Positions 1 to 64,000 of a stretch of 64,000 nt of DNA are shown here, piece after piece (position 1 is the stretch's first letter; every line of letters begins with the position of its first letter). The translations under genes were made by a program, and so were the position numbers. This DNA comes from a virus. The DNA lies in IMG/VR virus record IMGVR_UViG_3300026097_000010, positions 1 through 64,000 of that record. One strand, given 5' to 3'. The notes under the pieces were generated by a model. The model did not search any database. It saw nothing but the letters and a program-made list of their open reading frames with translations, and was not told where the DNA came from.

Positions 1-1106
1 AGATCTTTAACGTCACTACCACGAGGATCAGCAAGCAAGCTTCTATTACCCAACGCTCGGGGTCCGTATTCTGCGGCTCCATTCGCAACTCCCACAATCT
101 TATTGTATTTAAGCTCATCTATCACAGGTTTAATAGGGTAAGGTCGTTGTATGTTATAACCTAGATACGGGCCTGTCCACTCTATGTGTTTATTCCAATT
201 ACTTAGAACAGCACCCACTGCGCTTCCTGCGTCTCCTGGGTTAGGCATGATCCAAACATTATCAAAATACTTATAAGCAATTCTATTAGCAGAACAGTTG
301 AGAGCACACCCTCCCATAAGTGTCAAATTTTTGTTGGGTAAATATTCAGCTGTATATTCTAACAGGTCTTCTAATATAAATTCATATATTGCTTGAGTAG
401 CTGCCGCTATGTCGTAACGGTCTTGTTCTGTGGTTAGGTCTGGTCTCCACCACTTGCATCCGCGATGAAGATTGTGTTTGAACTCTACATAAGGTGCTTT
501 AACGAATTTGATAAAGTCTTCTAGTATATCGTTGTACAATCTTTTTGCATCACCATAAGCGGCCATGCCCATTAGAATGTATTCGTCTTCGTTGGGCTTA
601 AGACCAATACGTTGTGTCATTGCTGAGTACCACAGGCCTATGCTGTGAGGATAGCCTTGACTAAAGTGTCGGTCTAGTCTATTAGCGGATCCCTGCCATA
701 TGGATAGCGTCTCGAACTCCCCAATTGAATCAATGCACAAAACACTGGAGTCCATAAAAGGGCTAGTATAATAGCCAGCGGCAGCATGGCTACGATGATG
801 ATCGCTAAAATTAACTGGACAAGTAATACCATAGGAACTAAGATAAGAGTGTATATTGTTTTCGCTCCAGTTCCATCCTTGTCCAGCCACGAGTTGTCTA
901 ACAGTCTTTTTAAAAGGTCTTTCATACCAAACTACCTTGTCTGGCTCGCCCCATTGACGAGCATAATCGATCAGTTTAGTATTTAAGTCAGGATCGTTCT
1001 TTATGCCGCTGAAACGTTCTGCATGACTAGCAAAGACCAGCTTTTGCTCTACAAACACAGCTAGTGCGGCATCGTGGCTGTTAGCCGATATCCCCCAAGT
1101 AATCAT
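1..1106 (-). CDS. NodU/CmcH-family carbamoyltransferase (3' end runs off window start; absent from ORF track)
   Basis: Manual translation from ATG at 1106: MITWGISANSHDAALAVF..HAERFSGIKND..DHHRSHAAAGYYTSPF..IDSIGE..EYILMGMAAYG; the C-terminal-domain motif AEYGPRALGNRSLLADPR is near position 30-80. Confidence 0.92.
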   Translation of the reverse strand, partial: MITWGISANSHDAALAVFVEQKLVFASHAERFSGIKNDPDLNTKLIDYARQWGEPDKVVWYERPFKKTVRQLVAGQGWNWSENNIHSYLSSYGITCPVNFSDHHRSHAAAGYYTSPFMDSSVLCIDSIGEFETLSIWQGSANRLDRHFSQGYPHSIGLWYSAMTQRIGLKPNEDEYILMGMAAYGDAKRLYNDILEDFIKFVKAPYVEFKHNLHRGCKWWRPDLTTEQDRYDIAAATQAIYEFILEDLLEYTAEYLPNKNLTLMGGCALNCSANRIAYKYFDNVWIMPNPGDAGSAVGAVLSNWNKHIEWTGPYLGYNIQRPYPIKPVIDELKYNKIVGVANGAAEYGPRALGNRSLLADPRGSDVKD

Positions 1107-1219
1107 TTGTAGATGAACGGATCTCTTTTCTTAAGTTCTTCCATTCTTTTTTTAAACTTGCGGTGCTCTTGCCATTTACGGTATGGCCAGGTTATAAAAT
1201 TAATTATTTTCTTTTTCAT
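1103..1219 (-). CDS. 38-aa basic peptide MKKKIINFITWPYRKWQEHRKFKKRMEELKKRDPFIYK
   Basis: Manual translation. Overlaps the primase 3' end, and its TGA overlaps the carbamoyltransferase ATG (ATGA). Confidence 0.65.
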   Translation of the reverse strand: MKKKIINFITWPYRKWQEHRKFKKRMEELKKRDPFIYK

Positions 1220-2228
1220 TTTCTATCCTATCTAGTTTGTGTTCCATTGCTTTTTTTGCAACTTCAATTTTAATAGCTCCGTGTTGTGCTGTCTTAATTG
1301 CATCGACTACTACAAACAGTTTGCCATATTTCTGTACAGCATCTGCAACATCTTTTACGTCATCTTCCCAATTAGGAAACGCAACACTCCAGTTGTATTC
1401 GACAGCCTTGTTTACTAAGTTTAGTCCTGCTCGATCTTGATCAGGAATCACAATTACTTCAGCTCCTAAACTGTTAATTATCCTATGTTGTTGTTCGGCA
1501 ATGTCATTGGTGAGCAAAGCTACACCACCTATGCTCATAGCATCGAAAGGACCTTCGGTAACGAATATATATTTTTGTTCTTCTTTTTGTTTATCGGTAT
1601 TGAAAACAAATCTAGGATGTTGGTCGCTTAGATATTTAGGTTTGCCGGGCGTTACTTTTCTTGCTGTAAATCCTACAATTTTTCCTTTATATCTGAAGGG
1701 AATAATTACACGATTTTCAAAACCCCCCACCGGACTCCAGAAGAAGTCTTCGCTGGTAGGATTAAATCCTCGATTTACTACATACTCTACAACGTAAGCT
1801 AAATTTGTTTCTAGATTAATATCTAATTCTACATCGAGCCATTCTGCAATCGAAAGTGCTCCTTCCGGTAACTCTTTTTTATCGAACTCAACTTTAAAAT
1901 CTGATTCTTTAGCAACGTATTCGGGCGCCTCTGTTTTTAGTGCTTCAAATACTAGTTGTCGAATGTCAGTGTCATTGCCGCCCATCCAGACAACAAGACT
2001 TTTTAATTTATCAGAAATGGGCCTACCGGGTTGCCAACTAGCTGTAAATTTACAGTTAAAACAGTTATAAACAAAACCTGTGTCGAATCTAACACCTGCT
2101 CTCTTTCTTTTGTCACGACTGTGACCTCTATGATGACAGCAGGGAGCATTAAAACTGGTCCACCCACTAGGACTTGATTTAGCTCGAGGAGGGAGTAAAC
2201 TTTTAAATTTATCTAATACTAGAGTCAT
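1200..2228 (-). CDS. DNA primase (gp61/DnaG-like)
   Basis: N-terminal Zn-binding region (APCCHH..CFNC), RVIIPF..GFTAR, KY, TOPRIM motifs VTEGPFDA and PDQD, KDVAD. Confidence 0.88.
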   Translation of the reverse strand: MTLVLDKFKSLLPPRAKSSPSGWTSFNAPCCHHRGHSRDKRKRAGVRFDTGFVYNCFNCKFTASWQPGRPISDKLKSLVVWMGGNDTDIRQLVFEALKTEAPEYVAKESDFKVEFDKKELPEGALSIAEWLDVELDINLETNLAYVVEYVVNRGFNPTSEDFFWSPVGGFENRVIIPFRYKGKIVGFTARKVTPGKPKYLSDQHPRFVFNTDKQKEEQKYIFVTEGPFDAMSIGGVALLTNDIAEQQHRIINSLGAEVIVIPDQDRAGLNLVNKAVEYNWSVAFPNWEDDVKDVADAVQKYGKLFVVVDAIKTAQHGAIKIEVAKKAMEHKLDRIENEKENN

Positions 2229-2234
2229 ACATAG

Positions 2235-2263
2235 ATTATACTATCTATATAAGATCTTGTCAA
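2235..2263 (-). promoter_or_regulatory. Consensus sigma70 promoter TTGACA-17-TATAAT, 6 nt from the primase ATG
   Basis: tgtcaa at 2258-2263 and attata at 2235-2240 on +; 17-nt spacer. Confidence 0.85.
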
Positions 2264-3317
2264 ATGTTCCTGCATTAGGTAGTTCGCCAGATTTCACAAA
2301 AGATCGTACACCGGCATACGACACGCCGGACCAGTCTATGCTGGCTATCCTGCCTACACTATCCACTTCAAGAACTGTTATTGTTAAATCGTTTGCGGGC
2401 GTTTCGCCACCTAAAACATCTCCGGATATTGTGATTATATCTCCTACATTATAGTTGGTTCCTGCCGCATCAATACCTACTTCATAAGAACCTAAAACTG
2501 TTTGACGAATTACAAATTCAGCAATTGCGGTTGCTATATTAGGAACGTGCTTGATTCTAAACCAGTTATACTTTCCTTCGATGTTTTTGTATTCTAGATC
2601 GTCCTCTGGAACAAAACTTAACAGATCATTCCAACTGTTAGGACTGGCACCTTGATCTTCTATGCTACCTTGTATAGTAACCGTGCCACTGTAGTTCGTT
2701 GAATACAGTTGAAATGTGTGTAGGGAACTTGCGGTAGTTACATTGGGTCTAGCATCTATTATGCTCGATACATAAAATGCAGGATCTTCATCACCTGTAG
2801 CGGCTGGGTTTGTATAATCAAATTTATTTACAACTAAAGACTGATTGACATCGCCATTCGTGCCTCCTAGTAGTTCTATAATTGCCTTTGTGCCGTATTG
2901 GCTATCAATGTACATTGGAGTTCTACGTGTAACACGATACTCGTCTGAGTCAATTGTTTCTCTTAGTTCTTGCACTATGCTGTATTCGTAGAAGCCCGAT
3001 TCAATACTAAACAGCTCTGTTTCTGTTATTTCTACAAAAAATCTTCCGATCGATGCATCGACTATCACGCAATCTTTTTGTAACACTAATTTTTCAGTGT
3101 CTCTGCTAATAAGGTTAAATACCATTGATGAATTGGAAACATCGATTGCTTTTTCATCACCGTTGCGAACTTGGATATCGATGCGATTATTGACATCTTG
3201 ATAAAATTTTAGATTGCGATTATACACTTCTCTGTACCTCTCTGCGGTCCAGGGAGTTGATGCACTTGTATAGGCATCGATGCGATTTGAATATAAATAA
3301 AGATAATTAATTTGCAT
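2241..3317 (-). CDS. Hypothetical, probably virion structural (beta-rich) protein
   Basis: 358-aa ORF; GTNYNVGDIITISG..LGG..PANDLTITV resembles an element in the giant fibre protein; TAAATA upstream at about 3342-3347. Confidence 0.5.
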   Translation of the reverse strand: MQINYLYLYSNRIDAYTSASTPWTAERYREVYNRNLKFYQDVNNRIDIQVRNGDEKAIDVSNSSMVFNLISRDTEKLVLQKDCVIVDASIGRFFVEITETELFSIESGFYEYSIVQELRETIDSDEYRVTRRTPMYIDSQYGTKAIIELLGGTNGDVNQSLVVNKFDYTNPAATGDEDPAFYVSSIIDARPNVTTASSLHTFQLYSTNYSGTVTIQGSIEDQGASPNSWNDLLSFVPEDDLEYKNIEGKYNWFRIKHVPNIATAIAEFVIRQTVLGSYEVGIDAAGTNYNVGDIITISGDVLGGETPANDLTITVLEVDSVGRIASIDWSGVSYAGVRSFVKSGELPNAGTFDKILYR

Positions 3318-3350
3318 AAAACTATTGGACCTTAATATACATATTTATCT

Positions 3351-3722
3351 ATGAGAATAACAGAAAATCTACAACAAAATTTTCCATTTATCAGCGTTCT
3401 TAATCATGTCGACAAAGAATATGTCGGAATAATTATTAACCAAGATTCTATCGTAACCAGCATGTATGATTACGAAGCAATTAAAGAAGATGAAGCCAAA
3501 AAAAGATTCTTAGATTTAGGAGAAGCTTGGTGGTGGGAATCTAATAGACAAATACCTATTAATATTTTTTTAGCAAGCGAAATTCAAGAATTTAGATATG
3601 TAATTAAAAACTTTACTACTAAAGATGTTAAAATTACATTAGGACCAACCACAAGTTTAAATGATATTATAGTTAAAAGAGTAAAAAGAAAATCAATAAC
3701 TCTGGTTAGAAAAATTAACTAA
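3351..3722 (+). CDS. Hypothetical protein (WWWESNR motif)
   Basis: 123-aa ORF filling the gap between two - strand genes. Confidence 0.75.
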   Translation: MRITENLQQNFPFISVLNHVDKEYVGIIINQDSIVTSMYDYEAIKEDEAKKRFLDLGEAWWWESNRQIPINIFLASEIQEFRYVIKNFTTKDVKITLGPTTSLNDIIVKRVKRKSITLVRKIN

Positions 3723-4278
3723 TCTGTTCACAAATCAAATTCATTTGTACTATAATTGCCATCGCATATGCTAGAGAATGCGACTTCTTAAAATAATATC
3801 CACTTTCGGGCTTAATCCAAACTTCCTTTAGTATAGTCGTCCACATTTCGTCTGCTAGGTATCTTTTTGCTGGACGAATTACTGCCAGTGTGGCTGCTAG
3901 TTGTTCTACGGTGGTTGGTTTCAGTTTCTTCAATAGATCTGAGTGCCCTGAGAGGTGAAATAGTTGATCTACAAAATCTCGATGTTCTAGAAGTTCCCAT
4001 AACGGCTCCGCGTTCATTAGTTCTACAAGGTGAGTTTCGTTTCGAACACCTTTATAAATACCTACATTTAAAAAATCCAGTTTAAAATATTTATAGTCGT
4101 CTGCTTCATCATAAGGTATTGCACATAGATTAGATACAGCATCAACAGGAACTTCATGTAGATAAACGCCTGTGTTATGTTTTACAAGTTTATTTTCTTC
4201 GCGCCGACTAGCTCTAGTATGTTTAAATAACTCTAATGCTTTTTCTCTATCGACAAAATCTATATCTATGTCAGGCAT
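3715..4278 (-). CDS. Minimal DNA polymerase III alpha (family C) catalytic-core protein
   Basis: MPDIDIDF, KHNTGVY, KLDFL, IRPA and YFKKSHSLAYA correspond in order to DnaE motifs PDxDxDF, HxGG, KxDxL, RPG and FNKSHSAAY. Confidence 0.85.
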   Translation of the reverse strand: MPDIDIDFVDREKALELFKHTRASRREENKLVKHNTGVYLHEVPVDAVSNLCAIPYDEADDYKYFKLDFLNVGIYKGVRNETHLVELMNAEPLWELLEHRDFVDQLFHLSGHSDLLKKLKPTTVEQLAATLAVIRPAKRYLADEMWTTILKEVWIKPESGYYFKKSHSLAYAMAIIVQMNLICEQIS

Positions 4279-4811
4279 TTATTATATCCTAAATATTCAA
4301 AATCTTTTCTAAGTTTATTGTATACTATTTCTTGAAGCTCGTCATTATAATATTTTCTATAATTGTCAGGCGTACTACGATTTAGATGAGGAAATTTAGA
4401 TGCAATTTTAAAATATTCAGGAACATCGGTAGATAATGATTCAAACCGAAATGTCTTATCTATTAAGTTTTTATCTTCAAGATCTAGCATATAATCTGTT
4501 TGTAGTTCCCAAAGATGTTGGCCACGACCGGCTAAGTTTTCTGATTTTATAAAACACTCAAACGATAAATTGCCGTACCTTCTTTTATCGCGTTTCGTCC
4601 AATTATAAAAACTAACAGTCCTGCTATACGGATTTCTAATTATACAAAACTTCCAACTAGGCTCATTCGAATATCTAACAGCAGGGATATGTTGATTATA
4701 AACATTAAATATGTCTGTTGAATTGCCACATGCGAAATCTAAACCATTATTTCTTAAAAATTTATAAGTGCTGGTCCCTCCATTTTTTCGTATGTGAATA
4801 AATCGAATCAC
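4266..4811 (-). CDS. Sulfotransferase (Sulfotransfer_2-like)
   Basis: FIHIRKNGGTS (5'-PSB loop) and RNPYSRTVSFY (3'-PB). Confidence 0.85.
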   Translation of the reverse strand: MIRFIHIRKNGGTSTYKFLRNNGLDFACGNSTDIFNVYNQHIPAVRYSNEPSWKFCIIRNPYSRTVSFYNWTKRDKRRYGNLSFECFIKSENLAGRGQHLWELQTDYMLDLEDKNLIDKTFRFESLSTDVPEYFKIASKFPHLNRSTPDNYRKYYNDELQEIVYNKLRKDFEYLGYNKCLT

Positions 4812-5227
4812 AGTTTGCCTTCAGACCTTAACTGTGCTCTAATTTTTGTAGCACTTATTTGATGCATATCCTCACCCAAGTCATGTTGCGTAAATGTATA
4901 ACCAACACCTCTACCATAACTGATATCCACAATGTTAGGCACTTCTATAATTACATATTCTTCACCATATGTAAATCCTTCTTTTAATAGTCCCACACGA
5001 ATATTTTCTTTCACAGTGTGTACATCAAACGGATTATCGTCCTGTGATGCTGTGCGTCCACCGCTGGCATCTTCACCTACGATACCACCAACGTCGCGTA
5101 TCATTATGCATACCTGTCCTGTTTCCATCAATGCTTTTTTAAACAGTGCAGTGTGTCCGTCGTGCCACGGTTGCCATCTGCCTAACATCTGTGTGGTAGG
5201 CTTTTTCCAATCAAACTTCTTTTTCAT
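4808..5227 (-). CDS. HIGH-type nucleotidyltransferase (cytidylyltransferase-like; candidate minimal ATP sulfurylase)
   Basis: GRWQPWHDGH and ISATKIR. Start moved to MKKKFDW (5227), which has GGAG upstream. Confidence 0.75.
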   Translation of the reverse strand: MKKKFDWKKPTTQMLGRWQPWHDGHTALFKKALMETGQVCIMIRDVGGIVGEDASGGRTASQDDNPFDVHTVKENIRVGLLKEGFTYGEEYVIIEVPNIVDISYGRGVGYTFTQHDLGEDMHQISATKIRAQLRSEGKL

Positions 5228-5438
5228 TTTTAACTCCATACTTGATATGTTTATACCATAGACGCTCGTGTCCATAGTACAGTACAAATTTGATTATCAA
5301 ATCTGCGACGAATACTCCTCCTACAGCTTTCGGTGGTAACCCAAAAGCAAATGCAATTAGTGCTGTAGTAATACTTGCTATCACCCGCCATGTAATAGCT
5401 TTTGCAACATGTCGTTTCCTTTCTACTGTTTCTGTCAT
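5211..5438 (-). CDS. DUF2061-like small membrane protein
   Basis: RHVAKAITWR..T..hydrophobic..KFVLYYGHERLW pattern. Confidence 0.8.
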   Translation of the reverse strand: MTETVERKRHVAKAITWRVIASITTALIAFAFGLPPKAVGGVFVADLIIKFVLYYGHERLWYKHIKYGVKNEKEV

Positions 5439-5851
5439 ACAATAGCTTCTTGTATTTGATTTCCTAAACTTGTTATTTCATTATCGCTTAGATGCTTGAT
5501 TACACGAAAATCAACATTTTTTGGTTGCTCAAACATTTTGTTTGTGTCTTCAAATCTGCCTTCTGTGATAGTATCAACCCAGATTTTAATATCCGCGTCA
5601 AACATCTCTCTGGCTTGTTCGGTTGGACATACAAAATCGCACATTACGATCCTTCCTTCACTCTTTTCAAAGTCTGCAATATGTCGCATACGTTTAGCTT
5701 GTCGAAGTCGACCTTCCGAAGTAAAATCCCAATCGTTTGCCATTTCTCTTACAGCATCTGCATTATACCAAGCATAGCCTAGTTGTTTTTGTAAACGTTC
5801 TGCTAAGTGTGTTTTTCCGGATCCTGGTAATCCCATTATTAATATTTTCAA
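5435..5851 (-). CDS. cysC: Adenylylsulfate (APS) kinase-like P-loop kinase
   Basis: GLPGSGKT, NADAVR, DFTSEGRLRQ, DFVCP, FEQP. Confidence 0.78.
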   Translation of the reverse strand: MKILIMGLPGSGKTHLAERLQKQLGYAWYNADAVREMANDWDFTSEGRLRQAKRMRHIADFEKSEGRIVMCDFVCPTEQAREMFDADIKIWVDTITEGRFEDTNKMFEQPKNVDFRVIKHLSDNEITSLGNQIQEAIV

Positions 5852-6531
5852 AGTATTTTAGCCTCTTCAATAACTTCTTTTACTAGAACATGATCAGCTG
5901 GATGATCTTTAAAACGTTTTATCCAATATTTTGGATCGATAACAAGACCGATAATTTCAAGTTGTTCGTCGTTCATATTCTGAAGTAGTTCCTTTCCAGC
6001 TCGTGTATTTAAAAGAAGCCACGGAGATATGTGTCCTTCTTTGATATGATGTGTTGCTCGATTTAGATTAACATACTTGAAGTAGTGTTCCCAGGCAGAA
6101 TTGTTTTCGTCAGCCCAATCCATCATAGTTTGAATAGTTCGTTGTATAGCACCGTCGGCAGGTTCGATCTTAATTAGTTCTTGAACATATTGATCATACA
6201 ATGCATCACGACACCAGTGATCTAACTTTACTCCGCTTTTAATAACCCATTCTATAAATCTTTCTGGATATATAGGAGAAGTATTTACCAGGAAGCTACC
6301 GAATTTAATAAATGCATTGTAGTACGGACTGCTCACGAAATCGTTAAATGTTTTAGGTTTTGTGCTAGGTTGTGCTACCTGATAAAATTTTTGATATGCT
6401 TGCAACGCCATTTGTGTATGTTTTTCATTTCTAGCAAGGTGTCTGCGTTTCTTTTCACACACATGTACTATAAGAGTTTTTTCACGGGCAAATTTTTTAC
6501 CGCAATATTCACATTTAAAGTTTAATTCCAT
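5848..6531 (-). CDS. Phage protein with N-terminal C2HC zinc finger
   Basis: FKCEYCGKKF..LIVHVC; probable start at MELNFK (6531). Confidence 0.7.
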   Translation of the reverse strand: MELNFKCEYCGKKFAREKTLIVHVCEKKRRHLARNEKHTQMALQAYQKFYQVAQPSTKPKTFNDFVSSPYYNAFIKFGSFLVNTSPIYPERFIEWVIKSGVKLDHWCRDALYDQYVQELIKIEPADGAIQRTIQTMMDWADENNSAWEHYFKYVNLNRATHHIKEGHISPWLLLNTRAGKELLQNMNDEQLEIIGLVIDPKYWIKRFKDHPADHVLVKEVIEEAKIL

Positions 6532-6979
6532 CGATTGCTTTTTTGTCCCATCCAAGGCTTTTACAGTATTCTTTAATTTCTTTGTCTGAAGTAATGGCGG
6601 CGATTGTTTCAATGTCTGCTCTTTTCTTTTCTGGAAATAGTTCTGCTAAAAATTCGATCTTTTTATTTTTTTCTTTCTTTACTTTAAGCCAAGGATGAAA
6701 ACGAATCTGCTTGCTTTCGTGAGCACAACTACATGCTAACTGCCAGCATAGCTTAGGATGCTTACTTAAAAATAAAAATAAATTTTTGTTAAATCGTTCA
6801 TTGGCTAGTAGTGTAAAGTGTTCTTGCATTTCTCTACTTCCTTCAACATTGCTAATGTATCGATTAAGAGTAAAGAAAACAATGCTCTTGCGTTGATCGT
6901 CTGTAAGTTCATCCCATAGATATTTTGCATCCATATCTACAGCCGCTAGTATTTCTTTAAGTGTGAGTTTATCTGCCAT
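6515..6979 (-). CDS. Clamp-loader small subunit (gp62-like)
   Basis: Size, FFTLNRYIS..LANE..HP..W..FHPWLK pattern, replication context. Confidence 0.6.
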   Translation of the reverse strand: MADKLTLKEILAAVDMDAKYLWDELTDDQRKSIVFFTLNRYISNVEGSREMQEHFTLLANERFNKNLFLFLSKHPKLCWQLACSCAHESKQIRFHPWLKVKKEKNKKIEFLAELFPEKKRADIETIAAITSDKEIKEYCKSLGWDKKAIDGIKL

Positions 6980-7226
6980 CTTTAATAATATAATACAAAG
7001 CTATAGTTTTGTCAAGTTGTTTTTTTAGAGTAGGATTATTGTTAGCTAATCTTTGTAGATTCTCCCACTCTCCCCAATTCAATAGTTCGCCTTTTGCTTT
7101 TGCAACTGCATCTGGGTCGCCTCCTATTATCCAGCGTTCTATATCCGGACGGTCTCGGTACCTAGCATAAACAACCCCGCTAGCTCTTTCGTATATTAAT
7201 GGCTCACCTGGACTAAGTTTAGACAT
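6969..7226 (-). CDS. Hypothetical protein
   Basis: 85-aa ORF overlapping both neighbours. Confidence 0.7.
   Translation of the reverse strand: MSKLSPGEPLIYERASGVVYARYRDRPDIERWIIGGDPDAVAKAKGELLNWGEWENLQRLANNNPTLKKQLDKTIALYYIIKDGR
6987..7015 (-). promoter_or_regulatory. sigma70-type promoter TTGACA-17-TATATT, 7 nt from the ATG at 6979
   Basis: tgtcaa at 7010-7015 and aatata at 6987-6992 on +. Confidence 0.65.
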
Positions 7227-7779
7227 TCGATTCGCCCATCACAAAGTATTTTTTTATCAACATTTTTTTATTTGTACCTTTGGGAGTTTTTTCAAATTCT
7301 TGCCAATCGTCTTTTAAAACTTTATATCCTAATTTATTAAATTTTGAGTTCCACCAGTTGCGACTTTCTATAATCAAATGTGCATTTCTTCCATCAGGCA
7401 GTATTAATTTTGCAGGGCTACAAGCTATAAGATGATAAAAATGTTTACTTCTTTTTCTTAAATACTCTAATGTTTCTTCTATATATTCAGGTTCTACGTG
7501 TTCTAATACATCCGAAGAAATTATCATATCGAAATATTTTTTATCTATAGATTTAGAAAATTCTGGATTGGCCGGGTCATATCCATCTACAATGATGTCA
7601 GGAAATGTTTCTTTAATCTTCTCGATAAGTTTGCCTTTGCCGCAACCAAAGTCTAATATAGTCTTTGGCTGTTTTTCTAAAATATATTTTTCTAAATGCC
7701 TTGGAAACTTTCCTCGCTTACCGAACGGTGTGTTACGGTGGATATCCTGATACATTTTTTTAAGATTATCTGATATCAT
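7219..7779 (-). CDS. Class I SAM-dependent methyltransferase
   Basis: ILDFGCGKG, GYDP, SSDVLEHV. Confidence 0.88.
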   Translation of the reverse strand: MISDNLKKMYQDIHRNTPFGKRGKFPRHLEKYILEKQPKTILDFGCGKGKLIEKIKETFPDIIVDGYDPANPEFSKSIDKKYFDMIISSDVLEHVEPEYIEETLEYLRKRSKHFYHLIACSPAKLILPDGRNAHLIIESRNWWNSKFNKLGYKVLKDDWQEFEKTPKGTNKKMLIKKYFVMGESNV

Positions 7780-8410
7780 AAGTTTCTCCGTCTAGAGGAT
7801 ACAAATATCTTAATTTTGATTTATAATGAAGAATTTTTGCATGAGGTGATTTTTTCTTTGCGAAATAAAAATTATTATAAATTGCACAAGGATAGACTTT
7901 AATTAATACATCATTTCGTACTACTGTGTCCCCGATGTTTGTAGAATTCACAGCTGATAATTTATTTAACGGTGGTTGATCGCTTATCCCTTGATCGGAC
8001 AAGGTTTTCCATTCTTTGATAAATCTTAGAGCATTTTCAGTTTTCTTTGCAAACACAATACCAGCATTTATAGGTAAGGGATGTTCTTTTTGTTTAGGCT
8101 GTCTTACAGTTACTCCAATATCGAATATATCAGCTTCTATTTCGTTAATTGGTTGAACTATCAAGGCATCAGCATCAAGCCAAATTACGGTTTCGTTATC
8201 TTCAGCTGAAAGCAATGCATCTTCAATAATATGTGGTTTACAAGGTATTTTTGCATTGTTTTCGGTGCCTACTCTTCCTATAAATGATTTACCATATCCT
8301 AGCTCTCCAAGATCGTAAACCAAGGTTTCGTATCCTAATCTATTATTATATTCAACAGCTTTATCAACATATGGTTTAAAGTTTTTATCACCGGCAACAA
8401 CTATTTTCAT
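7766..8410 (-). CDS. GT-A glycosyltransferase (nucleotide-diphospho-sugar transferase-like)
   Basis: KP..I, WLDADA, INAGIVF, SDQ..LN, ILHYK. Confidence 0.8.
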   Translation of the reverse strand: MKIVVAGDKNFKPYVDKAVEYNNRLGYETLVYDLGELGYGKSFIGRVGTENNAKIPCKPHIIEDALLSAEDNETVIWLDADALIVQPINEIEADIFDIGVTVRQPKQKEHPLPINAGIVFAKKTENALRFIKEWKTLSDQGISDQPPLNKLSAVNSTNIGDTVVRNDVLIKVYPCAIYNNFYFAKKKSPHAKILHYKSKLRYLYPLDGETYDIR

Positions 8411-9738
8411 TTAACTTTACCTATTCCTTTTCCTTTTTCTGTAACATGAAAGCCTCTTTTTTCTGATGCTTCGAACGGAAAATTATTTTGTTCTAAGTAT
8501 TCTGCCAGGGCATTTTTATATTTTTTATTTTTTAATTCCGTTGATAGCCATAAAAATTCTTGAACTAGGTCTCTATCCAAAAACGGATATCGAGTTTCTA
8601 TACCAAAATGTCCAGCAACATATTCTTCTTTATTTAAATATTGCACTTGGGTTCCATCCCAAAAGCTATGCCAAGGAAAAAATCCTTCTAGTGTTTCTGG
8701 AAACAATCCTCCAAAACTACTATGTTTATAAATGCGTTTTCCTGCAAATCCATAATCGCTTAGTATTTCGTCAGCACCTTGACCACTAAAGTAAATGCGT
8801 CTTCCGTCTAAACTAGCTCTATGACAAATTGCAGATAACCCCATAGAGGCTTGATCTTTTTTGATGTCATAGTTAAAGAAATGATCTTGATACTGAAAAT
8901 TTTCACAGTTATGTCTAAGTTCACCTTTCCACTTTTGAAATTCGTTTGAAGTTAATGTAAACGGTTCTGCATCGGTAATCTTGGCAAATCGCCGAGTTAA
9001 AATTTCATTGTTTTCGTTGTTTATAATAGAATATGCTTTAAAATTAGCATGTTGATTTTCTAATTCACAAGCAATTGCTCCGCTATCATAACCCGAACTC
9101 ATACCAATAAACATACCTTTATCGGTATTTGCAATTCTTTTTGAAATACTGTTCTGGAATGCATAGATCCAATCGTCGTAAGTATTTTTGTGTTGGGTTA
9201 GATCAAAAATAATATTATCAAAACTAGAAATTAATTTTAGTGTTTTTAGATCATAAACTTCTGTTTTGTTGCCTTTAAGTTTTTTACCGTTGTTAAATCC
9301 TAATCCTTGTAGTTGACTGTTATACGATGCAATACAAAATTTTTCATTAACAAATTCATACCAAAGAGGTTTACATGCAAATACATCATTAGCAATAATT
9401 ATTTTATTTTTAGAAAAGTCAATTAGACACAACGCAAATTCTCCGTCGAGTAAAGAAACAAATTTATCTCCGTTCGCTAGATACACATCGATGATTGACT
9501 CGCCGTCACTTTGGTAATTTCCAAAAGATTTGTAATTATATATTTCGCCATTAAAAACACATGCTATGTTATTTTTTATAAAAGGTTGGGGAATCTGTTC
9601 TCCTGTAATATGTAACAGATTGTGCAAAAATTGTATACCGTTTACAACTTTGCTATTTGTTAAATCAGGGCCTCGTTTTTGACATTTTGCGTTGACCGTT
9701 TTTAAATTATTAATATTCGATACACCAAATCCGCACAT
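8407..9738 (-). CDS. Asparagine-synthetase-like glutamine amidotransferase
   Basis: N-terminal MCG (Ntn Cys), RGPD, FNGEIYNY, SSGYDS PP-loop, SGQGADE, ETRYPFLD. Confidence 0.9.
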   Translation of the reverse strand: MCGFGVSNINNLKTVNAKCQKRGPDLTNSKVVNGIQFLHNLLHITGEQIPQPFIKNNIACVFNGEIYNYKSFGNYQSDGESIIDVYLANGDKFVSLLDGEFALCLIDFSKNKIIIANDVFACKPLWYEFVNEKFCIASYNSQLQGLGFNNGKKLKGNKTEVYDLKTLKLISSFDNIIFDLTQHKNTYDDWIYAFQNSISKRIANTDKGMFIGMSSGYDSGAIACELENQHANFKAYSIINNENNEILTRRFAKITDAEPFTLTSNEFQKWKGELRHNCENFQYQDHFFNYDIKKDQASMGLSAICHRASLDGRRIYFSGQGADEILSDYGFAGKRIYKHSSFGGLFPETLEGFFPWHSFWDGTQVQYLNKEEYVAGHFGIETRYPFLDRDLVQEFLWLSTELKNKKYKNALAEYLEQNNFPFEASEKRGFHVTEKGKGIGKVK

Positions 9739-9742
9739 ATTT

Positions 9743-10528
9743 TTACCTATGATATTCTAATTTTAAATTATTTAGAATTGCTTCTGCATGCTTCTTCACA
9801 GAATTATCTCCAGGAAAATCTAAAATAATATCATCATTGCTTTTATCGTAATCGCCGTTACTGTCGACCCACTTGTAATGATCTTTATTGACTTCAAAAA
9901 TTTTAATTTTTAATCCGTCAAAGTCATAATGTTTTTTAGTTTTATTTGATTCGTAGAATTTCGATACAATATTTTTTCTAGATACTAAATGATTTAAACT
10001 TAACATATCACCCCACCATGTTCTGTATTTTTCATCAAAGTTTTTATATATAGAATATCTTTCATTAAAAAAATGAACTACTTTATCATGGTTATTGGTA
10101 TTCGAGTTTACTAAAACAACTCCGTTGCTAAGATTAAATTTCTCGTCGTCATTAGGTTGGCTTAGACAGTATAATCCTATATCAAACTCTTCATTAAAAA
10201 AATGATGCACAGAACCTAAAACAATATTATCTACTCCTGTCAAAATGCTCTTACCTACGTTATCTTTTACGTAATTTAAATTAGCAACAATTAACGATTC
10301 CATTAAATTAAGTTGAGATAGATTCGATCTGTGGCATTTATATTCGAGATCTGTACTATTATCAGTTTGCACTATAAAATTATCAGACGGATTAAACATT
10401 TTAAAACTTTCGTGCAACAGCCGTAGATTTTTTCTATAGTCTACTTTGCCCACTCGTCTTTTTAATTTTTTGTGAGTCACCTCACTTGCATTGATGTCCT
10501 TATAAAAAGGAGCAAAGTTTATCATCAT
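9743..10528 (-). CDS. Hypothetical, divergent GT-A-like protein
   Basis: GVD, NGVVLV, WWGDMLSLN and DFPG resemble GT-A motifs but lack a canonical DxD. Confidence 0.5.
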   Translation of the reverse strand: MMINFAPFYKDINASEVTHKKLKRRVGKVDYRKNLRLLHESFKMFNPSDNFIVQTDNSTDLEYKCHRSNLSQLNLMESLIVANLNYVKDNVGKSILTGVDNIVLGSVHHFFNEEFDIGLYCLSQPNDDEKFNLSNGVVLVNSNTNNHDKVVHFFNERYSIYKNFDEKYRTWWGDMLSLNHLVSRKNIVSKFYESNKTKKHYDFDGLKIKIFEVNKDHYKWVDSNGDYDKSNDDIILDFPGDNSVKKHAEAILNNLKLEYHR

Positions 10529-11570
10529 CTAATTCTCTAAATGCATCAATAACCGCGTTATAATTTGTTCCTGGGTATATTGGCAAACTTAATTGTTTTG
10601 TAGCAAGCAAGTTTGTATTATCTAAATTATCTTGATTGAAAATATAAGGCTTGGACAAACTTACAGGAGTTGGATAATAAACACGAGTTTGCACACGATC
10701 TTTAATTTTTTCTATGACTTCTTCTCTATTATTCACAAGAACAGTATAGATGTTAAATGAATGTTCGGCTCCTTGCACTGTGTTAATATTACTAAAATAC
10801 TGATTATATTTTTCTGCAACTTCCCGTTTTGCTTCTAAAATTTTAGGATAGTATTTTAATTTTATAGAAACAAATTCTGCTTGCAAGTTATCCATCCGAT
10901 AATTATACCCAACATCACCCTCTTTCCATGTTCTGAGTGCAGAAATATTTTCATGTATATTTGCATCGTTTGTAATAATACAACCCGCGTCGCCGAGTGC
11001 ACCAACATTTTTACTTGGATAAAAACTAAAGGCTCCTACGGTTCCGAATGTTCCAACATGCTTTCCGTTTATAGTTGTTCCGTGTGCCTGGGCACAATCT
11101 TCTACTACAGGAATATTATATTTGTCTGCAATTGCCATAACAGCATTCATATCCACAGCATTACCAAACAAATGAACAGGAACAATACATTTTGTTTTAT
11201 CAGTAATCTTTGATTCAATAAGACTTGGATCCATACAAAATGTATCTTTATCGATATCAACATATACGGGAGTAGCACCTACATACATAATGGCCGCAAC
11301 AGTAGCTTTGAATGTATAACCTACTGTTATTACTTCGTCACCTTCCTTAATACCAAGAGCAAGTAATGCTAGGTGCAGTGCCGCTGTTCCGCTTGCTACA
11401 CCGGAACAATGTGATGCTCCAGTATATTCAGCAAATTCTTCTTCAAGTCGCTGTGTTCCTAAAATATAGTTTCCGCTTTCTATTACCGCACATGCTTTAC
11501 TTTTTAACTCATCTAAATATTCTTGATGAAGTCCTTGTAAATTAAAAAACGGTACTACTGTTCTATCCAT
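10500..11570 (-). CDS. DegT/DnrJ/EryC1/StrS sugar aminotransferase (GnnB/WbpE-like)
   Basis: SGTAAL, PVHLFG, EDCAQAHG, SFYPSKNVGALGDAG (PLP Lys), GYNYRMD. Confidence 0.93.
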   Translation of the reverse strand: MDRTVVPFFNLQGLHQEYLDELKSKACAVIESGNYILGTQRLEEEFAEYTGASHCSGVASGTAALHLALLALGIKEGDEVITVGYTFKATVAAIMYVGATPVYVDIDKDTFCMDPSLIESKITDKTKCIVPVHLFGNAVDMNAVMAIADKYNIPVVEDCAQAHGTTINGKHVGTFGTVGAFSFYPSKNVGALGDAGCIITNDANIHENISALRTWKEGDVGYNYRMDNLQAEFVSIKLKYYPKILEAKREVAEKYNQYFSNINTVQGAEHSFNIYTVLVNNREEVIEKIKDRVQTRVYYPTPVSLSKPYIFNQDNLDNTNLLATKQLSLPIYPGTNYNAVIDAFRELDDDKLCSFL

Positions 11571-12457
11571 TCTTGTATCCTTTTTGCTTGATATATATCT
11601 GTTACTGGAGTTTCTTTTCTATCAATCATTTTCTTAAATGCATTAATTGCTGTTTCCAGTCCTGGTTGTTGTTCTACATCGATCACAGTTTCGTCGATAA
11701 ATGAATTTGCTGAGTATTTTTCATCTAATTTTTCTATAGTTTTAGAAGTAATTCTGCTTCCTTGTAAATCGATCATTTTGTCATTACAATGAATTAGTAT
11801 CTGTCTTTGTTTTACAGGAGACACCCAACTGCAAATAATAGTGGCCCGTAACTCGTTATCAAATGTGAAATTTAAAATAGCATGATCAGCAAATTTGTTT
11901 ACATGATTATTTTTTATTATTTCTTTTTTTATAAGTTTTATTCCTGGAAACAGATAATCGATAATACTTAAATCATGAGTAGCTAAATCATATATTACAT
12001 CTGTATCCGGTTGATACAATCCTTGATGTAATCGATGGCTTTCAAAATATATCGGATCAGATATATCGATCTTATTTTTTAAATGTTTTATAGTAGAATC
12101 ATGACACATTATGTGATCTACAAATATTTGAACATTCTTTTCTTCAGCTAGATCTATTAATTTGTTTGTTTCTTCTAATGTAACACATGCAGGTTTTTCT
12201 ATCCACAAATCTCTTCCTGTCGATATAACTTTTTTAGCAATTTCAAAATGTGTTGCAGCTTTTGTCGCAATTATAACTGACGTAATGTTCTCATCTGCCA
12301 ATGCATCTTCTATGTTATTGTAACATAGTGTATGAGGATATTTAATCGCAATCTCTTCAAGAACTTCTTGTGAAAAATCACACACCGCATAAAGATCTTT
12401 ATTCAAAGTCTTTGCAATGTTTTTACCCCAGTATCCGTGTCCAATTAATAATATCAT
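11555..12457 (-). CDS. Gfo/Idh/MocA oxidoreductase (GnnA/WbpB-like)
   Basis: IGHGYWG, IEKP, DLATHD. Confidence 0.9.
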   Translation of the reverse strand: MILLIGHGYWGKNIAKTLNKDLYAVCDFSQEVLEEIAIKYPHTLCYNNIEDALADENITSVIIATKAATHFEIAKKVISTGRDLWIEKPACVTLEETNKLIDLAEEKNVQIFVDHIMCHDSTIKHLKNKIDISDPIYFESHRLHQGLYQPDTDVIYDLATHDLSIIDYLFPGIKLIKKEIIKNNHVNKFADHAILNFTFDNELRATIICSWVSPVKQRQILIHCNDKMIDLQGSRITSKTIEKLDEKYSANSFIDETVIDVEQQPGLETAINAFKKMIDRKETPVTDIYQAKRIQEWIEQ

Positions 12458-13056
12458 TTATGTAAATCTCTATATATATTTTCAAATCTATCAGTTTCAT
12501 CTAATAACATGTTGTCATCGATTTTGTTTCTTTCTAGGCCTATTATGTTAGGCTTTAATACTTTTGCAGGTGTTCCGACATACACGTTTCCGGGAACAAT
12601 TCTGTTTTTAGGAGTTACAATAGTTCCCATTCCTAACATAGAATACGAACCGATAACTTGCCATTGATGTACATTACAGTTTAAACCAATAATAGCGCCT
12701 TGCATCACATGTACATGTCCAGACAACACACAATTGTTACTCATGGTTACGCCGTCTTCTATGACGCAATCGTGATGCACCATCGAATTTGTCATAAAAT
12801 AACAATCATTACCTATTACAGTTTTTTTTGAAAATTTAGTAGGCATAGTTACACATGAATGAGAATGAAATATGTTATTGTTACCGATCTCAATAATTCC
12901 AGTTGAAGGTTCTCTTATATGCTGTGCATCTGTTCCGATACACACATATGGGTGAATTACATTTCCTGTGCCGATATTAATCCTATCCCAATACACAACC
13001 GCCGAAGGATGGACAAAATTTCCATTTATATTTTCAAAATCAGATAAAATGTTCAT
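12454..13056 (-). CDS. LpxA-like hexapeptide-repeat acyltransferase
   Basis: Left-handed beta-helix repeats with IG..AQ, HHDC, LSGHV and VHQW. Confidence 0.82.
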   Translation of the reverse strand: MNILSDFENINGNFVHPSAVVYWDRINIGTGNVIHPYVCIGTDAQHIREPSTGIIEIGNNNIFHSHSCVTMPTKFSKKTVIGNDCYFMTNSMVHHDCVIEDGVTMSNNCVLSGHVHVMQGAIIGLNCNVHQWQVIGSYSMLGMGTIVTPKNRIVPGNVYVGTPAKVLKPNIIGLERNKIDDNMLLDETDRFENIYRDLHK

Positions 13057-13635
13057 TTATTGCTTAAACTTAAAATGCAGTTTTACAGCGGTGCTATTTT
13101 CTGAAATAGTATCAATAACATCAATGTATTGCATTTGTTGACCTATGGATGATTTTTGAAAATCCATAACAATTACAGTATCGTCTGTAGAATGTTTATC
13201 TATAAGATGTTTATAAGTTGTAACCGGATAATGAAACCCACAACTTAACAATGAATATATTAGATCGAACTTAATTTCGTTAGGAATCTCAACTTTGTTT
13301 GCATCAACAAAGTTGTATTGAATCTTTCGATCATCCCATGAATTTTTTAAATCTACAATTGAATTATAAAATTTAAAATCGTCGACTGCGCCATACTTGA
13401 TATCTCTGCTATTCTCTTTGGTGTCTTCGGCATCGCCGTCGAGCAGATACAAGTTTGTGTTATATTTTTTTTGAAATTTTTCAGATTCGTATGCTAGTCC
13501 GCAACCAATGTCTAATATATTTTGTGGTTTAAAATTTAAGTACGAATCTAATACTTCAAAATTTTCTTCTCTGTTTTCAGAAAAAGATTTCCAAGACCAT
13601 ACTTCTAACCATGATCTCTTAACTTTCTTCCCCAT
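13057..13635 (-). CDS. Class I SAM-dependent methyltransferase
   Basis: ILDIGCGLA, FDLIYS..SCGFHYP. Confidence 0.82.
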   Translation of the reverse strand: MGKKVKRSWLEVWSWKSFSENREENFEVLDSYLNFKPQNILDIGCGLAYESEKFQKKYNTNLYLLDGDAEDTKENSRDIKYGAVDDFKFYNSIVDLKNSWDDRKIQYNFVDANKVEIPNEIKFDLIYSLLSCGFHYPVTTYKHLIDKHSTDDTVIVMDFQKSSIGQQMQYIDVIDTISENSTAVKLHFKFKQ

Positions 13636-13636
13636 A

Positions 13637-13981
13637 TTACTTTTTAAATCCTACAGTGTCTCGTTCTATATCGTCGTGATCAAACTCCGCCCAATACAGT
13701 TCAAAAGCAACCGTGTCTTTAGTTGCTTCGAACTGGTGATATTCTCCAGGAGCAACTTTTGTGTATTGTCCTGGACCTAACACAGTTTCGTCCACTAGAT
13801 CATAATTGTTTTTCCAGACACGAATTACTAATTCTCCGCTTTCTACAAAAAACCCATTCCACTTATGCTTGTGCTTGTGTTTTGAACACACGCCGCCTTT
13901 TCTAGATTCGATACGATGAAATTCTAACACACCGTTAGCTTCTAACAATTCTGTTTTACCCCAAACTTTTCCTGCGATCAT
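13637..13981 (-). CDS. Cupin-domain protein (possible sugar isomerase)
   Basis: KVWG, CSKHKH..F.V.SG, PGEYHQF. Confidence 0.85.
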   Translation of the reverse strand: MIAGKVWGKTELLEANGVLEFHRIESRKGGVCSKHKHKHKWNGFFVESGELVIRVWKNNYDLVDETVLGPGQYTKVAPGEYHQFEATKDTVAFELYWAEFDHDDIERDTVGFKK

Positions 13982-13996
13982 ATAATACCTCTAAGC

Positions 13997-14002
13997 TATT
14001 TA
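13997..14002 (-). promoter_or_regulatory. Late-type TAAATA motif heading the 13981-7219 sugar gene run (SD GAGGT present)
   Basis: caaTAAATAgcttagaggtattatATG on -. Confidence 0.55.
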
Positions 14003-14031
14003 TTGTGTAAAAAAATGCACCAAAAGTTTTG

Positions 14032-14643
14032 TTAAAAGTCGTATCTAAAAGCATCGACGTCATCTTTCCATTTATCTGCTACTATATCAATTAGTTCTTG
14101 ACTTGTATAATAATCTTTATACGATGTCCTATTTCTGGTTTTATTAGAGTGTCCTAACGATTCGAAACAATTTAACCGTGTCTGAACTTCCTTAAAATCA
14201 TCTGATAAATTTTCTAATCTGATCCAATAGTCGCAGTTTTTGGCCCACAAAAGCTGAGATCCTCTACTAGTTCGTTTAAGCCAGCCATCGAACCCTTCTG
14301 CTTCTAATCTATCTATTTGTTGTTGTTGTGTCTCAACGTTATATTTTTCTTTATGACTATTTGCTAACGAAGGATTGTTTTTGACCATGTTAATTCTAAC
14401 CTTAGCAGCATCTATCTTAAAAGTATACCAACTAACAGCATAGTCCCAAGGATTTCTAATTACACAGAATTTCCAACCTAGATTTCCTAGAAGATTATAT
14501 GCTGTGTTAATATCGCAATGTTGTTTTCTTTTTGTAGTTTTTGTGGGGAAGTTTTGACGCATCCAGTCGCTTACACTGTTCCCTGCATTTTTCGGAATAT
14601 GGATAAAGGTACAGTGATAAGGATCGTTAATCATAACGGCCAT
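14032..14643 (-). CDS. Sulfotransferase (Sulfotransfer_2-like)
   Basis: FIHIPKNAGNS, RNPWDYAVSWY. Confidence 0.85.
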   Translation of the reverse strand: MAVMINDPYHCTFIHIPKNAGNSVSDWMRQNFPTKTTKRKQHCDINTAYNLLGNLGWKFCVIRNPWDYAVSWYTFKIDAAKVRINMVKNNPSLANSHKEKYNVETQQQQIDRLEAEGFDGWLKRTSRGSQLLWAKNCDYWIRLENLSDDFKEVQTRLNCFESLGHSNKTRNRTSYKDYYTSQELIDIVADKWKDDVDAFRYDF

Positions 14644-14709
14644 TATTTTTTCATTCCTTTTGCTGTTGTTTCGAAGCTGTCGCTTATTACTAAAACTTTT
14701 AACATATCA

Positions 14710-15216
14710 TTAAAGAAGATTGTTCAAAATCAATACTTCGCTTTGCCTACTTATTTCTTTTACAAAATAGACACAAGGCGGATTTTCGCCTTCGCCTATC
14801 GGAACTGTTAGTAATTGTCCGTTTTTCATTTTAGGAAAATACCATTTAACATCTTGAAAAATATTAACAATCTCTACAGGATAATATTCTATACGAAACC
14901 CGTTAATAGGATTAATAGAAAATGCTTCAAACCCTCTTTCATTAATGCTGGTTAACGGAAGTACTTCAGGATCTAAACCACAGTCCCTATCACCAACAAG
15001 CATACACCAATCGAGAGGCATTTGAATTTCGTATCCGCCAATGTTTAGCAAGATAGCAGGACTGTTAAAGCTTTCTAAAAATATTAAAGGCATAAAGAAA
15101 AAATCTGGATCTTGGTTATTCGAATTATCAAGTACAGAAAATCTTATGTCATCAACTTCTTCAGGAAGATCGTTTAGATCAAATGCTTTATTTTCTAGTG
15201 TTAATATCTGTGTCAT
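14710..15216 (-). CDS. Hypothetical phage protein downstream of uvsW
   Basis: 168-aa ORF with ATGA coupling to the helicase. Confidence 0.75.
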   Translation of the reverse strand: MTQILTLENKAFDLNDLPEEVDDIRFSVLDNSNNQDPDFFFMPLIFLESFNSPAILLNIGGYEIQMPLDWCMLVGDRDCGLDPEVLPLTSINERGFEAFSINPINGFRIEYYPVEIVNIFQDVKWYFPKMKNGQLLTVPIGEGENPPCVYFVKEISRQSEVLILNNLL

Positions 15217-16667
15217 ACGTCTACCTTTGTGATTTGAAATGGGTATTGTGCTTCTTTGTAATATTTCTTACGTTCTGTTAGATGACGCTTTGCATACTTA
15301 CAGGTAGAAGTAAGATCCCATATTTGAACAAAATCTTTATCTTCTGCTTTACGAATGCCTCTACCAATACTTTGAATTACTCTTACAAAACTCTTTCCAG
15401 GCTCGATAAGAACAAGATTAAAAATGCGGGGTATGTTAATTCCCACTGCGGCAACACCATAGGTTGCAATAATAATTTTATTGTCTGCGTTTTTAATTTC
15501 ATCATAATGATCCTTTCTGTCATCTAGTTTCACATCACCTTTAACAAACGATGCATCTGGAAGTCTTTCCATTAATTTGTTTCCAGTATCGATCCTGTTG
15601 ATCAATACCAGTGTATTACCTGACTGAGAAAACTCTTTGATCTTGTCTCCGATCCAGTCTAAGCGATTGCTATTGGTAACTAGCCAAGTGTATTCTTCTT
15701 GATAGTTTCTAAATTCTTCTACATCTTTGGTCTGTAAAATATTGATGTTTAGTTTGGCAAGGACATCTTTTTGTTGTAAGTCGTGTGCCGATACTTGGTT
15801 GATTACAGGCCCAATACTTGCAAGAATGCCTTGGAACTCGTGATCTTCCTTAGGCACTGTGCCCGTTAGTCCCCAGCGTATAGGAGAATTACGAAAGTTT
15901 TGTGTAAGAAGTTTTTTAAGAACATCGGCCTTTGCTTGATGTACTTCGTCAACAATGATAGCACACACATCTTCTGCGAACTCTGCCACTGTTAATGCTT
16001 CTTCGTCATATTTCTTTTTGTCAAGAACATTTAGACTCTGCCACGTGCAAATAGTATGTGTACGCCCTAGCTCTTTTCTATCGCCGAAGTATACACCAAC
16101 GTCTAGTCCTAGATTTAGATAATCTTCTTCTGTTTGTACCACAAGGCTTTTGTTAGGAACAATAACAATTGTGCGACCATACTTTTCGCATAAGTGACTC
16201 AGTGTTGCTGTGGTAAGTGTCTTGCCTGCACCTGTAGCAACTTCTTGTAGACTTTGTGGATTCTCTAGAAACTTGTTAACAACATCGTATTGATAGTCGC
16301 GAAGCACAATAGGTTGCCCGGCAGCAGGGTGTCCTTCCGGCCAAGTCTTTCCTTGTGAACTCCAGTAATCCTCACCGATCAAATCAAATTTAAATTCGCC
16401 GTGGATACGTTGATCTTCTACTTCGATATAATAACCGTCGTTCTCGATGATAGGAAGAATAACGTCTAGATGTGCCAAATATCCAGTGCCTCCGATACCA
16501 AAGAACGAAACAGTACCGTCCCAGCGACCTAGTTTAAATGCAGGCATATGACGAGCATACGGAAGCTCGTACTTTAGTTTGTTAACTATTTTTCGTCTTG
16601 TTTCTACGGAGAGTCCGTCAACTTTTATGTTAACTTCATCTTTGATTACTAGTTTACAGCTCGACAA
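15213..16667 (-). CDS. uvsW: UvsW-like SF2 helicase
   Basis: LRDYQ, ATGAGKT, DEVH, GLTGT, QSIGRGIR. Confidence 0.93.
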   Translation of the reverse strand: MSSCKLVIKDEVNIKVDGLSVETRRKIVNKLKYELPYARHMPAFKLGRWDGTVSFFGIGGTGYLAHLDVILPIIENDGYYIEVEDQRIHGEFKFDLIGEDYWSSQGKTWPEGHPAAGQPIVLRDYQYDVVNKFLENPQSLQEVATGAGKTLTTATLSHLCEKYGRTIVIVPNKSLVVQTEEDYLNLGLDVGVYFGDRKELGRTHTICTWQSLNVLDKKKYDEEALTVAEFAEDVCAIIVDEVHQAKADVLKKLLTQNFRNSPIRWGLTGTVPKEDHEFQGILASIGPVINQVSAHDLQQKDVLAKLNINILQTKDVEEFRNYQEEYTWLVTNSNRLDWIGDKIKEFSQSGNTLVLINRIDTGNKLMERLPDASFVKGDVKLDDRKDHYDEIKNADNKIIIATYGVAAVGINIPRIFNLVLIEPGKSFVRVIQSIGRGIRKAEDKDFVQIWDLTSTCKYAKRHLTERKKYYKEAQYPFQITKVDV

Positions 16668-17832
16668 AATTAGATTCCCTTAATGAAGGCTTTACATCAC
16701 CCAAATATATCACACACGGATGATTTTCAAACCAAGTTCTTGAGATATGTGTAGATGGCAAGAACAAACAATTTGTACCTATTATTTTAACAGAGTTTTC
16801 CATTTTAAACAACCATTTAGGAGGTTTATTTAAAAAAATAAGATATTTTTGATTTTCAATTTTTCCTGCAAAATTATTTTCTTTTACCCAATTATTAAAT
16901 TCTTTATTTTCTGTATTGTTAGCCCTAAAGCATATTCTAATATTATTCTTTTCAATGCCATAACTTTCTACACTCCTAGCAAAGTTTTTTAACCATTCTT
17001 CGTAGTCGTCTGATCGATCTAACAAAATTGCTATAGTTCCGGTAATAGATTCAGTGATGTCGAAAAATTGTTTAAACGATCTGACCCAAAAGTTACTTTC
17101 TTCAGAAGATGCAATTTTTTCAATAGGTGTTGTACAAATTTTGTTTAAATTAAATTGCATCTGTTTTGCTAAAAAAAGATCATCGTTTATATTATTTGTA
17201 CTATGCTTTTTAAAATACTCAATACTATCGTTTGAAGCATTATGCAAAGTTACACTATTATTATCAACAGTTGAAAATTTTAAAATGTTATCAGCTGATT
17301 CCCAAATTTCTTCAACTAATGATAACGCATCAAAAAAGCTTTCTTCTATTTCAAAGTTATAACTTTTTAAAAATTCGTAGGTTTTTATAATATTATAATC
17401 TAATAAATTTAGTAATCTTAATCTTCGATCCTTATCCCATTTATTCTCACCGTAATATTGATAACCATTCCCTAATATATCTTTTTCTACAATGTTTTTT
17501 AATTGGTAAGGAAATTTTAAACAAATCCAATAAACTCCGTCATCGTCATATTCTACAAAAGCTTTTCTACTTGTATCAATTGTTCGAAACTCTCTTTTCC
17601 AGACAGGGTTATCTAAATCGATATCTTTAATAACATAAGAGCTATCTTTGTATTTTTTTAAAATGCGAATAATAAAATTAGATTGATTTGTAGTAATCCG
17701 TTGCCCTTGCACTAAAAGATTATAAAAACTAGCCATGGGTTGTTTGTCTTGTGTTAAGATAGGGATTCTATTTACGATAACATCGTCATAGAAATTAATA
17801 AACACATCTTCGATAAAAATAGTTTCAGACAT
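16654..17832 (-). CDS. Hypothetical protein
   Basis: 392-aa AT-rich ORF with its own promoter, overlapping the uvsW start. Confidence 0.75.
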   Translation of the reverse strand: MSETIFIEDVFINFYDDVIVNRIPILTQDKQPMASFYNLLVQGQRITTNQSNFIIRILKKYKDSSYVIKDIDLDNPVWKREFRTIDTSRKAFVEYDDDGVYWICLKFPYQLKNIVEKDILGNGYQYYGENKWDKDRRLRLLNLLDYNIIKTYEFLKSYNFEIEESFFDALSLVEEIWESADNILKFSTVDNNSVTLHNASNDSIEYFKKHSTNNINDDLFLAKQMQFNLNKICTTPIEKIASSEESNFWVRSFKQFFDITESITGTIAILLDRSDDYEEWLKNFARSVESYGIEKNNIRICFRANNTENKEFNNWVKENNFAGKIENQKYLIFLNKPPKWLFKMENSVKIIGTNCLFLPSTHISRTWFENHPCVIYLGDVKPSLRESNFVEL

Positions 17833-17838
17833 GTAATT

Positions 17839-17867
17839 ATTATAATAGATTTATAACAAGAAGTCAA
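17839..17867 (-). promoter_or_regulatory. sigma70-type promoter TTGACT-17-TATAAT, 6 nt from the ATG at 17832
   Basis: agtcaa at 17862-17867 and attata at 17839-17844 on +. Confidence 0.78.
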
Positions 17868-18706
17868 TCAAGTAATAACTCCAGTCTGTTAAGCGGTATT
17901 CCTTGGGCTATTTCTTCCACCGTCCATTCGGTGTGGGCGTAGTCGTTGAGCCATTGTGTTCTGTCGGGCAGGGGAGGATTTTCCAGATTGGTAAGGCTTT
18001 TGATGCTGACGTCCCAGGCTAGGCTTGACGGTGAGGTATAACTGGGCACACCCTCTATTACCGAATGTATCCCTGGGTTGCTGGTCCAACTAACAGTGCA
18101 ATAAATATTTTGAAATTGCATATCGAAATCGTCATAGCTGCCGGGTATTTGCTTAGGTTGTTGTCTAATAACATTTTTAAATCTCTTTTCAATATTAGCA
18201 ACAGGGCACCTAGGGTGCGGACGAAACACGATAGGACGGGCTGTGTAGTTTCGAATACTTTCAACAGTTTCTACAACCCAGCGTTCCATACTAGGTAACA
18301 TATTCCACTGATGACTTCGATCATGTTGTCCACAAAGTAAAATACATTCTCCGTCTGTTCGCCAAGGCTTTAGTCTAAGATTAAGTAGATCGCAACGCCT
18401 ACTATCATTCCCAGCATCACCGAAAAAAGCATCTCTATTAATCCCATTAACACCTACCTTCCATGTTGTTCCTCGTTTGATACCGCCAACTTCTAAGACC
18501 ACCACTGGACGTTTTTGATTTCTAAATTTATCCCATATTGGTTTATTACTGGCCATTTTTCCGTGCCAGAGAACACTCCATATCACAGGAATATCTTCGC
18601 CCGAATTTACAACGGTATGTCCAAGTTTCTTTAATCCTTGTTCGAATGCATCAAACACTGGTTGAGAGTTTAATGCTCCATTTTCACGATATAATCTAAA
18701 ACGCAT
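17864..18706 (-). CDS. KpsC/KpsS-like GT-B protein (paralogue 1)
   Basis: PWR..G..ILL..Q, RPIVFRPHP, TSNPGIHSVIEGVP, W..EEI..G. Confidence 0.62.
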   Translation of the reverse strand: MRFRLYRENGALNSQPVFDAFEQGLKKLGHTVVNSGEDIPVIWSVLWHGKMASNKPIWDKFRNQKRPVVVLEVGGIKRGTTWKVGVNGINRDAFFGDAGNDSRRCDLLNLRLKPWRTDGECILLCGQHDRSHQWNMLPSMERWVVETVESIRNYTARPIVFRPHPRCPVANIEKRFKNVIRQQPKQIPGSYDDFDMQFQNIYCTVSWTSNPGIHSVIEGVPSYTSPSSLAWDVSIKSLTNLENPPLPDRTQWLNDYAHTEWTVEEIAQGIPLNRLELLLD

Positions 18707-18772
18707 AATCCTTTACTAAATATTATCAGAGTATTTAATCTAAAAAATATTTTCAAGGACAAAATTAGATAT

Positions 18773-19585
18773 ATGAGCAAAACTTTATATGTAGTAGGAG
18801 ACAGTTTTAGTTATCAGCACAACGAAGCTCGATTGCCGCCTGCAAACAGACCTTTGTGGTTTTTACAAGTTGCAGGTAAATTAAAATGTACTAAACTTTT
18901 AAATTTTAGTTTGCCCGGGGTATCGCAAGACTATTGCTGGTTTATGATAATAAAGTTTCTCGAAGAAATGAATTCAGATGATGTATTACTAATTACTCTA
19001 ACCGATTACACTCGTAAATGGTTTATTAAGGATGAACCCGAAATGAGTAATTTTGTTAATGCAGATAATGTTTCAAAAATTCACAAAGTAGGTATAGGAA
19101 TAACCGAAGTACACAAGTGGGTTAAAGATCGAAAGAAAGCTTCTGCAATCAAAGATTACTTGTTACATCTTCAAAACGAAGAAGTAGACGAAGCTAACCA
19201 ACTGTATAAGTTAGGATGGTTGCACGATGTTGTAAGACGACGAAACTTAAAAAATATATGTATAGTTCCATCTTTCGATTTAGGAATCGATTCCAATGAT
19301 TGGCCTTTATTAAATATAGCAGACGGGGATCTAAATCTTATACAGCATGGTGAATTTCCCGAAGGACACTATGCAATAAAAGGACACGGATTCCAAGATA
19401 TAAGATTTAATCACATGTGTTTACAAAACCACGGTATTTTAGCAGATAAAATTTCTTCCTCGATTATATCAAGTAGTCCTGCTAACCTAAATGATGGATT
19501 TTTAAGAAATGTGTTAACAGAAGAAAATATTAACAATCTAGAATTTATAGAAAATCAACTAGATTATAGATTGTTTGAACAATAA
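18773..19585 (+). CDS. SGNH/GDSL-like hydrolase or O-acyltransferase
   Basis: VVGDSFS block I; C-terminal NHM..NH..LA. Confidence 0.65.
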   Translation: MSKTLYVVGDSFSYQHNEARLPPANRPLWFLQVAGKLKCTKLLNFSLPGVSQDYCWFMIIKFLEEMNSDDVLLITLTDYTRKWFIKDEPEMSNFVNADNVSKIHKVGIGITEVHKWVKDRKKASAIKDYLLHLQNEEVDEANQLYKLGWLHDVVRRRNLKNICIVPSFDLGIDSNDWPLLNIADGDLNLIQHGEFPEGHYAIKGHGFQDIRFNHMCLQNHGILADKISSSIISSSPANLNDGFLRNVLTEENINNLEFIENQLDYRLFEQ

Positions 19586-19991
19586 AATTTTGAGAATGAA
19601 TAAATTTAAGAAAAGAGTAGCTAAATCGTTTTCGACACAGTTTAATGCTGTAGTTTACGGACAAGGGTTTGGACACTTAGAAGATATTTTGTATTGTTTT
19701 CCTAGTGTGTTTCTTATTAACGACCACGCACCGTTCAAGCAAAAAAATTTAATTTTTAGAGAAAAAAACAGCGACTTAAACAGTATATTAGATGTAAGTG
19801 TATTGTTTATAGATTTAGAAAAGATTAACGATATTGACTATTTAATGCCTATAATAATAAAACATAAACCCGATATTGCAATCGAAGGCAATGAATGTAT
19901 AGAAAGAAATTACTCAAAAAGTCTATGGGAATATCATTATAGACCTAGATCTCAGCACGGATTCTTTCATATTTGGAAAAAAATAAAATGA
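19575..19991 (+). CDS. Hypothetical protein
   Basis: 138-aa ORF coupled to both neighbours. Confidence 0.65.
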   Translation: MNNKILRMNKFKKRVAKSFSTQFNAVVYGQGFGHLEDILYCFPSVFLINDHAPFKQKNLIFREKNSDLNSILDVSVLFIDLEKINDIDYLMPIIIKHKPDIAIEGNECIERNYSKSLWEYHYRPRSQHGFFHIWKKIK

Positions 19992-20830
19992 CAATTTCAG
20001 TAGTAACAACGTTTCACGAAGCAGGACTAAAACAGTACGGTCAGCGTATGATTAATACATTTATTGACAATTGGCCTGAGGAAGTTAAACTGTATGTATA
20101 CCCGGAAAAATGTAATCCTCAAGTACCCGACCATTCAAGAATAGTTTTAACTGATTTAGATTCAGTACAAGAACTTACAAATTTTAAAAACAAATGGCGA
20201 GGTGTTCCTAAAGCAAATGGCGATGTAAGTAGCGATCCTATTAGAAGCAAACGCAAAGATTCTGGAAAAGGTTTTAAATGGGATGCTGTGAGATTTGCTC
20301 ATAAGGTGTATGCTATATTTGATTGTGCGAAAAAATGCAATACAGAGTGGCTGTTCTGGATGGATGCTGATACAATCTGTCACAGTACTATTACTATGAA
20401 AGACTTAAATCGTATGTTACCTGGAAAACAAGAGTTATGCTATCTAGGACGCAAAGGCAAATACAGTGAGTGCGGACTGTACGCTATGAATTTAACATCT
20501 CCTAATATACAATTATTTTTAAAAGAATTTCAGCGTGTGTACGATGATGCTGAGAATGGTATTTTTAAAATGGCTGAATGGCATGATAGTTTTGTATTCG
20601 ATGGTGTTAGAAAAACTATACCTAATCTTAAACAACATGACTGGGCCGCCAGTCTATACGATATTAGACCAAGAGCAGGGATGAGTTCAGGTGAAGGTCA
20701 TCCACTTATTAATTCAGATTGGGGAGCATGGTTAGATCATCTCAAAGGCGGTAGGAAAAATTTAGGGATGAGTAAAAGAGACGATCTTAAAGTTCCTAGA
20801 ACAGAACCTTACTGGCAAAAATTTAAGTAA
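19988..20830 (+). CDS. GT-A glycosyltransferase
   Basis: RFAHKVYA, WMDAD, SECG, WHDSFVFD, DHLKG; probable start MTISVV (ATGA overlap). Confidence 0.8.
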   Translation: MTISVVTTFHEAGLKQYGQRMINTFIDNWPEEVKLYVYPEKCNPQVPDHSRIVLTDLDSVQELTNFKNKWRGVPKANGDVSSDPIRSKRKDSGKGFKWDAVRFAHKVYAIFDCAKKCNTEWLFWMDADTICHSTITMKDLNRMLPGKQELCYLGRKGKYSECGLYAMNLTSPNIQLFLKEFQRVYDDAENGIFKMAEWHDSFVFDGVRKTIPNLKQHDWAASLYDIRPRAGMSSGEGHPLINSDWGAWLDHLKGGRKNLGMSKRDDLKVPRTEPYWQKFK

Positions 20831-21752
20831 TATATTTTCTAAAGAATTGCCATGCTTCGCCGCTTTTTAATTCTTTAAAATTCCAGTGGCACATAGATAA
20901 TCGTTCGATCCATTCTTGTCTATCTGGAAAATCTGGAGTCTCTAACTTTGACAATCCGACATTAGCAACAGGATAGGCCTGACTATGCGTTGGAAGAGGA
21001 TCTGTTAAAAACACAGGTATTCCTTCTATAGCACTAGCAACTGCAGGACTAGAATTATATACAACTGTTGCCCACGCATTTTTAAGATCATTAATTAAAT
21101 TAGGAGAGTTACTAATTGTTACATTTTTGTGATTTATTCTCAGATACTGTCTTATTTTTTTATCACCTGGATGTGCGCGAACAATAATAGGACGTTTCCG
21201 TGAATACGACCTAATTTCAGCGATTGTTTTATCTAACCATTCCATTACATGTAACCCTCGCATACTCCAGCCGCCATTTCGTTGAAGACAAATTAAAATA
21301 TGATTACCGGAGGTTCGCCAAGGTTTTAATGAAATATTTAAATCGTTACTTATTTTTTTCCACCTGGTGGGATCAACATGCTCGTTAAAATAAAATCCAG
21401 TCGTAGGAAAAACTCCATTAAAACTATATCGGAGATAATGATTAACATTTTTAGGATCTGCATATAGAAACAAATTACTATCTACTATCAATGCTTTTTT
21501 ATTGTTTTTAATTTGCGTTTCGTATGCCTTTTTTCGTAATTGAAGATGCGGAGCTGTTTTACCGTGCTCGTGAACGAATCCTTGTATCAATGCAACATCG
21601 CAGGGTATAATATCTGTTCCTTTATGAGCAATAGCCGTATCTCCGGACGCTTGTACACCGGATATGAAATTATCTAGTATTTGTGGCTTTTCGGGATTGT
21701 TATTTTTTAAAGGTATTCCTTTATAGTAAGCAACCGCTGTTAACTTAGACAT
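20823..21752 (-). CDS. KpsC/KpsS-like GT-B protein (paralogue 2)
   Basis: KPWR.SG..ILICLQ, IIVRAHPG, YNSSPAVASAIEGIP. Confidence 0.62.
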   Translation of the reverse strand: MSKLTAVAYYKGIPLKNNNPEKPQILDNFISGVQASGDTAIAHKGTDIIPCDVALIQGFVHEHGKTAPHLQLRKKAYETQIKNNKKALIVDSNLFLYADPKNVNHYLRYSFNGVFPTTGFYFNEHVDPTRWKKISNDLNISLKPWRTSGNHILICLQRNGGWSMRGLHVMEWLDKTIAEIRSYSRKRPIIVRAHPGDKKIRQYLRINHKNVTISNSPNLINDLKNAWATVVYNSSPAVASAIEGIPVFLTDPLPTHSQAYPVANVGLSKLETPDFPDRQEWIERLSMCHWNFKELKSGEAWQFFRKYIT

Positions 21753-22839
21753 TGTATTTTTTTACCAGGTTATAAGCTGTTCCATTCATTAACTCTTCTT
21801 TTGTAAACTGGCTGTAACTTAACATGCATAACCAGTTCGCAATATTTCCTTTATATAGATCATTAATATCTGATAATTTATTTCTTGTAACAGGATTTGT
21901 TATATGCCTATCGAGAGTAATTGCGGGTACTCCTGCCCATATTGCTTCTGTTGCAGCATTTGAATTAATATTCACAATACAGTAATAATCTTCATTTAGC
22001 AATTCCTTATAAAGCCGTGTTCTTTCTCTTTTAGGAGCTTTTTCTCGAAAAACAATTTTTTTATCTGTATACTTTTTCAATTCTGTTTCTACATCGTACT
22101 TCCAACTTTTAAGATCTACGTGGAAGACTTGAGCGGCAAACGGGCCAGGCTCGATAACTAAAATTTTATCTCCGGAATCTCGCCAAGGTTTAGGAAACGA
22201 TTTAAAAATACCTAATCTATCAGCAGGAGCATCGAAATATTTTCCATAATGTAAATGATTTCTAACCAAACGATGCCATTTTTTGTTCGGTTCTAAAAAA
22301 TTTGTATATCCGCTGTCGACAAACCAAAACGGAAAATTGCTATCGACTTTTGTTACTAGTAAGTCCTCATTTCCTACTGTGTTTCTTATTAAACAGTCTG
22401 CACGATAATCATTGAAATCTTTTCGGCGAATAAACTCTCCCGTCGGATCTATACTTAGTCCGGTACCCTTAACAAAGTTTTTGTAATCGCTTTGCTGATA
22501 GAGTTTAAAAATGGTTTCAAGACCAATCTTATCAATAAAATAATCTATATTTTTATGAACTAGATTATAATAATTTTCTTTTCTTACAGCTAAAGATTCT
22601 GTAAGAAGCTGTCGATATTTTCTAGAATCGTGCATTACAGCTTTGAATAATTTTTCTTTTAATTTTTTCTTAACGGTATAATTGCTTTTTATTGTCGGGA
22701 TAGGATTTTTTCTTACAAACTCCGCTAAGAACTCAGACGTTTCGTGATCAAATTCTGGAAGACTTTTTAAGAAAGTAGTATGATCAATGCAACTTAATAG
22801 AAAATGTGCAATTTCTTTATTGTTTAATAATAATTTCAT
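21745..22839 (-). CDS. KpsC/KpsS-like GT-B protein (paralogue 3)
   Basis: DSGY, WHRLVRN, KPWRDSG, FREK, NSNAATEAIWAGVP, SQFT.EEL.NG; start at 22839 by ATGA overlap. Confidence 0.6.
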   Translation of the reverse strand: MKLLLNNKEIAHFLLSCIDHTTFLKSLPEFDHETSEFLAEFVRKNPIPTIKSNYTVKKKLKEKLFKAVMHDSRKYRQLLTESLAVRKENYYNLVHKNIDYFIDKIGLETIFKLYQQSDYKNFVKGTGLSIDPTGEFIRRKDFNDYRADCLIRNTVGNEDLLVTKVDSNFPFWFVDSGYTNFLEPNKKWHRLVRNHLHYGKYFDAPADRLGIFKSFPKPWRDSGDKILVIEPGPFAAQVFHVDLKSWKYDVETELKKYTDKKIVFREKAPKRERTRLYKELLNEDYYCIVNINSNAATEAIWAGVPAITLDRHITNPVTRNKLSDINDLYKGNIANWLCMLSYSQFTKEELMNGTAYNLVKKYNV

Positions 22840-23621
22840 TTTTTGTACTTCTGTGTTATTTTCCATGCTGTTCCGTTTTGTATTTCGTCAAGTGTAAACT
22901 GTCCGTATGCTAAATTACAGGCTTGTTTATATATCAACTCTTTTGTAGGCTTAAATGGGTTCTCAAGTTCTGACAGGTCGGTAGACGCTATCGGGCTTGC
23001 GGCACATGGTACACTAACAAATGCAGGTATGCCATACAATACTGACTCAACAGCTGCAATACTGTTAAATGCAACAGTCGCATATACACCACTATCAAAT
23101 GCATCGTAAATAGAGTACTCTCTATTCCTATAAACCCTAGAACCTTTTATTCTAATTTCAACTGGTAGATCTGAATATTTCGCGATATCTTTTTTTGTCT
23201 GATCAACCCATGTATCGTAATCAAAGTTGTAATATCGACAAGCTTTTGGGTTCGGCATTACTAATAATATTTTTTTCTTATAATTTTTCCAGCCGGACCA
23301 GTTAAGACTAGGATCTTGTTTTACAAGATTTTGCCATCGATCATCGGGTACATCTCTCAGTATAGAGTGCTGATTTTCATTTCTAACGACCCTATGCCAA
23401 ATCTTTTTTCCGTTAGGGTTTCCAAGACTAGGGAAGTTTCCAAGATACCCTGTATCTATATAATAAAAATCTCTTTTATCGTTTATACATTGTTCAACAT
23501 GATCCTTTTTAATAACTCCTCTAACAACTAATGGTTTGGTTTTATTAACAGGATCAGTTGTGCAAGCATTACCAGAGCCGTCAACTAGAGATTTTTCCAA
23601 AGATGTTTTGTCTTCTTTCAT
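22836..23621 (-). CDS. KpsC/KpsS-like GT-B protein (paralogue 4)
   Basis: DTGYLGN, WHRVVRN, NSIAAVESVLYGIP, GQFT.DEI.NG; start at 23621 by TAATG overlap. Confidence 0.6.
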   Translation of the reverse strand: MKEDKTSLEKSLVDGSGNACTTDPVNKTKPLVVRGVIKKDHVEQCINDKRDFYYIDTGYLGNFPSLGNPNGKKIWHRVVRNENQHSILRDVPDDRWQNLVKQDPSLNWSGWKNYKKKILLVMPNPKACRYYNFDYDTWVDQTKKDIAKYSDLPVEIRIKGSRVYRNREYSIYDAFDSGVYATVAFNSIAAVESVLYGIPAFVSVPCAASPIASTDLSELENPFKPTKELIYKQACNLAYGQFTLDEIQNGTAWKITQKYKK

Positions 23622-24412
23622 TAAATTTGCATAAGTTCCTTTGCTTTTCCTGATCGTAACTCGTTTGAATGGAATTGTCCATATGCCAAGGAACACCCCC
23701 AACGATACACTAGATCAGAGTCTGGGTAGTAAGGTTTTTCGATAAGTGACAGATCTTGTTTACTCACCGGCTTGGCAGCACTCGAAGGTGCAAGGGGGAA
23801 AACAGGAATTCCTTCAAAAATAGATTCAACGGCTGCATTACTGTTAAATGTAACCAATGCAAATACGTCGTCGTGTATTGCTTCTAAAAAAGGTTTATGA
23901 ACTGTTCTGTTTATTCTTTCTGGATCGCGCTTTCTGACTTCGATCGGCCGATCAGTATATTTTTTAATTTCGTTAATTGTTTCATTCAGCCAAGTATCTA
24001 ATGTTAAACCATAAAACTTCATCGGTTTATCGTCTGGGGCTGCAATTAAAATTTTACGTCCGTCCTTCTTCCAGGGTTTAATTTTTTTCTTAAAATTTTG
24101 AAATCTATCATCTGGCACATCTTTAATTTTAGTATGTTGAAGATCATTCTTTACAATTCTGTGCCAAAACTTCCAACCTTGCGGATTAGATTTACTTATT
24201 TCGTTTCCGAAGTATCCAGTATCCATATAAAAAAAAGTTCGATTATTTCTCCAGCACTTATGAATAATTTTCTTTTTTAAAATACCTCTTAATACAATTG
24301 CATCGGTCGATGTATCATACTCAAATTCATCAGGATCGACCGAAACAGACCTGCATCCTTTTGCAAACATGTTAACGTATGGATCTTTTCCGCCTTTGCT
24401 TAAAAATATCAT
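23621..24412 (-). CDS. KpsC/KpsS-like GT-B protein (paralogue 5)
   Basis: DTGYFGN, WHRIVKN, KPWKKDG, NSNAAVESIFEGIP, GQF..NELRSG. Confidence 0.6.
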   Translation of the reverse strand: MIFLSKGGKDPYVNMFAKGCRSVSVDPDEFEYDTSTDAIVLRGILKKKIIHKCWRNNRTFFYMDTGYFGNEISKSNPQGWKFWHRIVKNDLQHTKIKDVPDDRFQNFKKKIKPWKKDGRKILIAAPDDKPMKFYGLTLDTWLNETINEIKKYTDRPIEVRKRDPERINRTVHKPFLEAIHDDVFALVTFNSNAAVESIFEGIPVFPLAPSSAAKPVSKQDLSLIEKPYYPDSDLVYRWGCSLAYGQFHSNELRSGKAKELMQI

Positions 24413-25086
24413 AAATCGTGTTGTTCGCAGTATTCTGTTAGGATACGTTCACGATGCCATTCGTCCCCCATCGGTGTTGTCGCAAACTCGTGAAAACTAG
24501 GAGTACCTAATGTATAATGCAAAAGTTTTGCATCTTGATTTTCGCCATACTCGTCCGGCAACCAATTCCATTCGATGGGCAATTCTCCAATACGTTCATC
24601 ATCAAGGTGTTGAAATCTATGTAGTTCTGCACCTGTAGCATTCTGTACATATTCAGGAGTCAGTCTTCGATTAGGATGATTTTGGCAGTTCCAAAGAATA
24701 ACACTCGACCAGTTCTTTCTAGGGTAGTTTTCGTTCTTACTGCCTAGATATTTTTCTGTCATTTTAGTTTGATAATCGTGCTTTACAACCATTACATCTT
24801 TGTCACTTTCTCTTAGTTCCCATAGTTTGTAGATATCATCTCGCACAATCATATCACCGTCTATAAAGATTGCCCATCCTTTATAACTCATAAGATGCGG
24901 GACTAAAAATCGACTGTATACAAAATGATTAGAAGCATCAGTGTGCTTTTCTTCGTAGTCACCTAATAGACTAAGTGCCAATGGAATAATCTGAACAGGG
25001 CCGCTAGCGTGTCTTATAATTGAATTAACACACACGTGGTATGCTATTGCTTCTCTAGGATCATATCCTATAAAAACTGGGATCAT
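24409..25086 (-). CDS. GT8-like glycosyltransferase
   Basis: FIGYDPRE, SRFLVP, FIDGDM, RKNWSS, EWNWL, LHYTLGTP. Confidence 0.85.
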   Translation of the reverse strand: MIPVFIGYDPREAIAYHVCVNSIIRHASGPVQIIPLALSLLGDYEEKHTDASNHFVYSRFLVPHLMSYKGWAIFIDGDMIVRDDIYKLWELRESDKDVMVVKHDYQTKMTEKYLGSKNENYPRKNWSSVILWNCQNHPNRRLTPEYVQNATGAELHRFQHLDDERIGELPIEWNWLPDEYGENQDAKLLHYTLGTPSFHEFATTPMGDEWHRERILTEYCEQHDL

Positions 25087-25862
25087 GTATTTCTCCTTTC
25101 TATGTCCTTTTCAACACATTCTTCACCCCACTGTATCTCTAAAATATGTGCTGGGTCTGTTCCTGGATTACTAGCTTTATGCCAAACATCCTTGCCTATA
25201 CTATAAGTAAAACTGTTTTGTGTGAGATGAACAACGTCTTTAATACCTTCATATTCAGTCTCCATTTTTACTATACCTTCTAAGATTCGCCAGTCCTCCG
25301 ATCTCTTAAAGTGTCGTTGATCGGATAAACTTTTGCCTGGAAGTATTACTAATTCTTTTACTTTGTAGCCCTTTTCGGGTTTGTTATCAAGTACACGCCA
25401 ATATCCCCAAGGCCTTTCTGTTTTTTGTGTCTTCCACTCATCAAGAATCCAACTTGAAGAATTCTTTTTATCAGTGCCGCCGACGCCGAATACAAAACTT
25501 AATCTAGGATTGTTAACAGTCATTTCAGGAATATTGTCGTCAGTCCTATCGCCGCCGTTAGCAAAAATTACTTCATGTTCTGGATAATTTTCGAGGGTGT
25601 CCTTAATAAATTTCGTTGCACTGTTATCTGTGTCGTAATCGTCAGCGAATTGAATTACAACATCTACTATTCGTAACGCTTGAACGATTCCGGCTCGTTC
25701 TTCGCTAGGCATAAACGGCTTTCCTTTTTTACGAATAAGCCAAGAATCGCTATTGACTCCTACAATTAAAACATCGCCTAGTTTTTTTGCTTCGGTGAGA
25801 TATGAAATATGTCCGGTATGAATTGGATCAAACCCGCCTGTAACTAATACAATTTTACTCAT
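25083..25862 (-). CDS. Cytidylyl/adenylyltransferase (RfaE2/TagD-like) fused to a mannose-6-P-isomerase-type cupin
   Basis: TGGFDPIHTGH, GVNSD, ANGGDR, then ERPWG..LSDQRH..RSE.W..H; probable start MSKIVL (25862). Confidence 0.85.
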   Translation of the reverse strand: MSKIVLVTGGFDPIHTGHISYLTEAKKLGDVLIVGVNSDSWLIRKKGKPFMPSEERAGIVQALRIVDVVIQFADDYDTDNSATKFIKDTLENYPEHEVIFANGGDRTDDNIPEMTVNNPRLSFVFGVGGTDKKNSSSWILDEWKTQKTERPWGYWRVLDNKPEKGYKVKELVILPGKSLSDQRHFKRSEDWRILEGIVKMETEYEGIKDVVHLTQNSFTYSIGKDVWHKASNPGTDPAHILEIQWGEECVEKDIERRNT

Positions 25863-25901
25863 GACTTTATTTATAACGGCACCTAATGCATAAATATTTT
25901 C
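25863..25901. promoter_or_regulatory. Back-to-back late-type promoters (TATAAATA on -, TAAATA on +)
   Basis: TATAAATA-6nt-ATG(25862) on -; TAAATA-5nt-ATG(25902) on +. Confidence 0.7.
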
Positions 25902-26477
25902 ATGGTTACTCCTGTAAGATTTATACACATTGAAAAATGTGGAGGCACATCGGTTGCTAAATTCCTAAATGACAATAATTTTGATTTTTTAATGGGTAAA
26001 AATTTTAAAAAGAACAAAAAGCATTCTCATGCCGCAATGTTTGAACATGAGGATAGTTTTAAATTTACTGTTGTAAGAAATCCGTATACCAGATTAATTA
26101 GTTTTTATAATTACAATAAAAACAAGATCGGAAACTGCACTTTTGAAGAATTTGTTAAAAATAAATTAACAGAAAATCTCATAACTCTTCAGGTCATGAA
26201 AATTCATAAACCAATCGAAAATGCTGTTTTTGGGCCAATGTCGATAAGAGAATTAGAAAAACAATTTCATTGGGATAAAATGTTGGTTGATAAAATTTTC
26301 AAACTAGAGAATTTACAAGAACTAAAACAATACTTAAAAATAGATGCAGAATTTCCGATCGAAAACAAATCTATAAAAGCTAATCCGGAAAGTTATTACA
26401 ATTACGAACTTAAAGAAATTGTTGCAGATCACTTTAAAAAAGATTTCGAAATATTAGGATACAATTCAGAATTATGA
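25902..26477 (+). CDS. Sulfotransferase (Sulfotransfer_2-like)
   Basis: FIHIEKCGGTS, RNPYTRLISFY. Confidence 0.85.
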   Translation: MVTPVRFIHIEKCGGTSVAKFLNDNNFDFLMGKNFKKNKKHSHAAMFEHEDSFKFTVVRNPYTRLISFYNYNKNKIGNCTFEEFVKNKLTENLITLQVMKIHKPIENAVFGPMSIRELEKQFHWDKMLVDKIFKLENLQELKQYLKIDAEFPIENKSIKANPESYYNYELKEIVADHFKKDFEILGYNSEL

Positions 26478-27046
26478 AAAGATTTATACACATCCCTAAA
26501 ACAGGTGGAACCTCTATTAAGGAATGGCTTAGAAAGTTCACTGATGAAAAAATATTAGTTGATCTCGGATCGAATATTACAGGCTATCACAATCATCGTA
26601 TGCACTGTCGATGGTATAAGTTTAAAGGCGAGCGAACTGAAAAATTTTCTACTATTAGAAATCCGTTTCATAGGACTGTAAGCGGTTATAATTATTTAAA
26701 ATTTAAATTGAATAATCCTGCTCGAAAGATAGTATCTGAATCTTTTGAAGATTTTGTAATTTCTAGTTTGTTAGATTCTGCCGACGAAGTATTTTTACCT
26801 CAAATTTATTGGCTTAAACCTAGATCTAAAAGATTTCTTAAAGTTGAACATTTTTTTAAAATCGAAACAGAAATAGAAGAACTTCAATATTACCTCGGCT
26901 ATCATGCACCGATTCCTAAAATTAACATTAGCACACAGAAAAAATATGCAGAGTTTTACAAATCTAAAGAAGTACAAGATATTGTAAGAGAAAAATATTA
27001 TCTAGATTTTAAATTATTAGGATACGATATAGATACTATAGAGTAG
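26474..27046 (+). CDS. Sulfotransferase (Sulfotransfer_2-like)
   Basis: FIHIPKTGGTS, RNPFHRTVSGY. Confidence 0.85.
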   Translation: MKRFIHIPKTGGTSIKEWLRKFTDEKILVDLGSNITGYHNHRMHCRWYKFKGERTEKFSTIRNPFHRTVSGYNYLKFKLNNPARKIVSESFEDFVISSLLDSADEVFLPQIYWLKPRSKRFLKVEHFFKIETEIEELQYYLGYHAPIPKINISTQKKYAEFYKSKEVQDIVREKYYLDFKLLGYDIDTIE

Positions 27047-27491
27047 CATCATCCAACCCGGCGGTTCTAAGTTTAACAATATTACTTAGCTGCCACTGTT
27101 TGATATCTAGTCCTTTGATCACTCCTAGCCATTTGTTGCGAAGTAATGCAAAGTCGTTGATAATTTTTTCAAAGTCTACAACATCAGATTCGCCGTCTAC
27201 AAACTTTTCACAGTCTCTACTACTCAACGCTCGTTGATAATTTTCTAGATACTTGCGAAAGTATTGGCTTCGCAGACGGCGAAGCTCAATGTTTAGATAT
27301 TCGAGGATTGCTTCCATTTCTTGAAGCTGGTTAAATCGTGTTTCTACCAGAGCTGGCATATTTGCACTGGCTCTTTCAATTCTTCCGCTGATTTGCATTT
27401 CTTGTTTTGCTTCTACAAGCTCTGACTCGAAATACTTAATTGCATCAGGGATAACACTAATGTCTCTAGAAACACGATCGTACCAGTTCAT
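27036..27491 (-). CDS. uvsY: Recombination mediator UvsY-like
   Basis: Helical 151-aa protein ending IKQWQLSNIVKLR; downstream of uvsX. Confidence 0.72.
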   Translation of the reverse strand: MNWYDRVSRDISVIPDAIKYFESELVEAKQEMQISGRIERASANMPALVETRFNQLQEMEAILEYLNIELRRLRSQYFRKYLENYQRALSSRDCEKFVDGESDVVDFEKIINDFALLRNKWLGVIKGLDIKQWQLSNIVKLRTAGLDDATL

Positions 27492-27716
27492 TTAGTCCTC
27501 ATAATACTCGTCATCGTCAATAACTTCATCGTCAATAGCATATTCTACAGCACTATCTAGATGCGGGTCAACCCCTAATAGTGACTCTATTACAGATTCC
27601 TTAATACCATAATCTAATAGGATATTAATAAACTCTGCGGCTACGTCTTCTCTCTGTTTTTCTGGGATGTGCCCTACTACAACCTGCCAGAGGTCGCCGA
27701 TTAAGTCTTCTTTCAT
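27492..27716 (-). CDS. Small acidic hypothetical protein
   Basis: 74-aa ORF coupled to uvsX by TAATG. Confidence 0.7.
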   Translation of the reverse strand: MKEDLIGDLWQVVVGHIPEKQREDVAAEFINILLDYGIKESVIESLLGVDPHLDSAVEYAIDDEVIDDDEYYED

Positions 27717-28786
27717 TATTGTTCATTCTCCGTTTGAAGCTCTTCGTCATCGACCTCAACAACATCAGCAATATCTGGCTTGTTGACAATATCTCGCATT
27801 ACCATATCGAGTTTTTCGCCAGTCCAGTTTTTACGGTATTCTAAATGTGTCTCTCCATCGAGGTCTGTGTATTTAAGTCGATTTCCATCTTTCTTTAACA
27901 AACCTTTTGCTTCAAACAGATCTACAAGTCCTGAATAAGGATCCATACCTGTTTCGTATGGAATTTTTACCTGTACACTTTCAAACGGTTTTGCATAGCG
28001 TGTTTTCATAACCTTACACGCCGCACGAATACCGTTCACAGTTGTGGTCTTGTTACCGTCTAAGTCTTCTTTTAATTTCAGTTTCTTCATTGCAATCACA
28101 ATAGAACTTGCATACACAAATCCTTGTCCGCCTGAGATTTTGTCATCTGGGTCAAACATATCTTGGCTTGCATATGTGTGGTTAGTACATACCATTCCTA
28201 CATTGTAGCTACCAAACATATTAACACAGTTACGGACAAGTGCTGTAAGTGCTTTAGGCTTACGACCCATATCACCTTTAAGGTCACCTTTGCCAAACTG
28301 ATCAACATCAGTGGGTGTTAATAGCATACCTAAACTGTCAATAACAAACAGAACTTTAGGACGATCTTCTTCCGACATATCTTTGTATTCTTTCATAAAC
28401 TCGGATACAGTTTTTGCTACGTCGTCAATCATTGCCATGTTAAGTTTCAATAACTTATCTTCGCTTGTGTCTACACCTAATGCGTGTAACCATTTTTCAT
28501 CTAGTGCGTTTTCTGAATCAACCAGCACGACGAAAATGCCTTGTTCCTGTGCGGCTTTTACAATATTACCTGAACAAAAATAACTCTTGCCTGAACCGGA
28601 TTCGCCTGCAAAAACTGTTACTTTGCCAAGCGGAACTCCTTTGTGAAAATCGCCACTAACAAGATAGTTCAGTGCGTAATTTCCTGTGCTGACCCAATCT
28701 GTAGGATCATTAAAGCCTACGCCAAGACCGTCAATGCTCTTGGTCAGACTTTTTCTAAACTTTGATAAATCGAATGCTTTTGCCAT
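27716..28786 (-). CDS. uvsX: UvsX/RecA-like recombinase
   Basis: AGESGSGKS, DSENA, VIDSLG, NHTY, SGG. Confidence 0.93.
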   Translation of the reverse strand: MAKAFDLSKFRKSLTKSIDGLGVGFNDPTDWVSTGNYALNYLVSGDFHKGVPLGKVTVFAGESGSGKSYFCSGNIVKAAQEQGIFVVLVDSENALDEKWLHALGVDTSEDKLLKLNMAMIDDVAKTVSEFMKEYKDMSEEDRPKVLFVIDSLGMLLTPTDVDQFGKGDLKGDMGRKPKALTALVRNCVNMFGSYNVGMVCTNHTYASQDMFDPDDKISGGQGFVYASSIVIAMKKLKLKEDLDGNKTTTVNGIRAACKVMKTRYAKPFESVQVKIPYETGMDPYSGLVDLFEAKGLLKKDGNRLKYTDLDGETHLEYRKNWTGEKLDMVMRDIVNKPDIADVVEVDDEELQTENEQ

Positions 28787-28863
28787 TTTATCTCCTAATC
28801 TAAAAGCAGAGTAACCCCCCGATGTGAGCAGACTATGTCCTAGGCTTGGGGGGTATTGTTATT

Positions 28864-29889
28864 TTATTCTTGACCTTTACGGGCACGGATCATTGCTAGA
28901 ATGTCCTGTGCTCGGCCGGCACCTTCTTCACCGTTGTCTGATGATTCTGCTTGTGGAGCAGGTTCTGCCTCTGGCTTAGGATCAGGGTCAAACGGAACAT
29001 CTTCCTTTGTCTCTGGAACGGGTGCTGATTGTGGAGCACTTTGACTTGTAGCTGTTGCCGCTGGGCTTGCTGATACATTAGGATCACCTGTACGTGCCTG
29101 CATACCCGCCGGACGGAAGTATTGACTCCAACGATCTGGATCATATGCTTCGCCATCAACTGATGCTTCGAACATTTCGTGCATTACTTTCATTTCTACA
29201 TCAGTAGGCTTTTTAGGAAGGAAGTCTGAAAGATTGAATAACCCGTGGGCATCAACAGCCGCGGCTTCTTCTTCAGTTAATGCTCGTTCACGACGACTCC
29301 ACTGCGAAGTAGAATAATCTGCATAGCCGCCTTTTGATGTCTTTTTAATACGGAAGTCTACACCACGCATATAATCAGTTGGCAGTTCTTCTAACTCTGG
29401 ATCCATAAGAGCACCTTTGATGATCTGGAAGATCTGAGGTCCAATGATAAATCGACGAATTGGATTTTCTGGAACAGTTTCCTCATTGAGAGGATCTTCT
29501 GCAACAAAGCCTTGGAAGATGTAACTACGCTTTTTCCAATACTTACGGCCCATGTCTTCAAGACTCTTGTCTTTGAACCAGCCACGCACTTCTGAAAGGA
29601 TTGGACAACTTTGTCCGTCGTTGTACATTTCTACACAGGGAATTTGTACCTGTACTGGGCGTGAGTCAGTTTCGCCTTTAATGCCAGCGAATGGCAATTT
29701 AATCATTGCTCGCTCAACCCAAAAGAATGTGTTGTTAGTGTCGCCATCAGGTAAGAAACGGATTACCGATTCTTTGCCTTCTTGCATGTTCCAGTGTGGA
29801 TAAATTGCGTTGTCACCGCCTGTTTGACGATTGCTGCCGGTGTTTTGTGATTCTGCTAGTTTAGCACGAATTTCTGCTAATGATGCCAT
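28864..29889 (-). CDS. Single-stranded DNA-binding protein (gp32-like)
   Basis: IRFLPD, C..CPI, YWKKRSY, G.DF.IKK..KGGYADY..S. Confidence 0.85.
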   Translation of the reverse strand: MASLAEIRAKLAESQNTGSNRQTGGDNAIYPHWNMQEGKESVIRFLPDGDTNNTFFWVERAMIKLPFAGIKGETDSRPVQVQIPCVEMYNDGQSCPILSEVRGWFKDKSLEDMGRKYWKKRSYIFQGFVAEDPLNEETVPENPIRRFIIGPQIFQIIKGALMDPELEELPTDYMRGVDFRIKKTSKGGYADYSTSQWSRRERALTEEEAAAVDAHGLFNLSDFLPKKPTDVEMKVMHEMFEASVDGEAYDPDRWSQYFRPAGMQARTGDPNVSASPAATATSQSAPQSAPVPETKEDVPFDPDPKPEAEPAPQAESSDNGEEGAGRAQDILAMIRARKGQE

Positions 29890-29948
29890 TTTGTAGCCTC
29901 CTATTTGTTTTGCCTTTTAAATGGTATATGCCTAAATGCATAACATAT

Positions 29949-29977
29949 ATTATGCACTTTTTATTTAGCCTTGTCAA
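29949..29977 (-). promoter_or_regulatory. sigma70-type promoter TTGACA-17-CATAAT with TAAATA embedded in the spacer
   Basis: tgtcaa at 29972-29977, attatg at 29949-29954 and tattta at 29962-29967 on +. Confidence 0.72.
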
Positions 29978-30003
29978 CGAAAATAGTATTTTTATGTGTC
30001 CAA

Positions 30004-30031
30004 AATAAAAGGCCCTGTTGGGCCTTTTATT
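30004..30031. terminator. Intrinsic terminator hairpin
   Basis: AATAAAAGGCCC-TGTT-GGGCCTTTTATT directly after the stop of the 858-aa gene. Confidence 0.85.
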
Positions 30032-32606
30032 ATAATCCTGACAGTTTTTGTATTCTTGCCAGTTCTTCTAGTTCTTCTGCACCTTGTTCTTGTGCCGGTG
30101 CCATACGCTCAACCATTTTGCGAGCAACTAGTTCTGCATCTTCGCCAAACTTCTTGCCTACCATAAGAGCGACTCCTTGTGGGCCTTTAGGGAAGGTACC
30201 CGAATCTCTATCATAGCAACTCATTATGAATTCAGCAATACTTTCTAGAGTATGCTCTTCACCATCCGAAGTTTTAAATTTGGTGCCTTTTGGCTTGCCC
30301 TGTGATTTAAGATCTTGAACTTTCTTAGCAAACTCATTGCCTTCAATTTCAACATCGTCCATCATATCATCCATTGGATCGTCGTCATATTCTTGTCTAA
30401 AATCAAAGTCATCATTATCATCTTGGTCAGCTGTGTAATCATCGCCGTAATCATCTGCAATATTATTCATCATTCGATCAAAAATATCTTCATAATCGTC
30501 GTCTGGATGCAACCCGTTGTCTACAGCTACATCATTATACATATCTTCTAGTTCTTTTTGCACTTTAGGACCATATTTGCCCGCCATTGCGTCTTTTATC
30601 ATATCGTAGCCGTCATCGCCACTATCAGCAACTTTTTGTTTGAACTCTTCCGGATCCATTCCTTCTGCAACAGGTTCTTCTACTCCAGCTAGGTTTAGAA
30701 TGCTATCTAATTCTTCACTCATACCTAATTCCTTGTCCAGTGCATCTTTGTAATCTTGGAATTTTCTAGGATCGTTTTTAAACATATCTGTCGTTTTTAT
30801 TATTTTAAGAGTTTCATCGTATCCTTTCTCGTTAACGGCTTTAACTAAAACTTCAACAAACTCTGGATCAGGATATGGTCTTGGTTTTATCTCAATATCG
30901 GACTCATCATCATCGGCTCCCATTCTCTGAGCAAGAGTACCTGCTTTCATTGCTCCGATGCCTGTTCCTATTCCTGCGGCAGCCGCACCTATGCCAGCCT
31001 TGGCTAACATATCTAAGAACTCGCGTCTTGTTGCTTCGTCGAGATCTACATCCAAATCTTCTTCTTGCGGCTCGACTTCGTCAGCACCAACTTTGGGTTG
31101 TGTTTCTTCGTAGTCGCCAAAGTCAAGTTCTTCAACAACTTCGCTGGCATTTTCTTCTAGCCAATCTTTGACCAAACTGCGTACATCTTGACTTGAATCT
31201 TCTTTTGCCATCGTTTTAATTTCTTGTTCTAGTCTTGGATCGTCAATGATGCCTTCTAGACTCTGTATAGCATTAGTACCGTCTACACCTGCTGGAAATT
31301 CTTGGCCTACTAGTTCTTGTAGTTCTGCGATGGCATTCTGTTTTTCTTCATCATCCGACGACTGTATTGCAGATTGCTCGCCAAGTGTCATTGCCCAATC
31401 TTCAAATTTAGCAAAAGGATCGCTTTCGCCCATTGCCTGTTTCATACCTTTTTTAGCAAGTTTCTTGGGTACATTTTTCTTTTTAATAGGATTACCAAAC
31501 TCGTCGGTGTCTGGTGTCGTTTCTTCATCTGGTTCAAATGGTGGTTCGTCTTCTTCTTTTGCTTCTGTTGTCATTGCGACTATGTCGTCGTAGCCTACTT
31601 CATTCTTCTCTTGCATTAATCTGTATAATACTGGGAACACTGAAGTAATATCTTCCTTGAAACTTTTTACAGTAAACTGGTCTTTTAGTTGTTCCATCAT
31701 TTCTTCTGGAACTTCTGGTTGTTCGATTGCCTGGAAGTTTTCAACAAACGCCTCGTAGTGCTTTTGCTTGCCTAATCTTGCTACTTGAGATTTTAACTGT
31801 TCTAATTGAGCGGTACTACGTTCGACCACAGTGTTGTTGTCGGAGTTCATTAGGTCGTTGCGTACCACATAGTTTTTAAAACTTTTTAACTGAGCAATTT
31901 CTTCACTCATTTTGATAATACTAGAACCGATATCATCGTAAGGAACACCACCGTTGGCAACGTGTCTTTGCATTGCTCTAGCACCTGCTAGATGAATAAA
32001 CGGATATTTGAATCTTTCACCTTCACAGTTTTCAACGAACAGTGCAGAAATATTTCTGGTTCTTGCTCCTGGTGTGGCATCATCCATAACAGTCTTGCTG
32101 TGCTTAATGATTAGCCTGGTATCTTCTAGCTTTTGGAAACTCTGTGTTCTAGTTCCGTACATGTTACTTTCATTCATTATTCCTTCTCCGACGGGTGTTG
32201 TAACTGAATCTGGTGTGGTTGGTTTAGGAGTTGCATACTGACTTAAAAATGCATAATCTCTTCTATCCAAATTATCTTTTGCGATGTCTCTAGTATCAAA
32301 TGCTAACAGTCTACGTTTGGCAAATTGACGCAACTCTTTTAAAAACTTATACCAATTGTTTTTTTGACCATCATCCATACCTTCGGTAATGCCAGTAGAA
32401 AAATAAACCTTCATCGAATTAGGTTCTGCAAGACTTACTGTGATATGTCCGATGGGATTTTCTCCTTCGGTATAGTTAAAATCAAAGAATCTTGCATCTT
32501 CTGGATTAATGGTAATCTGGCTGGTTTCGTCGCCAAGTTTAAGACCAGAAAATCTACTTCTGATCTTGTAAAATAAATCTGTTGCTATATTATTGGTTGC
32601 ATCCAT
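30030..32606 (-). CDS. Large acidic virion/prohead-core-like protein
   Basis: 858 aa, very D/E-rich; many (L/V/M)xE-G/S sites; repeated ELxxIxxLxG(L/V); follows terminase; late motif upstream. Confidence 0.55.
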   Translation of the reverse strand: MDATNNIATDLFYKIRSRFSGLKLGDETSQITINPEDARFFDFNYTEGENPIGHITVSLAEPNSMKVYFSTGITEGMDDGQKNNWYKFLKELRQFAKRRLLAFDTRDIAKDNLDRRDYAFLSQYATPKPTTPDSVTTPVGEGIMNESNMYGTRTQSFQKLEDTRLIIKHSKTVMDDATPGARTRNISALFVENCEGERFKYPFIHLAGARAMQRHVANGGVPYDDIGSSIIKMSEEIAQLKSFKNYVVRNDLMNSDNNTVVERSTAQLEQLKSQVARLGKQKHYEAFVENFQAIEQPEVPEEMMEQLKDQFTVKSFKEDITSVFPVLYRLMQEKNEVGYDDIVAMTTEAKEEDEPPFEPDEETTPDTDEFGNPIKKKNVPKKLAKKGMKQAMGESDPFAKFEDWAMTLGEQSAIQSSDDEEKQNAIAELQELVGQEFPAGVDGTNAIQSLEGIIDDPRLEQEIKTMAKEDSSQDVRSLVKDWLEENASEVVEELDFGDYEETQPKVGADEVEPQEEDLDVDLDEATRREFLDMLAKAGIGAAAAGIGTGIGAMKAGTLAQRMGADDDESDIEIKPRPYPDPEFVEVLVKAVNEKGYDETLKIIKTTDMFKNDPRKFQDYKDALDKELGMSEELDSILNLAGVEEPVAEGMDPEEFKQKVADSGDDGYDMIKDAMAGKYGPKVQKELEDMYNDVAVDNGLHPDDDYEDIFDRMMNNIADDYGDDYTADQDDNDDFDFRQEYDDDPMDDMMDDVEIEGNEFAKKVQDLKSQGKPKGTKFKTSDGEEHTLESIAEFIMSCYDRDSGTFPKGPQGVALMVGKKFGEDAELVARKMVERMAPAQEQGAEELEELARIQKLSGL

Positions 32607-32619
32607 AGTATTGTATTTA

Positions 32620-34206
32620 TCAGAGTATGCCGCTTACAAAGATAGGCATTGGCATCTCTTCTTCTGATACTTTTTCTGTCATCTTTTCGTAAATCTTGGG
32701 ATCCCAGTCCGCTAACACATCTGCCATTCTGATCACAATTAACAGAGATGCAACCAAGTCGTCGTGTTCTCCACTCTTGGCACCGAAGCCAGTGCCTTGG
32801 GCAACAAACGTTTTAAACTCTGATATCAAAGGCTTTGAATGCACGATCATTTTGCGAGTTTCTAATAGATTCTTAAGTTTTGAACAGGCTGTGATTTTTG
32901 CCTTGTGTGTGGTATTAAATCCTTTGCGGTAACGTCTAACGTGACCTCTGCGAATCGGTTCGCTAATAAACAGTCCGTGAAAGTTTTCTTCACCGATGTC
33001 TGCAATAACTACCAATGCCGCTTCACCTAGTGTATTGTTTTCTACTGAGTAATAGATCTGTGGGGGACTGCCTTTTTCTTCACCTTGTTCGTGAATAAAT
33101 TTAAGGATTTCTCGCATTGTTTTTACCTGTTGCTGAACAGGAGTAGTGTTCGATCTCCACTCGCCGACTTGTTCCATACTAGGCATTTCGAATACCTGAA
33201 TAGCTCCGTAGTCGCCGCCGGTACCTAGACTAGGATCTAGTGCCACCATGTATGTTGCTTTGGGATTAATATCTTTGTACCAGCGAGTCTGTCCCATTGA
33301 TAAGATAGGATCTTTACCCTCTAGTTCAGCTAACTTAACAGCATTGATGAGTGTTTCGTCAAAGATCAAAAACTCACAGTCAAATTCTCGACGGAATCGT
33401 TCTTCACCAATTTTTGCTTTTTCTGTTGCGGCCCAGGATTCATTACGATCTGGATGTCTGTCCCAATGTGCAAAAAACGGATAAAACCCATTAGTGCCTA
33501 CTTCTTGATCATTACCAAACTCGTCAAACTTTTTATTAGCTTCAGTCCAAATCATAGCAAACTGATCTTCATCCGAGTTAGGTGTTGAAGTTACAATACA
33601 CTTACCACCTGTTGACAGCGTAGGTGAAAGTGCTGTCCAGAATTCTTTGGCTTTTTCAGGAGGTTGCACAAATGCAAACTCATCACAATAAATCAATGAT
33701 AGAGATTTACCACGTCCAGTATCTTCTGTTGTTGTAGTTGCTTGTACACGACTACCGTTGTCGAATTCAATTGTATTCCTGTTATACGAATATACACCTG
33801 CTCTAATAAAATCAGGCAACGACTCGTAACCGTATCTGAAACGATTCATAATATCCTGGGCACCTGTGTATTTGTGTGCGGCAATTAAAATCTGTGCTTC
33901 GGGTGTAAACATCGAATACCAAAGCAAATAACCTGCGGCACACGTAGTCTTACCCATCTGGCGAGGTAACATTGCTACAGTATAACGATAATCATGATAT
34001 GCTTTTAACATTTCTTCCTGATATTCGTAAGGAACAAATGGCATACTACCTTTAGTGGGGTGCTGAATTTGAAGAAATGTTTTACAAAAATATAAAGGAC
34101 CGTCGACGGGATCCATACATTTTTCTAAATGTTCAACTTCTTCTAGTGTGTATTTTTGTGGCGTATGAGCCTTTTTAATCTGAACGCCGTCAAGTGATTT
34201 ACTCAT
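32620..34206 (-). CDS. terL: Terminase large subunit (gp17-like)
   Basis: YEYQ, PRQMGKT, GRGKS..YCDEFAF, TSTPN, DPSLG.GGDY, HDDLV; probable start MSKSLDG (34206). Confidence 0.95.
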   Translation of the reverse strand: MSKSLDGVQIKKAHTPQKYTLEEVEHLEKCMDPVDGPLYFCKTFLQIQHPTKGSMPFVPYEYQEEMLKAYHDYRYTVAMLPRQMGKTTCAAGYLLWYSMFTPEAQILIAAHKYTGAQDIMNRFRYGYESLPDFIRAGVYSYNRNTIEFDNGSRVQATTTTEDTGRGKSLSLIYCDEFAFVQPPEKAKEFWTALSPTLSTGGKCIVTSTPNSDEDQFAMIWTEANKKFDEFGNDQEVGTNGFYPFFAHWDRHPDRNESWAATEKAKIGEERFRREFDCEFLIFDETLINAVKLAELEGKDPILSMGQTRWYKDINPKATYMVALDPSLGTGGDYGAIQVFEMPSMEQVGEWRSNTTPVQQQVKTMREILKFIHEQGEEKGSPPQIYYSVENNTLGEAALVVIADIGEENFHGLFISEPIRRGHVRRYRKGFNTTHKAKITACSKLKNLLETRKMIVHSKPLISEFKTFVAQGTGFGAKSGEHDDLVASLLIVIRMADVLADWDPKIYEKMTEKVSEEEMPMPIFVSGIL

Positions 34207-34220
34207 ACTTTTACTTATCC

Positions 34221-34247
34221 AAAAAAATAGGGCCAAAAGGCCCTATT
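34221..34247 (-). terminator. Intrinsic terminator
   Basis: AATAGGGCC-TTTT-GGCCCTATT followed by a T-run on -. Confidence 0.82.
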
Positions 34248-34261
34248 GATTTTATTAAAAT

Positions 34262-34720
34262 TTATGCTAGATTTAAACTAGTCTTTACTGTACAAGTTAC
34301 ACCTGTATAGTCAATTTGATTCGGCGTGCCGCCGCTCTGATCGCCTAGTGCAATAATTTCATCTTCGATTTGTTCTACTAGAGTTTCTGCACCGTTACCA
34401 TCCCAATCGAGACTCTGGTTGGTTGTTTCAACAGCAAAGGTCATTACCTGGCTCGTGCTATGCAAATCGCCGCGAATAACGATTGTGGCATATTCCTGTA
34501 CTTTTTCGATACAAACATTAATTGCTTCTTCTGGATTTAACTGGGCACTAACATCCGTACCAAAATCTAATTCAAAGAAGACCAATGGCTTATTACCGTT
34601 GTAAAGAGGTATTTCTAAATCCAAAGATGCAGGACCTGTTCCGCCAACGTGGTATTGTGGATTTCTTTTTACTAGTTCTGAGCTACCACCGCCAATTGTT
34701 GCAGTTGTTAAATCTGCCAT
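34262..34720 (-). CDS. Hypothetical virion protein
   Basis: 152-aa acidic ORF within the head gene run. Confidence 0.6.
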   Translation of the reverse strand: MADLTTATIGGGSSELVKRNPQYHVGGTGPASLDLEIPLYNGNKPLVFFELDFGTDVSAQLNPEEAINVCIEKVQEYATIVIRGDLHSTSQVMTFAVETTNQSLDWDGNGAETLVEQIEDEIIALGDQSGGTPNQIDYTGVTCTVKTSLNLA

Positions 34721-34722
34721 TC

Positions 34723-35553
34723 TTATTCCCCTTTGTACTGTGCTAGTCTCTGTGCTAGCTCTTCTTTAATTTGTGAGCGGAGATCCTTTTCTTCGCTCTC
34801 GTGATGTGCTACCTTTTGCATAGGATTGTCACCTTTAGAAACATTTGAATGTGTTCCTTTAGGACGGTTCATACCACCTGCTAGTGTGTTAAGAATATAA
34901 TCTACATCATCATATTCTTCGTTTGGTTCGTTTTCGTATGCTTCGTCTTGCTTGTTTAACTGAGCACGAATCTTACGGAACATTTCTTCTTCTCGACCTA
35001 TTTCCATACTGCTTCCGCCAAAATCAACTGCCATCTTATTCAATTCTGCATCACTGGCATTTTTGATTTGATCTAACATTTCTTTGCTAAACTTGCTGAG
35101 ATCGATGTCAGCCTCGTCTTGCTTGCCTTGCAGTGATGCATTTTCTTTTTTATGATCGTCCATATCGTGATCTAGATCACCGTCTTTGTCTAGAGTCTTA
35201 ACAATCATGTGATCTTTATCGTGTTTTGGAGGAAGATCATCGCCATCGTCATCACCTAGATCGGGAAGCATTTTTAAAGGAGCAATCATTGGCTTATCCA
35301 TTGGGCCGTCCATTTCAGGCTTTAAAGACATAGGCACAGTGTCTTTCTGATTGATCATATCAGGGTTGACCTTGGTCATTAATTTTAATACATCTTCAAT
35401 AGCATCACCTTCGGCACTAATGTTAACACTCATTCTCGCTTTATCTTCAGGTTGCGGAGCAGGCGGTGCCGGAGGCATATCACCAAAACCTTCTTCTACA
35501 GGCTGATTGTTAATAGCCTCTAACTTGTTAATTAAATCTTGTAAACCGTGCAT
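34723..35553 (-). CDS. Acidic internal-head/core-like protein
   Basis: N-terminal MHGLQDLINKLEAI..VEEG; low complexity; C-terminal amphipathic helix. Confidence 0.5.
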   Translation of the reverse strand: MHGLQDLINKLEAINNQPVEEGFGDMPPAPPAPQPEDKARMSVNISAEGDAIEDVLKLMTKVNPDMINQKDTVPMSLKPEMDGPMDKPMIAPLKMLPDLGDDDGDDLPPKHDKDHMIVKTLDKDGDLDHDMDDHKKENASLQGKQDEADIDLSKFSKEMLDQIKNASDAELNKMAVDFGGSSMEIGREEEMFRKIRAQLNKQDEAYENEPNEEYDDVDYILNTLAGGMNRPKGTHSNVSKGDNPMQKVAHHESEEKDLRSQIKEELAQRLAQYKGE

Positions 35554-35555
35554 TG

Positions 35556-36128
35556 TTAACTCCCGACAGGGCTGTCTTTCCCTGTCTTTCCTTCTTTTGC
35601 TGTTGTTTCTAAAACATCTAAGTCAGTGTTGTCCTGGCCTAGTTCTTTTTTACGTTCTTGTGCTGCCTTTGCTAGGTCTGCTAAAAATCCTTTGTTAAAT
35701 TCGTCACCAAAATAATCTTTGTGTTCTACATCCGGCGACTCTGCATAAGTTTCGTCTGTTAACAATGAACCTTCACGCTGATCGTCCATAAGTTCTTGAT
35801 CGATTTCGCTAGGCTCTAAGCTGCCTCTGACTTTGAATTTAGAAGGTGCAACACCCATTTCTAGAATTTCTTGATGAATTTCAGGGCTAGTAATAGGATA
35901 TTCACACACTAAATCAAACACTGTTACTTCAGCGTTTCTGGCTTCTGGAAAATCTAAAGGAGCTTCTTGAATAGGAGTTGTTTTGATTTTATCAAACGTT
36001 ACAATTCCACAACGATCAACGCGAGTTTTTAGATCTTCTTGAAAGTTTTCTGGGACTTCGCCAGCAACTTTGATCTTGAAACCATAAACTTTTGTGCTTT
36101 CTGTTAAGTATTCTTTAAAGGTTTTCAT
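35556..36128 (-). CDS. Putative internal head protein with T4-type capsid-targeting sequence
   Basis: N-terminus MKTFKEYLTE resembles the T4 internal-protein CTS MKTYQEFIAE. Confidence 0.6.
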   Translation of the reverse strand: MKTFKEYLTESTKVYGFKIKVAGEVPENFQEDLKTRVDRCGIVTFDKIKTTPIQEAPLDFPEARNAEVTVFDLVCEYPITSPEIHQEILEMGVAPSKFKVRGSLEPSEIDQELMDDQREGSLLTDETYAESPDVEHKDYFGDEFNKGFLADLAKAAQERKKELGQDNTDLDVLETTAKEGKTGKDSPVGS

Positions 36129-36136
36129 ATGTGTAT

Positions 36137-36619
36137 TTATTCCTTTTTGCCCAATTTCTTCAATAACTCGTTGCGGTCAGAAATAATATATCCTGAACCG
36201 TTTACAACTTCGCCTTCTGCTTCGGGCATATCCTTGTCAATTTTATATTTTTTCATTTGTAAATCTACGGCCTTTAGCTTTTTATCAATTTTTGCTGTTT
36301 TAGCATCTATGGCATTTTTCATCATAGAGCTAGCAACTTCAAAAATTCTGCCGCTGTATCTTACTTCTACATTCATTCCGAGATCCATCAAATCGTCGTA
36401 GGCTTGTTCTGCTTTTGATGCTAGCGAGTCTAGTTCATTGTCAGATGCATCGTCTAGTTCGGGGATTTCTGGAAGAGATTTTGTGATATCTTTAACCGCT
36501 TCGAAGCTGTCATCAAGACTTTTAACCTGTTCGTGTGCGGGAACTTCAGGTTCAACCACTTCGGGCTCAACCTTGTTTTGTTCTTCTAAATTAAACAGTT
36601 CTTCTAGTTTTTTGGTCAT
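36137..36619 (-). CDS. Terminase small subunit (gp16-like)
   Basis: Helical core ..GRIFEVASSMMK.., C-terminal DRNELLKKL; size and position. Confidence 0.6.
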   Translation of the reverse strand: MTKKLEELFNLEEQNKVEPEVVEPEVPAHEQVKSLDDSFEAVKDITKSLPEIPELDDASDNELDSLASKAEQAYDDLMDLGMNVEVRYSGRIFEVASSMMKNAIDAKTAKIDKKLKAVDLQMKKYKIDKDMPEAEGEVVNGSGYIISDRNELLKKLGKKE

Positions 36620-36627
36620 ACTATTAC

Positions 36628-37068
36628 TTATCTACGTTTTTTACCGTTATGGAAAATATCTTCTTCGGTTACAACTCTAAATTTAATTCGTTTTTGTTTA
36701 CACCAGGCAGTTGCTGCCTCCCATTTCGCAAGATTTTTCACATACTGTTCTTGATTATATCCGCTTTTGCCAACACGCTCTCTCAACGTGTGATTGGTAG
36801 GCTTTACTTCTATCAGTTCTGCGTTTTTCTTTCCGTTTTTGTCTTGATATACGATAAAAAAATCTGGTACATATATCGTGGATTTACCTGTTAACGGATC
36901 TCTATATGGTATCTGTATACTTTCACTGGCCCAAGATTCCACACCGGGATGCTCGTCTAGCATTTTCATAAACACAAACTCCCAACTGCTTCTAGCGTGT
37001 GGAGATTTTTTACCCACGTATTTACTGGGGTTTTTTGGTTCAAATCTTCCTTGGGCAAATCTTGGCAT
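36628..37068 (-). CDS. Head completion nuclease (gp4-like, TnsA-like PD-(D/E)xK fold)
   Basis: GRFEPKNPSKY.G, RSSWE, WASE..IPY, YVPDF, IEVKP, KWEAA..F.VVTE. Confidence 0.88.
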   Translation of the reverse strand: MPRFAQGRFEPKNPSKYVGKKSPHARSSWEFVFMKMLDEHPGVESWASESIQIPYRDPLTGKSTIYVPDFFIVYQDKNGKKNAELIEVKPTNHTLRERVGKSGYNQEQYVKNLAKWEAATAWCKQKRIKFRVVTEEDIFHNGKKRR

Positions 37069-37433
37069 TAGGCTAAAATATTCCTTAACTTAGAAGTTTG
37101 AGGGACATCTACTTTAAATCCTAATGTCGATGTAGGCACTCTGTTATTATTTAAAATTTCACCGACTAGTGTACTAATCTGTAATGTTTGTAGATTTTTT
37201 AAGCCGTCGAGAACTTCAAAAATAGAAATTCCTTCTAATTTGGCTTGCTTTAGAAGAGTTATGGCGGTCACTTGACTTGCGTCTTCGTCAAACCCTGCTT
37301 TTTTGAAAAAGTTTACAGCAGCATTTACATCTGCAGCTGGAAACTGTAAAGGTTCTTTTCCGTAGCTGTCGAAAAATAATTTTGTTCCGGCGGCGCTGTC
37401 ATCTAGTTGTTTGGGTGGTAAATTTGTTGACAT
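37068..37433 (-). CDS. Hypothetical protein
   Basis: 121-aa ORF coupled by TAATG on both sides. Confidence 0.7.
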   Translation of the reverse strand: MSTNLPPKQLDDSAAGTKLFFDSYGKEPLQFPAADVNAAVNFFKKAGFDEDASQVTAITLLKQAKLEGISIFEVLDGLKNLQTLQISTLVGEILNNNRVPTSTLGFKVDVPQTSKLRNILA

Positions 37434-38536
37434 TATGAAGATCCTTCTGTACTAGTTAGATTTTTCTGCGTAGCTATTGTTGCTTGATCTGAATTATCAT
37501 TTTTAGGAAATACAGCTCCAGCAATCCCCGCAATTGTTGATACTCCTGCTGGACTTGATATAATATTTACTGCTTCTTGTTTAATGTCATCGACAGAAAG
37601 ATCCTTAAAATTCTTATATGTGTTTGCGGCTCGAATTGCTGTGCCTAAAAAATTCTGCGGAGAATCAAATGCCTGGCCGCTACCGACTGCTCCGAATATT
37701 GATTCTAGGCCATCTAGTAATCCGCCTTCTCCTACAATCGATCCGACTCCTCCGCCGGCAACAGTTAAAGGACTAGGAGTAACATCGTAGTGTAGGTCTG
37801 CAAAGCCTTTAATACCTTCGCTTACTCTTCCGCCGCCATAAATTACCGCTTCGTATTCTACGTCCATAGAATTTTCAGCTGGATCGGCACTTTGTGAATA
37901 ATCCATTTCGCTGTGTTTCCAAGTGGTAATTTTAGGATTTACTAGTGTATAACTTAAAAATCGTTGTCTACTCATCGTGTAGATAGTAATACTTTTAAAT
38001 AAGTCAACGGATTTGTCGTTGTCTAGCCCATACCTAAAATCATCATATTTTGTACCTGCTTGACGATACTTTGTGTCTCCGTAAGCGGAAATGATACTAG
38101 ATCCGATATCTCGTACACTTGCTGTGTTTCTGTCTGCTATGTAATAACCATAATATATAGCCCACAATGCATTCACAACTCCGGCACTGTCGTCGTGAAA
38201 ACTAAACGATATAGGATCATAGTTGATCATTTTATATATTATTCGTTTACGATTATACTGATTCTTGGTTTCTGTGTCGAATTTAAAGCTAGGTAAATCT
38301 GTACGTTTAACCAACATACCGAACTCTTCGATTTCTTTGTTTCCAAATTTAGGTGCTTTAAATGCTGTTCTGTCAATTTCGAATCTAACAAAATAATTAA
38401 ACTTGGTTCTCGGAGCCAGTCTAAAAGTGTCATCGATAAACAGTCTCGAAGCGTGTCTATAGTCAGACGAAATGCCTTTAGGATTTGTTAAACCCGATGT
38501 AAATCCTGTAAGGAATCTTGTGAATTTATTTGCCAT
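37433..38536 (-). CDS. Tail-tube-fold baseplate/tube initiator protein (gp54/gp48-like)
   Basis: DLPSF.F.TETKNQYNRKR..YDPI..FHDD, Y.LVNP.I; adjacent to the tube gene. Confidence 0.65.
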   Translation of the reverse strand: MANKFTRFLTGFTSGLTNPKGISSDYRHASRLFIDDTFRLAPRTKFNYFVRFEIDRTAFKAPKFGNKEIEEFGMLVKRTDLPSFKFDTETKNQYNRKRIIYKMINYDPISFSFHDDSAGVVNALWAIYYGYYIADRNTASVRDIGSSIISAYGDTKYRQAGTKYDDFRYGLDNDKSVDLFKSITIYTMSRQRFLSYTLVNPKITTWKHSEMDYSQSADPAENSMDVEYEAVIYGGGRVSEGIKGFADLHYDVTPSPLTVAGGGVGSIVGEGGLLDGLESIFGAVGSGQAFDSPQNFLGTAIRAANTYKNFKDLSVDDIKQEAVNIISSPAGVSTIAGIAGAVFPKNDNSDQATIATQKNLTSTEGSS

Positions 38537-38552
38537 ACTATTATTTAGCCGT

Positions 38553-38585
38553 AAAAAAAGCCCAGTTTTTATACTGAGCTTTTTG
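38553..38585. terminator. Intrinsic terminator after the tail tube gene
   Basis: AAAAAAAGCCCAGT-TTTTAT-ACTGAGCTTTTTT. Confidence 0.8.
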
Positions 38586-38598
38586 AGTAAGGTAGTTA

Positions 38599-39231
38599 TT
38601 AACCGCCTGTGGTTAAGTTACCTAGAGTTGAGTTAAAGGCTGCGCCGATATTCTGACCAATACCTTCAATAACTGTATCACTACCTGCTTTGAGCTGTGT
38701 CATATTATCAAATCTAATCGATAACGCAACAGTTGCCGCTTCGTTTGTGCCGTAGTTTAAATCGTTGTAGTTAACGTTCTGCAAGAAGCAACCCCATAGG
38801 TTAGTAGTTTCTAAAACTCCAACTTCTTGGGCACCATTACCACCGTCTAAAACTTCAATCCTAGTGGTAAACTTGTAATCAATACCACTTCTAGCACCAG
38901 CTTGTTCAACAAAGTCGTATTGCTTCTGAACCTGCTGTCCTACTAGACGCTGTACAAATCCACTTGCATCATCACGTAAATTAAGTGTAATGGCTTCAAA
39001 GCTGTGCTTACCAGCTAGGTATACTTTTGAGTTATACACGTCGAGTGTCATTTCTTCAAAAGTCACACTCGGACGAGCAACATCAATTACCTGCTTGGTT
39101 AGCTCAGTTGCTGCCTCAGCACCAAAACCGAGTAGTGTTACTCGGAAACGATACTTTAACTTAGGCATTAATAGTACTTGGTTGCCACCGTCTGTTGGTA
39201 CTCCAAAGTTGTTAAGTGAAGTAATTGGCAT
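38599..39231 (-). CDS. Tail tube protein (gp19-like)
   Basis: PKLKYRFRV, RP.V.F.., YLAGK..F..ITL..RDD; immediately follows the sheath gene. Confidence 0.85.
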   Translation of the reverse strand: MPITSLNNFGVPTDGGNQVLLMPKLKYRFRVTLLGFGAEAATELTKQVIDVARPSVTFEEMTLDVYNSKVYLAGKHSFEAITLNLRDDASGFVQRLVGQQVQKQYDFVEQAGARSGIDYKFTTRIEVLDGGNGAQEVGVLETTNLWGCFLQNVNYNDLNYGTNEAATVALSIRFDNMTQLKAGSDTVIEGIGQNIGAAFNSTLGNLTTGG

Positions 39232-39233
39232 AA

Positions 39234-42200
39234 TTAAATTTCTCCTGTGTTTCTAACACGCAACGGAATGTAAATGAATTCAACTGCTTTCACAGGTTCT
39301 ATCGCAACATCTACATAAAGTTCATTACGATCGATTCTTGCTGGCGTGTTATTTGTTTCATCGCATACTACAGCAAAATCGAAAATTGCTCTTAAACCTA
39401 CTAGTTCAAGTAATAGACTTTCTACTGCTTGCTTAATCTCGTCTCTTGTAATCTTATCATTTGGTTCAAAGATGTAAGGACGAGCAAGTTTGTCTAATTG
39501 ACTACGCAAATAAACAACTAATCGAGCAACGTTGATTCTGTCTAAAGCACTAGCATTTCTTGCACGAGTCTTTTGACCGTATGCTACTAGTCCAACACCA
39601 TTAAAGAATGGAATTGGATTGATCTTTAGATCATATAGTGTATCGCGCTGTCCTTCATTAAGTGCAACAGTTTGGAACTCTCCTGTTAAGCTGTCGATAT
39701 AACCAACCGCTGTAGCATTTGTGATTCCGCCTCTTCTTGTGCCTGCCGGTGCAAACCAAGGGAAGCTAACCTGATCACTTAATGCAATCGTTCTCATCAT
39801 CATATGAGAAGCCGGAACAACAGCACTTGCGCCGGTTAAATCGGTTGTGATACCGTTTGGATAGAATGTAGCCAAATACTCATCGAATGTAACAATGCCG
39901 TCGTCACCGTTATCAGTTACTAAATTAGCATTAGATCCCCAGTTAGACAAAGAAGTTGCGTCTGATTCTAATCTTAGCGGTGTGTCGCCAATTACAAACG
40001 CTGTTACGCCACGATCAATGTTTAGATTAACTAGATTGCTCATTAACTCAGGATATCCTGGACAAGCAATTAAGTTAAAGTTTCTACGCTCTTCGTCACG
40101 GATTTGATCGTTTGTATCTACGAAGCTCTTAAGTGCTGCTACAGTAACCGATCTTTGTGCTTTACGTCCGAAACTGCCTGAACCGTCTTCTTGATTAGGT
40201 GATGCTGTTACCCAACGATCTTCTGCATATCCGCTCATTGCTTCGCTGTTATTAAATCGAGGATTGTCAGCAGTTAAGTCAATATAATTATTTACATAAC
40301 GCTTAACATTGCCTCCGCTTCTGCGTAAATTCCATAACAGCATATTTTGCGGATATAATGCTGGATCTGGTGCATCTGGATCTAGATAATTATTTGTTAA
40401 CAAATCTTCAATATCTGCAGCAGGGTATAACTGTCCAGTTGTACCGCCTGATGTGCTCCAACGAGCGTCGGCAAATAATACACCTTCCTCTGTAACCTGG
40501 TCTGTCTTATCTATAAGAACCCATTCTACTAACAGATCGCTCCAACGGTACATTGTTGGGAAGTTTTCTAGATCAGCGGTAGAAATCCAAATATGATTAT
40601 TAATTTGTTTTTGGGCTGTGGTTAATTCAGGCTCGCTTGCAGAAACAATAATTTCTGCACTTGTATAATCTGGATGATTATTGAATCCAACCCAAGTAGT
40701 GCCGTTGTGAACCATTAAATCAACTTCTGAAAACTCTGGGTTATACCAAAGAGTGCCGTCTGCCGGCTCTTCAGTTGGATCATCATCACTAGCGTAAAAA
40801 TCATCTACTGCCAACGGTCTCCAGTTTGAAGCAAGATAGTTTTCGTCTGCTCCTGGAACTAAAGGCCCGCTTCCGTCTGTTGCTGAACCAACAGTTAAAT
40901 TATAGAAGTTTGCTGTTCCTGTTTCGTCGTCAATATTAAATGGGGTAAAGATTTTCGAAATAGGTGTACCGTCGCCGTCTGTTAATCTAAAGTCGCCGCC
41001 TCTTCTGTGTATAATTTGTACTCTATCATCATCTGTTACAGAAGCTTCTACATTATTAAGTCCAGCCGCATTAATCGCCGAAGCAATAGTTTCGGCATCA
41101 GTAACATCGCCAGATGCTGTGAAAGATACTGTCACTGGTGTAGCGACACCTGTAAAGTTTCCATTATTGTCTAGTGTATCACTTAGCACTTCTGATCCTA
41201 ATAATGATTCGGAAACAGTAAATGAATGTTCTACTCCAGTCGTAAACTGATCAGAAATAACATTAGAAGTTATGATAGTATTACCAATCGCAACACGTTT
41301 CCAAGCTCGGAATTTTGCAACCATTGGGTCGGTATCGTAACCGGTATGCTCTTCTGCGTTTGATTGAACAAATAATGTTTCAACTGGGATTAGTGAACCA
41401 CCGTTTGCACGGTCTAAATTAAAAAGTGCAGATTGCGGTGTTGCATAAATCGGTGCACTAACTTCAACCCACGATGTAGTAGCTTCGTTCCACTGTTTGA
41501 TTCTCCAGCGGGCGCCATTTCCTGGTTCTGTAGTTTTAATCCAAACCGAACCTGTTGGACGATTGGTTTGTCCGGATCCACTTGACTTCCATTGAGGAAC
41601 CTGTGTATGCGGTGCCATTTGAACAATAGGACCGTAGTATGCTTCTCCAGCTTCGATACCTAAATCTGATAAGATATCTGATGCTTGTCCAGTTCCTTCT
41701 TCGATAATAATAGCATTTGAAAGTGTACTATCACCAACTTGATCATTTGCGGCATTTGTATATAGATATAGTCTGTTTCTTGAAGTAGTTGCAAATACTC
41801 CTCTTGAAGTATCCTGATCTACTACTGTTACGGTATTAATCGCAGAAACAATATCTGTTAGTGTATCAGCAGAATCTATACTTACACTATTTCCGTTTAT
41901 AATAATTGTACCGGTCCATCCAATAGCACCACTTACAGCATTTGATGTAACAGCTGGATGAGATAATGCCCACTCTTGACTGCCTACTAGCACCCAGTCG
42001 CCGGCGCTGTTACCGCCTACTGTTACACCAGTCTTGTACCACATGCTGATAAGTTCTTTTGATGCTGTAAAGCTTGTTCCGCCGTTTACTGTCTGAGCAA
42101 CAACAGCATAATCGCCAATTGCACCTACCGAACCTACAGGAGCGCCATTACTTACTTTTCCTGTGTCTGTATCAGTTAATACAATCGGAGTTTTAGTTGC

Positions 42201-42686
42201 AAATTTTTGACCGCCTGTTGTGCTTACATCAGCATTATTCCACTCTTGAATACCCCAAGTAGTTGCACGAGTGTCAACCCACCAAGTGCCGTCTGCCGGT
42301 GCCGCTCCCGGGGCTTCTGCTGATCCTGCTAATTCTGTTAGGTCTACGTTTGCTCTAGCAACAAATGCTGAGTTAGAAACTCCTAGCAAACTGTATGCTG
42401 ATAATAAACCATATTCGTTCAACTCCGAACCGTGAATTGGGGTTGAACTTGCTGTCTTCTCGAAGAAAGGTGATCCGAAAAGATCTACTAATTCTCTTTG
42501 ACTTGTTACCCTATATACATTTCCGACGTTAGCCGCAAGTGTACCTTGTGCTGTGCCAGTGCCAGCTCCATTTACTTTGTCTTGGCCAGTAGCTACTACA
42601 ATTAATGGAGTCGTACCCGGTTCTGCCGGAGTGTAAAAACTTTCATCAATTACTGTAACTTCTACGCCTGGTGATGTTAGTGCCAT
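39234..42686 (-). CDS. Contractile tail sheath protein (gp18-like) with large insertions
   Basis: LTSPGVEV..IDES, PWFAPAG..RG, GQKT, LDRINVARL, VVCDETNNTP..IDRNEL, EFIYIP. Confidence 0.95.
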   Translation of the reverse strand: MALTSPGVEVTVIDESFYTPAEPGTTPLIVVATGQDKVNGAGTGTAQGTLAANVGNVYRVTSQRELVDLFGSPFFEKTASSTPIHGSELNEYGLLSAYSLLGVSNSAFVARANVDLTELAGSAEAPGAAPADGTWWVDTRATTWGIQEWNNADVSTTGGQKFATKTPIVLTDTDTGKVSNGAPVGSVGAIGDYAVVAQTVNGGTSFTASKELISMWYKTGVTVGGNSAGDWVLVGSQEWALSHPAVTSNAVSGAIGWTGTIIINGNSVSIDSADTLTDIVSAINTVTVVDQDTSRGVFATTSRNRLYLYTNAANDQVGDSTLSNAIIIEEGTGQASDILSDLGIEAGEAYYGPIVQMAPHTQVPQWKSSGSGQTNRPTGSVWIKTTEPGNGARWRIKQWNEATTSWVEVSAPIYATPQSALFNLDRANGGSLIPVETLFVQSNAEEHTGYDTDPMVAKFRAWKRVAIGNTIITSNVISDQFTTGVEHSFTVSESLLGSEVLSDTLDNNGNFTGVATPVTVSFTASGDVTDAETIASAINAAGLNNVEASVTDDDRVQIIHRRGGDFRLTDGDGTPISKIFTPFNIDDETGTANFYNLTVGSATDGSGPLVPGADENYLASNWRPLAVDDFYASDDDPTEEPADGTLWYNPEFSEVDLMVHNGTTWVGFNNHPDYTSAEIIVSASEPELTTAQKQINNHIWISTADLENFPTMYRWSDLLVEWVLIDKTDQVTEEGVLFADARWSTSGGTTGQLYPAADIEDLLTNNYLDPDAPDPALYPQNMLLWNLRRSGGNVKRYVNNYIDLTADNPRFNNSEAMSGYAEDRWVTASPNQEDGSGSFGRKAQRSVTVAALKSFVDTNDQIRDEERRNFNLIACPGYPELMSNLVNLNIDRGVTAFVIGDTPLRLESDATSLSNWGSNANLVTDNGDDGIVTFDEYLATFYPNGITTDLTGASAVVPASHMMMRTIALSDQVSFPWFAPAGTRRGGITNATAVGYIDSLTGEFQTVALNEGQRDTLYDLKINPIPFFNGVGLVAYGQKTRARNASALDRINVARLVVYLRSQLDKLARPYIFEPNDKITRDEIKQAVESLLLELVGLRAIFDFAVVCDETNNTPARIDRNELYVDVAIEPVKAVEFIYIPLRVRNTGEI

Positions 42687-42793
42687 TCCCATATCTCCTG
42701 GTAATAGTAATTTGTAGTAGTATTTAGTGTACTCTGATAAAAAATACCGTTTAACACCGTGAAAAAAGGGGAAGGAAAGGTGTAAATATTGCT

Positions 42794-43129
42794 ATGAGAC
42801 CATTATGCAAGTGCGGTATACGCCCTAAAGCCGTAAATTACAAAAAGAACGGAAAGACCTACTACAGAAGTCTCTGTGAGGTGTGTATGAACAATGGTGT
42901 TTATCACGGTGTGCCTAGGTGGTATAGAGCAGGTTATCGAATCAAAGATCACTGTGACAAGTGCGGATATAAATCACAGTACAAAGATGTATATAGGGTG
43001 TATCACGTTGACGGGAATCTTGATAACTGTCGTCGCAGTAATCTCAAAACTGTGTGTGCAAATTGCAGAATTGTGCTTGCCAAAGAAGGAACTGCCTGGA
43101 AGCAAGGAGATTTAATCGCCGACTTCTAG
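42794..43129 (+). CDS. Small Zn-finger/HNH-like protein
   Basis: CKC, CEVC, CDKC, HVDGNLDN..NL..VCANC. Confidence 0.72.
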   Translation: MRPLCKCGIRPKAVNYKKNGKTYYRSLCEVCMNNGVYHGVPRWYRAGYRIKDHCDKCGYKSQYKDVYRVYHVDGNLDNCRRSNLKTVCANCRIVLAKEGTAWKQGDLIADF

Positions 43130-43735
43130 AATCTGCTCTACGCGGTTGTACAATTCGTCAATACTGCCATTGTTATATATTTCTAGATCAAAATCAGTAT
43201 TCAACCAAGCCCATTCTGAACTGTGAATGTTCAGTTCAGTCATAGCGTTAATTGCGTTCATATCACCGTGGTTTGCCAGTTTGGCTGTTTCGTACCAGCT
43301 CGGAAGCTCGCCTCGAACTACCCAGACTATTTTGCCGCCTGCGGCTTTGATCGATTCGACTTCATTGGGAAAGCGACAGTCTGATATTACCACACTGTCT
43401 CGACTCTGTCGAAGTTTGTTTTCTAAACTGGCGATCCAAATATCGCCGTGAAAACTTTTTCTTCCTACTTCAGTACCCCAATACTGTAATACCCATCTAG
43501 GAGTTAATGTGGGCATATTAAGACGTTGTGCCCACCATTCATCAACTTCTTCTCGCCATTCTCTAGCTTCTGCAGATTTACCTTCAAGCTGTTCTCTGTC
43601 CCAGCCAAACACAGCCGACACAGCATCTTTAAGTGTGCCAGCAAAACTTTCTCTGCGAAACTGGTGTTGATTTACAAGATAATCTGCCACGGTGTCTTTA
43701 CCGCTGCCAATGAAACCGCAAACGCCAATAATCAT
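43112..43735 (-). CDS. Deoxynucleoside monophosphate kinase (T4 gp1-like)
   Basis: GFIGSGKDT, SFA..LK, TPRWVLQYWGTE, ISDCRFPNE, HSSE. Confidence 0.92.
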   Translation of the reverse strand: MIIGVCGFIGSGKDTVADYLVNQHQFRRESFAGTLKDAVSAVFGWDREQLEGKSAEAREWREEVDEWWAQRLNMPTLTPRWVLQYWGTEVGRKSFHGDIWIASLENKLRQSRDSVVISDCRFPNEVESIKAAGGKIVWVVRGELPSWYETAKLANHGDMNAINAMTELNIHSSEWAWLNTDFDLEIYNNGSIDELYNRVEQILEVGD

Positions 43736-43760
43736 TTATAACTCCTTTGGAAGAAGTTAT

Positions 43761-43789
43761 ATTATAACAAGTTATTGTGTGAGTGTCAA
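43761..43789 (-). promoter_or_regulatory. Consensus sigma70 promoter TTGACA-17-TATAAT for the dNMP kinase (leader with GGAG SD)
   Basis: tgtcaa at 43784-43789 and attata at 43761-43766 on +. Confidence 0.85.
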
Positions 43790-44088
43790 CGGAATTTGTT
43801 GAGTTGTCTAAGCATCTTAGACACGGGATTTAACTTTTTAGTACGCTTGGCTCTTCTGGCTTGCATAACTTTGGTTTTGGCACGAGTCTTTTTCATTCGC
43901 TGACTCTGTGCTACATTGAAATGTTTAAAACACTGGCTTGGATGAGAAACCAATCGGCTTTTTCTTGGGCCGTTTGGGGGACAACGAAATTTCATCTTTG
44001 GGGCTTTGCCGCCTTTGCTACGTCCAAATGCCGCTCCAAATTCGTATAGTTCGTCCGTTTCTTCGTTGTAAAACTCGTCTATCTTCAT
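43786..44088 (-). CDS. Small protein with acidic N-terminus and very basic body (possible DNA-binding head protein)
   Basis: MKIDEFYNEETDELYE then K/R-rich sequence; ATGA overlap with the gp13-like stop. Confidence 0.6.
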   Translation of the reverse strand: MKIDEFYNEETDELYEFGAAFGRSKGGKAPKMKFRCPPNGPRKSRLVSHPSQCFKHFNVAQSQRMKKTRAKTKVMQARRAKRTKKLNPVSKMLRQLNKFR

Positions 44089-44843
44089 CCTATAATCCAA
44101 CTGTAGCCTTGTCCACCCGGTACTAATGTAACCAGTTCAACAGTGAGTCTGTCTAGATCCGACTGTGCTTCTGCTTTCATTGCCGCACCGTTTAATGCTG
44201 TTCCGCCTGCAGGGCCAGCAATAGTAGCAAACTTTTCTCTGGCTTGGCCTAGCATATACTTACAGTTAGCAAGCGTGTAATCTTTAATCCACTGTCCTGC
44301 ATATGTGTCGCTGATTATCACACTGTCTGGCTTGGTGTTATAAACCCAAAGAAGAACCTGCTCGTCACCTCTTGGTCTTTGTTGTATAATTAGTTTACGG
44401 CTCTGTGGATGCCAGGTAAAGTTGATAAAAGATCCAAACATCTTGCCGACCAGCTCTTGATACTGTGCAAATAGTTCGTAAGTGGCTAGTCCGCCCATAT
44501 TAGTTGAGCTTAATAGATACGTATTTGTGTAAGCCAAATTAAAAGGCTCAAACACTGTTCCTCCGCCACCGCCGCCGGTGCGTGATCCAACACTGCGACG
44601 GAATATCTGTCTAACCTGTTGGATTTCTTGCGGAAGAATATATTCGTTTTGATCTTCGAGTAGATTCAAAGAACAGTAGCTTTCTTCGACAGCATTGTCT
44701 GATCTCTGTCTAAACACTGACAGTGATTTTTTCAATGCTGTTTCGTAATGAATAGGATCAAGTTCAACGTCTATCATTCCGTCGCCAAGCATTGTGCGAC
44801 AGTATTCGAATACTTCTTGTTTTTGTTCTTCAATCTGACTCAT
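44085..44843 (-). CDS. Neck protein (gp13-like)
   Basis: LG.GMIDVEL, WIKDY.LA..K..LGQAR.KF..GP.GG..LNG; probable start MSQIEEQ (44843). Confidence 0.85.
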   Translation of the reverse strand: MSQIEEQKQEVFEYCRTMLGDGMIDVELDPIHYETALKKSLSVFRQRSDNAVEESYCSLNLLEDQNEYILPQEIQQVRQIFRRSVGSRTGGGGGGTVFEPFNLAYTNTYLLSSTNMGGLATYELFAQYQELVGKMFGSFINFTWHPQSRKLIIQQRPRGDEQVLLWVYNTKPDSVIISDTYAGQWIKDYTLANCKYMLGQAREKFATIAGPAGGTALNGAAMKAEAQSDLDRLTVELVTLVPGGQGYSWIIG

Positions 44844-44871
44844 AGTTATATTTATCATAAATACTAGTACT
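44844..44871. promoter_or_regulatory. Back-to-back TAAATA late promoters in a 28-bp gap
   Basis: TAAATA-5nt-ATG(44843) on -; TAAATA-8nt-ATG(44872) on +. Confidence 0.72.
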
Positions 44872-46248
44872 ATGCCAAGACTCAGTTTATATCGCCCCGA
44901 AAAAGGCAATGATTACAAATTTTTTGACAAAACTATTTGGGAACAATTCCAAATAGGTGGTACCGATGTGCTGGTTCATAGATATCTAGGACCAGGTAGC
45001 TCTGGGGAAGAAACTGCGTCGACTCCTACATACGAAGGAGACAGCGTAAACAACATTCAAGATTTGCTGTTTTTAGAAAACAGAGACAGAAAATATGATC
45101 CTGATATCTATCAACTTAGATGCCATTACAGCATAACTGATATAGATTTTAATCTAAGCCAGTTTGGGTTGTTCTTACAGAACGACACACTGTTTATGAC
45201 ATTTCACATCAACGACACTGTTGAAAAATTAGGCAGAAAAATCATAGCGGGCGATGTTCTCGAGCTACCACATCTAAAAGATGAGTATGCCCTTAACGAT
45301 CTTCAATATGCACTCAAAAGATTTTATGTTGTAGAAGAAGTTAATCGAGCGGCTGAAGGATTTTCGCCGTTATGGTATCCTCATCTATACAGAGCTAAAT
45401 GTGTACCAATGGTAGACAGCCAAGAATTCAAAGAGATTTTAGACGATATTGCAAATACTGATGCTTATTCTGGTACATACAATCCCGATATTACATACTT
45501 CCCTGGTGAAATTGTGCTGGGCGAAGACGGTGTCAAATACGAAGTAGTCAGAGAAGTCTCAGGCATTGCTCCGCCGGATTTAACATACTATCAGGTAGCA
45601 GACACTCTCAGAGATATAGTGAGCACATATGAAAAAGAAATGCAGATTACGCAGGCTGTTCTTGATCAAGCCGAAGAGGACGCTCCACAGAGTGGATACG
45701 ATGTTACCAAGTTTTTCCATATCCAAAAAGACGACGAAGGAAAAGCATCACTAGTAAGAGCAGACAGCGACGAACTGTTAATTCCTAGCACCGACGAAGA
45801 CGGCAATACCATCTATGACGAGACAGGCGAGCCGGTATATATGGCTGTTACCGCTGATACTGTGTTACAGACTTCTGAATACAACAAGTATCCCGGGTAT
45901 CTTACAGGCGACGGTGTCCCCCAAAATGGTGCTCCGTTTACACAGGGCATAGCATTTCCTATTAATCCCGGCGAAGGACAATATGCACTCAGAACTGACT
46001 ATCTGCCTAATCGACTGTTCCGATATAACGGAGTAAGATGGCAACGAATCGAAGACGATGTGAGAACGACTATGAGCAATCTCGGTAACAGCGATACACA
46101 AACAGGTGCCGAGTTTGAAGGTAAAGATCAAAGACAAACACAACTAAGTGGGTTTGTAAACAACGACAATCAAACAACCGTTGATGGCAAGACTGTACAA
46201 GAAAAGCAAAGTCTGTCAAAGGCACTTAGACCAGAGGCAGACGAATAA
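44872..46248 (+). CDS. Neck/head-closure protein (gp14-like) with extensions
   Basis: LSQFGLF..D..FH, GDVLELPHL; lies between the gp13-like and gp15-like genes. Confidence 0.65.
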   Translation: MPRLSLYRPEKGNDYKFFDKTIWEQFQIGGTDVLVHRYLGPGSSGEETASTPTYEGDSVNNIQDLLFLENRDRKYDPDIYQLRCHYSITDIDFNLSQFGLFLQNDTLFMTFHINDTVEKLGRKIIAGDVLELPHLKDEYALNDLQYALKRFYVVEEVNRAAEGFSPLWYPHLYRAKCVPMVDSQEFKEILDDIANTDAYSGTYNPDITYFPGEIVLGEDGVKYEVVREVSGIAPPDLTYYQVADTLRDIVSTYEKEMQITQAVLDQAEEDAPQSGYDVTKFFHIQKDDEGKASLVRADSDELLIPSTDEDGNTIYDETGEPVYMAVTADTVLQTSEYNKYPGYLTGDGVPQNGAPFTQGIAFPINPGEGQYALRTDYLPNRLFRYNGVRWQRIEDDVRTTMSNLGNSDTQTGAEFEGKDQRQTQLSGFVNNDNQTTVDGKTVQEKQSLSKALRPEADE

Positions 46249-47693
46249 TGAGTGACTTCTTTTACGACGGACAGATAAGACGTTTCGTTACACAGTTTAT
46301 GCGAGCATTTATTGGATTCAAATACGAGTCCGGTGACGGTGAACAAAAGACTGTTCCGGTTATGTACGGCGATATGACCAGACAGGTTGCCAGCATTATC
46401 AAAGAAAATTCTGAAAACAAAATGCCAACTGTGCCTAGGATTGCCTGTTATATCACAGGTTTAGAAATGGATCAGGCAAGACTTGGAGATCCCAGCTTTG
46501 TTAGTAAAATAAATGTTCGTGAAAGACGTTACGAATACGACAGTTCAGGAGCAGGTAACGAGCCTGTATATACCGGAGAGCAGGGTGCCAACTATACTGT
46601 CGAGAGGTTAATGCCTGTACCGTATAAGCTAACAATGAAGGCGGATATTTGGAGTTCTAACACAGATCAAAAGCTTCAGTTACTAGAGCAGATACTGGTT
46701 TTATTCCGTCCCAGTTTGGAAATTCAAAGCACGGACAACTACATAGATTGGACCAGTCTATCCACAATGTATCTCAACAGTACCAGTTTTAGTAGCAGAA
46801 CCATTCCGGTAGGTACAGATTCAGATATTGATATTTGTAGTTTAGAATTCGAAATGCCTATATATATTTCGCCGCCAGCAAAGGTTAAAAAACTAGGAGT
46901 GATACAGAAAATTATCACAAATATTTTCACAGAAGAAGGCGAAGTACAGAGTTTAGAAAACCTAGTTTACAGTGAAAGAATTGGCAACTCGCAAGTAGTT
47001 ACATCTTATCTTTATAACGTGTTACTGTTTAAAGCAGAAAACGGAGAGCCTTATGATTATGAAGTCACCGTTGTAGATAAAAATCAAGCGGTGCAAAGTC
47101 TAGGCCTGGATGAAAAAGAATTTGCCAACAAGAACGTAGACTGGAATGCTGTGCTAAATGTGTACGGCGGTGCGTGGGCCGACAGCAGGATTTATTTCCT
47201 ACAGCCCAACGGATTTGAAATGTCAGGAACATTTGCGGTCAATCCTGTAAATCCAGAAGTGTTATTGGTTACATTTGATCAGGACACAATTCCCACAAAC
47301 ACATTGATTAGCGGCAAGGGCACTATAGATGCTATTGTTAATCCGTTAACTTTCAATCCTGTAGAACGTTGGAGTGGTGTTGCAAATATACCTACAGGTA
47401 CCAGGTATCTACTGTTAGAAACAATAGGCGATCCTGATAACACAGACGGTGCCGAAGGTTGGAAAGGCACCGACGGTAGCACACAAACATCGTACATCCT
47501 CAGACAAAACGATATCGTAGAGTGGAACGGAACACAGTGGGAAACTGTTTTTGCATCTTCTTCTGTAACTGATACTACATATGTTACCAACATAAGAACC
47601 GGAATCCAATATAAGTGGGACGGAGAGCAATGGCTCAAATCATTCGAAGGTGAATATTCTCCAGGTTACTGGCGGCTTGATATGAATCCTTGA
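46248..47693 (+). CDS. Tail sheath stabiliser/terminator (gp15-like) with C-terminal extension
   Basis: FFYD.QIRR, VPV.YG, PVPY.L, QLLEQIL..F.P. Confidence 0.8.
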   Translation: MSDFFYDGQIRRFVTQFMRAFIGFKYESGDGEQKTVPVMYGDMTRQVASIIKENSENKMPTVPRIACYITGLEMDQARLGDPSFVSKINVRERRYEYDSSGAGNEPVYTGEQGANYTVERLMPVPYKLTMKADIWSSNTDQKLQLLEQILVLFRPSLEIQSTDNYIDWTSLSTMYLNSTSFSSRTIPVGTDSDIDICSLEFEMPIYISPPAKVKKLGVIQKIITNIFTEEGEVQSLENLVYSERIGNSQVVTSYLYNVLLFKAENGEPYDYEVTVVDKNQAVQSLGLDEKEFANKNVDWNAVLNVYGGAWADSRIYFLQPNGFEMSGTFAVNPVNPEVLLVTFDQDTIPTNTLISGKGTIDAIVNPLTFNPVERWSGVANIPTGTRYLLLETIGDPDNTDGAEGWKGTDGSTQTSYILRQNDIVEWNGTQWETVFASSSVTDTTYVTNIRTGIQYKWDGEQWLKSFEGEYSPGYWRLDMNP

Positions 47694-47704
47694 TACATAC
47701 TAGT

Positions 47705-48079
47705 ATGAATCAAAGAGCCGGATTACTCTTTTTAGCTAAAAACACAGGTCGTATACTTCTTATACTAGAAGAACAAAAATGGACCGTACCCACTTTTTCT
47801 AGAAAACAATCGTTACTAAACGATGCAGAATTTCTTATAAAAGAATATTCTCCTGGAAAAATTTTACCCATAGAATTGTATACATCTAAAGATAAAGGAT
47901 TTGAATTCGGTACCTATGTGTGTTTAGTAGAAGAAGAGTTTTTAACAACTGTGCCTAAAACACTATCCTGGTGCGATTTAAATTTTCTTCCTAACAATTT
48001 GCACTTAGGTATCAAAAGCACATTAAATAATGCAATAATTAAAACTAAAATCGAAACAGTACTGGAGTTGAATTTATAA
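47705..48079 (+). CDS. Degenerate Nudix-fold-like protein
   Basis: AGLLFLAKNTGRILL..W..P and W..LP..LH.G framework; Nudix box eroded; start moved to ATG 47705. Confidence 0.5.
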   Translation: MNQRAGLLFLAKNTGRILLILEEQKWTVPTFSRKQSLLNDAEFLIKEYSPGKILPIELYTSKDKGFEFGTYVCLVEEEFLTTVPKTLSWCDLNFLPNNLHLGIKSTLNNAIIKTKIETVLELNL

Positions 48080-48327
48080 TGAACTTAGAAAAAAGTCAAA
48101 GATTTCAAAAAGAATATCAAAAATATAAAGAAAAAATTGATATCATAGAAAATCCTAAAATAAAAAGTGAAGCTGAACTATTACTTAAATCACTAGTGGC
48201 TGAGGTAAAAAGAATAAACGATCATCACAGTAGATTGTTAACTAGTGGTTCTTTGTCCGATATGGTCCAAGATAGCAGACACAGAATCGTAGAAATTCGA
48301 AAGAAGATAGAAAAAATAATTAAATAG
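48079..48327 (+). CDS. Small coiled-coil hypothetical protein
   Basis: 82-aa ORF coupled by TAATG. Confidence 0.65.
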   Translation: MNLEKSQRFQKEYQKYKEKIDIIENPKIKSEAELLLKSLVAEVKRINDHHSRLLTSGSLSDMVQDSRHRIVEIRKKIEKIIK

Positions 48328-49207
48328 CACTTATGCTTTTAATAGTAATAGCACCGACCATTGATGCATGAATAGAACATTGGTATCTAAAATTAGGCGG
48401 CGATGATAATCCGGTAGGAACTTTCCAGTATAGCGTTCCGCTATCTTTACCTTGTGCATTTACTCCGGTGCTGACTGTTCCGTTTGTTGCAACATGTACT
48501 AATCCTGTATCGTAATTACTTCCGGTGCCATCTTGGATTAAAAAAGGATGTCCTTGCGCGGTAAGTTTGAATGCGATGGTTGTTCCTGTTATTACATATA
48601 ATGCTGGATTATCTGTAGATCCGTATTGGTCAAATCTATAAGAACTTGCTCCGTTGTTTGATACAATTAATTTTGTAATAGCCGGCAAATATATTTCGTC
48701 AATAGTTAATCCAGTAGTCTGTGCATCAGTTAATTCTGTGAAACTAGATGCTCCGCCACCGCCGTCTTGTGTCCCAGTATATGATATAGTTACAACTCCG
48801 TCTGCAACAGAAGTACTAATGTCAGTACCTCCAGCAAACGTTATACTATCAGTTGGCGAAGATGCAACTTGCGATCCGGTGTCTCCCGCAATTGATGAAA
48901 ATAAATTTTGTTGTACACCTTCTCCGCCGCCTTCGTCAACTGTTGCTGACGAAATGGTAATCGAATCTGTATTCGGATTGGTTGTTATAGTTATATTTTC
49001 GCCGGCTATAAGTGTTAACACATCTTCTTTTTGATCGGCGACAATGTCTTCTTGATCCTGAACTGTTATAGTCTTAAAGGTATCAGGAATACTAGCAGGA
49101 CCAGCAGATGTTACTATATTCCATGCAAATCCGTTATACTCCCAAGTAGTTCCGTCTAAAATATATGTTTCAGATATTTCTGGATTTTCTGGAAAATTTA
49201 TTGCCAT
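48320..49207 (-). CDS. Virion fibre-like protein with C-terminal cupredoxin-like motif
   Basis: MAINFP..W.YNG.AW N-terminus, T/G-rich repeats, GHPF..YQCSIHASMVG. Confidence 0.65.
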   Translation of the reverse strand: MAINFPENPEISETYILDGTTWEYNGFAWNIVTSAGPASIPDTFKTITVQDQEDIVADQKEDVLTLIAGENITITTNPNTDSITISSATVDEGGGEGVQQNLFSSIAGDTGSQVASSPTDSITFAGGTDISTSVADGVVTISYTGTQDGGGGASSFTELTDAQTTGLTIDEIYLPAITKLIVSNNGASSYRFDQYGSTDNPALYVITGTTIAFKLTAQGHPFLIQDGTGSNYDTGLVHVATNGTVSTGVNAQGKDSGTLYWKVPTGLSSPPNFRYQCSIHASMVGAITIKSISAI

Positions 49208-49216
49208 GTTATTTCC

Positions 49217-50755
49217 TTATGATGAATATGTTGTTATAGATCCTAACACTTCCCAAGTAGACCCTGTGTTAATTAGTGTAAAAGAAATTACATCTGTCGA
49301 CTCGTTATTAGGTGATGGCTCGATTCCGTCTTGCCATTGAATTGTCTGTGTGGCTCCATCAATTTGAACTTGATTTGGTAAGTAAGCAGTTGCTCCCTGA
49401 TTTAAAAGTAACACAATTGTAATAGCACTGTCAATGCTGCTAGGAACATTTGTAAAATTGACAGTAAAATCGGTTGTCATACCATATAAGAACCAAACTG
49501 ATCCCTGTTCAAAATCAATATTTGATGTAGCACTCGGGTCTGCTAAGGTAGCCATTTTTTCTACTGTTTGCTGTAAAATAGTTGTTCCCGAAATTGTAAT
49601 ATCACCCGAGACTGTGAGATTATTTACAGCATTTATCAGTCCTGGTTGCCACCGGCTATTTCCGTCGTTCCATACCAATGCTTGAGAATCGGATGCTGAA
49701 ACTTGTGATAACGTATGTGTGTTAATTAATCCTTGGTCGGCATCGACTAGTAATGTCGAATCTGTGGAGAATACCGATGATGAAATTGATTCTGGAACTT
49801 CAGTTAAAAACGCTCGATCATTGTCAAGCTCACTTACTTTTTCAGGTATAGATGGCGTGTTTAGTATATCTTCATAACTACCTGTTTCACTAACTTTTGA
49901 TAATACAGGAAGATCAGTTAAGTCGTTATAGCTACCACTAAATGTCGGAAATGCTGGCTGGATCCATTGTTCTGTGTCTCCGTCGTTTATATAAACATAA
50001 AGATAACCAGTAGTCATGTCAAGCCATAAATTACCATTTTCTGGGTCTTCTGGGTTTTCCTCGCTAACTGTTACTCTGCTTCCGCCTTCGCCGATTCCAG
50101 GATCTGCAACAGCAATAGAATTTCCCATGTTTTGATGATTACTACACCAATAATAAAGAATTGCAGGAGTCGAATTAGTAACTAGTATTCGAACTTGTCT
50201 AGAAGTAGCTGTATTAAAAGCTTCGCTGTTGTATACGGCTTGAGTAACTTCGTTCGAATCTAAGAAATATTTTACATTTGTAGTGTAGCTAGTGCCGCCA
50301 TCGAGCTCACCGTTGATGTTATCTGCAGAAAAATTCAACGGATGAGGATTAGGAGTAGTGTTATTCCCGTTTGGAAAATATACATTGGTTAAATCATCTT
50401 GAACAAATATATATGTATAACCTACCACAAAATTCGGTTCGGGGTTATAAATTGCATTTAGATTATATTTGTTTGATAATGTAGAATCGTCCGGATCTGG
50501 ACCTGTAACAGTTACATTATATACCACAGTTGATACATTAGATTCAACGATTTTATCTCTAAATGTATCAACTGCTATATTAGAAAAATCTGCTCTGGCT
50601 AAGCTTAAACCGCCTTTTACAGTTGAATCAAAAAGTCGTAGTGTGTCAAACTCTCGATCATAAAAAATTTCTCCTAGATTTCCAACACGACGATTAAGAA
50701 AATCTGATTCTCTAGGAATAATTCTTACAGCGGTAAATGTTTCAATTTTAGACAT
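49217..50755 (-). CDS. Virion fibre-like protein with internal cupredoxin-like motif
   Basis: HPLNFS..LYYWCSNHQNMG, P.NG.LW.D, SGSYNDLTDLP repeats. Confidence 0.65.
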   Translation of the reverse strand: MSKIETFTAVRIIPRESDFLNRRVGNLGEIFYDREFDTLRLFDSTVKGGLSLARADFSNIAVDTFRDKIVESNVSTVVYNVTVTGPDPDDSTLSNKYNLNAIYNPEPNFVVGYTYIFVQDDLTNVYFPNGNNTTPNPHPLNFSADNINGELDGGTSYTTNVKYFLDSNEVTQAVYNSEAFNTATSRQVRILVTNSTPAILYYWCSNHQNMGNSIAVADPGIGEGGSRVTVSEENPEDPENGNLWLDMTTGYLYVYINDGDTEQWIQPAFPTFSGSYNDLTDLPVLSKVSETGSYEDILNTPSIPEKVSELDNDRAFLTEVPESISSSVFSTDSTLLVDADQGLINTHTLSQVSASDSQALVWNDGNSRWQPGLINAVNNLTVSGDITISGTTILQQTVEKMATLADPSATSNIDFEQGSVWFLYGMTTDFTVNFTNVPSSIDSAITIVLLLNQGATAYLPNQVQIDGATQTIQWQDGIEPSPNNESTDVISFTLINTGSTWEVLGSITTYSS

Positions 50756-50794
50756 ACTGTATTTATTACTTTTTACAGTTATCGAACACCACTA

Positions 50795-50820
50795 TTAAGA
50801 TACATTAGGATGCATCTTAA
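50795..50820 (-). terminator. 11-bp RNA hairpin at the 3' end of carbamoyltransferase 2
   Basis: TTAAGATGCAT-CCTA-ATGTATCTTAA on -; the single mismatch is a G-U pair; no strong U tail. Confidence 0.45.
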
Positions 50821-52601
50821 TTTTTAACCGTAAACAACTTTTGATATTCTGGCAAATACAGATACTCAATTTCGCTTTCTTGCAAGGTCCAAAGCGCATC
50901 CTCTAAGGTTTCGACCAGAGGTTCTCCTCCTAAATTAAAACTGGTATTAAACACAATCGGAACTCCAGTTCTATCTTTAAAATCTTTAATTAGATCATAG
51001 TATAATGGGTTTTGCTCTTTATTGACTGTTTGTATTCTGCATGTACCATCTACATGAATAATACCTGGAATTTTTTCTTCAATTCCTTTATGGCAGTTTA
51101 CAGCATACATCATACTAGGTGATGAATCCATCCCTCTTAGATCAAACCACTCGTGAGCATCTTCTTCTAAAATAGATCCTGCAAACGGACGGAAATATTC
51201 TCTGCGTTTTACTGCATTCACATAATCTTTTGCATCGGTATAAGAGGGATCAAAAATTAAACTTCTATTACCAAGCGCACGTGGACCGTTTTCTGATCTT
51301 CCTTGGAACACAGCAACAATATTTTTACTGGTTAATAGATCTATAACATCACTGTTTGATGCTGATTCTAATGTTGCATTATATTTTTTAGATACTTTTT
51401 CAAAGGCATCGTCGGTAAAATCATAAGCAGGTCCTAAGTATAAATCTTCTTTCCTTCCTTGATTTTTAAACATTCCAGTATATCGATAATACTGTAACAT
51501 CGCAGCACCGATTGCTGTTCCTGCATCACTAGACACTGGCTCAACATAAAGATTAATTCCTTTATCTTTTAGTGCATCTAAATAATAATAGTTAGCAACA
51601 CAGTTTAATGCATAACCTCCGCTTAAAACTACATTTGTTTCTCCTGTAATTTCAACTGCACGTTCTATTAATTTTAAAACTTGTTCTTGTGTTTCTTTTT
51701 GACAAGCATATGCTAAATCTCTACGATTTTTAAGTTTTGATAAGTCTTCGTAATTTTCATCAGGATCAAATGCAAGTTCTTTAAAAATTTCAGAATTTAC
51801 TACAGCTGCGTTCGGATACGTCGGAATTATAATATTTCTATTTGCGAGAGGCATAACAGCACTGTCATCAAATAATTGGGGTATATTGTCATTGGATTCG
51901 CCATACGGAAAAAGTCCCATAGTTTTTCCTGCCTCGATTGGCGAAAATCCGCAATATTGAGTTACAGCTTCGTAAACTTTTACAATGCCAGCTCTATCTG
52001 TAACGATCGCTTCGTACACGTGATTGTCATCGTCGGTAGTTTCTGAAATTGAACCCCAATGCGGGCCTCTAGTTCCGATGTGTTTATACACTGTTTTAAA
52101 TTCATGCGGTGGAGAACATTGGAACACTGTTTCTGTTTCCCAGCCTACAGTTGTTTCGTCCATAACTTTTAATGGAATAAAAGTTCCGGCGCCGTCCACG
52201 ATTACAGCGGCAGCTGTTTCGAACCCAGACCTGTAAAAAGCACAAGCTGCATGAAGCTTATGATGTTGTGTGCTAAGATCGATAACCTGAGGATGATTGT
52301 GAATATCGCATTTTCTTTCAATCAGCCCTAGTTTTCTGGCTAGTCCGGTATATACATCGTCTCCTGTATAATCAACATGTCCAGCTGAATCTTTTAATGT
52401 CTGTGTATGAGCCACGACCAAATAGTCTAAACGATCAGTATACTCTAATATTTTCATCATAGAAGCATAAGGGCCTCCATCGTATTTTTGCCTTGAAAAT
52501 CTTTCTTCTTCAATACTAAACACAATTTCGTCATTTTTTAAAAGACAAACTCCTGCGTTGTGTCCTCTAGCAATGCCAGCAATCCATATATCTTTTTTCA
52601 T
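50817..52601 (-). CDS. NodU/CmcH-family carbamoyltransferase (second copy)
   Basis: GHNAG, EEERFSRQK, HHKLHA, VDGAG, GKTMGL, SGGYALNC, DAGTAIG, ENGPRALGNRS, FRPFAG, HVDGTCRIQT, NTSFN. Confidence 0.95.
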   Translation of the reverse strand: MKKDIWIAGIARGHNAGVCLLKNDEIVFSIEEERFSRQKYDGGPYASMMKILEYTDRLDYLVVAHTQTLKDSAGHVDYTGDDVYTGLARKLGLIERKCDIHNHPQVIDLSTQHHKLHAACAFYRSGFETAAAVIVDGAGTFIPLKVMDETTVGWETETVFQCSPPHEFKTVYKHIGTRGPHWGSISETTDDDNHVYEAIVTDRAGIVKVYEAVTQYCGFSPIEAGKTMGLFPYGESNDNIPQLFDDSAVMPLANRNIIIPTYPNAAVVNSEIFKELAFDPDENYEDLSKLKNRRDLAYACQKETQEQVLKLIERAVEITGETNVVLSGGYALNCVANYYYLDALKDKGINLYVEPVSSDAGTAIGAAMLQYYRYTGMFKNQGRKEDLYLGPAYDFTDDAFEKVSKKYNATLESASNSDVIDLLTSKNIVAVFQGRSENGPRALGNRSLIFDPSYTDAKDYVNAVKRREYFRPFAGSILEEDAHEWFDLRGMDSSPSMMYAVNCHKGIEEKIPGIIHVDGTCRIQTVNKEQNPLYYDLIKDFKDRTGVPIVFNTSFNLGGEPLVETLEDALWTLQESEIEYLYLPEYQKLFTVKN

Positions 52602-52611
52602 ATTTTTCCTA

Positions 52612-53547
52612 TTAGCCCTTTTTACCGCTTACGTGGTCGACCACTAAATCTATAATTTCGTCAGTCATTGACATTATATTTTCATTTTTCCTATCTGTTG
52701 CTTCGTCGTGTGTTATACGGATAGGACTGTATTCACGATCATATTCTCCCATATCCAAAATTTCAACATTGTCTGTATTCGGATATGAAACATTTACAGG
52801 GTATGTTGAGCCTGTAACTACTATAGTTTCCTTTTCTAATGCATATGATATATGTTGACCTACACTATCACAACCTAAAAACTTATCAGCATATTTTATG
52901 ACGCCTGCCCAGTGTCTTAACGATATCTGCTCTGGCATTGCTACTTCGTCAACTAAATTAGCATCAGAAAAATCAACTTTAAATTCTGCCATAAGAATCA
53001 CAGCATATCCTTTCTTTTGTAGTCCTTTAATTATTTTTTTGATGTCTTTAAGTTCAAAGCTTCTACCAGTTTTATCAACCAATGTTTCGTCGATGTATTC
53101 TATACTTCGTCCGAACGGCTGAAATACTACTACTTTGTCTTTTTTTACTTGTTTTTTAACTTCGCTTATTACATGTCGCCCGGTAAGCATTTCATCTTTT
53201 GACAGAATTAATTTAGGTTTTGGTAGTTCGCGAACACCTTTTTCGTTTATTTGAATATCAAAAGCTTGAGAAAGGCTACATTCTTGATTATAGTATTCCC
53301 AAATTCTGTAAGGTTCGAGAGACACAATATCTCTATTTAATAGATGAGTTTTAAATAAATTTTTATGCCAAATGTCGTAAGTTTTTCCATCTAAATCAGG
53401 ATGCCCTTTGAACATATCGCTTCCGCCTTCGCTTACGATAATAAAATCTTCATCTCCTGATTCTTCAATGTATTTTTCAAATGCGGGGATTGAACAAATT
53501 ATTCTTCCGGCGCCGCCATTGATAAAAAATGCTTTAGATCTTTGCAT
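52612..53547 (-). CDS. GT9/heptosyltransferase-like GT-B glycosyltransferase
   Basis: NGGAGR, FQPFG, LR.WA.VI..AD.FLGCDSVGQH..AL.K..V..GST. Confidence 0.7.
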   Translation of the reverse strand: MQRSKAFFINGGAGRIICSIPAFEKYIEESGDEDFIIVSEGGSDMFKGHPDLDGKTYDIWHKNLFKTHLLNRDIVSLEPYRIWEYYNQECSLSQAFDIQINEKGVRELPKPKLILSKDEMLTGRHVISEVKKQVKKDKVVVFQPFGRSIEYIDETLVDKTGRSFELKDIKKIIKGLQKKGYAVILMAEFKVDFSDANLVDEVAMPEQISLRHWAGVIKYADKFLGCDSVGQHISYALEKETIVVTGSTYPVNVSYPNTDNVEILDMGEYDREYSPIRITHDEATDRKNENIMSMTDEIIDLVVDHVSGKKG

Positions 53548-53619
53548 TAACCATTCCTTTTAGATATCTACATTATATATCGTTTTTAAGGTTAGTAATT
53601 ATATTTTCTGGTTGTGCAA

Positions 53620-53648
53620 TAAAAAAGCCGATACTTAATATCGGCTTT
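53620..53648 (-). terminator. Intrinsic terminator
   Basis: AAAGCCGATA-TTAAG-TATCGGCTTTTTT on -. Confidence 0.82.
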
Positions 53649-53654
53649 GGTAGA

Positions 53655-54326
53655 TTAATCCTCGGGAGAGTCTGGAGGTGTAGGTGGGGTTTCTTCATCC
53701 ATGAAAGGATCATTGATAGGAAATGGAATTTTCCAATGATCTATTCCTTCATAATTTGTTTTTAGACTTTTAAGAGTTGTTATATAGTCTTTACACTCTT
53801 GAGATTCTGATTCTTCGTCCTCGTAAGATTTTATTAGATTTTCTAATCCATCCCAAAACTCTTCAGCGGTCATTCCATGATCTACAAACGGAGGATTTCT
53901 AAATGTTTCAGATGAAAAATCATAGACCATTTGATTAGGAACAAATACATCGTCAATTATTCCGTTTTCTGGATAATCATAAGTCCATGTAACTTCTCCG
54001 TTGTGTGTGAAAACGTAGTTTTCAATTTCATCAGGGACCCTATATCGATGGGTAATATATGCTGCAGGAAAAGGATTAACTTCAGCGTCAATTAAGATAA
54101 TTTTGCACTCGTCGCCTCGGTAAAACTTATTTAGGTTTATATTTTCCGATTTGCGATAGTATCCCACAGCACTTTCGCATCTGCCAGTGTACGGATCGAC
54201 TTCGATAACTACATATCTAGGACCTTGATAAACGCATGTAACTGTTTTTCCTAGATCGGTCGAATCTTTAAATGGTTCGTCCGGAATTGTAATTGTGAAT
54301 TCTTTTTCAAAATTTGTATCATTCAT
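53655..54326 (-). CDS. Hypothetical acidic protein, possibly a fibre assembly chaperone
   Basis: Follows the Cys-rich array; C-terminal Y...L..L..W.IPFP..P resembles Tfa-type endings. Confidence 0.5.
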   Translation of the reverse strand: MNDTNFEKEFTITIPDEPFKDSTDLGKTVTCVYQGPRYVVIEVDPYTGRCESAVGYYRKSENINLNKFYRGDECKIILIDAEVNPFPAAYITHRYRVPDEIENYVFTHNGEVTWTYDYPENGIIDDVFVPNQMVYDFSSETFRNPPFVDHGMTAEEFWDGLENLIKSYEDEESESQECKDYITTLKSLKTNYEGIDHWKIPFPINDPFMDEETPPTPPDSPED

Positions 54327-55326
54327 CTCTTATAAACCTTATTCTAACGGCTCCGTGGCCGCCTCTCATACCGTGATCGCAAATACCGCTACACGGTAAT
54401 GCACCTAACCCAGGAACTCCAGCTCCCAAATACGGAGTACACCCAGTTGCTTGATAACAGCTGCACCATCTGCCGCCTGCATCATAGCATGCGGAATAGC
54501 TCATTCCAACTGTCGGGCTTTTGGTTGCAGCACCCAAAGCTAAGAAATAAGGCATAACATGTTGGGCGCCGCCACGAGCTGTATCGAAGTTTTCTCCGAT
54601 TTGTACGGTAAGTTCTACACCTTCTTCGGAAAACATGTTGTTTGATGTTACCGGGTAAGCTATCATACAGCATTGCTCACCAGAATCACAACTAAAAATT
54701 CCAATTCTTGAGATGCCGCCGTCAACATTAACGTCGCCGCCGTACGCTTTTGCTATCCAGTCAACTTCTGCACAATGATTGCAAACATACCCGCATCCGT
54801 CAATGGTTTCTGTAACACTAAATCCTTCATCTGAAAAACATGTTAACAAACTCGCACTTCCTGCATTACAGTATGATTGTCCGCCTCGGCCGCCCATTAC
54901 GCACATGCATACATCCGAAATGTCCGTGGCGTTTTCGATACAAAGTTCAGTTGGACAACTACATCCTCTAAAGTTAGTTGCATCTGCATTTCCGCAACTC
55001 ATACCAACTAATCCTGTAACTACAGTATCGCAATCTGCACGAAAAGTTCTTTTAGAGTATGCTGGTGGATTTCCCGGAGTTCCGAATCCGCAACACCGTA
55101 GAGCAGCTCCTGAACCAGCAGCACCCCAGGCTTCTATAATTACTGTACCAGTGGGCGGTTCTTCTCCAGGTTCGGCTCGAGGCGTGAACCAACAAATTCC
55201 TTGAAAGAACTCTGTCTGTTGTGTTCCAGGTGTATATGTCCAAATTTTTCCTTTTTCGATATTGATATCGTTAGCAATTGGATCAAACGCACTTTTTGTT
55301 TTTATTAATTGACTTAGATTTGCCAT
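54319..55326 (-). CDS. Cys/Gly-rich virion-type protein, paralogue 4
   Basis: IEAWGAAGSG..CC..PGN..YS; C-terminal GGHGAVRIRF. Confidence 0.75.
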   Translation of the reverse strand: MANLSQLIKTKSAFDPIANDINIEKGKIWTYTPGTQQTEFFQGICWFTPRAEPGEEPPTGTVIIEAWGAAGSGAALRCCGFGTPGNPPAYSKRTFRADCDTVVTGLVGMSCGNADATNFRGCSCPTELCIENATDISDVCMCVMGGRGGQSYCNAGSASLLTCFSDEGFSVTETIDGCGYVCNHCAEVDWIAKAYGGDVNVDGGISRIGIFSCDSGEQCCMIAYPVTSNNMFSEEGVELTVQIGENFDTARGGAQHVMPYFLALGAATKSPTVGMSYSACYDAGGRWCSCYQATGCTPYLGAGVPGLGALPCSGICDHGMRGGHGAVRIRFIRDE

Positions 55327-56330
55327 TAGTTCGTTCCTATAAATTTAATTCTGACAGCTCCGTGACCGCCTCGTGATGGATGATCTCTGATACTATGCCT
55401 TACTTGTGCTGGCATCCCGCCGATACCGTATGGTATAAAAGGCAAACAACCCATATCTTCGTAGCAACCACACAGTCTGTTTGCACCACTCCAGCATCCA
55501 TTTACGTATAATCCGCCACGCACTGGATTTTTTCCGGCGACAGCTAATCCGTGCATAAATGCAAACGTTTGATTACCTGAGTGATCGCCGTGGGCTACAC
55601 TTTGTTCACCTTGGAAGGTTATAGTTGCACCGTCTTCTGAAAAAATTCCTGGAGGTACAGCAACATGATATTGAGCACAGCAATAACAGTTAGGGTTAGT
55701 ATGCATAATAGATGTGCAGGAAACCCCGCCAAATTTATTAATGTCGCCACCGTATGCAAATCCTCTGCATGAAGGTGTAACTGTAGTAGCATCATATACC
55801 CAGTTGCAGATCAATCCGCAGTTACTGCCGTAAGATACATGTTCGTAGCCTCGTTGAACTAAACAGCAATAAGGTGCTGTGCTGGTAGAACACCTTGAAC
55901 AACCTCCCATGCCGCCTTCTGCACACATGCATCCATTTAGATCTCTTCCTACCCAGCATATGCATGTACTTTCGCTGCATCCCCTATAATCTCTGGCAGA
56001 GGCGTTTCCGCAACTCATGCCAACTGTGCCGCAGATATAAGAACCGGTTTGAACACAAAAAGTTTTTTTAGAATACGCTCCTGCATTTCCAGGTAACGAT
56101 CCGCCACCGCAACAACATTGTCTGCCGGTAGATCCGCCTGCTCCCCATATTTCTAGAACTACTTTACCCGTTCTCGGTGCTTGCCAACAAATTTGACCAT
56201 CTTCATAAAGGTCAGTAGCGTTAGTAGCAGGCGTAAAAACAAAGATTTGCCCTTGCTCGAGGCCTGTATCTCCTATATCGCCATCAGCGATGTCAACTCG
56301 TTTACCTAGTATTTCTGACAAATTTGCCAT
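55326..56330 (-). CDS. Cys/Gly-rich virion-type protein, paralogue 3
   Basis: LEIWGAGGS..CCC..PGN.GAYS; GGHGAVRIKF. Confidence 0.75.
   Translation of the reverse strand: MANLSEILGKRVDIADGDIGDTGLEQGQIFVFTPATNATDLYEDGQICWQAPRTGKVVLEIWGAGGSTGRQCCCGGGSLPGNAGAYSKKTFCVQTGSYICGTVGMSCGNASARDYRGCSESTCICWVGRDLNGCMCAEGGMGGCSRCSTSTAPYCCLVQRGYEHVSYGSNCGLICNWVYDATTVTPSCRGFAYGGDINKFGGVSCTSIMHTNPNCYCCAQYHVAVPPGIFSEDGATITFQGEQSVAHGDHSGNQTFAFMHGLAVAGKNPVRGGLYVNGCWSGANRLCGCYEDMGCLPFIPYGIGGMPAQVRHSIRDHPSRGGHGAVRIKFIGTN
55461..55553. repeat. 93-bp direct repeat, copy 1
   Basis: Identical to 56465-56557 except 55539 G vs 56543 A. Confidence 0.9.
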
Positions 56331-57334
56331 CAGTTTGTTCCTATAAACTTAATTCTCAATGCGCCGTGACCGCCTCGGCCGCCTTTATCTTGTACGTTAG
56401 GCATAGGCTGTTGACCTATACCTCCCATGCCAGTGGGCATCCAGTTTAGACAACCGTGATCGTTGTAGCAACCACACAGTCTGTTTGCACCACTCCAGCA
56501 TCCATTTACGTATAATCCGCCACGCACTGGATTTTTTCCGGCAACAGCTAATCCGTGTAAAACCGAATGTATACCGTTACCTGTATAACATCCGTGGGCT
56601 ACGTTACCTTCACCTTGATATGCAAGTACAGCACCTTCGTCTGCCATGATTCCAGGTGCAACAGCAACATGATATTGAGAACAACAATGACAGTTTGCGC
56701 GGCAATTCATAAAAGTCGCACAAGATATAGTTCCGCATCTGTTAACGTCGCCGCCGTATGCAAATCCTCGAGCATGACACTGTGTCCAATTGCAAATAAG
56801 TCCGCAACAATTATCGTAGCTTGTAAAACAATATCCTGCATTTAGATAACTGCCGTCGCATCTTCCTACAAAACAACAATAAGGCGATGTGCCGGTAGAA
56901 CACTGTGCGATACCGCCTACTCCGCCTTCTGCACACATGCATCCGTCTAGATTTTTCCCTACCCAGCATATGCAGGTACTCTCGCTACAACCTCTAAAAC
57001 AGCTTGTGCTAGCATTGTCGCAGCTTGCACCTACAGTTCCGCAAATATATGAACCTTGTTCTACTGTTATTCTTTTTCTAGAGTATGCTCCGGAATTACC
57101 CGGAATTCCCATTCCGCAGCATCGTCCTCGTGCGCCTGAGCCGCCTGCTCCCCATATTTCAATTGTTACTTCACCGTTTCCGGGAGCCTGCCAACAAATG
57201 TCGCCGTCGTAAAAACTTTCAATGCCGGCAGGCGTAAACACGTAAATTTGGCCTTGTTCTAATCCGCTATCACCTACAGCGCGATCTGCGGTGTCTGCAG
57301 TTCTAGCTCCTAGTAAGGTTGAAAGCAATGCCAT
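56330..57334 (-). CDS. Cys/Gly-rich virion-type protein, paralogue 2
   Basis: IEIWGAGGSG..CC; 31 Cys in 334 aa by manual count; GGHGALRIKF. Confidence 0.75.
   Translation of the reverse strand: MALLSTLLGARTADTADRAVGDSGLEQGQIYVFTPAGIESFYDGDICWQAPGNGEVTIEIWGAGGSGARGRCCGMGIPGNSGAYSRKRITVEQGSYICGTVGASCDNASTSCFRGCSESTCICWVGKNLDGCMCAEGGVGGIAQCSTGTSPYCCFVGRCDGSYLNAGYCFTSYDNCCGLICNWTQCHARGFAYGGDVNRCGTISCATFMNCRANCHCCSQYHVAVAPGIMADEGAVLAYQGEGNVAHGCYTGNGIHSVLHGLAVAGKNPVRGGLYVNGCWSGANRLCGCYNDHGCLNWMPTGMGGIGQQPMPNVQDKGGRGGHGALRIKFIGTN
56465..56557. repeat. 93-bp direct repeat, copy 2
   Basis: Matches 55461-55553 at an offset of 1004 bp. Confidence 0.9.
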
Positions 57335-57335
57335 A

Positions 57336-58328
57336 TTAACTAGATCCTATAAACTTAATTCTAACGGCTCCGTGGCCTCCCATTGCCGCGTGATCTCTCA
57401 TGCCTGAACACGGCGAAGGAGGAGTTCCTGGTATACCGTACGGTACATATGGAGTTCTACCATGAAAATCATAACAGCCGCAGGCGCTTGTTACAGCCCA
57501 ACATGAATAAAAATGTGTTCCTTGGTTTGGACGACGGCTTATAGCATTTACAGCGTACTGTAATTGTGGTAAGAATCCGCCTGACCAATCATGCATTCCG
57601 TTATCCTGATCTGCTGAGAAAGAAACAACAGCGCCATCTAACGAATAAATTCCTGGCGATGTGGCAATATGCTGAGTGTATGCACAAGGTCTAGTACCAC
57701 ATTGGCAATAAAACGAAGTACAACTAAATCCGCCTTTGCAATTAATGTCGCCGCCGTATGCATATGCAATCCAATCTTCGCTTTCGTCATAATTGCATAT
57801 CAAACCGCATTTGCTATTATCGAATACAGTATGACTGTATCCGCACTCAACAAAACAACAGTAAGGCGAACTAGTGCCGTTATCAGTGGTACATAAAGAA
57901 AAGCCGCCACGGCCTCCCATAGCACATATACATCCGGTTTCAGTTGCAGAATAACAGATTTCGGTTGGTTGGCTGCATCCTCTAAAACAGAGATCTGCTT
58001 CACCGTTACCTAGATCACAACAACTTAATCCTATTGATCCGCAAACAAACGATCCTTCGGATACAGTTAATGTTTTTTTAGAATAAGCACCAGGGTTACC
58101 TGGTATTCCAGCGCCGCAACAACACATTCTAGCACCTGATCCAGAAGCTCCCCAAGCTTCTACAACAACAGTACCAGCGCCCGGAGCTTGCCAACAAAAC
58201 GCATCGTCCGATGCTAGGTTTTGATTTCCTGGAGTGAAAACAAAAATTTTCCCTTTTTCAATTCCAGTTCCGCGTTCGGCGACTAATTGTTGCCCTTTTG
58301 TTTTTAAAATATTTGATAAATTTGCCAT
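57336..58328 (-). CDS. Cys/Gly-rich virion-type protein, paralogue 1
   Basis: VEAWGASGSG..CCC..PGNPGAYS; GGHGAVRIKF. Confidence 0.75.
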   Translation of the reverse strand: MANLSNILKTKGQQLVAERGTGIEKGKIFVFTPGNQNLASDDAFCWQAPGAGTVVVEAWGASGSGARMCCCGAGIPGNPGAYSKKTLTVSEGSFVCGSIGLSCCDLGNGEADLCFRGCSQPTEICYSATETGCICAMGGRGGFSLCTTDNGTSSPYCCFVECGYSHTVFDNSKCGLICNYDESEDWIAYAYGGDINCKGGFSCTSFYCQCGTRPCAYTQHIATSPGIYSLDGAVVSFSADQDNGMHDWSGGFLPQLQYAVNAISRRPNQGTHFYSCWAVTSACGCYDFHGRTPYVPYGIPGTPPSPCSGMRDHAAMGGHGAVRIKFIGSS

Positions 58329-58349
58329 TTAGCAGCTCCGGTTAACACA

Positions 58350-58682
58350 TTAAGTTCCTGTAAATATCCAGCCATATGTAGTGCCAGTATATAGTAATGT
58401 AACAACTGCACCGTTAACGTCTAACACAACATCCTCAGCGTCTCCGAGGATTAAAGAGCCGTTTCTTGCTAGTGTTACGTTATTGGTTCCAAACGTAGAT
58501 GTTGCATCAATAACTTGCAATGTGTCATTTTCGATAAGAGTTGCGTTTGCAGGGAGAGTAATTTGAAATGAGCCGCCTGATGAATCTGCTAAAATTCTAT
58601 CATTAACTGTTGCATTAAAATTAGCATCCACCTCACGCAATACTGTCGAAGCTGTACCTGTTGTAGTGATATATCTTCCCAT
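58350..58682 (-). CDS. Small virion/fibre-associated protein
   Basis: DSSGG.F.ITLP..D..F..NNVT..RNG..I.G..L.Y..YGW, a phage fibre-type module. Confidence 0.68.
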   Translation of the reverse strand: MGRYITTTGTASTVLREVDANFNATVNDRILADSSGGSFQITLPANATLIENDTLQVIDATSTFGTNNVTLARNGSLILGDAEDVVLDVNGAVVTLLYTGTTYGWIFTGT

Positions 58683-58696
58683 TTTTATTCCTTAGT

Positions 58697-59017
58697 TTAA
58701 CTTGTAGATGTTTCAATGCCGAAGGCAACGGCACTAACATTAGAATTACTTGCTCTAACGACTAGTTTTTGGCCGGCACCTACAATTATACCGGTCCTTT
58801 CTAAAACACCCTTGCCTAAAATTTCTGTATCGTATTCGATATATTCTGCATCGGTGGGTGTGTCGCTATCTGCTACAGCTAGTCTTACAGCAACAGCACT
58901 GTTGCCTCGATTGCAAAATGATACACTTGCAACACCAAATGTTGATGCCGGACAAGTGTAAATAGTTGTATTAGTAGCGGCTGTTAAGTCCCCTGTTCCT
59001 AATCTTCCTGTTGCCAT
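58697..59017 (-). CDS. Small virion protein
   Basis: 106-aa beta-rich ORF with GGAG SD; TATAAATA upstream at 59037-59044. Confidence 0.65.
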   Translation of the reverse strand: MATGRLGTGDLTAATNTTIYTCPASTFGVASVSFCNRGNSAVAVRLAVADSDTPTDAEYIEYDTEILGKGVLERTGIIVGAGQKLVVRASNSNVSAVAFGIETSTS

Positions 59018-59063
59018 GTAAATTATTCTCCTAATGTATTTATATCAAAAAACCAAAAAGCAA

Positions 59064-62000
59064 TTAATCTAAAAAGTAATTAACTGCTAACGGTATTCCA
59101 GTGACGCCGCCTCTAAATTCAAATGTGGCATTCATCTGTATAGCTACTCCAGTAACAGTTGTAATAGTATTTCCAGCAATATTAATAGATCCTGCTGTTA
59201 CACTGTTAACATTAAGTGATGCACCACCACCACCAATTTGCGATGCAATAAATGCCTTAACCGCTCGTTGAGTGGGGACTACGTTATCCGAATCTTCAGT
59301 AAAGAACGGATCTGTACTGAACTCTGTTACGGTTGCCGAACCACCACCTAGTGTTACTTCTCCTAGATTCAACTCCTGCAGACCTGCAATGTTGAATGCA
59401 TCTGCGTTCAATGTTGCAACACCTGTACTTTGTTCAATATTAAACAGATCACCAACTCGGAAATTACCATCCTGGTCAGTCGAAGTATAGAAGACCCTGC
59501 CGCCGTTGTTTTCAACTGTTTCGTTAGCAGGTATAGGATCCTGTGTAGGTTCTCCTGGATAGTTTGTTTCTACAAAATTACCTGTGCCGATATCTAAGAA
59601 GTCGTGTCCTGTAAGTCTAACCTGACTGTATAACGCTCTGGTAGTAACACCTGTTAAATGATCCGGTGCTTCTGCAACCGTAAGTGCAGGACTTACTTGT
59701 AAAAATGCTGTGTAAGTTCCATCAGTTTCACCTAAGAAGGTAATTACATTAACCAGTTTAAAGGTTCTGTTAGGCAAATGATCGAACACTACATTAGATC
59801 CGTCTGACGGTCTTTGTGTTAATCGTCTAATAGCCACAAACGATCCGCTTTGGAAGAAGTCGGCGAATCCGTCGCCAGTGTCAACTTCGGCTGAACCAGT
59901 TTGATATCCAGTTCCTCTATCAACAAATGATGGATTAGCCAATGCACCATTACTCAATCTTACACTAAACGGAGCTTCGAATATATTGTTCGGATCCGTA
60001 ATTGTCATTGTTGGTGGTGTGGTATACCCTGATCCTGGTTCTGTAATCAAAATCTGGAATATCTTGTTTTCAGCTACAGAAGCTCTTGCTCTAGGCTTAG
60101 CACCAGTTTTAACACGTACGGCATGAGTATTTGTTTCTTTGTTTAACGCTACCCAATAACCTACTTGAGAAGGATTTCCAAATGCAAGTGCAGAGAAACC
60201 AGTGGTTTGTGACGAATCTTCTTGATCGGTTACTCCTTCAAATGTCCAGTAGAGGCCGTTTTCTGACTTTGCAATGTTATGATAACCGCTCAACTCGGTA
60301 CTTGCCATTGTTGCAACAAACACTCCTTGGCCATAACGAACTTTTTCGTAACCTGCAGGATCAGTAGAATCGGGAGATCCCATAGTCATTGAAGTCCAGT
60401 CGGCTGTGCCAGACAAACTGTATGCTCCTGTATTGCTGTCAGTAGCAACAGCAATAAACATATTTAGACCATAAGTTATGCTATTCCAGTTAGACGAAGC
60501 TGGCATGTTAGCAGCTGTCCAAGTTCCTGTAGGATCAGTTGCATATGCAATTGCTCCTGTGTTTCCTGGTTTTACAGCTACCCACACTCCTTTTCCGTAA
60601 ACAACATCTACAAATCCAGTGCTAGGTAATGTTCCTGTTTGATCCCAATCAACCCCATCGCCTGATATAGCAACAGTTGTAGAATCAGTTGCTATCGCAA
60701 CAAACTTACTATCACCATATGCAACTGCATTCCAATCATCTGATGTTGGTAAAACTGAACCTAACCAGTTTATTCCGTCATCCGAATAAGCTGCTGTTGT
60801 ACTTCCGGTCGCAAGTGCGACAAATCTGCCTGATTTTCCGTAAGACGAACCATCATCTATCAATCCGTATCCAATTGCAGACCAAGTAGCTGTTGCCGGC
60901 AAGCTCATAGCAGACCAAGTTAATCCATCATTGCTATATGCGCCAGCATTTGATGATACAGAATTTACAGCAACAAATCTGCCGCCGGCGCCTGATCCTG
61001 CGGTATCAATATTTGTAATTGCACCGTTAGCATCAACCGCAGTAATTGTAATGGTAATGTCATTAGTACTATCTTCTCCTCCTAAATTTGAACCGTTAAT
61101 TGTTATGGTTTCAAGTCTAGAATAGTCTGTACCGCTGTTTTGAATCTCTATCAACGAATATTTGGTTCCGTTTCTGATCACTATGAATGATGCACCAGTG
61201 CCTTCACCGCTATACACATCCGGTGTTAGACTAACATAACTGGTCGCTGTATCACCGTACACAGCGTCTTTCCAAGATCCAGAAACAGGAAGGCTAGCAG
61301 TTTCTATTTCTGTTACCGGAGGAGTAAACGATAACGCAGGTTCTATAATATACGTAGTACTAGCATCAGGTGCTACTATAGTAGTTCCTGGAATAACGTG
61401 ATCCCACCCGGCTTGACCATCGCTTTCTCTTGTAACTGTAGCTACCTTGGTTCCGGAATTATAAGTGTTAATGATACCGACTTGTCCGACACCCGATCCG
61501 CCTGTTAATTGAATCCTCATACCTGGATAATCAGTACTGGTTTGTGGATCTGTGGCAGCAATTGTAATTTCGCTAAGAGTTCCTGCCTGCGCGGTATTAG
61601 AATTGGTAATATATCCGTCGCCGCCGAACTGTCCTGACGAGTCATCGCCAAAATCTAATAATCTAATATTATGAACAGCACCGTCGCGGAATTCATCTTG
61701 CTCAACAACCGCGCCAGCTCCGCCGCCCGTGATTGTATATGCCACTTCTGTGTAGTCTTGTCCTGCATTTTCAAATTCAAAATTAAATAATTCCGAACCA
61801 TCAGTGAAGATGTTTCCGATAGTTGCTTCAAATTGGAAAACATTATCAACAACAGCGGTATTAGGAACTTCTGTTTCGTCAAATCCTTCAGCAACTGATC
61901 CAAAATCTCCGTACGAGTTGTTACCATTAGTGCCTCGAATACGGCCACCATCTGTTGCAAGATAACCAATGTGTGCATAATAACTAAATACCGAAACAAG

Positions 62001-64000
62001 TTCTGCTCTACCGTTATTTGCTATCCAGGCACCGATGCCGTCGGAAATTACCTGTGTAAAATCATTGGATACTATTGAGTCGTTTCCACCGTTGTGCAAT
62101 GCACCGTCAATTTTTTGGCCAATTGCTCCACTTCCAAATGTTGATACTCCTTGAACGTATGGCGATCTAGTAATAATCCAGGTACGGAAGTCATCTGGAC
62201 CCCAACCTGGGTCTAGTGAACAATAAGCACCTGCACTAACGCGACTTGTACCATATTCATTTTCTGGGAGTAAGTCTCCTTGTAATCCATCTACAGAACA
62301 ATTACGTAATCCGGTTGCATCTCTAAGATAGAACATGTCTTCTTCATGGCTTCCTATAACAGCATTTGCATAATAGCGAGAAACATAACGAGATTCGTAA
62401 TTCGAAGTGTATCTTAAATCAAATTTTAGAGCATCAATATATGTATTAACATCTCTTAAACATAATTCTCTATTATAGGCCAACTCTAATCCCATAGATC
62501 CTGATGCAGTAGTTAAAGTTACTGGTGTATTCGAATTTCTGGCGGTAGCAATTGTAAAAGTAGTAGAACTAACAACATTTTGCACATAATATGTTGTATC
62601 TGCTTCGATGCCACCAAATGTTGTACCTGTAAATTTGATTGCGGCATTTCTAACTAAATTACTAGTATCGCCGATTGTAATAACATTTGTTGAAGCTGTA
62701 GTATTTGTTGCGGTATTACCGTATGTTTCTGTAATATAAGCTGACACTTCTGCAACGATAAAATCTCTGTTTTCTTCTAATTTTAGTATAGCATAATCTC
62801 TATTTCTAATATCAGTTTGACAAACTTCTCCTTCGTTCGAAGCACCGTAAATTATATTATCAATGATGCCTGCTAGATTATTAATTCTTGCAATAGCATC
62901 TGCATTGCCTCCTACATTAGCAACAGCGCCGTCATTGGTATTGGTTAATGCATATTCAATTGCTTCTCTTATAACCTGTTTTTGGTTAAGATTATAATCT
63001 GCTTTTCTTAGGTAAGCATAGGCTTCTTTATTAGTTTGATATGTTGAATTAAACATAAAATCAAAGCCAGCTGATTTTATTACCGATTCTACATCGTCTG
63101 CAAAGTCGCTACTATTGTATGTTAATGAAGGATAATTAGCATTTATCCAGCTAACGGTGTCAGAACTAATTGTTGAAGCTGCAGAGTTTAATGTACTATA
63201 TGCGTTAATTAAAGCTGTGGTACTATTCACTCCATCTGCAGGTGTAGGATCGGTTAAAGTAACCGACGTTCCGACAGCACTCGGGCCAGTATCAATTATT
63301 TCAATAATATCATCTAGATTATTTCCGACCAATGTAGCAGATGCTGCAGATCCTGCTGTATCTGTAAAATTAACAATTTCGTCGTTAAGAGGAGTGATAG
63401 AGTTTCCAAGAATTACATCGTTAACTCTTGTCTTTAAAAATCCAAGAGCGAGCAAGGTAAACGGTTTAATGCTTGCGCTAATGTTTAAACTGCCTCCGGT
63501 GCCTTCATAATAAGATAGACCGGTTTTCACAGATAACGCATTACCGTCATACGTTAAATCGTAAACCAATGCATCTATAATGTTGCTAATATTTTTCTTA
63601 AATTCTGTCTTGCCGTATTTCAAATTAGGGTAATTAGCTGTAAACCATGCAATAACTTCTTCTTGGAAAAATCTTTTATTTTCCTTAACTAGCTTTCTAG
63701 CATTACCGTATCCGATAAGATAACTGGCGTTATACCCAGTAGGATCTGGCAAATTATATGAGTTGGTAGTTTCAGTTTTAAGCTCAGACTGGAGCTTCAT
63801 TACCTGAATTAATTGCTCTACCACATCTTGTTCTACAGTATCGGCTACAGGAAATGATTGGTCTTGTGCTTCGTTATTTCCAGTTGTAGCTGATACCGTT
63901 GTTCCGGTAACAATTTTTCCGATAACATCTGTCAAATGATCAAATGTTTCTGTTGTATAGTAAGCATCTGAATAATCAATTGATGCAGGTTTTGGTTTAA
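59064..64000 (-). CDS. Giant fibre/baseplate protein (5' end beyond the window); pectin-lyase-like beta-helix plus BNR/propeller-like repeats
   Basis: Frame stays open upstream of 63935 (KPKPASIDYSDAYYTTETFDHL); RSPYVQ..G.KIDG..NDFTQ..AELVSVF; repeated AYS.DG..W and W..V.YG..FVA. Confidence 0.8.
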   Translation of the reverse strand, partial: KPKPASIDYSDAYYTTETFDHLTDVIGKIVTGTTVSATTGNNEAQDQSFPVADTVEQDVVEQLIQVMKLQSELKTETTNSYNLPDPTGYNASYLIGYGNARKLVKENKRFFQEEVIAWFTANYPNLKYGKTEFKKNISNIIDALVYDLTYDGNALSVKTGLSYYEGTGGSLNISASIKPFTLLALGFLKTRVNDVILGNSITPLNDEIVNFTDTAGSAASATLVGNNLDDIIEIIDTGPSAVGTSVTLTDPTPADGVNSTTALINAYSTLNSAASTISSDTVSWINANYPSLTYNSSDFADDVESVIKSAGFDFMFNSTYQTNKEAYAYLRKADYNLNQKQVIREAIEYALTNTNDGAVANVGGNADAIARINNLAGIIDNIIYGASNEGEVCQTDIRNRDYAILKLEENRDFIVAEVSAYITETYGNTATNTTASTNVITIGDTSNLVRNAAIKFTGTTFGGIEADTTYYVQNVVSSTTFTIATARNSNTPVTLTTASGSMGLELAYNRELCLRDVNTYIDALKFDLRYTSNYESRYVSRYYANAVIGSHEEDMFYLRDATGLRNCSVDGLQGDLLPENEYGTSRVSAGAYCSLDPGWGPDDFRTWIITRSPYVQGVSTFGSGAIGQKIDGALHNGGNDSIVSNDFTQVISDGIGAWIANNGRAELVSVFSYYAHIGYLATDGGRIRGTNGNNSYGDFGSVAEGFDETEVPNTAVVDNVFQFEATIGNIFTDGSELFNFEFENAGQDYTEVAYTITGGGAGAVVEQDEFRDGAVHNIRLLDFGDDSSGQFGGDGYITNSNTAQAGTLSEITIAATDPQTSTDYPGMRIQLTGGSGVGQVGIINTYNSGTKVATVTRESDGQAGWDHVIPGTTIVAPDASTTYIIEPALSFTPPVTEIETASLPVSGSWKDAVYGDTATSYVSLTPDVYSGEGTGASFIVIRNGTKYSLIEIQNSGTDYSRLETITINGSNLGGEDSTNDITITITAVDANGAITNIDTAGSGAGGRFVAVNSVSSNAGAYSNDGLTWSAMSLPATATWSAIGYGLIDDGSSYGKSGRFVALATGSTTAAYSDDGINWLGSVLPTSDDWNAVAYGDSKFVAIATDSTTVAISGDGVDWDQTGTLPSTGFVDVVYGKGVWVAVKPGNTGAIAYATDPTGTWTAANMPASSNWNSITYGLNMFIAVATDSNTGAYSLSGTADWTSMTMGSPDSTDPAGYEKVRYGQGVFVATMASTELSGYHNIAKSENGLYWTFEGVTDQEDSSQTTGFSALAFGNPSQVGYWVALNKETNTHAVRVKTGAKPRARASVAENKIFQILITEPGSGYTTPPTMTITDPNNIFEAPFSVRLSNGALANPSFVDRGTGYQTGSAEVDTGDGFADFFQSGSFVAIRRLTQRPSDGSNVVFDHLPNRTFKLVNVITFLGETDGTYTAFLQVSPALTVAEAPDHLTGVTTRALYSQVRLTGHDFLDIGTGNFVETNYPGEPTQDPIPANETVENNGGRVFYTSTDQDGNFRVGDLFNIEQSTGVATLNADAFNIAGLQELNLGEVTLGGGSATVTEFSTDPFFTEDSDNVVPTQRAVKAFIASQIGGGGASLNVNSVTAGSINIAGNTITTVTGVAIQMNATFEFRGGVTGIPLAVNYFLD

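Follow-up and report, generated by a model that had tools for sequence, protein, structure and literature searches.

Why would a phage carry a glycosyltransferase-like gene and a carbamoyltransferase gene among its tail-fibre genes, behind an array of exceptionally Cys-rich proteins? The question is raised by the first 64,000 nucleotides (the window, i.e. the whole stretch of DNA analysed) of IMG/VR record IMGVR_UViG_3300026097_000010, a 152-kb, 42%-complete record of a large uncultured aquatic phage. The original prediction, made from the sequence alone, was that the enzymes install a carbamoylated sugar on fibre proteins, perhaps on Cys; metal binding or disulfides were named as alternative roles of the Cys residues.

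Module layout and genomic context

All seven open reading frames of the module were found on the minus strand at 50817-58328, where they had been predicted. Four Cys/Gly-rich paralogues come first; the gene of an acidic protein is next, and beyond a terminator hairpin lie the GT9-like gene and that of a NodU/TobZ-type carbamoyltransferase.

Directly upstream of the module lies a long tail-fibre protein of 1623 aa (59064..63935, minus strand; phrog_9851 tail fiber protein, E 4.7e-79); a homologue stands ahead of the module in 77 related loci. Two small fibre-related proteins are possibly adaptors. One, of 106 aa (58697..59017, minus strand), matched segments of phrog_11338 and phrog_693 (tail fiber); it is conserved, with 43-70% identity and at the corresponding position, in 68 loci and in S-CAM1 and P-SSM2. 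The other, of 110 aa (58350..58682, minus strand), matched segments of many tail and tail-spike PHROGs and is syntenic in 68 loci. An exact match to a T4-type late-promoter-like octamer, TATAAATA (59037..59044, minus strand), was found 20 nt upstream of the 106-aa gene. This motif was not enriched across the whole window (5 found vs 8 expected), so that only its position suggests a function.

Downstream, the structural context is closed by two fibre/baseplate proteins (48320..50755, minus strand) with PHROG matches. The first (512 aa) matched phrog_708 baseplate wedge subunit and fibre PHROGs, and the second (295 aa), a gp9-like fibre connector, matched phrog_677 baseplate wedge tail fiber connector (E 2e-42). 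The predicted embedding among fibre genes was thereby confirmed, with fibre, adaptor-like and baseplate-connector genes as neighbours on both sides, as was the distance of ~24 kb to the further sugar genes, which lie at 24409-27046.

Cys/Gly-rich paralogues

The four paralogues, all on the minus strand, have 330 aa with 27 Cys (8.2%; paralogue 1, 57336..58328), 334 aa with 31 Cys (9.3%; paralogue 2, 56330..57334), 334 aa with 27 Cys (8.1%; paralogue 3, 55326..56330) and 335 aa with 24 Cys (7.2%; paralogue 4, 54319..55326). Tandem Cys-rich proteins of ~330 aa, with about 9% Cys in the one counted, had been predicted, and the value for paralogue 2 agrees. Also as described, CC, CCC and CxC clusters are visible in the four translations, and signal peptides are absent, there being no hydrophobic N-terminus. 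In Cys content the four top all 103 open reading frames of at least 150 aa in the 152-kb record (median 0.96%), and their Gly content is 14-18%. Pairwise identity is 35-60%, with paralogue 1 being 40-45% and paralogue 4 being 35-42% identical to the others; paralogues 2 and 3 have a 113-nt patch of 93% identity in common. Paralogues 1, 2 and 4 matched phrog_4205 (E 4e-06 for paralogue 4), and paralogue 2 gave a weak match to PF21722 Gly_rich_2 (18.1 bits).

Paralogue 3 was modelled with AlphaFold2 (pLDDT 79.9, pTM 0.81). The model matched the tail fibre gp24 of cyanophage Pam3 (7ypx_A; Z 15.9, rmsd 2.9, 194 residues), the Bxb1 tail tip (Z 11.5) and the ALK glycine-rich domain (Z 8-9). As modelled, the paralogues have the TNF-like beta-sandwich and glycine-rich-motif lattice of Pam3 gp24, to which no sequence similarity was detectable. 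This fold match identifies them as putative receptor-binding fibre proteins, bearing out their predicted fibre-type nature.

In the available excerpts of the Pam3 reports (PMC9608196, PMC9942802; PDB 7ypx, 7yfw), gp24 is a proven receptor-binding fibre with the chaperone gene gp25 following it, the fibres are disulfide-linked in the virion and released by DTT, and cysteines and disulfides matter for virion assembly. The window proteins likewise have a presumed receptor-binding role at the fibre end and a further gene directly downstream. They differ from gp24, which has a long docking helix bundle, in having a short N-terminal helix only, in carrying 24-31 Cys, in occurring as 2-4 tandem paralogues, and in being followed by two enzymes, none being mentioned in those excerpts.

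Among the paralogues, a short N-terminus is conserved in common and the loops are variable. About 27 Cys columns are at least 80% conserved and are scattered through the beta-sandwich core. Gain, loss and swapping of Cys columns are coupled, and the variable columns often exchange with Thr or Ser. Cys totals in 121 proteins were odd in 64 and even in 57, so pairing of every Cys within one chain is impossible. No low-Cys family member was found at HMMER-detectable distance. The proven virion disulfides of Pam3 make disulfides the default role for the module Cys, and give the alternative named in the original prediction a direct precedent.

Acidic protein, terminator and promoter-like elements

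The predicted acidic protein has 223 aa with 20.6% Asp+Glu (53655..54326, minus strand; phrog_9740). In relatives, its gene is invariably found between those of the Cys-rich proteins and the GT9-like gene, and it is the fastest-evolving member of the module (25-35% identity). Its position parallels that of the Pam3 chaperone gp25. Together with two weak leads to tail-assembly chaperones (an ESM Atlas score of 0.82, and a Caudo_TAP match at E 0.17 for one of 19 members), this makes it a candidate fibre chaperone.

Directly 3' of the acidic gene, an intrinsic-terminator-like hairpin of 11 pairs is followed by a T run (53624..53648, minus strand), in agreement with the terminator predicted near 53620 between array and enzymes. 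A hairpin and T run occur at the equivalent site in most relatives. A promoter-like element, ATATATAAT (53572..53580, minus strand), is located 25 nt upstream of the GT9-like start codon. The sequence TATATAAT recurs in the spacer between acidic and GT9-like genes of most related loci, often within the terminator hairpin loop, and is not enriched elsewhere in the window. With a terminator ahead of it and a promoter-like element of its own, the enzyme pair may differ in timing from the fibre genes.

Enzyme pair and heptose-activation genes

The GT9-like GT-B protein has 311 aa (52612..53547, minus strand; phrog_8954, E 2e-137). Its PF01075 score of 22.6 bits is marginal, the Pfam cut-off being 22 bits. 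Fold matches of its model (pLDDT 86) were clearer, with Z 23.0 to 3tov, 20.6 to WaaF, 19.0 to TibC and 18.9 to WaaC, and Z 12 or less to other GT-B folds. The best sequence matches were LPS heptosyltransferases I, III and RfaQ, the likeness being confined to the C-terminal donor motif, in which the invariant D227 aligns with WaaC D261. An alignment of 36 sequences had 83 invariant columns. The GD13 of WaaC corresponds in position to an invariant NGGxGR15, and the distances to the flanking conserved Pro and to the next strand are the same in both. Arg15 thus replaces the catalytic Asp13, and the enzyme may use a different acceptor or base or be non-catalytic.

The carbamoyltransferase, of NodU/CmcH/TobZ type, has 594 aa (50817..52601, minus strand) and two intact domains (PF02543, E 2.1e-26; PF16861, E 1.4e-58; phrog_1601, E 1e-165), so that a two-gene unit of GT-B protein and carbamoyltransferase was correctly foreseen. 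Its best NCBIfam match, NodU, is far under the equivalog cut-off, and it is 62-70% identical in relatives. Later papers have taken this gene for a pyrimidine-synthesis gene, a reading contradicted by its domain content.

At 25083..25928 (minus strand), a heptose-1-phosphate adenylyltransferase-like domain is fused to a PMI-type cupin (TIGR02199, PF01467, PF01050, phrog_7878); the TIGR02199 rfaE_dom_II score of 82 bits is under its cut-off. A homologous adenylyltransferase gene comes after the module in S-CAM1, S-SSM7 and P-SSM2, and the fusion is a possible donor-sugar supply gene. It is the only gene of the heptose pathway seen in this 42%-complete record. In isolates and single-cell viruses, genes for an adenylyltransferase, a kinase, a HAD phosphatase, a cupin and an epimerase adjoin the module; in complete jumbo relatives, the heptose genes are ~10 kb away.

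Two bacterial systems resemble the pair. TibC/Aah, with the adhesins TibA/AIDA-I (PDB 4RAP, 4RB4), also combines a GT9-fold enzyme with an adhesin encoded beside it, a likely ADP-heptose donor and a proposed cytoplasmic glycosylation before display. However, the phage enzyme lacks the N-terminal region, its alignment with TibC being limited to residues 92-388, its three Cys make the four-Cys iron finger of TibC impossible, it gave no match to the BAHT family in NCBIfam, and Arg occupies its general-base position. TibC modifies Ser-rich beta-helix repeats, whereas the phage tips are Cys-rich TNF-like domains. Pseudomonas WaaC/WaaF and WapO (PA5005), whose product is 7-O-carbamoyl-heptose (PMC8005017), likewise combine the GT9 fold with a NodU-family carbamoyltransferase. 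The Pseudomonas enzymes come from a core-biosynthesis cluster and have Kdo-lipid A as their substrate, whereas the phage pair lies inside a fibre operon; the phage enzyme resembles them in sequence at the C-terminal donor motif only, and its counterpart of the catalytic Asp13 is replaced.

Conservation and co-occurrence

The gene order of the module is kept in ~69 IMG/VR contigs, in S-CAM1, S-CAM3, S-SSM7, Sf-FS3, P-SSM2 and P-SSM5, and in single-cell viruses. Among IMG/VR loci with enough downstream sequence, 68 have the full series of two small proteins, 2-4 Cys-rich proteins, acidic protein, GT9-like protein and carbamoyltransferase. Eight apparent exceptions are extra solitary paralogues; in all four contigs that could be evaluated, the full module lies ~25 kb from them. 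Related loci come mostly from one broad clade, and these raw counts exceed the number of independent observations.

The enzyme pair followed the Cys-rich genes in essentially every evaluable relative, as expected if the two are linked, and the two enzyme genes are adjacent in all cyanophage-type and jumbo relatives. Conversely, every BLAST-detectable Cys-rich relative in 50,697 phage records was in a record that also has the GT9-like gene. When loci were chosen by the GT9-like gene alone, all 11 open reading frames with at least 8% Cys lay within 3.3 kb upstream. Such Cys-rich frames persist beside the GT9-like gene even when they are too diverged for BLAST to assign them to the family; the Cys-rich proteins of S-CAM1, S-SSM7 and P-SSM2 are only 23-40% identical, in partial alignments. 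A GT9-like gene is also linked to a Cys-rich tail protein in Aeromonas phage HJ05 and, more weakly, in N4-like Vibrio phages, in both cases without a neighbouring carbamoyltransferase.

We found no published description of the module. The 'LPS gene' cluster of cyanomyoviruses (T4-GC 302-308; P-SSM2, S-SSM7, S-SM2) contains true homologues, the GT9-like and carbamoyltransferase genes being numbered 307/308 in P-SSM2 and 120/121 in S-SSM7, with the heptose genes following them. In the available excerpts of the corresponding papers (PMC1079782, PMC3037559), these genes are read as possible host-surface modifiers or stuffer DNA, and no link is drawn to the adjacent Cys-rich hypothetical proteins.

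Proposed function and alternatives

We favour, with a probability of about one half, a module of late-expressed fibre tips with a probable chaperone, the tips carrying a carbamoylated heptose-type sugar. Such a sugar on fibre proteins, as originally predicted, is plausible by analogy, given the enzyme families, the nearby heptose genes and the WapO precedent; its predicted linkage to Cys was unsupported.

The strongest competitor, which we consider unlikely, is that, in the infected cell, the pair modifies a glycan of the host envelope (LPS core or another surface polysaccharide). Masking of the fibre-tip receptor would stop superinfection and the sticking of progeny to debris, and co-inheritance of receptor binder and receptor masker would account for the fibre linkage. 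In T5-like phages, receptor-blocking genes adjoin receptor-binding genes. The likeness to LPS heptosyltransferases, the insulation of the pair by the terminator, its own promoter-like element, the carbamoylated heptose of the Pseudomonas LPS core (PMC8005017) and the published cell-surface reading of the cyanophage genes, as excerpted above, are all in keeping with this. However, the extreme Cys content of the neighbouring fibre protein in every lineage, even beyond BLAST recognition, stays unexplained. The enzymes (45-70% identity) are also far more conserved than the tips (23-48%), which is unexpected if their specificities tracked each other, and the enzyme has another residue in place of the Asp that serves catalysis on LPS acceptors.

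An S-linked sugar on some of the Cys, with Arg in place of the general-base Asp stabilising the thiolate, is improbable. The invariant Arg, in its WaaC-like spacing, is the sole direct hint; the link between GT9-like genes and Cys-rich tail proteins across distant phages and the Cys/Thr/Ser alternation fit as well. Thiol glycosylation by GT-B enzymes does occur (plant UGT74B1, OGT), but known GT9-fold enzymes are, to our knowledge, O-transferases, and we know of no S-transferase of this fold. Glycocin S-glycosyltransferases such as SunS and GccA share only the idea of a sugar on cysteine, being GT2/GT-A enzymes that act on small secreted peptides. Cys-to-Thr exchange is ordinary at buried beta-strand positions too, and both the conserved core columns and their coupled changes fit structural pairing, for which the Pam3 excerpts offer a precedent in this fibre type.

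Equally doubtful is a GT9-like protein that is not a transferase but retains its nucleotide-sugar-binding fold and helps the Cys-rich tips to fold or assemble, or acts as their scaffold; the carbamoyltransferase would then belong to some other sugar or small-molecule pathway. A purely structural role is known for proteins with the GT9 fold, the chloroplast NDH subunits among the top fold matches being examples, and the phage protein has lost the canonical catalytic Asp. In HJ05 and the Vibrio phages, no carbamoyltransferase gene neighbours the GT9-like gene, and carbamoyltransferases occur elsewhere in the genomes that have the module (in the window at 3-1106, for example) and in cyanophages without the GT9-like gene. 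Against this, an active enzyme would typically show such an invariant donor-motif Asp and so many invariant columns, heptose-activation genes accompany the module, and the two enzyme genes adjoin in all cyanophage-type and jumbo relatives.

It is hardly likely that the Cys are mainly ligands of Zn, Fe or Cu thiolate clusters in metalloprotein tips with separate enzymes: the Cys clusters, the odd totals, folding in a reducing cytoplasm and the metal ions bound by T4-type fibres would suit this, but the proteins showed neither a His-rich nor any other recognisable metal-site motif, odd counts can be resolved by disulfides between the chains of a trimer, the precedent in the Pam3 excerpts is disulfides, and the linkage to the GT9-like gene would be unexplained.

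Under the favoured reading of sugar-bearing fibre tips, the paralogues would be alternative or co-assembling tips. Their late expression would start at the promoter-like site ahead of the 106-aa gene, and the acidic protein would fold them, by analogy with Pam3 gp25. Virions assemble in a reducing cytoplasm; most of the 24-31 Cys per protein would have a structural role and pair as disulfides when the virion reaches oxidising water, as those of Pam3 do, and are not taken as glycosylation sites. Phage heptose-activation genes would supply an ADP-heptose-type donor to the GT9-like enzyme, which would place the sugar on a module protein, most likely the Cys-rich tips. The carbamoyltransferase would then O-carbamoylate the sugar with carbamoyl phosphate and ATP. 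The closest analogies are TibC/Aah, which add heptose to the adhesins of the neighbouring genes, and WapO, which carbamoylates heptose II in the LPS core of Pseudomonas. The module is best read as a tail-fibre operon with its own tailoring enzymes.

Gene order and transcription signals

The window covers the first 64 kb of one linear record of 152,482 bp with a CheckV completeness of 42%. Its source was probably a jumbo T4-like aquatic phage, because relatives bearing the same module reach 353–364 kb at 98–100% completeness. All genes of the module lie on the minus strand. The order starts with a 1623-aa tail fibre (59064–63935), followed by two small proteins (106 and 110 aa), both fibre-related. 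Next are four cysteine- and glycine-rich paralogues of the 330–335 aa class, at 57336–58328 (paralogue 1), 56330–57334 (paralogue 2), 55326–56330 (paralogue 3) and 54319–55326 (paralogue 4), and an acidic protein of 223 aa (53655–54326). After a spacer of 107 nt come the genes for a GT9-like protein (311 aa, 52612–53547) and a carbamoyltransferase (594 aa, 50817–52601). Two proteins 3' of the carbamoyltransferase (48320–50755), one of baseplate-wedge/fibre type and the other a gp9-like fibre connector, close the series; Pfam showed no cupredoxin domain in either. The gene order, the cysteine-rich paralogues and a terminator between array and enzymes had all been described in the original prediction, whose observations were correct in every particular.

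The terminator is a hairpin of 11 pairs with a T run (53648–53624), directly 3' of the acidic gene. Downstream, at 53572–53580, stands a TATATAAT element, conserved in the acidic-to-GT9 spacer of most of the related loci L004–L083. In many relatives it sits within the loop of the hairpin, so that terminator and putative promoter overlap. A TATAAATA octamer was found 20 nt upstream of the 106-aa gene. Neither T4-type late promoters nor TATATAAT were enriched across the window.

Cysteine-rich paralogues

The paralogues have 24–31 cysteines each (7.2–9.3%; record median 0.96%) and 14–18% glycine, and are the four most cysteine-rich ORFs in the record. Their pairwise identity is 35–60%. Gene conversion within the array is suggested by a patch of 113 nt, 93% identical between paralogue 3 (55446–55558) and paralogue 2 (56450–56562), compared with 72–73% in the neighbouring aligned stretches.

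A search among 5.8 billion proteins returned 298 relatives, none of them named. The family profile had no sequence-level similarity to solved structures, and Pfam Gly_rich_2 (PF21722) scored below threshold (15.2 and 18.1 bits, cut-off 24.3). A structural model of paralogue 3, built from 46 relatives (pLDDT 79.9, pTM 0.81), has a TNF-like sandwich with a glycine-rich lattice. It matched the Pam3 tail fibre gp24 (7ypx_A) with Z 15.9 and rmsd 2.9 over 194 residues, the mycobacteriophage Bxb1 tail-tip protein (9d93_Qa) with Z 11.5, and the glycine-rich domains of ALK/LTK with Z 8–9 (ALK 8.0–9.0), as against 4.6 or less for unrelated or ordinary TNF/C1q folds. According to the Pam3 reports, gp24 is a fibre that forms trimers and binds the receptor, and it combines a TNF-like sandwich with a lattice of glycine-rich motifs; the adjoining gene encodes its chaperone, gp25, and the fibres are held by disulfides that are broken by DTT (PMC9608196, PMC9942802).

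Conservation was highest in the glycine-rich core (residues 61–90, 131–140 and 321–330) and lowest in five segments (11–20, 91–100, 161–170, 181–190 and 241–260), and an N-terminal MANLS..L motif is common to the paralogues. This pattern is compatible with a scaffold that stays fixed, loops that vary and a docking end common to all copies. Cysteine makes up at least 80% of about 27 alignment columns, which are scattered over strands and loops. Some variable cysteine columns change in concert, by gain, loss or exchange; as the sequences share ancestry, such covariation proves nothing and is only suggestive of pairing. Cysteine-richness is a trait of the whole family, a small one of 229 clusters, since every one of the 81 full-length cluster representatives that a search of 1.84 billion proteins returned had 5.6–12.3% cysteine, with no low-cysteine member among them.

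Acidic protein

The acidic protein evolves fast, with 25–35% identity between relatives. The family profile found no relative among solved structures. Pfam Caudo_TAP matched one of 19 family members (E 0.17), and ESM Atlas feature matches to chaperone clusters reached 0.80–0.82, below the level that counts. Its position, its fast evolution and these weak leads make the protein a candidate fibre-tip chaperone.

GT9-like enzyme

By sequence, the 311-aa protein barely passed the PF01075 threshold (22.6 bits, cut-off 22.0), with only its C-terminal part covered. The NCBIfam models for heptosyltransferase I, heptosyltransferase III and RfaQ scored 17–28 bits against cut-offs of 170–467, and the family profile found no solved GT9 by sequence. 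The structural model (pLDDT 86) matched the Veillonella GT9 structure 3tov with Z 23.0, WaaF with Z 20.6, the protein heptosyltransferase TibC with Z 19.0 and WaaC with Z 18.9. These GT9 structures aligned over 254–280 residues, the best non-GT9 GT-B structure scored Z 12.2, and Foldseek E values were 3e-9 to 8e-8. The predicted GT-B fold is unambiguously closest to solved GT9 structures.

In hhalign against E. coli WaaC, only the donor motif aligned, with GCDSVGQH of the phage protein on SVDTGLSH of WaaC. The donor-binding aspartate is present: D227 aligns with WaaC D261 and was invariant in 36 sequences. At the N-terminus, an alignment by eye sets WaaC SSMGD13VLHTLPAL against NGGAGR15IICSIPAF of the phage family. 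Here the phage sequences have an invariant N-G-G-x-G-R15 in place of the Gly-Asp, and R15 falls on WaaC D13, named in the WaaC literature as the general base. The alignment is anchored by a conserved proline (WaaC P19, phage P21) and the next strand (F33, F35). Because the spacing to this strand is the same in both, the general-base aspartate of WaaC appears to have been replaced by an invariant arginine in the phage family. A total of 83 columns were invariant in the 36 sequences, which argues for a working protein.

TibC and Aah heptosylate an adhesin encoded beside them. The phage gene adjoins fibre/adhesin-type genes, whose products would be its putative acceptors, in all relatives. The model aligns to TibC residues 92–388 only, so that the phage enzyme lacks the N-terminal extension, and with three cysteines in all (C90 and C226 invariant) it cannot form the four-cysteine iron finger of TibC/Aah. 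It also differs from the glycocin S-glycosyltransferases, which are GT2 enzymes of the GT-A fold.

Carbamoyltransferase

The 594-aa protein has both domains of the NodU/CmcH/TobZ type, the Kae1-like N-terminal domain (PF02543, 93.7 bits, cut-off 24) and the YrdC-like C-terminal domain (PF16861, 197.6 bits, cut-off 27), and it matched phrog_1601 with E 1e-165. It scored 132.6 bits with the NodU model NF041651, whose equivalog cut-off is 1000; these profile scores place it in the family but not as an orthologue of NodU itself. Recent genome papers list the NodU-like carbamoyltransferases of cyanophages as auxiliary genes of pyrimidine synthesis (PMC9146016, PMC10436341). That assignment is contradicted by PF02543 and PF16861, and the protein does not fit an aspartate carbamoyltransferase.

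A second NodU-like carbamoyltransferase lies at 3–1106 on the minus strand, cut by the record start (phrog_1601, E 3e-55); it is 24–28% identical to the second copy of cyanophage S-SSM7. In some relatives, a 286-aa gene lies between the GT9-like gene and the carbamoyltransferase (locus L092, 15557–16417; locus L093, 16621–17484). Its N-terminus, LFVLGCSF.., looks SGNH/GDSL-like, and it may provide a further sugar-tailoring step.

Sugar genes

Five gene types were found directly 3' of the carbamoyltransferase in isolates and single-cell viruses: a heptose-1-P adenylyltransferase, a PfkB-type kinase, a small HAD phosphatase annotated as isomerase, a cupin annotated as cysteine dioxygenase, and an epimerase. 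In complete jumbo relatives, kinase and adenylyltransferase occur either as a gene pair or as an HldE-like fusion, at a distance of about 10 kb from the module. These heptose genes beside or near the module make ADP-heptose a candidate donor for the GT9-like enzyme. E. coli makes ADP-heptose.

The window has a sugar-gene cluster of its own at 24409–27046. It consists of a GT8-like gene (24409–25086), a heptose-1-P adenylyltransferase-like domain fused to a PMI-type cupin (25083–25928) and two tandem sulfotransferase-family genes (25902–26477 and 26474–27046). A WbuC-type cupin is encoded at 13637–13981. The adenylyltransferase-cupin fusion is the only part of a heptose pathway in this record; heptose kinase, SIS isomerase and epimerase families had no member in it, which is not evidence of absence because the record is only 42% complete. 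Beside the sugar genes, at 16654–23702, are eight consecutive ORFs of 138–392 aa without a Pfam match; those compared with NCBIfam had no match there either.

Linkage in related phages

A scan of IMG/VR with the cysteine-rich family yielded 80 loci. The order small–small–Cys(x2–4)–acidic–GT9–carbamoyltransferase was found in 68 of them, and in most of the others the sequence stops short of the enzymes. In eight loci, a solitary paralogue (9.7–10.7% cysteine) stood beside other fibres. These were rejected as cases of a cysteine-rich gene without enzymes, because the contigs hold the full module elsewhere: in all four that could be evaluated, a complete module with two more paralogues followed about 25 kb downstream. 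Some of these contigs have the SGNH-like gene between their two enzyme genes. Module order was unchanged in the cyanophage isolates S-CAM1, S-SSM7 and P-SSM2. Enzymes of the isolates are 45–62% identical to those of the window; their cysteine-rich proteins (8.4–11.6% cysteine) are 23–40% identical, in partial alignments.

In the phage collection, neither megablast with the region nor tblastn with paralogue 3 gave a match. Cysteine-rich proteins of isolates served as queries instead, since BLAST with composition correction lacks the power to detect this family. In tblastn, the GT9-like protein matched 24 of 50,697 phage records. Three isolate cysteine-rich proteins found only GT9-positive records and contig MH319732, which comes from the same single-cell virus, AG-345-E02, as the GT9-bearing contig MH319735. 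The co-occurrence proposed in the original prediction held, with BLAST-detectable cysteine-rich relatives found only together with a GT9-like gene.

Three GT9-positive records were without a BLAST-detectable cysteine-rich relative, and all three had cysteine-rich ORFs directly upstream. In virus AG-345-P14, this ORF encodes 282 aa with 9.2% cysteine. In marine virus AG-345-O18 (L096, 4024–7169), two proteins of 758 aa (9.6% cysteine) and 290 aa (10.7% cysteine), with many Trp/Tyr-Cys runs and no detectable similarity to the family, occupy the cysteine-rich slot upstream of the enzymes. Aeromonas phage HJ05 (L097, 6303–8918) has a 559-aa protein with 23 cysteines, a GGGAS motif and a family-like C-terminal strand, and its gene ends 13 nt before the GT9-like gene. 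Six loci were chosen solely via the GT9-like gene. They contain 11 ORFs with 8% cysteine or more, every one of which lay within 3.3 kb upstream of that gene.

A weaker case of this linkage was provided by N4-like Vibrio phages (L105, 6908–12924; L106, 6914–10435). In both, a tail protein with 41 cysteines (925 or 1756 aa) is encoded directly after a homologue of the HJ05 enzyme that is shorter. Neither in these phages nor in HJ05 does a carbamoyltransferase adjoin the GT9-like gene. IMG/VR yielded no close relatives of the HJ05 enzyme, and related-locus searches with proteins P0158, P0234 and P0240 gave nothing new.

Discussion

The module is real, widespread and undescribed, a variant of the adhesin-plus-glycosyltransferase theme. 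A literature search found no paper on the cysteine-rich proteins or on their link to the enzymes. We favor, with a probability of about 0.5, a system in which the fibre tips are tailored by the GT9-like enzyme and the carbamoyltransferase. A late transcript starting upstream of the 106-aa gene and ending at the hairpin would supply adaptors, fibre tips and the acidic protein as putative tip chaperone, and the enzyme pair would be transcribed from its own conserved TATATAAT element. The GT9-like enzyme would then attach a sugar of the heptose type to one of the module's products, with the fibre tips as the most likely acceptor, and the carbamoyltransferase would O-carbamoylate that sugar. What the data establish is the fold, the gene order and the co-occurrence; donor, acceptor, chaperone role and the function of the cysteines are inferred. 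WapO is known to carbamoylate heptose II of the Pseudomonas core (PMC8005017).

Alternatively, the two enzymes could modify the host envelope and mask receptors. Earlier reports call the cyanophage homologues 'LPS genes' of unknown role, perhaps for host-surface alteration or as stuffer DNA (PMC1079782, PMC3037559). Receptor masking fits this published reading, the LPS-like matches and the separate putative promoter. It leaves unexplained why the neighbouring protein is cysteine-rich in every lineage, and we regard it as unlikely.

In a further alternative, the sugar would be attached to cysteine, with the GT9-like enzyme transferring heptose to cysteine thiolates of the fibre tips before carbamoylation. 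The only hints of such S-glycosylation are the Asp-to-Arg change and the linkage of the GT9-like gene to cysteine-rich proteins, and we hold S-glycosylation to be quite improbable. The original prediction of a carbamoylated sugar on fibre proteins, perhaps on cysteine, was supported in part: fibre and enzyme genes are linked, and the cysteine–sugar bond stays speculative. If true, S-heptosylation would be unprecedented in three ways: as an S-linked heptose, as S-glycosylation by a GT9-fold enzyme, and as S-glycosylation on a virion. It would also account for the company that the GT9-like gene keeps with cysteine-rich tail proteins in cyanomyoviruses, in jumbo phages, in an Aeromonas phage and perhaps in N4-like Vibrio phages.

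Equally hard to favor is a GT9-like protein that acts as a non-catalytic assembly factor. The lost base and the NDH precedent speak for it, but the donor motif is invariant and heptose genes travel with the module. The cysteines might also bind metals, a matter of their role alone and independent of enzyme function. Their CC, CCC and CxC clusters would suit this, as would total counts that are odd about as often as even; no recognizable metal-site motif was found, and metal binding seems very doubtful. A preprint on DNA glycosyltransferases of phages prompted the idea that the transferase hypermodifies DNA. We set this idea aside, since the genes lie in a fibre operon and no genes for cytosine-modifying enzymes were seen beside the module in annotated isolate loci.

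Tailoring of fibre tips would give a new assignment to genes that the literature treats as 'LPS genes', as stuffer DNA or as auxiliary genes of pyrimidine synthesis. The module, which combines tips in which roughly every tenth residue is cysteine, a GT9-fold enzyme with a putatively altered catalytic site and a sugar carbamoyltransferase, has cultured carriers in S-CAM1, S-CAM3, S-SSM7, Sf-FS3, P-SSM2 and P-SSM5. Which cyanobacteria and other plankton die is decided by how marine and freshwater phages recognize their hosts, yet the fibre tips of these phages are almost uncharacterized. The module offers a defined, widespread and testable case in which phages may tailor their own receptor-binding proteins.
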